A DNA stretch of 64,000 nucleotides from a virus. The first letter of the stretch is position 1; each line of letters starts with the position of its first letter. This document shows positions 1 through 64,000 of the stretch, one piece after another. The translations under genes and the position numbers were made by a program. Location: the IMG/VR virus record IMGVR_UViG_3300036715_002050, positions 73,416 to 137,415 of that record. The stretch is one strand, 5' to 3'. The notes beneath the pieces were generated by a model that had not been told where the DNA came from, did no database searches, and saw only the letters and a list, made by a program, of their open reading frames with translations.

Positions 1-9132: not shown

Positions 9133-9980
9133 TGACCTACCCACGTAAGTTAACCAAAGAACGTGACTACGAAATCCGCAACCTTTTGACCGACCACACG
9201 CCCCAAGAGCTAGCGGAACTCCTGTACGACTTGGTGCGCAAGTCCCAAGTGTCCGAACGGACAATCCGTTGTACTGCAGTTCATAACGAGTACGAAGTCT
9301 GTACTACATGCGACTTGTTGTCCATCTTTTGCGAGGACTAAATGTTATCCAATATCGATTCCGTCCGTATCCAACAAGTCGCACCCACCTTTTACGACGC
9401 CCACTTTGCACTCAAGGACTTTATCGATTATCGCCGGACCATCGAACTTTTACACGTTAACCAAGTTTATGACGCTCTCATCGAAAAAGTCCATCACGAC
9501 CTTGCCCAATTACCCGAAGCTTCTATGGGTTTAGCTTTCCCACAGGAATTTTAACATGAGCCACCACGATAACTACCCTCCTTGCCGCAGCCACGAAATG
9601 ATTTTGCATACCACCCGCGACAGAATGATTTGCACCAGATGTGGCGTCCGCTTTGCAAGTGGGTGTCGGACACTTCCCCTGGGAGCAAAACGGATTCTGT
9701 ATAAGGGGTGTGGTGGGTAGGTCGGGTGCAGCGTACGTACCCCAACGCTTTCCCTAGGGACAAAAACCGATTGTTGGCGTGCGTTACGGGACCCAACGTA
9801 GCGGGTAAGTGGTTGATTTTACTAGAAACGGTTTGGGAAAATTTTAAAAAAGGGATTCCGCCCTAGGGAAAGCACCACCGGGTCCCATACCGGTGGTGCT
9901 TATTAAATTCGTTCCGGAATAAATGGGTGATTTTTATAGAGAATTAGGGTCGGATATATACACTTCACCCCGCGCCTGCC

Positions 9981-10400
9981 GGATGTAGGTGGATGTGGGA
10001 CAATGTAGGGAAATTCGTTAACGAAACCTACATGTGGGTACATTAGCCTACAGTGTGTGGGGATGTGGGGAAGTGTGGGAGAAAGTGGGATGGTGTGTGT
10101 GGATGTGGGAGAAAGTGGGATGATGTGGGATGATGTGGGTGGATGTGGGGAAGTGTGGGAGAAAGTGGGATGGTGTGTGTGGATGTGGGACTAGGTGGGG
10201 AGGTGTGGGTCAATGTGGGTGGAGGTGGCCAGCTGTAGGCCAATGTGGGCCACTGTGGTATAGTGTGGGTCAATGTGGGCTTATATGGGTCGCTGTGGGG
10301 TGCTGTGGGCCATTGTACGATAGGGTAAGAAATTACACACATGAACACACATAAACCCACACGTAGTCCTGGGACACACACGCACACACACGCGCCCACA
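9981..10400. repeat. 10-bp-period NNNTGTGGGN array with short inverted CCCAC/CACAC array
   Basis: About 27 consecutive degenerate units at 10051-10320; 50-bp direct repeat at 10061-10110 and 10141-10190; CA-rich inverted units at ~10335-10400. Confidence 0.9.
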
Positions 10401-10589
10401 TGTAAGATTTACACGCATTACAACCTACATTTACAACCTTTACTGTATAGCGCTGTGGAGCGCGCGGTATTATCCCCAATAGGTGATTACACGCGCTTGT
10501 GGACGAGGCCGAAGTGTGGTCTAGTGGTTTTGCCCCGGTGACGCATAGCGAATCCGGGGGCTGCAAAGGGAACTAAAGCGGCCTACCGC

Positions 10590-11024
10590 TTGACTCGCTC
10601 CCTGAAGTGTGGTTTAAGTAGTGAATCAGCCGCGACGTAGAGCGGCGCAGCAAGCCAGAGAGGGGTTAGGCGGGGTCTATCTCCGCGCGGTACCCTCGTG
10701 ACCCTTCGGGGCGGGATTGGTTGAAGTAGACGGGTTGACTTCCGGTTCAAAGTGTGGTTTAAGTAGTGAATCAGCCGCCGCGAAAGGGTCTAGCAAGGTT
10801 CTGCGGTTTCCCGATGGGTTTGACTTCTCTTACCGATTCTGTTACACCTTATGGGCCTTCGGGCTCTCTTGTAGGACCGCCTCATATAGGGGTGTGGCGA
10901 CACTGTAAAATGGGCTAGTCCGGCTGCAAGGTGCCCGATGTTCTAAGCGTATGGGGACGGATTAGCTACTGCGGTTCCACCTAAAAAGTGACCGCTTGAC
11001 CCTTCGGGTCGGATGTAGTAGGGT
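10590..11024 (+). promoter_or_regulatory. Four tandem sigma70-type early promoters
   Basis: TTGACT at 10590 and 10735 share AAGTGTGGTTTAAGTAGTGAATCAGCCGC; TTGACT-N17-TACACC at 10820; TTGACC-N17-TAGGGT at 10996. Confidence 0.7.
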
Positions 11025-11239
11025 GGTTGTGTAGGGCAGGGCTGATAGCTCTCAACAAGTAGCGCCTAGACTATAGGTGGGCTAGGTGTCTAATGAAAGC
11101 GGTTTCTCCAACCGTTATTTGGAGTGTGGGCGTAATAGTAGGCTAGGGGATTGCCTAGAGGTAGTGTGACTCGTGTGGGCGCTTTTGGATGCGACCTACT
11201 ATGAACGGGGCTACAGGTAAGGTTTCTCTAGTCGAAAAA

Positions 11240-11720
11240 CAGGCCACAAACGCGGGTTGCGCGACGTACCCTAAACGGCGCGGACAGACTGGCCCCACGG
11301 GCCCCCGGGTATGGGGAGCATACCGCAACGCCTGCTAGCACCCATAGCCTCTGCGTACGTCTGCAACCCTCTAAGGGGTTGTGGGCCCGGAAAGAGAGCC
11401 CCCTAGGCAAAACCCTAGGCAATACCTCGCGAGAGGGTTGGTCATATGGCCGTCAGGCTATCGTGCCAACAAACAGGAAGGCGCGGGCAGACAAAACGCG
11501 GGAGCCTGTCTAAATATGCGTAATGATTAGAGATTCCGTGAGAGTCGGGATCTGGTTGGCAGAGGCAAGCCGTGGTGACGGGAATTATTCGGTTGTAGGA
11601 ATAATGCTCGGAACGCGGTGCGCGCGCTGTCGGCTAGCTGTGATGGTCAATCCCGCGTGACTGGTGACACACCCGGACGGTTCATCGTTCGGTGGCTGGG
11701 TTCGATTCCCAGGCGGGACA
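11240..11720 (+). ncRNA. Large structured ncRNA candidate ending in a tRNA-like module
   Basis: No credible ORF; nested long-range helices and many hairpins; 3' module TCCCGC/GCGGGA plus CTGGG-TTCGATT-CCCAG. Confidence 0.6.
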
Positions 11721-11778
11721 TTGTTGTACAGGGTTTCTCCCTTTAACTACGGGCGGAAACGCCCGGCGGAGTTCTACC

Positions 11779-12381
11779 ATGGCTATCAAGCAAATCCGTA
11801 TCCCGACGCACAACGTTTGTGTGGTCAAGGTGTTGGGCGCTGGGGCTGGCAAGTCGCCGCGTACGTCCACGCGGTGCGCGGTGGTGCCGGACCCGTGCGA
11901 GTGGTTGCGGAAGGCGCACGCGGGCGACGTGGTGGACGCGGGGCAGCACGCCGCGCCTGGTGGCAAGGCTCGGGCGGAAGTCTACCGGGTGACGGTGCTG
12001 GACCCGGAAGCGGGGGATTTGCCGCCCAACGCGCCGAAGGCGTACCGGGATGCCTCCTTCAAGGCGGCTGCACGGTCTGCGGCACGCAAGGCTCGGGTGG
12101 CTGGGGCGATTGTTGCGCCCGTGCCGGTCGCGGCTGTCAAGCCCACGGTCACTGTTACCGTGGTGGTGGATGCGCCCAAGGCTTTCAAGGCGCCCCGTGT
12201 GTCCAAGGCTTTGTCGGGTGCCACACCCAAGGCTTTGCCTGCCGCCAAGGGTGAGCGTAACGAGCCCGTCGGTAAGACGGTTGACGTGTGCGTCCAGTGC
12301 AAGGCCCCGATTGGGTTGGACCATGAGGGCTCGCCCAAGGTTGGAATGGGTGGCGTCTGTTTCACGTGCGGCGAAAAGTAA
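11779..12381 (+). CDS. First early ORF, Ala/Lys/Pro-rich with C-terminal CxxC...CxxC
   Basis: GGAG RBS before ATG at 11779; biased codon usage. Confidence 0.6.
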   Translation: MAIKQIRIPTHNVCVVKVLGAGAGKSPRTSTRCAVVPDPCEWLRKAHAGDVVDAGQHAAPGGKARAEVYRVTVLDPEAGDLPPNAPKAYRDASFKAAARSAARKARVAGAIVAPVPVAAVKPTVTVTVVVDAPKAFKAPRVSKALSGATPKALPAAKGERNEPVGKTVDVCVQCKAPIGLDHEGSPKVGMGGVCFTCGEK

Positions 12382-12912
12382 CAGCTTGTGCAGGGATGGG
12401 CCGCACACTCTAACGGGTTGCGGCTCGATTTGTTGTTCCCTTAACAAAAGGAAAGCAAAATGTCCGTCGGGAATCCTTTTACGCGGCAGCTTGACACAAA
12501 GTTGTATGATGCGTCACAGCGGGTGGATTACATCCACGAAGACAAGTACGCTTCGCTTGGGGTTGCGGTGCTGGAAACGTGCCCGCTGGCTTTCTTGGCG
12601 CGGGAGGATCGTCCGCTGGATGCGGCACACTTGCCGGAAGCGTTGCGGCTGGATCAGGTCATGTCACGGCTGGCGTGGACCTGACACATGCGCAACAATC
12701 CTATCCGTAAGTGTGAAAAGTGTGGGAAACGTACATCAGCCCACATTCTTGTACCATCCGTCAACAAGTATGGCGACGATTCCAAGCGCGTCATGCACTG
12801 TTGCTTGAAGTGTCAAGCAGAAAAGCGGGATCTGGAAAAAGACCGCTGACGTACCGGCACGTTTCGCTTAACGGCGGGGCGTGCCAATTGTTTAACCAGC
12901 AAAGGATTTGTC

Positions 12913-13260
12913 ATGCAAAAGTTTCCCAGCATCAAAGCGGTCCGCAAGGCGTTGGTCAAAATCAACAAAGACGTGGCCGGTTCTGCAAAAGAGGATGACG
13001 TGGAAGTGCGTCTGCAGGTGTTGGAGTCCGGGTATTGGGCTGTCCGGTTTGGGTCGGCGGATTACGACCAAGACCACCGTGGGTTGTGGGGCAGCGGGTA
13101 CGTGCGCGGCGACCGGCGCAGGTTGAATTGCACGGACGTCGCCCGGGAGTTGCTTGACCAGTGCCGGGAGTCGTACGCGGAACAGCAAGCGTTCGCGGCT
13201 GCCGTGGCCCCGCAAGTGCGCGTCGACTTGGCTGCGCCGCGTTTCCCTGAAATTTGGTGA
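12913..13260 (+). CDS. Phage hypothetical protein
   Basis: AAGGA RBS; VRLQV...W....G..DYDQDHRG.WG motif. Confidence 0.6.
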   Translation: MQKFPSIKAVRKALVKINKDVAGSAKEDDVEVRLQVLESGYWAVRFGSADYDQDHRGLWGSGYVRGDRRRLNCTDVARELLDQCRESYAEQQAFAAAVAPQVRVDLAAPRFPEIW

Positions 13261-13611
13261 CGTTTGGTAAAAAGCTTTTACAGCTTTACTGCGGCGTGTT
13301 TCTTAACGGAAACACGCCCGCGTTCGTTGTGGCGGTTAACCCCGAACGCGGAGCATAACATGCATACGTTCTATGTGATTGCGATGTACTGCAGCATTCC
13401 GGCCCGTCCGATTGTGGTGCAGGCACGCAACGAAGTGCACGCGCTGCGCGTGGCAGAGCAGCGACGCGGTGCGGCATTCTTGGACCACGGGCTGGTGCTG
13501 GTGTTCGCTGCGCCCGTGTTGACGGCGACGAACAAGGGCAACGGCGTGATGGAGTTGTCCAAGTAACAAAGGCGCTTCCCTATCCACAAGGTAAGGAAGC
13601 GTGATCGTTGT

Positions 13612-13692
13612 GCCCGATTGGTGGAATGGTAGACACAGCAGACTCAAAATCTGCCGCCGCAAGGCATCCCGGTTCGAGTCCGGGATCGGGCA
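13612..13692 (+). tRNA. tRNA-Leu(CAA)
   Basis: GCCCGAT/ATCGGGC, GCAGA-CTCAAAA-TCTGC, long variable arm. Confidence 0.92.
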
Positions 13693-13735
13693 TTGTTGTT
13701 TGTTGTACGACTTTCCCACCCACAGGAGCAATACC

Positions 13736-13981
13736 ATGGCTTCACACAACATCGTTGCCACGTCGCTGTTCGATGAGATCGAGCCCAAGCGTCACGAGAT
13801 GACGCAGGCTGAGTACGACACGGGCGTGTCCGAAGGGTCGGGGATTTGCTTATCCTGCGGAAACATCGCAGACACGTGCGAGGAAGAGTCGACCGGGGAG
13901 GAGTGCGACACGTGCGGGGAGTACGACGTGGTCGCCTTCGAAACCGCGTTCGTGGACGACAAGATCGAGATCGAGGACTAA
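13736..13981 (+). CDS. Small very acidic zinc-ribbon protein
   Basis: AGGAG RBS; CLSCG...CEE...ECDTCGE; D/E rich. Confidence 0.6.
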   Translation: MASHNIVATSLFDEIEPKRHEMTQAEYDTGVSEGSGICLSCGNIADTCEEESTGEECDTCGEYDVVAFETAFVDDKIEIED

Positions 13982-14247
13982 AAAGCTTTGGGAAACGTAA
14001 CGCCGCCTTACATTCCTTAGCGGGGGTGTAGGGCATTCGTCGTGGAGGAAGCATGACGTGGTCGCAAGACGGTCCGTTGACGTGACGTAACTTTTTCTGA
14101 GAGCCCATCCAACGCACGAAAGGTGGATACAAATGCTGTTAAAAACGCGCTAGCCCGATCCGCGCGACCAAGTACGGGATAGGTTTGCTGGTTTTGCCTG
14201 ACGTGAGATTGTCGCTTAGACTTTACTCATGCCACAAACCGGCGCGC

Positions 14248-14320
14248 GGGATCTTGGTGAAACGGTTATCACCTCCGACTTTTAATCGGTACGTTGTGGG
14301 TTCGAATCCCACAGATCCCA
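14248..14320 (+). tRNA. tRNA-Lys(TTT)
   Basis: GGGATCT/AGATCCC, loop CTTTTAA. Confidence 0.9.
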
Positions 14321-14944
14321 TTTGTTGTGCCAAGTTTGTTGTATAACTTTCGCCAGGAGACGCACATGGCTGTGCAAACGTTGGACACACAAACGCGGGT
14401 CAACCGCGCGTTTGCGGGTGCCAAGGCCGATTGTAGCGGGTTGGCCGAAAACTGTTCTGCTACGTTGACCGAGTGGGCGATAAACAAGACGTGCGCCAAT
14501 TGGGAAGCGTACAAAGCCGCGTGTGCTGCCCACGACTCCGCTTACGCCGCGTCCATGCAAAAGTGGCGTCGTCGGTGGGGCTTGGAACCGTAACGCCGCA
14601 CGCAACACCGGGCACGCTTGCTCTAACGGGCGGCGTGCTCATCCTTTAACGGAGGCTGTATGATCAAGCTGAAAGGTTCGTCGGCAGACGTGGCGCAAAT
14701 CCAAGTCGCAACCCGCGTGCTGGCAGAAGCCACCACCACTTCCCCCTACCTGCGCAAGCCCCGCCGCAACATGCGGAACAAGGGTGTCACGTGCTCCTGC
14801 GGCAAGCCCGCGGCGTGCCGGGGCGCGTGCGGGGCGTGCTACTCCAAAGGGTACTTCGCGGCGTGGATCGCGTGTGGTGGCGTGAAGCCCGCGCCGAAGT
14901 AAGCAACACCAGCAATAAACGCACGTGCGGTCGCGTGCGTGTCC

Positions 14945-15016
14945 GGCGCCATAATTTAACGGCTAGAATGGAGGCTTTTCAATCCTCCGGTGTGGGTTCG
15001 ATTCCCACTGGCGTCA
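14945..15016 (+). tRNA. tRNA-Glu(TTC)
   Basis: GGCGCCA/TGGCGTC, loop TTTTCAA, T arm GTGGG-TTCGATT-CCCAC. Confidence 0.85.
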
Positions 15017-15607
15017 TTTGTTGTGCCAAGTTTGTTGTACGACTTTTACATAGGAGGCAGCATGCAAGCTTTGATTGCTGTGATGGTTTTCAAAAAGCTT
15101 ATCCGCTACCGTCCCGGTGGTTGGGACGACCGCTATTACGTGGCGTGCTGCCCGAATACGTTGGTGATGCGATGATTGACCAACATAACAGCGGCATAAT
15201 CCGGGTCAAACTCCTCGCCATCGTCGTCGTGGTTCAAGCTGTTTTGAGCCCAGCAAGCGTCACATTCCATTGCGGCGTATGCACCGAAGGAATACCGCTC
15301 GACAGCGGGCACCGGTTCGATGGTGTTGGTTCGCGCGCACTTGCGGCAAAAGTACCGGCCCATGCCGGTGAAAGCTTGGATAGCGATTATCCAACCAACT
15401 TTTGATCAGTGATTCTGTCAGCCGCACGGATCTTAACGGACACGTGCGGCTATCGTTTGCGTAAGGGCGTGGCCCGCAAAGTCACGTCCGTACGACGGTG
15501 TTTAAGGACAGCCGGTTGGGTTGATCACCCACAAATCAACAAAACAAGGCTTGGAGTTCAACTCTCCCGCAAACGATTTGTTGTACCACTTACACAGGGG
15601 TTCGCAC

Positions 15608-15961
15608 ATGGCTAACAAGACCACGTTGGAAGTGCTGGAAGAGGCCAAGGCTTTGTTGGCCAAGCCCGGGGTTTGGCAGCAGGGCTCCCGGGAGTATTTC
15701 GACAACGACGGCAAAGCCCACCACTGCGCCTTGGGTGCGCTGGACGAAGTAGTTGGCGGCTACACCCTGGCTGGCGACGACACCGAAGCGTTCTGGGCGC
15801 TGTACGAAGCCTTGCCCAAGCGACCGGAGAAGGCTTCGGTGGACATGTCGCCAGCCATGTGCATCGCACGGTTCAACGACCGGCAATCGTCCCGGGCGCC
15901 CGTGCTGAGGCTGTTCTCACGCGCCATCCGCCGCGTGAAGCTGGATAACACACCGCTGTAA
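15608..15961 (+). CDS. DUF6197-like family paralogue 1
   Basis: A..LL....W.QG...HCALGAL...FND....V..LF..AI. Confidence 0.7.
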   Translation: MANKTTLEVLEEAKALLAKPGVWQQGSREYFDNDGKAHHCALGALDEVVGGYTLAGDDTEAFWALYEALPKRPEKASVDMSPAMCIARFNDRQSSRAPVLRLFSRAIRRVKLDNTPL

Positions 15962-16003
15962 TTGAACGGGCGCTGTTCACTTAACGGTGACAGCGTCCAT
16001 TGC

Positions 16004-16074
16004 CGGAGCGTCGTCCAACGGCAGGACAGTGGACTTTGAATCCACGAATGAGAGTTCGATTCTCTCCGCTCCTA
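16004..16074 (+). tRNA. tRNA-Gln(TTG)
   Basis: GTGGA-CTTTGAA-TCCAC, D GTCC/GGAC, T arm GAGAG-TTCGATT-CTCTC. Confidence 0.88.
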
Positions 16075-16116
16075 TTTGTTACACAGCTTTTCACAGCTTT
16101 TCACAGGAGAGCGCAC

Positions 16117-16452
16117 ATGGCTCGGACGCGGCATTCGGTTTTGGTGGCGGCACGCAAGTTGATTGACACGCCGGAGAAGTGGTGCACGGTTTGGTACGCG
16201 AAAAACGCCAAAGGATATGGCGTGATGAACATGGACCGAACCGCCACCGCTTTTTGCGCGGTGGGTGCAATCCAGCGGGTCTTGAACGGTAATCGCCGCG
16301 CCACCGAACTGTATTTGGCGGACCTGCCCGCGTGGCGTGACTTGAACCGGTTTTTGAACTTTTTGAATGAGCAACCCGACACCACCCACGACGACGTGTT
16401 GCATGCGTTCGATGAACTCATCCGTGAATCGCGCCCGAAGTCGCACAAGTAA
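16117..16452 (+). CDS. DUF6197-like family paralogue 2
   Basis: ARKLI..PEKW....A....G...AFCAVGAI.R...NE.PDTTHDDVL.AFD. Confidence 0.75.
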   Translation: MARTRHSVLVAARKLIDTPEKWCTVWYAKNAKGYGVMNMDRTATAFCAVGAIQRVLNGNRRATELYLADLPAWRDLNRFLNFLNEQPDTTHDDVLHAFDELIRESRPKSHK

Positions 16453-16944
16453 CCGGCTGCGTGTGGGGTAAAAGCCCACGCAGTCATTTGTTACACAGCT
16501 TTTGCCCAGGAGGCACACATGCATTTCATTTACACGTGGGAGTTCGTTCGAGGCTTGAACGAGCGTATCACGCGCACCGTTTGCGCGTCGGTTGACAAGG
16601 ACGTAGCGTTGTTGGAAGAGGAAGTGGCTGCGGGGGTTTGGCGCACCATGGGCCCCGGCTGGGTGCCGGGCTTGATTGGGTGTGAGATCGCATGAAATAC
16701 GAAGTCCACGTGTATATCGGCGGCTGGTTGTTTACCCGCGCTTGCCGCACCTTCGAAAGCGCCGCGCAATGTGCTAAGGAAAGTTCTTTAGCGATGGCTG
16801 CGCATGCGATTGTGACAAATGACGGGGCGGCTGCGCAAGAGTGGCACAACGGTGTGTTGTTGAACTCTTTCGCTTAGTAGGGCTGCCGCATGTTCCTTAA
16901 CGGGTGCATGCGGTAATTATTGTGCCCCGAACAGGAGGTAACAA

Positions 16945-17241
16945 ATGGTGACGATCAACAAGAAAGTGATTGCCGACGCTTCGGCTTTGCTGCGCAAGGG
17001 CTGGTCCCAGGATGAGTACGCGCTGGACGCACAAGGCAACGAAGTCATTCCGTGCGCCGACGAAGCCGTGACGTTCTGTGCCATCGGCGCGCTGGCGCGG
17101 GTGCTGGACACAAGCGCGCTTGCCGTGGAAGAGGCGCTGTCGGACTGGGGGATTTCTTCCACCATCCTCATCGACACCAACGACTCGGCAGAGAACGTGG
17201 AAGAGGTGATCGAAGCGTTGGAAGAACTGCCCATCGAGTAA
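16945..17241 (+). CDS. DUF6197-like family paralogue 3
   Basis: LL.KGW.Q...A.D..G..V...A..FCAIGAL.R...ND....EEVI..L. Confidence 0.75.
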   Translation: MVTINKKVIADASALLRKGWSQDEYALDAQGNEVIPCADEAVTFCAIGALARVLDTSALAVEEALSDWGISSTILIDTNDSAENVEEVIEALEELPIE

Positions 17242-17312
17242 CACCGGGCACCGTTAGTGGCGAAAGCCAACGGTGCTCTTTGTTGGGTAGTTAACACGCA
17301 AAGGGGCTACAA

Positions 17313-17636
17313 ATGGGCTTGAAAAAGATCGTGACGGAGGCTCGCGCCTTGCTGGCCAAGGGGTGGTGCAAGGGCACTTTTGCTCGTGACATCAACGGCG
17401 AGTGTGTACACCATGGCTTTCCCAATGCTGTGGCCTTCTGTTCGCTGGGTGCTATCGCACGCGCCCAGGGTGACGCGAACTTCGGCAGGCGGGCGGGCCA
17501 GGTTCCACGCGAGTTTTACAGCGCGTTCGAAAAGGTGAGCGGCACACAAGACGTGGTGTGGTTCAATGACCACAAGTGCCGCTCGCAAGAGGAAATCGTG
17601 GACGTCTTCGACAAGGTCATTGCGCTAATCGACTGA
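17313..17636 (+). CDS. DUF6197-like family paralogue 4
   Basis: ARALL.KGWCKG..ARD..G..V...AVAFCSLGAI.R...WFND...R..EEI...FD..I. Confidence 0.75.
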   Translation: MGLKKIVTEARALLAKGWCKGTFARDINGECVHHGFPNAVAFCSLGAIARAQGDANFGRRAGQVPREFYSAFEKVSGTQDVVWFNDHKCRSQEEIVDVFDKVIALID

Positions 17637-17659
17637 CCTACACGTTGGAAAAGCTTACC

Positions 17660-17708
17660 ACGTCGGGCACGTTGACGCAAGTGCATGGGTTCAAATCCCT
17701 CCCGGCGT
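17660..17708 (+). ncRNA. D-armless tRNA-like minihelix
   Basis: ACGTCGGG/CCCGGCGT stem, GCAC..GTGC hairpin, GGG-TTCAAAT-CCC T arm. Confidence 0.5.
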
Positions 17709-17814
17709 TTTGTAGCAACACCCCTTGCATTCGGTTTGGGGCTGTGCTACGGTCTTTTCACACAGAGCAAGCGTGTCTCTGGTTGTATTCCCCCCACACG
17801 CGCAGGGTGTTCAC

Positions 17815-18972
17815 ATGGCTGACGCCATTGTCTCCGTTGTTCCCGCAGAGTTGTCCCACATCGAGCCCGTGGCGCTGCAGAAGTTGCAAGCCAAGGGGCT
17901 CACCCTGTCCGAGATCCTGGGCATCTTCCCGGCACCCGCCGTGCAGCCCGTGGTCGCCCGGCAGGGCAAGAAGCGCACCAACGTGCCCACGGACTTCGCC
18001 GGGTCCAAGGTGCCGTGGCACAAGGTCGGCAACCCGCTGCCCGAGCGCATCCCCCACGAGATGCTGACGTCCTTCCTGCCGCGCGTCATGGCGTCGGCTG
18101 GGCTGGACTGGGAGCCGTACAAGGCCCAGTCGTACTTCCGCGACGAACGCGCGTCCCAGTACGTGCTGGACAGCGAGTCCTTCAAGGTCATCCGCGACAC
18201 GCCCACCGGCCCGGTCATCCTCGCCAACCACGTGGGCAACGACTACCGCGTGATCAAGAACGCGGACACCGTCGCCTTCCTCTTCGCGGTGTCCGAAGGC
18301 ATCGGCACCATGGAGACGCTGGGCTACTTCGGTGACGGGCAGCAGGTCTTCGGGTGCCTGCGGCTGGGCGACCAGCAACTCATCAACGGGGACAAGATCC
18401 ACCCGTACGTGGTGTTCCGCAACAGCCACGACTCGTCGTGTGAGTTCGAGGCATGGCGGTCCACCATCCGCCCGGAGTGCGGCAACATGCTCCAGGCGTC
18501 CCGGTCGCGCGCCACCAAGGAAGTAGGCATGGTGCGCGTGCGCCATGAGGGCGACACCAACATCAAGATCGAGGACGCCCAGAAGGCGCTCAAGATTCTG
18601 GTGGAGAACTCGCTCAACGACGTGCGCCGCTTCGATGAACTCCTGCTCAAGGACTTCTCCATCAAGCAGATGGAGGAGTACGCCGTGTCCCTGTTCCCCG
18701 GTGACGGCACCGCGACCAAGGACCGGCGCGCGGATCTGTCCATGCTGTTCCTGCATGGCACCGGTCACGACAAGCTGGGCCAGAACGCCTACGCAGCTCT
18801 GCAGTCGGTCACGCAGTACATCGACCACGGTGGGCGCCGTGTCAACGCCCTCAAGGGTGACACCGTCCGCGCACAGAACTCGCGCCAGGCCGAGTCGCTC
18901 ATGCTGGGCAAGGGCGCCCAGATGAAGACGTACGCCTTTAACACCATCTGTGACATGGTGGGCGTGCTGTAA
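17815..18972 (+). CDS. DUF932/DUF945 phage/plasmid-like protein
   Basis: VPWH..G...AGLDW...VGNDY.VI.N...ETLG....G..VF...NSHD.S....TIRP.C.N.L...VRH.G...AYAALQSVT.Y.DH. Confidence 0.85.
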   Translation: MADAIVSVVPAELSHIEPVALQKLQAKGLTLSEILGIFPAPAVQPVVARQGKKRTNVPTDFAGSKVPWHKVGNPLPERIPHEMLTSFLPRVMASAGLDWEPYKAQSYFRDERASQYVLDSESFKVIRDTPTGPVILANHVGNDYRVIKNADTVAFLFAVSEGIGTMETLGYFGDGQQVFGCLRLGDQQLINGDKIHPYVVFRNSHDSSCEFEAWRSTIRPECGNMLQASRSRATKEVGMVRVRHEGDTNIKIEDAQKALKILVENSLNDVRRFDELLLKDFSIKQMEEYAVSLFPGDGTATKDRRADLSMLFLHGTGHDKLGQNAYAALQSVTQYIDHGGRRVNALKGDTVRAQNSRQAESLMLGKGAQMKTYAFNTICDMVGVL

Positions 18973-19469
18973 GTTGTTTGCCAAGCATTACCGGACACGT
19001 GTGGTGTTGTTGACCTTTCCGCCCAAAGCGGCACGTGTTCTTTGTTGTGCAACAAACTTACAAAGGAGTTCGCAAATGCGTATCGCGCAAATGCGTATCG
19101 CGCAAAGCGCCTTGAACAGGATGTTGGTGTTGGGATAACAGCCGTTCGAATCGGCACATAGGCGTTGTTGTTAGCTGTTAACCCGTTGCACTTACAAGGT
19201 CGAAAGACCGCAAAAGGTGGTTGCCAATGGTTGCCAAGAAGAATACCCGTAACACGATGTTCAAGCGCACGGATGCAGAGAACCGGGCGGCGATGCGCAA
19301 CGGTAACACGGTGGCGGAGGTGCTGGCGGCGCTGGACGCGCGGGGCTTGACAGCGACCAAGGAGCGTGCGAAGCTGCAGGCATTGGTGGCGAAGGCGGTG
19401 GCCAAGGGGCTCACGGGCACGGCAACCATCGGGGAGATCCGGGCCGCGCTGGCCCGCCACAAGTAAGCT

Positions 19470-20200
19470 GGGTGTTGTGTAACAAAGCGTGAGCAGCAAA
19501 GTTGCTGGGCTTGTTGTCGAAGCCGGATTCATAATCCACCAGCAACATCAGTCGAAACGTCCAGTTGCGTGAAAAACATAACGGGATTAAGTAGTTAAAA
19601 GGATTAACTCCGTTATGAACTAACTGGGATCGTTGAACGTGGAAGCTGTCCGAGGTGGTTGCAACAAAGCGTGCTGGATTAGAAGAACTCCTGCGGGACT
19701 TCTTGGCGCTTAAGGCATTCACGTGCTAGACACCACCGTCAACGTAATCGTGGGGAACGTTGCCGTACTGCGGTTGGTTATGCTGACCGTAAACCCTTCG
19801 CCCGACGCTTGGACTATGATTGTATCGGGCGCTTTGCATGTAGCTAAAGTCCGACAGCTTTAGCCAGCAAGGTACGGACCGGGCTGAGATTCCCGGTAAT
19901 GTGTTGGACCACGGGAATCCGTGTAATGGAGTGACAATGCCGCCTCCGACGTAAAGCGCTTGAAAGAACGTTTGCGGAAGTACCTTGCTCGGGTAGAGCG
20001 CGTTCTTTCTTTGACCCGGCGCTAACAGTAAAATCGGGCACCACTTGCTTGCTTAATGCCGACACGTTGCGGTACGCTGCGCCTGTACGGAAATAGTTTT
20101 GGTCATGGAGCAGGCCCTTCTACAAAGGAAAAACGCCATGAAGTGACTATAAAGTTGCAAGCAAGGAAAAGTAGTTTGAATAAGTACCGGCCTTGCAAAA
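19470..20200 (+). ncRNA. Large (~730 nt) highly structured ncRNA candidate
   Basis: No credible ORF; more than 10 hairpins, perfect 9-10-bp long-range helices and a pseudoknot; abuts tRNA-Leu. Confidence 0.65.
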
Positions 20201-20207
20201 GGCCCAC

Positions 20208-20289
20208 GCCCGTGTGGTGGAATAGGTAGACACACAAGACTCAAAATCTTGCGTCCTCGGACATGGGGGTTCGATTCCCTCCACGGGCA
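20208..20289 (+). tRNA. tRNA-Leu(CAA), second copy
   Basis: GCCCGTG/CACGGGC, CAAGA-CTCAAAA-TCTTG, long variable arm. Confidence 0.92.
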
Positions 20290-20639
20290 TTTGTTGTACC
20301 CGCAAAAATTACCCACAGGAGACGCACATGAAAGTCGTACAGAAGCAAATCCCCGGAAGCGTCGGCAAGAGAATCGAAGAGTTCAAAGACGGAGACGTTA
20401 TCCGGCACGCGAACAAAGTGCTCACCCAAACCCCCATTCTCAAGAGTTCCCGGACCGAAATGGGCGTGCACCAGCACTTCGGGGTGTGGCTGGATGACGG
20501 GCTGCTGTTTTCTGTCGCGACAATAACGGCGTATCGCTTCGTGCCGGTGATGGGCTCGTTTGTGGAAGAGTAACCCAATCCTTCCCGAAAATTTCAAGGT
20601 GGCGACCAAGTAGAGCCGGGAGGCTGGAACCGCCCGTGT

Positions 20640-20711
20640 GAAGGAAGCTCTTGGAGAGCAAGGGTCAGCGCACAACACCCCTTAGTGATGGTTCGATTCC
20701 ATCCTTCTTTC
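20640..20711 (+). ncRNA. tRNA-like RNA with mini D arm and enlarged anticodon loop
   Basis: GAAGGAAG/CTTCTTTC, CTCT-TGG-AGAG, AAGGG..CCCTT, GATGG-TTCGATT-CCATC. Confidence 0.6.
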
Positions 20712-20747
20712 TTTGTTGTGCAAACAACCCTAGCAACGGAGCCGTCA

Positions 20748-21413
20748 ATGGGTAAGGTGTTGTCGTGGTCAGTCAATAACAAGAAGCTGGCTGGTTTGAA
20801 GACCCACAAGACCATCGGGTTTTCAATCCCAGCACACCAAAACTTCACGGACTCGGCGGGGGCGGTGCAAAACACCTGCCCTAGGGCGGGTGCGTGTGCT
20901 GGTGTGTGCTATGCCAAGCAAGGATTCTTCCTCATGCCCAACGTACGCGACGCCATGGTCAACAACTTGGAGTTGGTGCAATCGCCGCAGTTCGTGGCGG
21001 TGGCTACGTACGACTTGGAAAAGTACAAGCGATTGGGTTACAAAGTCGTGCGTGTGCATACTTCGGGCGACTTCTTCTCTCAAAGCTACTTGGAAGCGTG
21101 GTACGAGATCGCCCGCGCCCATCCTGACTTGCTGTTCTACGCCTACACCAAGCAATTCGCCAAGTTGGATCTGTGGACCACCAAGCCGGGAAACTTCCGG
21201 ATCACGCAATCGGTGGGCGGCAAGGACGATTCCAAGATCGACTTGACCAAGTCTCACGCGCGGATCTTTGCGTCACACTACGCGCGTCGCAAGGCTGGGT
21301 ACGGCAACGGAACCGACTCGGATTTGCTGGTGATTCGTGGCACCACCAAGGTCGGGCTGGTGTACCACGGCAACCGCAACCTGACCGCATCCCAAAAGAA
21401 ATACTTCAAGTAA
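20748..21413 (+). CDS. Phage GP88-like protein (Cys-cluster, radical-SAM-like fold)
   Basis: TCPRAGACAGVCYAKQG...VRVHTSGDFFS..Y..AW..IA...P...FYAYTK. Confidence 0.8.
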   Translation: MGKVLSWSVNNKKLAGLKTHKTIGFSIPAHQNFTDSAGAVQNTCPRAGACAGVCYAKQGFFLMPNVRDAMVNNLELVQSPQFVAVATYDLEKYKRLGYKVVRVHTSGDFFSQSYLEAWYEIARAHPDLLFYAYTKQFAKLDLWTTKPGNFRITQSVGGKDDSKIDLTKSHARIFASHYARRKAGYGNGTDSDLLVIRGTTKVGLVYHGNRNLTASQKKYFK

Positions 21414-21514
21414 ATTATTAACACACCTTACACCCAAGCCAAGCGCCACCGGGCGTCGTCTTCAATGACACTTGGCTTATTGCAGTAAAAGTAGCACAAC
21501 AAAGGAGTACGCAC

Positions 21515-21913
21515 ATGGCTGACAAGAAGATCGTGAACACGCCGTCAGAGTTCTTGGAAACGGTCAAGCAGTTGTTGCTCACAAAGGGGTGGAACAAGGG
21601 GGCCTTCGCGGTCAATGCTGCAGGATTGGAGGTCAACGAGTGCTCCGACCTCGCCGCGCGCTTTTGCTTGCTCGGCGCAATGTCCCGCACGTTCGAAGAC
21701 ATGGACCCCACGGTGAGACATGCGCGGGGTCGTGTCTTGGAGCGGGACGCACAGGTCGCCTTGATGAAAGAGGTCCAAGACATGGGTGCCGCGGGCATCG
21801 CGGAATTCAACGACGACCCAGACACGGACTTGGAAGAAGTCGTGCAAGTGCTCGACCGAGTCATCAACAAGTTGGAACTGCAAGAAGCCAACTTCCAAAT
21901 CACCGACTATTAA
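21515..21913 (+). CDS. DUF6197-like family paralogue 5
   Basis: LLL.KGW.KGA.A....G..V...A.RFCLLGA..R...FNDDPDT..EEV..VLDR.I. Confidence 0.75.
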   Translation: MADKKIVNTPSEFLETVKQLLLTKGWNKGAFAVNAAGLEVNECSDLAARFCLLGAMSRTFEDMDPTVRHARGRVLERDAQVALMKEVQDMGAAGIAEFNDDPDTDLEEVVQVLDRVINKLELQEANFQITDY

Positions 21914-22641
21914 AGCAACGAAAAACCAAGTCCGGCGCGTAACGGCGTGCGTCTTCGATGACACCGGACTTCTCCGCGTAGCGTCGTGTGCTACGCACTT
22001 ATCACATAGGGGGCTATATGACTTTGGCTGACAAAGTAAACAAGAAATTGGACGAACTAGACGCAGCTTTTGATCAAGCAAAAGCAGAATTTCTCCAACC
22101 TTTAGTTGAGCAAGAGTTTGCCCGAGTACAAAAGAAAAACAGGCACATTACGGGCATTTACTTCGGAAATGGTACGTGGCTGTTAGATGTAGACGAAAGC
22201 ATATCGGATGACGACCGATTCCGTCTGTCAGGCAGCTTTTTGCTACGCTCCATACTCTAAAGTGACTAGTGCTCCCAAGTATATGCATCAGTTGATTCTG
22301 TTGTGTGACTTGGCTTGTCAATACTGCGAAAACGTAGGCACTGCGAAAGGTAAATAACAAATGGCTTATAGATCAGTTCTTCCGGAAGACTTGGTGGGTA
22401 AGACTGTCAAGTCGATCAATGCTGAAGCCGTAAACAGCTTGGAGATCACGTTCGAAGATGGGACTAAAGTGACGTTGTGGGCTGAACAGTCCATCTACAC
22501 GCTGTTCGGCAGCATCCCCGGCATTTTTGTTGACGACACCGGCCCAGTGTGATACATCTACACCAACCACGTGGCTGTCGTACGAGCCCAGCCCTTCAAC
22601 CGGCACGTGGTTATTTGTTGTAACTTACACCGGAGGTACAC

Positions 22642-23061
22642 ATGCCCCACGTGCAAAAAGAAATCGTCCCCGGTACGCCCGTACGTGTGTACCGCAACTT
22701 GCACCAGCGTTGTTGGTCGGTGCAAACGTATGTGCGCGGTAAGGGGTGGCGGTTGGCTCGCCACGAATCCGCCCTGTTCATCACCGACGTGACTTACCAC
22801 GTCAACGAACGCATCCGTCAACAGGTCATCGCTAACCGCCACAAAGACATCCACGCTTTTGTGTGCGGCAAGTGGTTGACGGGCGGATCGGGCAATAGCT
22901 TGGATGCATTGGTGGGCCATGCGCGCACGGGACCACGCAACGTGACTTACAACCCCTACAAAGCCGGGCACTTTATGTTTGATGATGGTCCCGCTACGCC
23001 GTTGGCTTGCGCTTGGTTCGCCAACTTGGTTATCGGTTACACAACGTTTGACTTGACGTAA
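22642..23061 (+). CDS. Conserved phage hypothetical protein (YRNLH..CWSV family)
   Basis: VRVYRNLH..CWSV...K.IHAFV.G...VTYNPYK..HF. Confidence 0.7.
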   Translation: MPHVQKEIVPGTPVRVYRNLHQRCWSVQTYVRGKGWRLARHESALFITDVTYHVNERIRQQVIANRHKDIHAFVCGKWLTGGSGNSLDALVGHARTGPRNVTYNPYKAGHFMFDDGPATPLACAWFANLVIGYTTFDLT

Positions 23062-24882
23062 GGAGCTTAACAATGGGTGTCATCGAAGCTTTGTGGACGA
23101 AAGAAGTGACCCGCCGTTTGCGGGAATTTCCCGGCGAGAACGTGATTGATCCCACCCACTACCACAAGACGGTGGATATCACGTTCGGGGCAATCTTTCT
23201 GCATGACTCCGCCATCCGTACGTTGGTTACGGTGGTTTGTGGCTCCGGGTTTACCGTGTCCACAGACGACACCGGAGCCATGGGTAAGCTGAAACTACGC
23301 ATCGAAAACATCGCTCTGCCACCCGAGTCCTACATGCCTTCCGTGTCCGAGCAAGCTTTTGCCATCCTGCACGAGACGTGCGGGGCGCTGGTGGCAGAGC
23401 GCCAAATGATGAACAGCAACACGATGCGGGTGTACTTCAAGGAGAAGTTGTCCATCGACTTGCTGGGCGGCCTCGCAGACAAGTTGGGCAGTCCACGGAG
23501 CTTGGTGGATATCTGCCCCACCAACGAAGCTGGTCCGTGTGTGTACTTCAACCGAATCAATCCCGGCAGCTAACGCAAACCGGCTACACGTGGGGTAAAA
23601 GCCCGCGTAGTCTTCGTCGTACCATTAACAAAGGAGCCCCAAAATGTCTGCACGTAATCCCAATCCCTTTACCGTAGAAAAACCAACCGACATTCCTGAT
23701 GGCGCATATGTCATCATGCGTCCAGAAACCTATTCCACAGATGGCGGTTATCCTGAAGATAGGTGTCATTCTTACGGCTATTGCGGCATCACGGTTTACC
23801 CGGACAAGACTTCGTGGGAAGCCGCTTTGAAGCGAGACGTAGAAAGCAAGCGGGATCCGGTAGGGTTTGTGATGCGTCGAGCGACGACCAGCATCACAGT
23901 GACCGTAAGGGTCGACGTATCGGTTTGATGTTACTCTAACCAAGGACACACACATGGCACGGACTTTGCAGCAAGCTTTGACCGCTTTTGCGGTGGACAA
24001 CCCGGTGTACGGAGTCCGGTCGTACATCGGGCGGGGAATGGGTAGCCGGGAATGCGTTGGGCTGGACACCGACGACGTCATCGGCGCTATCGGTGAGTTC
24101 GGCGCGTGGCTGATTGACACGCAAGTCGACAACGCAGCGGACATCATGCGGCAAGTGGCGGAGGCCCGCTCGGCCTCCATGGGGCTGGGCTACATCTTGT
24201 ACTGGCCGCGCGTCGAGTGGGTGGTGCCGGTGCAACCCGTGCCTTCAGGCTGTGACAATCCGGACTGTACGGGATGCAACTGCGGGGAACCGCAGAGCGT
24301 CCCCATGCCCTCCATGATCCCGGGGCACAGTTGCGGTGACTGTGAAGACGGGTCTTGCGGCATCGGGCGTTGGTGAGACTTGACTGAACCACAGGAACGC
24401 GCTACAGTGCTTGGCGTGGCTGTAGCGCGTTCCTGCGGCTTGGTGTGGTCTTCCCCCACAACAGGAGCTAGCATGCGTTTGACGGCGTTGGAGACGGCGA
24501 TTACGGCGGTTTGGCAGGGTCGTGGCGGTGGGATGGTCCGTATCAAAGGTATCAAGGGTATCAAGCGTTAGCCTCGTACCGCACAAGTAGTCCACTCTTA
24601 CCCAGGAATACCACCATGACGGTAGGCAAGCACCAAAGCGAAGTAGAGTCCGCGTTGTCCTTGGACCACATGCAAACATATGATCTGTTGGCGACCCGAC
24701 GCGACCAGTGGTTGATGCTGGCAAAAGACACGGTCACGTTTTCGCCAGAAAACGCCCACGCCTGCGTCACCAACGCCAACGTGTTGTCCATGATCATGGA
24801 CGAGTTGCAGGACCGTTGGGATGCAGACAAGATGGACCGCACACACGTCGCAAAGTAACACCCACGCACAAAGGAAAACAAC

Positions 24883-25293
24883 ATGTCCCGAGTTTACAAG
24901 AATGACGCCGACCGTGAACTGGCCGTAGCACTCCGCAAGGCCAAGAAGTTGCTGTTGACGCCAGGCAAGTGGTCCAAGGGCGCGTTGGCCCGAAACGCCG
25001 AGGGCGAGCCGCTCAATGGTGTGGCGGGGATCCGTGGTGACAATGCCGCTTCATTTTGCGCCGTTGGCGCAGTGATTCGTTGTGGTGGCAAACGTTCGAT
25101 GAACATCTTGGACGCGGCGGTGTTCTCATACACACGCAACAACGAAAACTACGCGTCTCCTACCGACGACATCATGGCGTTCAACGACGGCATGATCTCG
25201 TCACCCGAAGAACTCATGCCGGTGTTTGACATCGCGCTGGATCTGTTGCGCGCAAAGCCCACCAGCCGATCTTCCACCAAGTCCACCAAGTAA
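24883..25293 (+). CDS. DUF6197-like family paralogue 6
   Basis: AKKLL..PGKW.KGA.ARN..G...A.SFCAVGA..R...FND.....EE...VFD.AL. Confidence 0.75.
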   Translation: MSRVYKNDADRELAVALRKAKKLLLTPGKWSKGALARNAEGEPLNGVAGIRGDNAASFCAVGAVIRCGGKRSMNILDAAVFSYTRNNENYASPTDDIMAFNDGMISSPEELMPVFDIALDLLRAKPTSRSSTKSTK

Positions 25294-26788
25294 GCCCGTT
25301 GTACCACGTAACACCACACAAAGGAGCACCATGAACACCAAAGGTAACCAAGGTAAGGCGAATCGTCAGTCCGATGCCGTACGCAAAGCCCGTCGTGCAG
25401 CCAACAAGGCCCGCCGCTTGCAGAAGATGTGGGACGACCGCCTCGAAACCCAGCGCATCTTGGCGGGCAACTACACGTACGAAGAGTTCCTGCAGCGCAT
25501 GGGTAAGTGACATGGGGCGCTCTAATCAAGCGCCCACCGACGACAACCGCGCTTGGGCTATTGGATTGTGGATTGCCATGACCTTAGCGATGGTTGCGTT
25601 TGTGTTTGGTTACTTTGTTGGCGAATCTCGTGGTACTTTGCGCACCATCGAGCACTTTTCGATGTGTGACTGTAATTCTTTGACGGACGGTGGCTAGTGG
25701 ACATGATTTTTGCGGGGCTAGAAACGCTTATCAAAGCTTTCGTAGCTTTGTTGGTGTTGTCCATGATCAGTCTGTTCGTGGCTGTTTATTTTGCCACCAA
25801 GTTTTACAACGAAGCGCACCCTAACCGCGACGTGATCGTAGAATGCACGTTGCACGCAGACGGCGGCATCGATTGCCGCCACAAGTAACAGGAGGATACA
25901 ATGGAAGAACTGGATGCGGGCGTAGATGCCGGTACACTTTACACCACCGAGCAACAAACAGCAGACGCGGAACAGTCACACCACGACCGCGTAGTCGTGT
26001 CCGAAGCAGCGATGTTCGTGCTCGTGGTGTTCGTGCTGGTTGCGTTGGCGGACAGCTTGACCCGGAAGAAGCCATGACCGCTTTTGTAGGGTTGGCGTTT
26101 TTGACTCTGTGCACTGGGCTGTTGTTGCTCGGCGCTCTGTTTGATGACGGTGACGATTAACCAAGTAATCTTGTAAGAATGTCCAACAATCAACTAAAAC
26201 AGAACCCTAACTATCCGCTATACGTGATCGTGTATGCGCAATCTGCACCCAATCCCGGCTTCTATGTGGTGGTTAATTTGCAAACATTGTTGCCGTCACC
26301 TACACAAGAAATCAATGCAGCGACACAGTGGCGCACCCAAGGGGATGCAGTAGCTTACTTGGCACTTAATCAAGTAGCTATTGGTGCAGCAGAAATCCGT
26401 CCGACTTACCACGTGCCCGCTTACTACTCTTCAATCTTGCCCCAATTGGGGCCCGAATAATCCGGAGCCAAATGACCATGCGACCCTATGGTACCAACGC
26501 TAACGATCCCCACAAACCTTGGCACGGTATAGATGTATGGCGTCAACGTCATAACCAAACGTATCGAGCTATCCGCCACCACGAACGTGTGCGAGCACGA
26601 CAAGCGGGAAAAGCCGAAACGGATTGGTGGTTTGATATCGATATGGTAGCTGAAACAATCTACGAACTGGAAGAAGAAGCTGTACAATACCGCGATGACG
26701 TGTTGCGTTATGAAGCACGGGCGGCAGGGCTGCTTGACTCGTTGGCCGACCCGTGGTAGGCTGCTGTTCGTGGTCGCAGTCGTAGCGC

Positions 26789-26902
26789 CGCGCGATAGTG
26801 TTCGGGGAGACATAAGGTGTGCGCACACTGGAGTCATCTTTACCCCTCAATGGTAGCACACTCCCGGGAGGGAGTAGAATGGGTTCGATTCCCTTTCGCG
26901 GC
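26789..26902 (+). ncRNA. tRNA-like RNA with D-loop hairpin insert and GNRA tetraloop replacing the anticodon loop
   Basis: GCGCGA/TCGCG, TA-GTGT...CAATGGTA-GCAC split by GGGG...CCCC hairpin, ACTCCC-GGGA-GGGAGT, T loop TTCGATT. Confidence 0.6.
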
Positions 26903-26914
26903 TTTTTGTAGCAC

Positions 26915-26985
26915 GCTCTCATAGGTAAAAGGCATACCGCACCCCTTGTAAGGCTGAATTCTCAGTTCGATTCTGGGTGGGAGCT
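26915..26985 (+). tRNA. tRNA-Thr(TGT)
   Basis: GCTCTCA/TGGGAGC, loop CTTGTAA, CTCAG-TTCGATT-CTGGG. Confidence 0.82.
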
Positions 26986-26997
26986 TTGTTGTAATGC

Positions 26998-27067
26998 GGA
27001 CCCGAGGGACGGTTTCTCAGCCGGATCTTATAAGTTTGGTCAGACGGTTCAACTCCGTCCGGGTCTA
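26998..27067 (+). tRNA. tRNA-Ile(TAT)-like with shortened D region
   Basis: GGACCCG/CGGGTCT, CGGAT-CTTATAA-GTTTG, GACGG-TTCAACT-CCGTC. Confidence 0.6.
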
Positions 27068-27493
27068 CTTCCTTAACCGCCGGTTCCCGGCAAAGGCGTA
27101 ACAAATGGGTCAGTCCACAGATGCGATTTTTGGTTATGGTATTTGCTTTGACGCAGAAGAATCTTTCGACTACGATATTGCTGAACGCGTAGAAAAAGAA
27201 TTGGAAGAGTTTGGTGTAGGGTATTGTTCGCACTGTTCTGGCGATTATCCTATGGGTTATTTGTATATTACTTCCACGATCAACAAAGCTTATCGTGGAA
27301 GTCCGGAAACCATCGACGTTATCGAATGCGCCCGTCGCCAAGAAGATTTCCAAGCCCAATGGGACAAGGATCTGTTCAAGGCTTGGGGCGTTGTACGTGC
27401 AGCTTTCCGTGACATGGACGAAGCGCAAGCGGAAGAAGATGACTGTGGCGATGAAGTCGAAGATCCTGACTTCGGCAGCAACACGGATCCACG

Positions 27494-28105
27494 TTGGTTC
27501 ATTTGTTCGGATTGGAACTGATCCCCCAAACCCAAGAAGTTAAACAACTAACACCGGGTCAACCAGTGGATATCAAACCTTTGAAGCAGCAGCATAAGAG
27601 GACGTGCGGACAGACTTGTGTGGCGATGATCGCGGGCGTCACCGAAGAAACCGTGTGCCGAATCTTAGCGCACGAAGCGCAGCGCGAACCTTATCGCGGA
27701 ACAACGACCCACCACGTAATGGTGGCGCTGGGTTGGTTTGAAGAGTCCTATAAGCTGCGACCCAACGAAAGGTCCTTGGACCTTTACCACCGAATCTACA
27801 AGCAGCGGACCGATTTGGTGCCCGAGATTTGTCTGTTGCAGGGGTCGTGGTCTGGTCGTGTACGGCGTACCTGTGAATCGTCCACGTTGATGTCCGGGGT
27901 GTTTAACGCGGGGCGTCATTGGATGTTGCGCGTCGGTGAATCCGTGTACGACCCGGCTACCGGTACCGTACGTCCATGGACCGGCGACGTAATCCAAACC
28001 TTCGTCACGTCTCCCGAACAAAAGATCGGTACCATTACCATCACCCCGGGATTGTCCTATTTCAAGTACCACAACTTTTTGGACTTTACTCGGTCCATGG
28101 AATGA
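27494..28105 (+). CDS. Peptidase C39-like cysteine protease (start uncertain)
   Basis: KQQHKRTCGQTCVAMIAG...GT...HW......VYDP. Confidence 0.6.
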   Translation: MVHLFGLELIPQTQEVKQLTPGQPVDIKPLKQQHKRTCGQTCVAMIAGVTEETVCRILAHEAQREPYRGTTTHHVMVALGWFEESYKLRPNERSLDLYHRIYKQRTDLVPEICLLQGSWSGRVRRTCESSTLMSGVFNAGRHWMLRVGESVYDPATGTVRPWTGDVIQTFVTSPEQKIGTITITPGLSYFKYHNFLDFTRSME

Positions 28106-28793
28106 CACATGCCTATCGTAGAACCTTTTGACAACAAGCAATACTACGCTGCGGTATACGAAAAGAACCGCCGCTACGACCGCTTTGTCCACATGTTCAT
28201 TGCTGAAGCCGCCAAAAACCACACCATCACTTTCGAATCCGTAATGGAGTTTTTTGTGTGTTACTTTGCCGGTTATAAACCATACGTGCGAAATCCCCTG
28301 TCCGCAGAATACATGATTCAATGTGCAATGGAATGGCCCGAAACCATCGCTAAATTCACGGACCATCCGGGTGCGAAGATTTCTCGCACCCGGATTGCCC
28401 AAGAAGCAGAAGTCGCTCAAGCATTTGCTAAGTTACCTACCGAAACTATTTGCTATATGCAATTCACAAAGGAATAACCCATGGAAAAGATTTTGCGGGT
28501 AGTAGACTCCGGCAGCACGATGTTAAACAAACCGTGGCGCCGGGTGTTGATGGCGGAACTGCACCGTGGTTACGCTCTTGTGGGCGTGAACGGGCAGTAC
28601 CAAGGCGACGACGGTAAGTGGTACACCAACCACGGAGACAGCTTCGGTGTGCAAATCGCTCCGTGGCTGGTGGGCGTGCAGCATATGTGGTATGACGGTC
28701 CACATTGCCAACTATCCTTGGGGTTCATCCGGATTGTTTGGTCCGGCAATTACCGCACGGGCGAATGTACCAAGTGCTTGAAGGAGATTCAAG

Positions 28794-29099
28794 GTGACCA
28801 ATAAAACTTTACCGTGCGCTACTTGTCCGCACACCCCACAAGGGAGCGATCATTGCTGTGCCTATGGTTCTTCCTTATCATTTGCTGAAGCTACAGCTAT
28901 TCGGGCAAAGTTTGGTAACCAAGCTGTGCGATGGGACGACGAAGAGTGCGGCTACCGTACTGCTACCAACAACCGTGGCTGTGTTTTGTTGTCTGACTTC
29001 GGTTTATGCACCATTCACTCCGAAAGCTTTTATCCAGAAGTATGCGGAAGATTTCCTGTAGATGCTGGTGATATCACCATTTGTCCGGAGATGCGTTAA
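28794..29099 (+). CDS. YkgJ-family cysteine-cluster protein
   Basis: C..C...CC...C.LL...LCTIH....P.VC..FP. Confidence 0.7.
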   Translation: MTNKTLPCATCPHTPQGSDHCCAYGSSLSFAEATAIRAKFGNQAVRWDDEECGYRTATNNRGCVLLSDFGLCTIHSESFYPEVCGRFPVDAGDITICPEMR

Positions 29100-30945
29100 T
29101 GGCTGCCCCACCTATGAAACCAAGATGTTTTTATTGAATCTATCAGAACAAGGCAAGGAAGAATACGACAAGCAAAGAGCTATCATGGTGGAATATGGGG
29201 CTCAAGGATATTCGTTAGTAACCACTGTTCACATCAAAGAGTGGTTCGTTTTACATACCTTGCAACGCGTTAAATGCAACGGAGAAAGGATCTAACCAAT
29301 GGCTGACCGACAAAGTGCTGCGCTGTTTGGACAAATCTTCGAGCATTGTGCCGAATTTCCTAGCGATCCCAACAAAGAGTTTGCTCGCAAGATGTGGGAA
29401 CAAATTGGCGACTTCGATTTTGATTATTACCAACTTGGATGTGATGAAGCGTTGATCAAGTTAGGGCTGGCTCGTGCAAGTCCGTGTAGGTGCGAACCAA
29501 CCACCCAATATTTTGTTGGCGAGGAGTGGCAATGACCGATCAAGAATTCGATGCCATAGTCTTGCAGCCCGACCGCCAGTTCGGTGTCTCCCCCAACGGT
29601 TGGTGGTACTTTGTGGACGAAACCGAACAATACCAAGGCCCCTATGCATCTAAAGAGTTGGCGGAATTGGGACGGGAAGAATACAGCGAAATGTTAAACG
29701 GACCTACCCGATGACTATCGATAAACAGATCGACAAGATGTTCCAAGAGTTTGAAGACCTATTCCAAGAAGGGTGGTTCGAAGAGGCTGATGCCGCCATG
29801 GTCGAATATGATTACGGAGACGATATTCGGTTAATGGTAGCTTTATTGACCATCACATTAATGGCCAAAGACAAACTACCATCGCGTGATGCGGTTGTAG
29901 AAAAAATCCGCCAGCGTATCATGGTGCTTGCTCCGGACCGCTGTGCTCGTCTACTCCAGGGCTTGCACTAACACCCGACTCGTGCTACGGTGCTGTTCGT
30001 CCCAATACAAAGGATTTTAAAAATGACTACGAAGAAAGGTTTGCCGCCCATGCCGTCTGTCACCGAATTCACCACAGAACAGTTGGAAGCAGAGTTGGCT
30101 GTCCGCAAGAAAGCGGAAGCTGCCGAAAAAGCGCGCATCAAGCGCAAGCAAGAAGAGGCCGCACGTAAAGAGATTGCTCGCGTGCGGGACGCGGGACTAA
30201 CAGAGTTGGAAGAATTGATGAAGACTGTCCGCACTTCAATCACCCGAGCGGTGAATCTGTCCGCTGAACACGGCTTTGTGTTTACGGTAGGAATCGATGA
30301 CCAAGAGCACACGTGCGACGGCGGTTGTTGGAACAAGCCGGACAACGATGGATGGGACTCTTCCAACCAAAATTGCTGAACCAAGGGGCACATAATGACT
30401 AAGAAGCTAGAAGAGAAGTTAGGCTGGGGATGGAAAAGTATAAACGCCTACAGCAAAAGATCCGCGACGACCAACTCAAGGCGGCAGAAGAACGTGAACG
30501 TACACGAGCCGCCCGCGAAGCCAAGCAAAAGATTGGCTACGAAAAGCTAGCCAACTTGAAGCAGAACTAGAGCGTCGCGACACGGAAGCCTTGAAAGAGG
30601 CACAGCGCAAGGCTATCGTGGAGGCCAACGAGGCACAGCGCGCCAAGATAGAGAAAGAAAAACGCCAGCGCGCCGTCGAAAAGACGATTGCCGAAAAGAT
30701 TGCGGAGGCACTTAAGTTGATTAAAGAGTGCGAAAAGCTTGCCGACGAAACCGGTGTCGAGTTCGGATGGGACTTGGCGTACGGTATGGGTGGTTACTAC
30801 CTACCGGAATCCCACCCGGACGCAAAAGAGACGGGCAAGTCGGGATGGATGTCTTCGTCTCGAAATTGCTGATCGGTCCCATAGAGCTTGACAGCGGCCC
30901 CGGTTCTTGATAGAACCGGGGCTCACTTGCGACAGGAGTCCAAAA

Positions 30946-31932
30946 ATGCTTTTGATTGGTTCGATGGCGTTGGTAGAGCGGTTGCCGGGGGTGCCGCTGG
31001 GTAGGAAGTGCGGTGATTGCGACGTCATTTGTACACATGACGAATACTTGGCGTATGTGCGTGCTCATCGGGAACAGTTCAAGCGTTTGGTGCCTATAGA
31101 CAAGGGTAAGAAAATCGTGGGTACTACGATCCACGGTTGGCACATCGAATTCGAAATTGCTTGGGAAGATACCACAGGCAAGGCATTGATGGATTTGGTT
31201 GATGCGGATTCGCGCACCCAACGCCATCATATCGACTTGGGTGTCGGAGCAGAGATCGTGTCAGTGCCGTGTGTGGAAGTTTTGTATGCCATCAAAATGT
31301 CCCACCGGTTCTTGAAGGACTCCCCGCACTTCTACAAGACCATGTCGGATATTCACGATATGCGCCGCTTGCACAAGCACGACAACGGGGCTATCGATCC
31401 GATGTACGCCGAATGGTACAAGGCACGTGTCAAAGAAACTTATTGGTATGCGCATCCCAAGCTCAACCAATCCAAAGAAGATTTCTTCAAGGACGATGGG
31501 ATTAAGTATGTGTACGATCACGATACCATCCACTTGTCGGTTGCACAAACGGTGTGGGACGGTGTCCCCATCCCCGCTTATACCTTCTTCAAAGAGCCCG
31601 GATCCGAAGTGCTGTGCTCCAAAAAGTTGTTCATGGAACAGTCTTATTCTATCCAACTGTCGTCGGTAGTAGAAGAGGCGACAGTGTTGGCGCTAGAGCG
31701 TTCGCAGATCCCGCACCCGAACGTGTGGACGCCCGACAAGTCCTTCCGTTACGCCTTGATGAAGGTTTGTACGTCCATCACTTCCGGGTGGTGGCGGGAC
31801 TTCGCTTGGGAAAACCATGACCAAGCATTGGCGCAGTACGACAAAAACTACTTGAACAAGTTCCATGCAGATGTTGCGTCCGGCCTAGTTAAGCCGTTCC
31901 AACCAAAGGAAGCCCAAAATGCCGCTATGTAA
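30946..31932 (+). CDS. Conserved phage protein with N-terminal nucleotidyltransferase-like GS...DxD motif
   Basis: LIGS.AL...DCDVI...KMSHRF...YDHDTIH...EEA.VLALER...KVCTSITSGWWR.FAWEN. Confidence 0.6.
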   Translation: MLLIGSMALVERLPGVPLGRKCGDCDVICTHDEYLAYVRAHREQFKRLVPIDKGKKIVGTTIHGWHIEFEIAWEDTTGKALMDLVDADSRTQRHHIDLGVGAEIVSVPCVEVLYAIKMSHRFLKDSPHFYKTMSDIHDMRRLHKHDNGAIDPMYAEWYKARVKETYWYAHPKLNQSKEDFFKDDGIKYVYDHDTIHLSVAQTVWDGVPIPAYTFFKEPGSEVLCSKKLFMEQSYSIQLSSVVEEATVLALERSQIPHPNVWTPDKSFRYALMKVCTSITSGWWRDFAWENHDQALAQYDKNYLNKFHADVASGLVKPFQPKEAQNAAM

Positions 31933-32236
31933 TTGGTGTGGTGATCCGAACAATTTGAACACGTCGAATAATTGCCCGCGTTGTGTACGGTGGATCGTGG
32001 GTGACCAAGAGTCGTTGCATATGTTGCGTATCATCCGCCACATGATATCGCGGGAGATCGGAGCAACTACGGAAGAAGAAATCCACCGGCTGCTGGACGA
32101 CGCGATGTTCGCTACAGCCGCCGCCGATAAGTTGTCCCACAAGTAACGTGCCGAAAAATGCGGGGCGGGCCTTGACTAGAGGCCCGCCCCGTGTCATTGT
32201 GTCTGTGGATGGTTGGTCTTCTCCAAGGAGTCGCAC

Positions 32237-32860
32237 ATGGCCACGGTCTTGTCGAAAGAGTTTACCGCTGCACGGGAATACATGAAAGGCGCGCGGTGTT
32301 TTACCGCCATTCGTGCAATGGAGTTCGCTTCAACAATCCACACGGGTACCCGCAAAGACGGCACACCCGAATTCGGCCACCAGATGGGGATCGCACATTA
32401 CTTGCGCACGTTGGGAATGGTCAACGCCATGACCGACTACGCCTTCGCTGCCGCATTCTTCCACGACTTGGTCGAGGACTATCCCCAAGTGCAGCGCAGC
32501 CGTTTGGTCGCTGCCACCAACGATGCCGTCGTTACCATGGCCGAATGTCTGTCCAAAAACGGGCTGACCGAGTCCGAGTACATGGGGCGACTGATCGACT
32601 TTCATATGGGCGTGGGGGGGGGGTTGGATCACTTGCCCGCGCTTATCAAAGGTGCTGACCGAATCCATAACTTGTCTACGGCTAACGGCGGGTTCAGCGC
32701 AGCCAAGATCGTGGAATACGTGGCGGAAAGCCGTGCGACCATCTTGCCTATGCTCAAGACCGTACAGCGCCGGTTCCCCGAATACGACAACGCATTTGAA
32801 AACGAGCGGTTGACCATCAAGATGTTGTGCCGAGCATTGGCCGGTCCGGAGAAAGAATGA
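32237..32860 (+). CDS. RelA/SpoT-type HD hydrolase (small alarmone hydrolase-like)
   Basis: A.EFA...H...RKDG.P...H...A...AA.FHDLVED...IK.ADR.HNL. Confidence 0.85.
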   Translation: MATVLSKEFTAAREYMKGARCFTAIRAMEFASTIHTGTRKDGTPEFGHQMGIAHYLRTLGMVNAMTDYAFAAAFFHDLVEDYPQVQRSRLVAATNDAVVTMAECLSKNGLTESEYMGRLIDFHMGVGGGLDHLPALIKGADRIHNLSTANGGFSAAKIVEYVAESRATILPMLKTVQRRFPEYDNAFENERLTIKMLCRALAGPEKE

Positions 32861-33445
32861 TCTTGGATGCCGATAACGTTGTCACGTTGAACAAGCAATC
32901 GTCGGGCGTCCACCTGATTTATCAAACGCATTACACGCGCCAAGTAAATTTCCCGGGTGGCGGGTCGATGTTATATCCGACCGCAGGAATGGTGGTGTTG
33001 GCTACCAAAAAGCCGGTGGTGCATTATGCTACTGGTCCGGGCACAGCTTGCAACACGTTTCGGACCGGTAATGTGCGAAACGTCACCCGCATTCCAACAT
33101 ATGTTACGTGTCAAATATGTCAACGGTCTTCTTGTTGGCGCTTCGACAGGGGATTGGCTCATGTACTAAGTGTTTGGACACTGAGAATGCAACTATCTCA
33201 ATATATGCGTCGTGAAGCCCGAAAGTGAGCAGGTTTATTCCCCACGTAAATTGCCCGGGTGACTCCATGAACCAGCCTACGATACCGGAAATGATGACCA
33301 AGATCCGGGAATTAGAAAGAGACTTGTACAAGTGTCGGACAGAAGAAGCCCGGCGAACGACGCAATGGTGCTTGAACTTAGCCGTCAACACCTTGATCAA
33401 GCTTTACTATCGGGAAATCCCGGAACCTACAACCAAGGACTAACA

Positions 33446-34432
33446 ATGCCTACGTATGGCAAAGAAAAAGTGCGGGACATGGTGCGGTCGTTGTTGCCGT
33501 CCAAGCACCGCCGTCGAGCCCGTGTCCGTCGTGCAACTACCCACCGCGCTACGCGTCGGGCTATGCGTCAACAGGTCCACACGTTGTTGGTTGAAGAGGG
33601 GTGGGAGGACGAGGGTGGGTTTGAACCGGCTTATGCCGAAGACGACTTCGACATGTTGGTACGGGAAGACGAACTGGAAATCCACTACATGGTCTTCGAC
33701 CGTCGTCAAGGTGACAAGACGGCGCCGTTTGAACGGTGGGCACCGAAGGCCACTCGTGGCCAGCCTGACCGACGCATGGCCCAACTACGGGGAATGGTTC
33801 CTGACAACATCATCGGCCAACACGCACTGACCCACGTGGACCATAAGCCGGAGTTTGCGACTAACTATCTCCGCAACTATTGGGACGGCTTCGGTAGTTA
33901 CGAAGAATATCTGGCACACCATCACGCGGAACGCAAGAAGAAGTTCGATAAGCTGGTGGCGCAGATGCGGTCCACCTTGTACGAGGTGATTGCCGCAGGA
34001 CTCCACGGGCACTTCAACGAACACGTCCGACAAGTCCGTCCTTGCTACGGCATCCATGATATCGACGCTTACTTTGCCGCTTGCTTCAAGACCGGTTCCT
34101 TCAACCTCGTTTGTGATTACTTGGACGCTTGGATCAAAGGCGGCTACGAAGGTATCAAGGAATATGTTGGCCAGCCCCGTGACTTGCTCTGGCAACGCCC
34201 GCCTTCATGGCAAACAACTTACGGCTGGGCGGCATCCGGTTGGCACGAACCCGCCAGCTATGATTACCGCAGCGGGCGTAAACCGCGCCCGCAGTTGACC
34301 GAAGAAGAGTTCACCAAGATTTTGGCAGACAACAAACGCAAGCGCCGCGCCGAAGAAGCGGCAAAGGGGGCTCGATGTTCTTTTGACCAGAAGACTTTGC
34401 TCGCCACGAAAAACACTACCGACGAGCGCTGA
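33446..34432 (+). CDS. Arg-rich hypothetical phage protein
   Basis: AAGGA RBS; long ORF; no recognisable motif. Confidence 0.55.
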   Translation: MPTYGKEKVRDMVRSLLPSKHRRRARVRRATTHRATRRAMRQQVHTLLVEEGWEDEGGFEPAYAEDDFDMLVREDELEIHYMVFDRRQGDKTAPFERWAPKATRGQPDRRMAQLRGMVPDNIIGQHALTHVDHKPEFATNYLRNYWDGFGSYEEYLAHHHAERKKKFDKLVAQMRSTLYEVIAAGLHGHFNEHVRQVRPCYGIHDIDAYFAACFKTGSFNLVCDYLDAWIKGGYEGIKEYVGQPRDLLWQRPPSWQTTYGWAASGWHEPASYDYRSGRKPRPQLTEEEFTKILADNKRKRRAEEAAKGARCSFDQKTLLATKNTTDER

Positions 34433-35626
34433 TGGGATTGTTGCGCGGCGAAAAAATCCCCACCCGCACCGAGTACATAGGGCTGTGTTGGAAAAACCAA
34501 GTTTTGTGTGGTGATTGCCCAGGTTACATGTTTTGTCAACTTGCTGATAATCCACCACGCATAAGCGAAACCCATTTTCGTTACTTCGGTACCGGGGAAC
34601 TAGAACTGCGGGGCGTTGGTTGGGATGAAGAAAACTTTTTCCATGAACTCTTTTGGGCACGCACTTACTGGTGCCCTAGCTGTTTAGCTATCTTAAAAAG
34701 GATTAACAAATGACCGGCATCAAGTTTAACGAGTTCGAACGCGGCGCGATTTTGCACACCCAACACGGCACCCACGCAATCGGGGTGCTGTTGGCCTTGA
34801 TTTGGGTACACTTTCTGGGCATTGCTCCGGTCGCCATCTTTTATGGCTTGAACTTAGTGGGACATTTGGTGCAGCACATTTGGCTGTCACAACAAGATGT
34901 TGACGGCGACGGCGATGCTGCGGTAGTGTCCTTGTACCATGGCGATGACCAAGATGACTGAGCGTAAGAAGTGGTACAGCCCCCGGCGCTTCCCGACGTG
35001 CGGTCGGGACGATTGTGATGTGGAGTGCTGCTGTGGGGCCGCATTTGCCTGTGGTGACGCTGGACGAGCCCGCCCCAAGCGTTGGACCGGGGCGACGCTG
35101 GCAACGCTACTAGCTCCCGTACGGACAACCACCAACGCCCGGCTGGAGGCCGAACGCGCCCGCGCCGCCGCGCTTGACTCCGCCGCCGACTTCCGCTAAG
35201 GTCTTTTTCGTTGACGCACACAAACCCGGAGTACCACATGACCGAACCCACGACCACCTACGTTTTCCAGTGCTCTTGCTCACAGTGCGGTGACGAAGAA
35301 ACTCCTTACCCAACCTTCCCTATCCAATCCGTATCCGTCCTTCAAGCTCGGGAAGTAGCGCTGTTGATCTGCAGCAAGCCCGTCATGTTTGTTCCCCACA
35401 ACCCGTCGTAACGTATCCAACAAAGGATTTAACCATGTCTACCGACAACGCCGCCACAGCAGCATGATCGCCAAAGGAGACAAGAACAGCGTGAGCAAGG
35501 AGGTAACGAGGGCGACTGTGGCGGCGTTGTCGGTCCCGGCTTGTTCGCTTTGAAGACCATCACCTATTGGGATGCCTTCTTGCTGCGCTGGCTATGCGCA
35601 GAATTGTTCCGGTCCAAGAGTTCTTA

Positions 35627-36253
35627 ATGAAAGAATACCCTAGTATCCCCCGTGGCTTCGTCGGTTTTCCAGGCGAGGCCTATGTTTTCGATAAGTTAGA
35701 TGGCTCCAACTTGCGCTTCGAATGGTCGCGCAAACAAAAGTGGCACAAGTATGGGACCCGGCACGCAATGTTAGGCGTGGACGATCCGATCTTGGGAGGA
35801 GCTATCCCTCTGTTCCACGCGACGCTGGCTGAACCACTAGAAAAGCTAGCACGCGACCAGCGTTGGGATTCTTTGACGGTCTTTTGTGAATACTATGGTC
35901 CCAATTCCTTTGCTGGGTGGCACGATCCCGCAGACGCCGGGTGCATGAAGTTGGCCTTGTTTGATTTGTCTCCTTTGCGGATAGGGATTGTGGGTCCAAA
36001 AGATTTCTTGGACTACACTGAAGAACTGTCTGTCCACACGCCCGCATTTTTGGGGCGCTACAATTGGACCCGGGGGTTTGTAGATAAGGTTTGGGCCAAC
36101 GAAATTCCGGGTATAACGTTTGAAGGTGTCATCGGCAAACACAAATCCGGGAAGCACGACGGAGTTATGGCGAAAGCTAAAACCAAAATGTGGATTGACA
36201 AGATCCATGCTACAAAAACCACTGAAGAAGCAGAAAAACTGATTAATTCATAA
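35627..36253 (+). CDS. ATP-dependent RNA ligase-like protein (adenylation domain only)
   Basis: YPSI, motif I DKLDGSN, F.EYYG, LFD, motif IV EGVI, motif V KAK. Confidence 0.75.
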   Translation: MKEYPSIPRGFVGFPGEAYVFDKLDGSNLRFEWSRKQKWHKYGTRHAMLGVDDPILGGAIPLFHATLAEPLEKLARDQRWDSLTVFCEYYGPNSFAGWHDPADAGCMKLALFDLSPLRIGIVGPKDFLDYTEELSVHTPAFLGRYNWTRGFVDKVWANEIPGITFEGVIGKHKSGKHDGVMAKAKTKMWIDKIHATKTTEEAEKLINS

Positions 36254-36269
36254 CTTAACGGAGTAACAA

Positions 36270-36686
36270 ATGGGCTGCGACATTCATATGTGGGTAGAAG
36301 TTCTTCAACCAGACGGCAAGTGGGACACCGTAAGTCGTCCCAGTACCGAAAAGAACTTGTTGGGGATGGCGTGGGGTTGGGCGGACTATCGTTCCTACGA
36401 TACTTTTGCCTTCTTAGCGGACGTGCGTAATGGTTACGGTACCAACGACCGTTGCGTACCGCTGGCCCGAGCGCGGGGATGGCCGGATGATGTGTCCGCC
36501 GAACCACTGCAAAAATCGGACGACTATGGTGACGATGGTCACAGTCATTCTTGGTTTACCCTCCGAGAGCTTTTGGAATCCGGACGGCTACAAAACTTTG
36601 TGTCGTTGCAAGATGACGTACTGCTAGCTGCTGGGCTGCACCCTAATCCGGGATGTGTGCGGATGGTTTTCTTCTTCGACAACTAA
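36270..36686 (+). CDS. Conserved phage protein (MGCDIH family)
   Basis: MGCDIH..VE...R.Y..FA.LADVRN...RG.P.D.S...HSHSW.TL.EL...RMVF.FDN. Confidence 0.75.
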   Translation: MGCDIHMWVEVLQPDGKWDTVSRPSTEKNLLGMAWGWADYRSYDTFAFLADVRNGYGTNDRCVPLARARGWPDDVSAEPLQKSDDYGDDGHSHSWFTLRELLESGRLQNFVSLQDDVLLAAGLHPNPGCVRMVFFFDN

Positions 36687-36888
36687 AAACATGATAATGG
36701 AAACGTTGACGTGTTGGTTCGTCGGACACAAGTGGATGCAAATGGTCTGGGGCAAGCCCAATGGTTCTTGGGCTGCCTTTCAATGTGCCCGGTGTGACCG
36801 GATCGAGTTGCGTCGGGTGTAACGTTGACACCAGGTCGGAGGTGTGGCACAGTGCTGTGGATGGTTGGTCTTGCCCAAGGAGCACCCC

Positions 36889-37385
36889 GTGCGAATTCTT
36901 TTTCTCGATGATGACGATATTCGGGCCGCTGCAGCCCGGCAGTGGGCAGCCCGCTGCGGCCACGAACTCCAGTGGGTGGCCGCGGTCGCGGACTTTGCCG
37001 AAGCGTTTGACCTGGCCAAGTTCGATCTGATCTGTTTGGACCATGACCTGAATGACTTCCCCGAGTTTCATTCGTCCACCGAACCCGGCATGTACGGCAA
37101 CGTGGAACTCAATGGCACCCATGCCGCACGTCACATGATGGAAGTGCTGTTGGATACCATCGACGCCACGACAGCGCCCGACGCAAAGCAAGTCCCCGTC
37201 ACCCCGCCGTCATTATCCATTCCATGAACCGGGGCGGCGCTTTGAACATCTTTTCGATCTTGACCAACCGCACCCAACCTTTTTCCGATACCGTCGTCCT
37301 CTTTTCGTTCGACAAACTCCAAGGCATCGGTGACGCTCCAACTTGTGGCGACCCGTTTTTTACCGTAGTTAACGACAACCTTTAA
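36889..37385 (+). CDS. Cyclic-phosphate-processing receiver-like domain protein, frameshifted near 37190
   Basis: ILFLDDD..R...ICLDHDL...NG; conserved VIIHSMN..G in the -1 frame, ending TAA at 37385. Confidence 0.7.
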
Positions 37386-39859
37386 CCCCCAAGGTGCCTT
37401 ATGAAAAGCACGACGCCAATTACCTTCCAAGTTTTCTACACTATTATAGGTATCGGAATCTACTATGAAATCGTCCACCCTTGTATCCGATACGAATTTG
37501 TACAAACTGAAGTCGACATTTGCCAATCACATTTTAGCGACGGCATGTGCGCTTCTAGAATCACGACCATCATGCCGGTCAAGACCTGCATGGAACGCCG
37601 CTGACCCAGTTGACTCTTACAGCCACCCGTGCTACACTGTTTTTCGTTGATGCAGTTAATGCAGTCCAACCGGGCTAACGCCCAACACCGTGCGCAAGCA
37701 CACCGGAACAACAAATGTCTACCATCAAGAAGTTCGCTAAGTCCACCAAGTTTGCCACCAAGTCCACCAAGAAGTTTGACGAGGACCAGTCGTTTGCTGC
37801 TGTTGCAGACATCAACCATAACCGCTTTGCCGTACGCGTAGTGGGCAAGTCCGAGTTACACGGCTCCACGCTGGTGGGCAAGTTTGCTACCGAGTCCGCC
37901 GCCGAGCGCTTTTCAGAGATCAAGGCGCTGGAGCTATCCCGCAAGTCACGTTTGTCACACGACGAGCGCTTCTTGCTGGCGGACGTGCATGTCGTGGTTG
38001 TCGACACCACCCGCAACGTGGATAAGGGCGGGGAAGTTTTGTCGTTCACCACCCCATACGCCGAAGCCGACAAGGAGTGCCGCACGGCAGAACTGCCCAC
38101 GCACATGAACCACCCCATGCCTTACCCCAACGTCGATGAGTCCCGCAGCATTCCCGTGGACTTCTTGGACGCCGAGGAAGAGTAATGGGTATCGTTTGTT
38201 GGGCAGTCGGGCACCGCTGGGATATTGACACCTTGTCCTTGGTGTTGCAACCTATAAACATCGTTGACCAATTGCAAGACACACCCGTCGATACAGACTT
38301 GGTTCAAAAATGTTTTATATCTTGTGCCCGGTGCGCAGAATTTTGCACATGGACTGCCACAACCAGAATCAAAATTAACATAACGTGTAGCAAGCTACCC
38401 AAGGAGAGTAAAGATGGCTGACGTAAAGCATACCGTACACTCTGTAGAAGCGTTCGGTAACGAAGAGACTGGATTTGATATTACTCAAGTACATGGGTCC
38501 AAGGGCACCGTGGATATTGACGGGCTGACCGACGACGAAATCTTGGTGGAGTTGTCCAAGAAAGAATTGCTGTTTGGACACCCCAAGTGCTATGTCATCC
38601 AGCATACCGAACGTGGTATGGAAGTGTTGGATTGCTTGACGGGTGAGCCGGAAAGTTTGATTGTTGCTTCGGAGCCCGGCGACACACATCATTGAGCATA
38701 GTTAACCAGCCCGGGGCATCCGCCCCGGGCTTTTTATTGGACGGACCATGAGCGATTTTGCCAACAAACATTTCAACGATAAAGAAACACGCTGCGGGAT
38801 TTGTCGCCACTACAAAGGTGCTCCCGACGTGTGCAAGGCATGCACCCACTTGCGTGATTTGCTGGGGCCAGAAGAATTCAAGCACTTGTTGCTGCTCATG
38901 CGATCAATCGCACACGAATCTTCACGTACAAAGAGGTGTTAGCTATGCCCCTGATCAAAGACCACACGATTCCGCGTACGGACGCGACCCCGATGTATGT
39001 GTTGGAAATGTTCAACGACCAAACGTCGCCCAACGAATACGTGATCTACGTGTCTGAGTGCAGCGTGTGGGGAAGTAAAACCCACTTGGAATCCGTGCAT
39101 TGCTACAATGCCACCGAGCGGGACTACTTGTGGGACAAGATGATCGCCAAGTATAGTTCGGTAGTGCCCGAGCCCGAAAAAAGTTACAAGTTGGTGTGGA
39201 ACTATTGTGACCAATCCGAGCCCGGAGTATTCCCTACACGAAAAGGGCGGGCGTACACAGAAGTCGTAGAATCAACAGACCCACGACCCGCTGTAAAGAT
39301 GGTGTAAGTGACTGCCACACAACCAAAGGATAAACACAATGGAACTAAAAGACTTGGAAAACTTGTCGGGTGAAGAGTTGCAACGGGTGCTGGGGGTGTT
39401 GGCTCGTGGCAAGTATGAACTGGTGCGATGTGTGGATGCGGATTCGCCCGACACGATTGCCCGCATGATTTTCAGTGCTTTGTTGGGTACAGAATACGCC
39501 GAACAAAAGACCCCGACGTTGTACAAGTGCCGCGCGACGTTTGCGGGCTTTGACGCACAAACCAACCAGCCCCGTTCCGTCGTAGAAGAACTGCCGGACC
39601 AACTGACGCTGGGCGATTGGCTGTGCGAGCTAGCCCGATGGCAGGCTCGCTACGTCACCGTGGATGGCGTGGTAACGCCGATGGACGCCATGGTGACAGA
39701 CCAGTCGCCCCGCCCCCACATCTACGCCCAGTCGGCTCCACCGGGCGCTAATTGACCGGCGGTGGGGAACCCCACCCCTTGACTCCCACCCCACAACGTG
39801 ACACAGTGCCTCTTGGGTCCACCGACCAAGAGGTTTTGTCGTTACTACCGGGATACCAC

Positions 39860-40267
39860 ATGCTCGCTCAAGCTATTGCCGAAGCCATCCGCGCCGCTTC
39901 CAAGTCCACCCACTCCACCTTCTTTCACGGGTGCGCCGTCGTTGAAGCCAACACCGTTGTGGCTGTGGGCCACAACATCGCCTTCGGTGAGCACGCAGAG
40001 GTCAACGCTATCTCCCGCATCCACCCCGCCTATCGCAAGGGCAAGACCTTGTACGTTGCTCGTGTTACCAAGGGGGGCAAGTTGGCCTCGTCTCGTCCCT
40101 GTTCTGCATGCCAATCTTCCTTGTACCACTTGTGCGGCATCCGCCGCGTCTATTTTTCGCAATCGGACGGCTCGTGGGGTTTCGTTAAGTTGAACGGGAT
40201 CTACCAGCCCGGTGAAGACTGGCCGGGCGAGGTGTTGGACGTAATGGGGATCAAAAACGGGAACTAA
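39860..40267 (+). CDS. Zinc-dependent CMP/dCMP-type deaminase
   Basis: HGC.VV...GHN...HAEVNAI...LYVAR...SRPCSAC...GIRRV.FS. Confidence 0.85.
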   Translation: MLAQAIAEAIRAASKSTHSTFFHGCAVVEANTVVAVGHNIAFGEHAEVNAISRIHPAYRKGKTLYVARVTKGGKLASSRPCSACQSSLYHLCGIRRVYFSQSDGSWGFVKLNGIYQPGEDWPGEVLDVMGIKNGN

Positions 40268-42020
40268 CATGACCGACAAAAAAGACGGACCCAATATAGT
40301 TGTGACTTGGGAAACCGAACCTGCTTTTGACGAAAAGGCTTACAAAGAAGTACAAGAAGAAGTTCGTAAACGCAAGTCCGAACAAGAGATCGCCGATTAC
40401 GAGCTGTATTTGGTGTTGCACAAACGCTTTGGCAATCGCAAGAGGTAACAAAATGTCCGGTGAACTGTTGTGCATTACGCCAGAAATCACTTTTGCCAGC
40501 AAGATCCCGCTGGATCATTGCCCGACTATCATGATGTTGCACGCGCGGTTGGAGTTAGCTCAAGCTCGGTTTGATATCCACAAAACACCGAATGGGTGGC
40601 GGTACCCGCCCAGCACTTATTGCTTAAGTGCTGGGCCCAGTCTGTTGACGGACGTGCTGTTGCGGGAAGATCTAGCGCGGGCTTACCCCACCGCATCATA
40701 CGCCAAGGAGTTGGCTGAGCGCAAGCGGCTACCCGAAGACCAACGGCTCGTCCACGAAGCTGTTTGTGTGTTGCATGCGCAAGCCGACAAACAAGCGGAG
40801 GAAATGGAAAAGACATTGGTTGCTGCTCAAACGTTGATGAAGCGGGAAGTGCCGGTACACATTGAAGATGCAGTCAACAACATTGTTGTGCCGCGACCGG
40901 CATCCCGTAAAACTTTAGCAATAAAGGCCGAAAACATGCGCATGGAAAATCAGCAAGTAAAAATCGACATGTTCACCAAGTACGTGGAAGAACAACTGCG
41001 TGAAGCTGTGCAGATGGGCTGGACTTCTTGTGAACTCATCACTACTCCCTTCCGATATGAGTCCTTGTCGGACGAATGGCTGCACATGTTGGCTTGCATG
41101 GTGTACCGGTTCCGCAACGAAGGGTTCCGGGTCGAACTTAGAATGTCACGTTATGGCATGGACCGGATCGATACGTTCAACGTGGATTGGGGCACCCCTA
41201 AGCCGCGAACCAAGTGGACCGGCTGGTGGGAAGACTTGGGGTTGTGGTGGAATTTCACGCCGCTATTTAAATACATGCGGAAAAATTTCAAGTCGATTGA
41301 ACCCGATACCTCCCGGACAACATGATACGTCCCACAAACTTTGTTGTCTAGTCCCCTTGACACCTTTTCCGGGTTTTTGTAAACTGCTGTCGTCCGTCCG
41401 CCCCAAGGCGGCTGCGAGTACGACCACCAACAACACCCCCCCCTTTGGCCCCACAACCGACGAACACACAAACGAGGTCCATATGTCTATGACGTTAAGA
41501 AAAGTGATTAACAGAATGTTTTTACCCTTGGGATACGTATTGGAAACTTATGATACCGGGGCGGTGGTACTGGGAAATGATTTATTGGATGACGGTTTAA
41601 ATCACGAAGCGGCTTTGTTGGATTCCGGTTGGGTATTACGTTACGATGTTTATCGGTTGCGGAGCCAAGACGGCGACTATTCTCCACGCGAAACCTTGAT
41701 GGAAGGAGAGTTCGTGGTTGCTATGGAACACCCGCTGGGCGACGAAATCCAGTTCCACGCCTTGGCTTTGCAACTGTTTGGCTTGAGCGATACGCCCCCG
41801 TGGGGCACCGAGTTGACACCGCCCCCAGAATTGGTTATAGTCCGTGACGCAATCATGCAGGACCCGGTGACAATGTCGGTACTGTTCAACGGCATCGATT
41901 ATCCGTTGGAATTCCAATCGCGGGACGGTACACCGGTAGCACGAACCGTCCCCTAAGCGTGTAAGTTGTTTGTGTGTCAAAAGCAGTCAAAAGCAGTCAA
42001 CCCTAACCCAAGGAAGTGCT

Positions 42021-44222
42021 ATGCGTAAGAATGATTTGTCGATGCCGGAAGCCGTTACTATCCCAGACCTGAACTTTTCGTTCACCGAAGGTGGTTCGGT
42101 GACTTATAGTGGCATCGTGGCGTTGATGGCTCAAAATGCTTTTCGTGACGGTGAAGTCTTGTATGGCTATGCGTCACCCACCGAAGACGAAAACTTTTTC
42201 ATCCCTCCGGACAAGCAGCCGTTGTTCGAAGAGATTGTGCGTGAAATCGTGGATCGACTAAGCATGGAGCGTGTCGACGGGGACATCGGAATCACGCCTG
42301 ATGGGAAGTTTGCGCGCGAAGACGGCATGCAACGTTTGTACATGTCGGACACGTCCGTGCTGAACGTTTCGGTCTACGTCCGCGGGACATCGTTGCAGGC
42401 CCAAACGTCCTTCTATTCGACCGACCCAGATCTGGGGCACGTGTTCGAAAAGCTCGTGCAGTTTTACAAGCTAAACCAGAAGCCCATCCCGCCGCCCGAG
42501 CCGGAGCGTGAAGGGTCGGTGTATTGCTTGGTGACGACTCGTTCGGGTATGTCGTTCAAGGACATTGGCTCGATCTACATGCCGTTTGAGCCGAAGAACT
42601 ACCCGGCAGACGTGGTGGCGGACTACGAATTCGTGGTCAAGGATATCGCATCCGTCATGCCTAATGGGCGCTTAGCGTTGATGGCGTCGGAGCCGGGTTG
42701 TGGGAAGTGCTGGGGGCGTGATACGGAAATTCTGATGCACGACGGGTCCATCAAGAAAGTCCAAGACATTGTTGCGGGCGAATTCGTAATGGGCCCCGAC
42801 TCTACGCCACGCCGGGTTTTACGCACCAATACTGGGACAGGTCCCTTGTTCAAGATCGTGCCCACCAAGGGGCAGCCGTGGATTTGCAACGACGTCCACG
42901 TGTTGACTTTGGTCAGCAATGACGCCAAGTCAAAAGATGGGATCATCGACATTCCGTTAAATGAATATTTGACAAAGACGGATGCTTTCAAGCATCACCA
43001 CAAACTTTTCCGCGTGCCCGTAACTTTTCCTGTGCAAGAGAAGTTGCCACTAGACCCATACTTCTTAGGATTGTGGTTTGGAGATGGTACGAAAGACCTG
43101 AAAAGTGTGGGGATCTCCAAGCCTGACCGAGAAGTGTTGGATACGTGCCGTTCAATCGCTAAACAATTTGGTCTAGTTATTTCGACTTCTATCTCGTCTA
43201 ATGGATGCCCGACCCATCGCTTGGCTCAGGAAGAGTTGACTCGTTCGACGCCAAACAAGCTTGCACAGTTACTCAAGTCTGTTGTGGGAGAAGGCATTAA
43301 CGTTCCACAAAAGTATTTGACTGCCTCTACCGAAGAACGTTTGGAATTCTTGGCCGGTTGGTTGGATTCAGACGGAGCGCTGTGTGGAACAAACTGTTAC
43401 GACTTCATCCAGAAGCGCAAGGATTATTCGGACGCGGTTGCTTTCTTGGCGCGCTCAGTTGGGTTGGCTGCTTACGTGACTGAATGCGAAAAGACTTGCC
43501 AAAACGACTTTACCGGTACATACTACCGTGTATCGATTTCTGGTGACACCTCAATTATCCCCATGAGAATTCCGCGCAAGATGGCTGCAATGCGTCAACA
43601 GATCAAAAGCGCGCTGCGCACGGGATTCGAAGTAGAGTCTATCGGTGACGGCGAATACTTTGGGTTCACGTTGGAAGGAGATGGGCGTTTGGTCATGGGT
43701 GACTTCACCGTGGGTCACAACACCAAGATGATTGAGTCCATCATCTACAACGCGCGTAACGACGCGGTGATCCCGATCTTTGTTCCTGCGCACGAAGTAG
43801 AGCACGTTGGGTCGCCGGACTTCTTGCGTGCGTTGATGGAGTTGAATGGCTCACGTAAGCTGATCGTGCTGGAGGACGCGGACTTGGCCTTGACCAAGCG
43901 CAAGAAGGGCACGCCCGGTGCGGACTTGAAGTCCATCGCCGCTCTGTTGAACTTGACGGACGGTATCTTGGGTAACACGTTAGACTTGTACTTCTTGGTA
44001 ACGACCAACGCGGAATTGCCCGAGCTAGATCCGGCCATTACCCGCCCGGGGCGTCTGTCCAAGTTGATTGCACCCAAGAAGCTGACGGCTGTGGAAGCCG
44101 AAGAGTGCTTCTTGCACCACACCGAAACCCACCGCACTTTTAGCGAGCCGATGACGCTGGCGGCGGTGTACGAACAAATCCGTGCTCATCGCGCCAAGCA
44201 GTTGGTGTTGCCCGTAGAATAA
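42021..44222 (+). CDS. AAA+ ATPase with intein in Walker A
   Basis: EPGCGK|intein|T, Walker B IVLEDAD, LLNLTDGILG, TTN, DPAITRPGRL. Confidence 0.85.
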   Translation: MRKNDLSMPEAVTIPDLNFSFTEGGSVTYSGIVALMAQNAFRDGEVLYGYASPTEDENFFIPPDKQPLFEEIVREIVDRLSMERVDGDIGITPDGKFAREDGMQRLYMSDTSVLNVSVYVRGTSLQAQTSFYSTDPDLGHVFEKLVQFYKLNQKPIPPPEPEREGSVYCLVTTRSGMSFKDIGSIYMPFEPKNYPADVVADYEFVVKDIASVMPNGRLALMASEPGCGKCWGRDTEILMHDGSIKKVQDIVAGEFVMGPDSTPRRVLRTNTGTGPLFKIVPTKGQPWICNDVHVLTLVSNDAKSKDGIIDIPLNEYLTKTDAFKHHHKLFRVPVTFPVQEKLPLDPYFLGLWFGDGTKDLKSVGISKPDREVLDTCRSIAKQFGLVISTSISSNGCPTHRLAQEELTRSTPNKLAQLLKSVVGEGINVPQKYLTASTEERLEFLAGWLDSDGALCGTNCYDFIQKRKDYSDAVAFLARSVGLAAYVTECEKTCQNDFTGTYYRVSISGDTSIIPMRIPRKMAAMRQQIKSALRTGFEVESIGDGEYFGFTLEGDGRLVMGDFTVGHNTKMIESIIYNARNDAVIPIFVPAHEVEHVGSPDFLRALMELNGSRKLIVLEDADLALTKRKKGTPGADLKSIAALLNLTDGILGNTLDLYFLVTTNAELPELDPAITRPGRLSKLIAPKKLTAVEAEECFLHHTETHRTFSEPMTLAAVYEQIRAHRAKQLVLPVE
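42708..43721 (+). mobile_element. Intein (Hint plus LAGLIDADG endonuclease), 338 aa
   Basis: CWGRDTEILMHDGS...DPYFLGLWFGDG...LAGWLDSDG...GDFTVGHN followed by T. Confidence 0.92.
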
Positions 44223-45447
44223 GTTGGCGTCCAAGGAGGGTCGATGACGATTGAGTATTCTAAGACATGGTCTGGACAAGACAATTCGTCACCTTTGTGG
44301 GATGATGGGCATTGGGGGTGGATAGTCGACGATGATGCTGGACAAGTTCCATGGGAAGGAAACATGCGCCCTGCCGGTGACAAGCGATTCGACTTGAACC
44401 GTGCGATGAATTGCGTGGACGCGTATGGTGAAGTGTGTCTGTCCGATACCTCTTTTGTAAAGGTGACCGATGAGTAATCCCAAAGCCGCGTGGCCGCCCG
44501 CATCGGCGCCGCCCAAAGAACAACAGGAGCGGTCAGTTCGTGTAGATCGTGCCAACCAATATTGGTTGATAAGCCGCCGCGGCGCGCCACATGTGGGTCA
44601 CCAAACCAAGACAGAACAACTCATGGGCTCGTGGTGGGTGAAGTTTCACGGTGGCGCGCCGGAACGTATCGATTGGTACGACCGGCAAGAGCGGTCGACG
44701 GTTGACACAATGGATTTGGTGCTCGATGAATGACCTAGATGAGTTCTACGGTGCGCTCGGCAAGCAATACGTTCCGTCACCCAAAGAGTTAGACGATGAT
44801 GGGCCGGACTGTTGGTGGTCAGAAGACGGGAACGACCCCACGTCCTACAAGTACGATGGGACAGATTGGAAAGCGCTGGACGACGGTGGAGCAGACGATG
44901 GTCCCGGGCGCTGTTGGTGTGAAGAAGACGAATCGGAACGTATGGCAACGCGGGCAGCCCGAAAGTTTTTGCGGACTTATTCGATGGGAGATCCCGATGT
45001 CCTATGACTGGAACGTCCGCAAAGAGATCAAGCGCCGGGAGCATCCGTGGAATCCGACCCGGTTTTACTTGTATGATTCGGGGCCGCACCAGCCCGTGCT
45101 AGAAGCACGCGCAAGACAAACACAAAAGAATCCGGAACGAGAGGGTTGGCAATTCGGGAACACCTGGCCCTATGCGTATCACCGCACGTGGTCCGCGCCA
45201 CTACAAACACAGTACCTTGACATGGACCCGGAAGCCGACTAGGATGGTGGTCATGGGTTACACGGGATGGACCGATGAAGACCCGGAAGAAGACCGCGAC
45301 CGGGGGTACAACGCTCGTCAATCCGGGAGCCAACCGGTAGAATACCAAGCGCATTTTGTGTATGATGCAACAAAATTCGGGATAGAAAATCTTAGGTCTT
45401 ATTTTGGAAAATGGCAGCGCGAACACGTAGGACACGAGGAAACACAA

Positions 45448-47685
45448 ATGACTGACGCAAACAACAAGCCCGCCCCCGCCAAGAAGCTTGGGTACAACAT
45501 TTCGCAAGACTCGACCTTGAACGGTCAAGTGGTTGCGTACCAGCACTTCTTGGAAAACGGGTTGGTAATCCACAAAAAGAACAAGGGCATCCACGTCCCC
45601 TACAGCCGCTTGAAGGAGTTCAATACGCAGCTAGCTAAACAACTGCAAGGCTTTGAATTGCGCATCCAAAACGGCACGTCGTCTATGTACCAGCGCGTGG
45701 TGGAAGGTGTGCCCGGCAACGACTTTGTGTTCACGTATCGTTCCAAGGCGGAAAAGCACGTGGAAATCAATGTGACGTGCATGTCTGACCGCCCGGACTT
45801 TTCGCTGGGATTCTTGCGCCAACTGGTCAAGTTCAGGCGAGTCATCAAAGGCGACAAGTTTATTTCGCTGTTGACGATTGTCAACGGCCAAGTGTCGTTG
45901 TCCCGTCAAAAGGTGGACGTGAAGACGTTCTCGGAGCGCCACTACAATGACACGATGATCCCGATTTACCACAAGATGATGAAAAAGGTGAACACGGGTG
46001 ACGGGGTAGGGAAGATCGCGCTGTTGACGGGGTTGCCCGGAACCGCCAAGTGTCTCGGCTTGGGTACCAAGGTGATTAAGTTTGACGGCTCTATCGTCAA
46101 CGTGGAAGACGTTGTGGTTGGTGATGTGCTTATGGGTCCTGACTCTAAGCCTCGTATCGTCCAGTCCGTAAGCCGTGGCGAGTCTCCGTTGTATAAGATC
46201 GTTCCTACCAAGGGCGAATCTTGGGTGTGCAACGATGTTCACGTGCTAACTCTAGTCCATTCTACTAAAAATGAAGTGGTAGATATTGCTCTGCCTGATT
46301 ATATGTCTAGCAATAAATCGTTCAAGGAAAAGGCAAAGCTATTTCAGCCTGAAAACGGCGTGGAGTTTCAAACGTCGCAAGATAAACTACCAATCGACCC
46401 GTACTTTGTCGGCGTGTGGCTGGGTGATGGGACTAAGCAGTTCGATGTTTCTGGGGTTAACCCGTCACGACTAAATGGCGTTCACATCAGTAAGCCCGAC
46501 CAGGAGATCCGGGATATGTGCGCAAATGAAGCCGCAAAGTGGGGGCTTGCTCTCAACACTACTTATGGCGGTAATACTAATTCATGCCCGACCTATCGTT
46601 TGTCAGCAGGACGTGGTCTGGGTGAACCAAAAGAAAATCGCAATCCTCTTTTGACCGAAATGCAGAAGCTATTCCCCAATCGCGTTATCCACATTCCTGC
46701 AATTTACCTACGCGCCTCTCGTGCAGAACGTCTGGAACTGTTGGCTGGGATCTTGGATACCGACGGATATTTGGGCGATAATTGTTATGAGATTTCTCAA
46801 AAGTCCGTGACGCTAGCAAATGACATTGCATTCTTGGCACGCTCCGTCGGGCTCAAGGTTACGCAGACTGTGACGACCGTAAATAAAGGACATTATACCA
46901 AAGCCCAAATCTCTGGGCATGTGGACATGATTCCTTGCCGAATCGCACGTAAGCAAGCTCAGCCGCGCAAGCAAGTCAAGAATGCCCTGCGTACCGGTTT
47001 TAAAGTGGAGTCAATTGGTGTAGGTCCTTACGCGGGGTTCACCCTGGATGGCGATGGTCGTTTCTTGCTAGGCGATTTTACGGTTACTCACAACACTACG
47101 TTGTTGCAGGCAATTGCGCATGACTTGGACGAGGACAAGGCTATCGCGGCCTTCGTCAATCCTTGGGACTTTTCCCAAAAGTTCGATGACAACTTTGTTA
47201 TTCAGCTAGCTGACCAGTGCCGAGGCAAGAGACTGGTGCTGTTCATCGAAGACTCGGAAGCCATCATCGGGCCCCGCAATGACGGCAACTCCGGCCACGT
47301 GTCGCGTCTGCTGAACTTGACGGACGGGATTTTGGGCAAGATTTTGGACATCTTCGTGGTGTGCACAGCCAACCAGCGCCAAGTGGATATCGACTCGGCT
47401 TTGACGCGCGCTGGGCGCTGCTTGGTTAACGTGGAAGTGCTGCCACTGGAGCGTGAAAAGGCCAATGGGCTGTACTGGTTTGAGCGCGACCAACTGTGCA
47501 AGAAGCATGGTTTGGAGTGCGTGACCCCCACGGACGAGAAAGCTTTCAACGCGGTTTTTAAGGACGAGGCCACCGTAGCCGAAGTGTACCAGCGCTTCTA
47601 TGATGACACCGCCCGCACCGTCGAAGACTCGCTGGGGCAAACCGTCACCACCAAGAAGAAGGGCAAGATGGGGTTTGGGTCGTGA
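45448..47685 (+). CDS. AAA+ ATPase paralogue with intein in Walker A
   Basis: GAGGA RBS; GLPGTAK|intein|TT, LFIEDSE, LLNLTDGILG, TAN, DSALTRAGR. Confidence 0.85.
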   Translation: MTDANNKPAPAKKLGYNISQDSTLNGQVVAYQHFLENGLVIHKKNKGIHVPYSRLKEFNTQLAKQLQGFELRIQNGTSSMYQRVVEGVPGNDFVFTYRSKAEKHVEINVTCMSDRPDFSLGFLRQLVKFRRVIKGDKFISLLTIVNGQVSLSRQKVDVKTFSERHYNDTMIPIYHKMMKKVNTGDGVGKIALLTGLPGTAKCLGLGTKVIKFDGSIVNVEDVVVGDVLMGPDSKPRIVQSVSRGESPLYKIVPTKGESWVCNDVHVLTLVHSTKNEVVDIALPDYMSSNKSFKEKAKLFQPENGVEFQTSQDKLPIDPYFVGVWLGDGTKQFDVSGVNPSRLNGVHISKPDQEIRDMCANEAAKWGLALNTTYGGNTNSCPTYRLSAGRGLGEPKENRNPLLTEMQKLFPNRVIHIPAIYLRASRAERLELLAGILDTDGYLGDNCYEISQKSVTLANDIAFLARSVGLKVTQTVTTVNKGHYTKAQISGHVDMIPCRIARKQAQPRKQVKNALRTGFKVESIGVGPYAGFTLDGDGRFLLGDFTVTHNTTLLQAIAHDLDEDKAIAAFVNPWDFSQKFDDNFVIQLADQCRGKRLVLFIEDSEAIIGPRNDGNSGHVSRLLNLTDGILGKILDIFVVCTANQRQVDIDSALTRAGRCLVNVEVLPLEREKANGLYWFERDQLCKKHGLECVTPTDEKAFNAVFKDEATVAEVYQRFYDDTARTVEDSLGQTVTTKKKGKMGFGS
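46051..47094 (+). mobile_element. Intein (Hint plus LAGLIDADG endonuclease), 348 aa
   Basis: CLGLGTKVIKFDGS...DPYFVGVWLGDG...LAGILDTDG...GDFTVTHN followed by T. Confidence 0.92.
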
Positions 47686-48299
47686 TCTACAAGCTAGGTG
47701 ACGATTGGTCCGGCAAAAAGCACACGTTAGAAAGTGCCACCAAACGCTTGGAAGACCTAGGGAATCTGGAACAAGGGTGGTATGGTCACGACTCATACCC
47801 CGGTTTAGCTATCCAACCCGAATATATCAAATACGGGTTGAAGTTATTGACGGCGCTAAGGGGGGCTGGGTGCAACTTGCCGTCGTTGTTTCCTGGCATC
47901 GAAGGCTCCTTGATCTTGGAATGGATGGATTCACGGATCAATTTTGACATCGAAGTAACGTTCGAAGGTGCGGTTTTGCACACATTTGCACTGGCACCCG
48001 AAGACGACCGTGAGTTGTATGAAAAGCTGGACCCATCGCCTAAAGTAGCCGCCGTCCGTGTGCAAGAGATAATGGAAAAAGTGTGCAAGGAGTGGCTGCC
48101 ATGTCCAACCCCGTCACCCTAGAAGACGTACGCCGGGTCCTCAAGACCGGCGCTATGTCGGGTAAAGAAATCGCCATCGCTTTGGGAGCAGACACCCTAC
48201 GGGCAAGCGCTTTGTCTGATTTGTTGCTGGACGCCCTGTTGCACGGGCGCTTGCTGTGTACATGGGACGGCAAAATCTGTTTGCGGAAGGAATGATCGA

Positions 48300-48851
48300 A
48301 TGGGCTATGAAAATTTGCTTAGTAGTGATTCGATAGAGTGGTCCACAGACCCGCGTGTTTTTGCATCTTTGAATAAAGAGTTCGCGTTTACGTTAGACCC
48401 GTGTTGCACGGCACAAAACGCCACTTGTACCAAGTTCTATACTAAAGAGCAAGACGGTCTGAAGCAGTCTTGGGCTAAAGAAACAGTTTTTATGAATCCG
48501 CCATACGGCAACGCTAAGCAGCCTTGCCAAAAGAATTGCCGCAAGAAAGGTTGTGCAAAACGCGGGTATCACCAACTCGTATATGAACCCGGAATCCAAG
48601 ACTGGATCAAGAAAGCCATCCGCGAAGCTTGGGTCGGCCAAGCTACCGTAGTAATGCTTATTCCAGCCCGTACAGAAACCAAGTGGTTTGGATTATTTAC
48701 AGATTTAGCTTCGGAAATCCGTTTTTATAAAGGGCGACTCCGTTTTGGTGGAATGGGTAGTGTAGCACCATTCCCTTCGGCAGCGGTGGTCTTGACTCCG
48801 ACCGGTCCTATGACTAAGATGCCGGTGGTGCGTTGGGTGCGTCCGTGGTAA
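48300..48851 (+). CDS. dam: Phage DNA N6-adenine methyltransferase (Dam-like)
   Basis: EW.T...F..L..EF.F.LDPC...DGL.QSW...VFMNPPY...VVMLIPART.TKWF. Confidence 0.88.
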   Translation: MGYENLLSSDSIEWSTDPRVFASLNKEFAFTLDPCCTAQNATCTKFYTKEQDGLKQSWAKETVFMNPPYGNAKQPCQKNCRKKGCAKRGYHQLVYEPGIQDWIKKAIREAWVGQATVVMLIPARTETKWFGLFTDLASEIRFYKGRLRFGGMGSVAPFPSAAVVLTPTGPMTKMPVVRWVRPW

Positions 48852-51800
48852 AGCGCGGACGCTCTTATTTTCGAGGCGGTCTTGGGAACAACAAAGAACA
48901 CAAAGATTGTGGCTTGACCAACAAATTGGGTTTTATATTGACACAAAAACCGCTCAAGGCACTTATCGACAGTGCTTTCTAGAAAGCACACCAGAACAGT
49001 CCGACATACACGACAACAAAGATTTTGTAGTGTCATCTTACAGAATGGATTTGTGGCCTTGGAATTCGTGGGAAGACCGTTACAATGATCCCAAAAAGGT
49101 TTTTTGTTATGAATTCGTTCCACGCATACGCCACTTTGGACCAGACGTAGTTTACAGAGAAGACTTACCGGAGGATTAAAATGACTTTGTTAGAGCAACT
49201 GTTCAAGCATAACGTAGATAAGCTATTGGAAGCAGGCAGTTTGAAGCCGACGACCAAGCTGACGCAAATCCGACCAGAAACGTGTACGGTAGAGTTCGAG
49301 TGGGTGGTGGCAGACAACGACGTGGAGTACGTGCGGGCATTAGCCAAGGTAAGCGATCCCAAGAAGATCGTGTTGGCGGCTATGGTACCCGGGCCCGGAT
49401 TGGTTGCGCACTTTTCGTTGGAAACGTGGAAAGAAATGTTGGAGATGTAAAAAGGAGCGCCATGCCTTGTCGATCTGGAGATGAGTGTTGGTCTTGCGGT
49501 CATAGTCCGAGTGATACTACGTCCCGGGCGCAAGTGGATACTGCTTCTTTCCACGTCTGCCCTACGATTGACCGCACCAAGTACGTAGACGAGTGGATGT
49601 TTTGTGAAGCAATGGCCAAGCTAGAAGAGGCCGAATGGGCTACCTTGGTTGATGACCGGGGCACGTGGCCCATGTTGAAGGCGCGGTTGTACCCGACCGA
49701 AGTGGCCGGGCTGCGGGCGCTGGTGCAATACTTGAACGACCTGTTAGAGCACGAACGCGACGAAATGGAGTGGGACAAATGACTGAAAAAACTTATAGCA
49801 TTTCTAAGAAGAACTTGCAAGACCTGTTGGAACTGTGGGCTGACTTGCAAGGATTGCGCACGACGGTAGATGCTCGAAAAGATCCGGCGGCGATTATGAT
49901 GCTAAACCAAGCGGTGTTGCGCATTGACGAGATCATTTCGTTACCGGAGTACAAGGAAGCGTTTGAAGACGAACCGGTGGTCGATCCCAGCGAGTCTATT
50001 TCGATCACGTGGTCTGCAGAAGACCAAGCGTTAGCCGATTCGTCGGTACCGTCTGTTGGTGCCGAGCGTTTTTGGGAAGAGGAGTTCGAACGGGGGTTCA
50101 ACAAGGCGCTGGGCACCCCGTCCGGGGCGTTGACCTCGGCCCCAGGATCGGCTACGGTGGGTAAATCAAAGGGCGAGCAAGCCCTCAAGGAGTGGGTCGA
50201 TGGCATCGACGACGAATGACGTAGACGTGGCGCCCGAACTGATCGAGTACGATTTCGCCTACACGTACTTGGGGTTCAACAAAGCTGTACGGTTGTTGAC
50301 CGGGCGCGACGAAGATGCCGCGTTGGCGTTCTTGGACTTGTTGTGGCGGAATTTGAACGAAGCCACCCGCACCTTTTGCAAGTCCGGCACCTTGGACGAT
50401 TTGATGGCCGAGTGTGTGGCCAAAGGCGTGCCCGACCACTACACCCAAATCTTTAGCCGCGAATTTATCACCGCTCCCCAGAACTCACCCACAATACCCG
50501 ACATAGACACCGACACACACAAGGACACCAAATGACTTTCGGACAAGCGGCAAGCGGCGTATTCACGGGGATAGCTGTAGCAGTTGCAGCCGGTTTGGCA
50601 GCATGTGTCGGAGAAAGTATCCAGGCCGATGGACACGTGGAGTATTGCCGCATTAAAACCGTGCAGCAAGCCAACATCGCCAACATGTACCACTTAATTG
50701 GGTTTCGTCCGTGGCGCCCAGACACGACCATCGTGGTCACACAAACGCTGACGGAAGCGGTCCAGGCTGCTGCAGCTATCAACTGCCCGCTGAACAAACC
50801 CACCAAGGACACCAAATGATCATCGAAAACCGTCTACGAAAGCCAACTCTTTTTCACCTGCTTTCCATAGGAGATTTGTTTACTTTGGACGGCCCTGAAG
50901 TCTACATGAAACTACAACCGTTTCAAAGGAATGGGTTGAATTACAATGCTGTCGTACAGAACAACGGAGCGATGTGTGTCTTTGCAGACAATACGAACGT
51001 TCGGGTGTGCACGGGCGTTCTAACCATCAAGGACTGACCAATGAAAATCTTGGAAAAAGGTACTGGGCAAAAGACGTGGGCGAAGCGGGCGACGTGCGCT
51101 GTGTCCCGGGGCGGCTGCGGGGCCAAGCTGTTGGTAGAAGCTACAGACATTTACCGATGGACCCACCACGACTACGGCGGCGGTCTGATACCTACCAAGC
51201 TTTTCGTTGTCCTGAATGTGGTGTAGAGACTTACATCGATGTACCGTTTGATGTCAAATGCACTGGACGAGATCGTACCAAGTCTTCTGCGGGATCTGAT
51301 CCTTGGGATTGATTTTTAGAACTTTAACAAAGGAGCAATAAATGTGGACTCATTTTTGGGATATGCATTCAGGTGGCAAGATCAAAACTGCATGGGCACA
51401 TATCTATATCGAAGCACCTATCGAACAAGCGCGTGGCATTTTTTACCAAATGTTTGGGCGCAATCCGGACTATATTTCATGTTCATGTTGTGGGTCAGAC
51501 TTTTCGGTGTCAGAATCCGACACGATTGATCAAGCAACGGAATACCAGCGCGGTTATCGTCACCCCCGTATGTCGGTAGAAGAATACGTGGTCCAGCCAG
51601 AAGTCAAAGTTGTGTACGCGGCAGAAGCAGCTACAGTAGACGCGCAAGCGGGTGTCAAAGCTATTCGACACGAAGAGTGCTGGGTTTGCGCCGCTGCCGC
51701 GGGCGAGGACTGGTAATGGGGTTCAGACACATTGAAAGAGTCCGCTGGGAAGAAGTAGAACTGTTTGCTACCACGGGGGTGATGAAGATGGTCAAACTCC

Positions 51801-52031
51801 GGTCGGTGTTGTGCTTGGTCGACAAAGCGTGGAAGTGGCGTACGGTGTTGCCGATTCGCCATCGTCCTGCTGAAATCGACCCGACGGACCCGACCATCTG
51901 CCCTAAGTGCTTGGAAGTCTATGCGCTGGAGTCGTTGGAGTGGGTAGAAGCGGGTGGCGAGCATCCTCGCCCGCATTGACTGTACCGTCTAGGTCGTATA
52001 AAAGACTTGGTTAAATAACAAGGAGCATCAT

Positions 52032-52985
52032 ATGGGTTACAAATCGATCAACAACCTGCACAAAGACCCCGACGTAATGTCGACGGGCAAAGAGCTGTAT
52101 GAAACAGAAAAGATCCACGGGACTTCAACCAACATTCTGTTGACCAAGCTGCCGCAAGGTGAAGTGGCTGTCGAATTGATGCATGGTGGGCTGAAGAGTG
52201 CAGCGTCGTTTGCGCAGATCGTAGAGAAGTTTTTGCTGTTGGACCGTGCGCCCAACATGTTTTCGCAGTTGTCGGCATCGGAGGTGCAAATCTTCGGGGA
52301 AGGGTATGGCGGGAACGTTCTGCAGATGGGCAAAACGTATGGGCCAGAAATCCGGTTCGTAGCGTTCGAAGTATTCGTGACGCACACTTCCGGCAAAACG
52401 GAGTGGCTAACTGTGCCAGAAGCAGAAAAAGTGGCGCGCATTATGGGGTGCGACTTTGTGCCTTGGTCCAAGATCCCGTCCACATGGGAAGCGGTAGACA
52501 AAGCACGTAACCAGCCGTCCCGTTTGGCTGCGCGGATCTTCCCGGAAGGCGATGGTCGTTGCGAAGGCGTGGTGTTGCGTCCATTGGTAGAAACCGTGAA
52601 CTACGACAACGAAACGGTGCGCGCTAAACACAAGCAGTCGTGGGCGCGTGAGAACAAAGCGCTGCCGGTGCGTGGAGCGAAGTACGACCAGAAGCTAGCG
52701 TCCGTCAAGGAGTTGGCCCAGGAGTGGGTGACGGTCGGGCGTCTAGCGCACGTCCTAGACCATTTGCGGGCGCGTGGGGTGGCATGCACGGGGCCCCAGG
52801 ACACCCGGGCAGTCATCGAAGAGATGGTGGCGGACGTAAAAAAGGAAGCGGGGGTTGACACGCAGCCGCTTTTGACCGAGGATGTTTGTAAGGCGATGGG
52901 GCGGATGGCCGCCGGGATGTTCTTGGCATGTACCAAGAACCCAGACGGTTTTTGCTTTGACATGCCGACGGAACCCGGAGAATGA
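52032..52985 (+). CDS. Rnl2-family RNA ligase
   Basis: Y.SI.N, motif I TEKIHGTS, IFGEGYGG..L, FVAFEV, EGVVLRP, AKHK, plus C-terminal domain. Confidence 0.82.
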   Translation: MGYKSINNLHKDPDVMSTGKELYETEKIHGTSTNILLTKLPQGEVAVELMHGGLKSAASFAQIVEKFLLLDRAPNMFSQLSASEVQIFGEGYGGNVLQMGKTYGPEIRFVAFEVFVTHTSGKTEWLTVPEAEKVARIMGCDFVPWSKIPSTWEAVDKARNQPSRLAARIFPEGDGRCEGVVLRPLVETVNYDNETVRAKHKQSWARENKALPVRGAKYDQKLASVKELAQEWVTVGRLAHVLDHLRARGVACTGPQDTRAVIEEMVADVKKEAGVDTQPLLTEDVCKAMGRMAAGMFLACTKNPDGFCFDMPTEPGE

Positions 52986-53334
52986 CCATGGATGCTGGAA
53001 CCTTGAAGAAGCAACAGACGGTGTACATCGCTTCGCTGGCCGGTGTGGTGTCAGCGGTGGTGTCGGGATACGGTGATCGTACGGTAACTTGCAAGGTCAA
53101 CAAATTGCCCAACCCTACTTACGAAGTGTTTTCCCGGGACTTTGTCACCGCTGCCTTTTTCGCCACCCGCGAAGAGGCAGACGCTTACCATACCACATTA
53201 GTCGCGCGCCACAACGCCCGCGCCGAAGGATAACCGGAAGAAGATTTCGAAGAAGTGTTGGAAGTGGTGGTTGAAAGCATCAGTGACTTTTTGGGTGACA
53301 TGCCGACCAATTAAGCGTAGTTAATCTGCTATAA

Positions 53335-53715
53335 ATGGGGTCTAAAATGTTCGGGTTCGGGAAAATGCTGGGGGCGTTGGTGGGGTGCATGTTGGCCATG
53401 TCCGGGTCGGTGTTTGTTGCCGCATGTGGTGGGGACGAGTGGGAAGAGTCGGCGCCCACGGAAACCACCCACGACTACCCGGTCGAGCAGCCCTTTGGCG
53501 GAGACACTACGGCGTATGAAGGTGCAGGCGCAGGCGGCGCTGTTCCGGACGTGATCATTCACCAAGAATGCGTGGGTGAAGACTGCGGTGCGCCAGACGA
53601 CACACTTCGACAAGCAGATCCGTCAGAAGCAGTCGAAAATCCGCCCGCCTTTTCTGACGAACCCGATCCCCGATTTGATTTGCGACATACGTGGATCAAC
53701 ACCCGCGTCCGTTAA
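53335..53715 (+). CDS. Acidic putative lipoprotein
   Basis: Hydrophobic signal, lipobox VAAC-GGD. Confidence 0.6.
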   Translation: MGSKMFGFGKMLGALVGCMLAMSGSVFVAACGGDEWEESAPTETTHDYPVEQPFGGDTTAYEGAGAGGAVPDVIIHQECVGEDCGAPDDTLRQADPSEAVENPPAFSDEPDPRFDLRHTWINTRVR

Positions 53716-53762
53716 AAGCGCGGGAGCAACCAACAAACACCCCTTGACCCTAGCACCCACCC

Positions 53763-64000: not shown

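What the first reader, a model, noticed from the sequence alone, without database searches (positions are those of the whole stretch)
11030..11720. Large multibranched ncRNA at the head of the early transcript, ending in a tRNA mimic
Seen: nested helices GGCCA(11242)/TGGTC(~11644), ACAG-CTGGCC(11284)/GGCTAG-CTGT(11632), ACCGC/GCGGT and GCCTCTGC(11347)/GCAGAGGC(11559) enclose many hairpins (GCAACCCT..GGGGTTGT, CCTAGG..CCTAGG, AGATTCC..GGGATCT). These are followed by a tRNA-like module at 11651-11719. It lies directly after the promoter at 10996. Known: giant ornate RNAs (GOLLD, ROOL) are phage- and tRNA-associated. Family assignment is not possible by eye.
Basis: partly seen in the sequence, partly recalled or inferred. 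Interest (0 to 1): 0.75.

Follow-up and report, generated by a model that had tools for sequence, protein, structure and literature searches.

The report
Phage early leader ending in tRNA mimic
A long gene-free stretch at the head of a phage's early genes holds a cluster of RNA hairpins and ends in a tRNA look-alike that probably serves as a cutting signal, but no relatives exist to test whether it is one large functional RNA.

Summary
The window is the right part of a 137-kb metagenomic phage contig, distantly related to Myxococcus phage Mx1 (DnaE 44.6% identical).

**What is confirmed**
- 11650-11720 is a real 71-nt tRNA-like element. It has a 6-of-7-pair acceptor stem, a canonical T arm, an aberrant D arm, and a 7-bp stem with a 6-nt loop where the anticodon arm should be.
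- It is followed by TTGTTGT, as are 7 of 9 T-arm elements in the early block. I therefore read it as the first of a series of tRNA or tRNA-mimic units placed before early genes.
- Upstream lies the genome's only internal ORF-free gap of 400 nt or more (10567-11663).

**What is only partly supported**
- Only 11340-11572 folds better than shuffles (z -4.0, 0 of 200). The effect is specific to the + strand.
- The 5' half does not fold better than shuffles (z -1.05).
- The long-range nested helices are not robust to the choice of fold boundaries.

**What could not be tested**
- Rfam gives no family.
- I found no homologue at useful divergence anywhere, so covariation is untestable.

**Verdict**
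The region is most likely a hairpin-rich leader of the early operon plus a tRNA-like processing signal. The claim of a single large ornate ncRNA is unproven.

The parts
10996..11024 (+). Promoter-like site: TTGACC (10996-11001), 17 nt, TAGGGT (11019-11024). This is the putative start of the leader, unverified.
   Evidence: Read. Not called by the consensus scan. The -35 overlaps hairpin GACCC/GGGUC 10998-11010, which belongs to a three-copy motif (D4/D8).
11030..11339 (+). 5' part of the ORF-free leader. It contains a GTGTGG..TAATAGTAG copy of the upstream promoter-like motif at 11122-11140 and several CTAG palindromes.
   Evidence: z -1.05, 15 of 100 shuffles as good. Motif found (m1). CTAG count.
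11340..11572 (+). Hairpin cluster: eight near-abutting hairpins, closed in some folds by GCCUCUGC/GCAGAGGC. It includes a GNRA-capped stem, CCUC-GCGA-GAGG.
   Evidence: + strand: -97.8 kcal/mol, z -4.01, 0 of 200. - strand: -81.2, z -1.79, 9 of 200. Helix probabilities.
11569..11619 (+). Long irregular hairpin (GCCGU..CGGG..UUAUUC / GAAUAA..CUCG..GCGGU), stable in all three fold contexts.
   Evidence: The arms 11579-82/11607-10 and 11585-90/11599-604 have p 1.0 in 3 of 3 contexts.
11650..11720 (+). 71-nt tRNA-like element. Acceptor AUCCCGC/GCGGGAC (A.C mismatch plus 6 pairs). D arm GUG-ACUGGUGA-CAC with no 8-9 linker. A 7-bp stem CCGGACG/CGUUCGG with the 6-nt loop GUUCAU. T arm CUGGG-UUCGAUU-CCCAG. 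Discriminator A. No encoded CCA.
   Evidence: Not called by default ARAGORN or by Rfam at gathering score. Best Rfam hit is tRNA-Sec at 18.4 bits against a cut-off of 47.
11721..11727 (+). TTGTTGT motif directly after the discriminator base, shared with genuine tRNAs of the early block.
   Evidence: 7 of 9 T-arm elements in window 11000-27100 are followed by it.
11750..11765 (+). GNRA-capped hairpin CGGGCG-GAAA-CGCCCG in the short 5' UTR, just before the SD sequence GGAG (11768-11771).
   Evidence: p 0.97 in the 10900-11800 fold. Sequence.
11779..12381 (+). First early ORF (P0001, 200 aa, C-terminal CxxC..CxxC). It is an orphan.
   Evidence: The only matches are itself and two 99-100% identical variants.

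Best explanation
The finding is a composite, not one ornate RNA.

(a) 11030-11649 is the untranslated leader of the rightward early operon of a tRNA-rich, Mx1-like phage. It lies downstream of a non-coding control region: a 10-bp-phased GTGGG array followed by tandem promoter-like units. Its 3' half (11340-11620) carries a dense cluster of stable hairpins specific to the + strand.

(b) 11650-11720 is a tRNA-like minihelix with an intact acceptor and T arm and degenerate D and anticodon arms. It is the first of a series of tRNA or tRNA-mimic elements that sit in front of early genes, each followed by (T)TTGTTGT, an SD sequence and ATG.

Inferred mechanism: host RNase P cuts at 11649/11650. A 3' tRNA-processing activity, of RNase Z type because no CCA is encoded, cuts after A11720. 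This would detach the leader from the mRNA of the first gene, which would then begin at UUGUUGU.

Shown: the anatomy, the strand bias, the repeated layout and the absence of coding signal.

Inferred: transcription, the cleavages, and any function of the hairpin cluster (stability, protein binding or antitermination).
For: - ORF-free: 10567-11663 is the only internal gap of 400 nt or more without an ORF of 70 aa or a tRNA in the 137-kb contig. Mx1 has none and G001 has two, of 445 and 557 nt. 0 of 10 short ORFs hit PHROGs or Pfam.
- Strand-specific folding: whole region z -3.66 on + and -1.87 on -. Core z -4.01 (0 of 200) on + and -1.79 (9 of 200) on -.
- tRNA-like element: cloverleaf-like minimum-energy fold, with a 6-of-7-pair acceptor at the tRNA-typical distance.
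- A T-arm pattern scan gave 41 hits in the contig, 33 inside ARAGORN tRNAs and 8 outside. This element is one of the 8. My own estimate of the chance expectation is about 1 hit.
- 7 of 9 T-arm elements in window 11000-27100 are followed directly by TTGTTGT. The spacing to an SD and ATG is 35-58 nt in 7 of 8 cassettes measured, with one at 119 nt.
- None of the tRNAs shown is followed by CCA.
- In near-identical strains from three sequencing runs, all 9 listed differences (7 substitutions, 2 single-base deletions) lie outside 11030-11720. This is weak support, because run X2 does not cover 11082-11224.
Against: - No transcript data: no listed run is on record as RNA.
- No homologue, so there is no covariation to test.
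- z values near -4 are not unique. 9 of 280 windows of 150 nt between 8001 and 21951 reach z<=-3.5. A coding window reaches -5.04.
- The 5' half is unstructured by this measure.
- TTGTTGT could be a promoter or a UTR element rather than a processing context. In that case the mimic need not be a punctuation signal.
- The strong CTAG enrichment and the GTGTGG motifs could mean that the stretch acts as DNA.
- A tested idea failed: pairing of the 20 nt before the mimic with the start-codon region is not better than shuffles (z -1.17, 12.7% as good).
Confidence: 0.5

Rival explanations
1. It is a stand-alone large structured ncRNA of about 600-700 nt, a new family with a cellular or anti-host function. 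Its 3' end would be made by RNase P cleavage at the attached tRNA mimic, analogous to MALAT1-mascRNA (that analogy is recalled, not from a call).
For: - + strand-specific folding signal.
- Eight almost linker-free hairpins, including a GNRA-capped one.
- Exceptional length of the ORF-free stretch for this genome.
- No variants inside it in three sequencing runs.
- Weak Rfam similarity of the mimic to mascRNA-menRNA (16 bits against a gathering score of 42.5), which is noise-level.
Against: - Global helices change with the fold boundaries.
- The 5' half has z -1.05.
- No family match.
- No counterpart in Mx1, G001 or G002.
- The mimic has the same downstream layout as ordinary tRNAs, so it need not belong to the upstream RNA.
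- The second long non-coding stretch before a tRNA (19467-20207) shows no + strand signal (z -1.21).
Confidence: 0.2
2. It is mainly a DNA-level control region, with operators or binding sites for a phage or host protein, or part of an origin or packaging region. The RNA hairpins would be incidental, and the tRNA-like element a decaying tRNA gene without function.
For: - CTAG is about 8-fold enriched: 9 in 11030-11650 against 1.76 per kb genome-wide. The six densest 600-nt windows of the contig all start between window 10586 and 11086.
- GTGTGG-type motifs tie 11122 and 11174 to the upstream promoter-like 29-mers and to the 10-bp-phased array at 9980-10330.
- This phage has other degenerate tRNA-like elements.
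Against: - Folding is clearly better on the + strand than on the - strand, which a pure DNA function does not predict.
- Stable tetraloop caps (GCGA, GAAA, UUCG-type) point to selection at the RNA level.
- The mimic keeps a perfect T arm and acceptor and the TTGTTGT context, which a decaying pseudogene would be expected to lose.
Confidence: 0.2
3. The 71-nt element is a working but unorthodox tRNA. For example, UCA in the loop GUUCAU could read UGA or shift frames, alongside the phage's CUA-anticodon tRNA at 1411-1481.
For: - Intact acceptor and T arm and GG in the D loop.
- The loop contains U-UCA-U.
- The best Rfam clan hit is tRNA-Sec.
- ARAGORN calls a CUA-anticodon tRNA in the same window.
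Against: - A 6-nt loop on a 7-bp stem, no 8-9 linker and a 3-bp D stem.
- 18.4 bits against a cut-off of 47.
- Default ARAGORN does not call it.
- Relaxed ARAGORN returns only models with mismatched acceptor stems.
- The large ORFs of the contig are intact under table 11.
Confidence: 0.05
4. It is a diverged member of a known family (tmRNA, RNase P RNA, group I or II intron, GOLLD, ROOL, HEARO and the like) that falls below detection.
For: ARAGORN at -ps80 reports two 'permuted tmRNA' candidates in window 10788-11429 and 10852-11269. ARAGORN at -ps70 reports a tRNA with a 572-nt intron spanning 11059-11720.
Against: - These appear only at thresholds where spurious calls abound.
- The tag peptides are atypical, and the intron model has mismatched acceptor and D stems.
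- cmscan with permissive filters at E<=10 lists none of these families on 10600-12000.
Confidence: 0.03

Closest known systems
tRNA punctuation and tRNA-like 't-elements' of mitochondrial transcripts. The t-element paper PMC1920247 was seen only as a listing and the start of its abstract. The punctuation model is recalled.
   Same: tRNAs or tRNA-like structures sit between cistrons of a polycistronic transcript. They are thought to define mRNA ends through tRNA-processing nucleases. Here tRNAs and mimics precede early genes with a fixed downstream layout.
   Different: This is a bacteriophage, not an organelle. Cleavage is not shown. Each unit carries an extra conserved TTGTTGT motif. Only some units are mimics.
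MALAT1-mascRNA / MEN-beta 3'-end formation (recalled). Rfam family mascRNA-menRNA.
   Same: A long non-coding RNA is followed directly by a tRNA-like element that lacks a normal anticodon arm. RNase P cleavage at that element would create the 3' end of the upstream RNA.
   Different: That system is eukaryotic and nuclear. The Rfam score here is 16.0 bits against a gathering score of 42.5, so this is not a member. There is no evidence that the upstream RNA is stable. Here an mRNA follows downstream.
Phage T7 early region: tandem strong promoters, a leader, and RNase III hairpins between early cistrons (recalled).
   Same: Several promoter-like units in tandem, about 145 nt apart. They are followed by an untranslated leader and by structured elements before each early gene.
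   Different: The structured elements here are tRNAs or tRNA mimics, not RNase III hairpins. The leader is far longer, about 650-1100 nt. The promoters are unverified.
GOLLD / ROOL large ornate RNAs
   Same: Several hundred nucleotides long, in a phage, next to tRNA genes.
   Different: No match to any Rfam model at gathering score or at E<=10. There is no conserved multi-domain architecture that could be tested. Only about 230 nt fold significantly.

Membership tests
GOLLD / ROOL / HEARO / OLE-type large ncRNAs (Rfam models) | Match to the family covariance model | tested here: not met
   cmscan of the whole window at gathering score gave 14 matches, all tRNA. cmscan of 10600-12000 at E<=10 gave 3 matches, none to these families.
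tmRNA | tRNA-like domain formed by the 5' and 3' ends, plus a tag reading frame, detected by ARAGORN or Rfam | tested here: not met
   Default ARAGORN finds no tmRNA. Rfam finds none. Only -ps80 gives two permuted candidates with atypical tags. The acceptor stem of the mimic closes locally (11650-56 with 11713-19), not across the large RNA.
RNase P RNA; group I and group II introns | Match to the family covariance model | tested here: not met
   No match at E<=10.
Canonical tRNA (Rfam tRNA model, ARAGORN) | Cloverleaf with a 7-nt anticodon loop and a score above threshold | tested here: not met
   Not among the 14 Rfam or 15 ARAGORN calls. It has a 6-nt loop on a 7-bp stem and a 3-bp D stem without a linker.
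tRNA-like processing element (t-element or mascRNA kind) | Intact acceptor and T-arm minihelix with a canonical T loop | tested here: met
   UCCCGC/GCGGGA has p 0.95 and CUGGG-UUCGAUU-CCCAG has p 0.98. It is the minimum-energy fold of the isolated 71-mer.
tRNA-like processing element (t-element or mascRNA kind) | Sits at a cistron boundary in the same layout as genuine tRNAs | tested here: met
   TTGTTGT follows directly after the discriminator in 7 of 9 T-arm elements of window 11000-27100, this one included. An SD and ATG follow.
tRNA-like processing element (t-element or mascRNA kind) | Cleaved by RNase P at the 5' end and by RNase Z or another enzyme at the 3' end, in vivo or in vitro | not testable with these tools
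   No RNA run is listed. Contigs cannot show RNA ends.
Structured ncRNA in general | Covariation supporting the helices in homologues | not testable with these tools
   Only near-identical strains were found, with no variant inside 11030-11720. No homologue in the phage collection, viral contigs, metagenome contigs or the three distant relatives.

The most novel reading that the evidence does not exclude
A bacteriophage makes a stable, highly structured non-coding RNA of about 600 nt at the very start of infection. Its 3' end is generated by RNase P cutting at an attached tRNA mimic. This would be a prokaryotic counterpart of MALAT1-mascRNA biogenesis. The mimic and its siblings would form a phage-wide tRNA-punctuation system for early mRNAs.
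Probability: 0.15. Interest if true: 0.7.

Novelty: new variant of a known kind. Interest (0 to 1): 0.4.

Why it matters
If the processing is real, this phage uses the host's tRNA-maturation enzymes to cut its early polycistronic transcripts. It would do so with both working tRNAs and anticodon-less mimics. That layout is known from organelles and from one class of eukaryotic lncRNAs. My four literature searches listed no paper describing it for phage early operons. This rests on titles and abstract starts only, not on an exhaustive check.

It would also give a second reason why large phages carry many tRNA genes. The hairpin-rich leader is the longest ORF-free stretch of a gene-dense genome, so something there is probably under selection. 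What that is remains open.

Tried and rejected
**Known families.** Rfam at gathering score and at E<=10 gave nothing beyond noise-level tRNA-clan hits. The same holds for the second non-coding stretch.

**ARAGORN.** Default settings do not call the element. Relaxed settings give only poor models.

**Homologue hunting.**
- blastn of 10900-11800 against phages: no match.
- Exact 25-mer of the T arm and acceptor in viral contigs: 0 matches.
- Flanking proteins in viral contigs: no relatives.
- P0001 in the 5.8-billion-cluster protein search: only itself.
- Cluster look-up: two variants 99-100% identical, on contigs of about 2.7 kb.
- The aaRS-like neighbour: best relative 49% identical.
- DnaE: 23-27% in viral contigs with a single-protein query. 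Mx1 at 44.6%. With an alignment query, L172 and L173 at 43% and 42%.
- nhmmer and blastn of the region against Mx1: only T-arm-sized matches, E 0.7-5.
- DNA search in Mx1, G001 and G002: one 15-nt match, E 0.63.
- Cassette pattern in viral contigs: 57 loci, all single matches, none related.
- Cassette pattern in metagenome contigs: 89 loci, all single matches, none related.
- P0001 alignment in metagenome contigs: none.

**Sequencing runs.** Three DNA holders are listed and no RNA holder. Laying them gave near-identical contigs. A part without cover (X2, 11082-11224) says nothing.

**Other tests.**
- Paralogue in the same contig: only self.
- Recent copy of one of the phage's 36 tRNAs: no, the similarity is confined to the T arm.
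- Ro/Y-RNA idea, prompted by the TROVE gene of Mx1: no TROVE match in this contig, which is 85% complete.
- Coding under TAG read-through: only frames with 4-9 TAG codons open up.
- SD-led small ORFs: none convincing.
- Pairing of the pre-mimic strand with the start codon: not significant.
- GC skew as a marker of an origin: it follows gene direction and is uninformative.
- GGA (CsrA-type) motif enrichment: 12 observed against 10.4 expected.
- The second long non-coding stretch 19467-20207 as an analogue: + strand z -1.21 and - strand z -2.61, so it is not analogous.

**Not tried.** I did not build a covariance model. With a single sequence and only relatives at about 43% protein identity, I judged it uninformative.

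Full report
**Context.** The window is bases 73416-137415 of a 137,415-base linear viral record, estimated 85% complete.
- It carries 36 ARAGORN tRNAs, 15 of them in the window.
- Its DnaE-type polymerase is 44.6% identical over 91% of its length to that of Myxococcus phage Mx1. The next phage hits are at or below 29%.
- Two IMG/VR records, G001 (169,962 bases, terminal repeats) and G002, are equally distant at 43% and 42%.
- The Mx1 announcement (PMC10720576, passages read) gives 169,621 bp, 55.5% GC and 22 annotated tRNAs.
- So the phage belongs to a thinly sampled, tRNA-rich group. Its host is not known.

**The observation.** Sequence was read.
- The stretch is non-coding. With a lenient rule (any ORF of 70 aa or more in six frames, or a tRNA, counts as covered), window 10567-11663 (1,097 nt) is the only internal uncovered gap of 400 nt or more in the contig. 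Mx1 has none and G001 has two, of 445 and 557 nt.
- None of the 10 short ORFs tested hits PHROGs or Pfam at E<=0.1. No SD-led ORF is convincing. TAG read-through only opens frames holding 4-9 TAG codons.
- The helix GCCUCUGC/GCAGAGGC is predicted (p 0.94) only when exactly 11030-11725 is folded. In the 10900-11800 fold, 11554-62 pairs with 11627-35 instead. So it holds in 1 of 3 contexts.
- The three outer nested helices are supported in 0 of 3 contexts.

**Is it more structured than chance?**

| Segment | Strand | Energy (kcal/mol) | z | Shuffles as good |
|---|---|---|---|---|
| 11030-11725 (696 nt) | + | -283.4 | -3.66 | 0 of 20 |
| 11030-11725 | - | -230.5 | -1.87 | 1 of 20 |
| 11340-11572 (core) | + | -97.8 | -4.01 | 0 of 200 |
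| 11340-11572 | - | -81.2 | -1.79 | 9 of 200 |
| 11037-11340 (5' half) | + | -114.0 | -1.05 | 15 of 100 |

- The signal sits in 11340-11572, while the 5' half shows none.
- The strand asymmetry argues for selection at the RNA level, in the direction of the flanking genes.
- The signal is not unique. Among 112 windows of 233 nt taken every 300 nt from base 1, the mean z is -0.66 with sd 1.31. Four reach -3 or lower. The window at 11401 is second (-3.99). The first (-5.04, at 8701) lies in a protein-coding gene.
- With 150-nt windows, 9 of 280 between 8001 and 21951 reach -3.5 or lower.

**The tRNA mimic.** 11650-11720 folds on its own into a cloverleaf-like minimum-energy structure.
- The acceptor stem has an A.C mismatch followed by 6 pairs.
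- The T arm is perfect: CUGGG-UUCGAUU-CCCAG.
- The D hairpin has 3 pairs, GG in its loop and no 8-9 linker.
- A 7-bp stem capped by the 6-nt loop GUUCAU replaces the anticodon arm.
- Default ARAGORN does not call it, and neither does Rfam at gathering score. The best permissive hit is tRNA-Sec at 18.4 bits against a cut-off of 47.
- It is not a recent copy of any of the 36 tRNAs.

**The lead from earlier notes, tested here.** Notes by first-stage readers on this genome suggested that early genes are punctuated by tRNAs and mimics, each followed by TTGTTG.
- A T-arm pattern scan gives 41 hits in the contig. 33 lie inside ARAGORN tRNAs and 8 do not, and the present element is one of the 8.
- Four of those 8, this one included, have a matching acceptor stem of 6 or 7 pairs at a distance that gives 70-72 nt.
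- In window 11000-27100, 7 of 9 T-arm elements are followed directly after the discriminator by (T)TTGTTGT. These are 11696, 13668, 14296, 14992, 20265, 20687 and 26961. The two without it are 16050 and 27043.
- An SD and ATG follow 35-58 nt after the element in 7 of 8 cassettes measured. The eighth is at 119 nt.
- TTGTTGT occurs 80 times on both strands, against about 16 expected from base composition.
- None of the tRNAs shown is followed by CCA.
- The mimic therefore sits in the same slot as working tRNAs. This moved my reading from '3' domain of a giant RNA' to 'first punctuation unit of the early operon'.

**Surroundings.** Upstream lie, in order:
- A strong hairpin at 9870-9901.
- About 33 copies of a 10-bp-phased nnnnGTGGG unit at 9980-10330, followed by a CACAC-rich inverse segment.
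- Tandem units about 145 nt apart that carry TTGAC.., a 29-mer repeated exactly at 10605 and 10750, and UUCG-type hairpins at 10694, 10847 and 10992.
So the 5' end of any transcript is uncertain: about 10625, 10770, 11031 or 11145.
- CTAG is enriched about 8-fold, and the densest windows of the whole contig are all here. Many CTAGs lie in predicted helix arms, but they could also be DNA operators.

**Known families.** Rfam lists no GOLLD, ROOL, HEARO, RNase P, tmRNA, intron, ribozyme, riboswitch or CRISPR-repeat match at E<=10. The tmRNA and intron-tRNA calls from relaxed ARAGORN are unconvincing.

**Homologues.** None was found at useful divergence.
- The downstream gene product is an orphan.
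- Its only relatives are 99-100% identical.
- Three DNA sequencing runs hold near-identical sequence. All 9 listed differences fall outside 11030-11720. That is at most a weak hint of constraint, because coverage in one run is incomplete.
- Mx1, G001 and G002 share no nucleotide similarity with the region.
- Pattern scans for the tRNA+TTGTTGT cassette gave only single, unrelated hits in viral contigs (57 loci) and metagenome contigs (89 loci).
- Covariation therefore cannot be tested, and no RNA run is listed.

**Mechanism.**
- Most likely (0.5): the stretch is the untranslated leader of the early operon. Its 3' half is a cluster of stable hairpins, and a tRNA-like minihelix closes it. RNase P and a 3' tRNA-processing nuclease recognise the minihelix and so separate the leader from the first mRNA. 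That RNase Z handles CCA-less precursors is recalled, not from a call.
- Rivals: a genuine stand-alone ncRNA of about 600 nt matured at the mimic (0.2); a DNA-level control region with incidental hairpins and a decaying tRNA (0.2); an odd but working tRNA (0.05); a diverged known family (0.03).

**Comparison with known systems.** It works most like mitochondrial tRNA punctuation and plant mitochondrial t-elements, like MALAT1-mascRNA 3'-end formation, and like the T7 early region with tRNA-type elements in place of RNase III hairpins. It is a member of none. The mascRNA model scores 16.0 bits against a gathering score of 42.5.

In Mx1, 11 of 43 T-arm hits lie outside ARAGORN tRNAs. A different motif, GATCAACGC(A)GTA, follows several tRNAs there and also precedes several start codons. 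So a tRNA-motif-gene layout may be shared by the group with different motifs. I did not test this further.

**Verdict.** The tRNA mimic and the non-coding, + strand-biased hairpin cluster are real. The single large multibranched RNA and any GOLLD/ROOL kinship are unsupported and cannot be tested with present data. The more interesting and better supported point is the cassette layout. I score it as a new variant of a known kind, with interest 0.4.

Noticed in passing
window 9980-10330 (and 10335-10400): About 33 copies of a 10-bp-phased nnnnGTGGG unit with GC skew up to +0.63, followed by a CACAC-rich inverse segment. It looks like an iteron, packaging or protein-coating array. The GTGTGG core recurs in the promoter-like units downstream.
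   Followed up: partly
window 10511, 10605-10633, 10750-10778, 10889, 11122: Tandem promoter-like units about 93-230 nt apart. An exact 29-mer is repeated at 10605 and 10750. UUCG-type hairpins occur at 10694, 10847 and 10992. The motif occurs nowhere else in the contig.
   Followed up: partly
window about 10586-11686: CTAG is about 8-fold enriched, mostly as G[CG]CTAG[GA]. The densest 600-nt windows of the whole 137-kb contig all lie here. Unexplained.
   Followed up: partly
window 20642-20712 (+), about 56963-57034 (-), 2365-2381 and 2772-2788 (T arms); genome 70196 and 70613: Further T-arm-bearing elements that ARAGORN does not call as tRNAs. Several have matching 7-bp acceptor stems at 70-72 nt. 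The one at 20642 is also followed by TTTGTTGT.
   Followed up: partly
window 19467-20207: A second long stretch without a credible gene, directly before tRNA-Leu (20208). Its + strand folding is not better than shuffles (z -1.21). The - strand gives z -2.61. Rfam finds nothing there.
   Followed up: partly
window 1411-1481: ARAGORN calls a tRNA with the anticodon CUA (amber-reading, labelled 'Pyl'). The large ORFs of the contig are nevertheless intact under table 11.
   Followed up: no
window 8701-8933: The strongest folding z-score of the 233-nt scan (-5.04) lies inside the class-II aaRS-like gene 8494-9132.
   Followed up: no
window 41970-44222 and 45172-47685: Two neighbouring paralogous proteins of 750 and 837 aa match the same PHROG, annotated as terminase large subunit. 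By tblastn they match helicase-annotated phage genes.
   Followed up: no
Mx1 record OR576727.2 (L022/L023): 44627, 45208, 46998, 50110, 52147, 53953, 56369: T-arm elements lying outside ARAGORN tRNAs (11 of 43 hits in the whole record). The one at 56369 lies just upstream of the TROVE (Ro60-like) gene 56915-58564, where a Y-RNA-like tRNA mimic might be expected. ARAGORN finds 37 tRNAs against 22 stated in the announcement. The motif GATCAACGC(A)GTA follows several tRNAs and precedes several ATGs.
   Followed up: no
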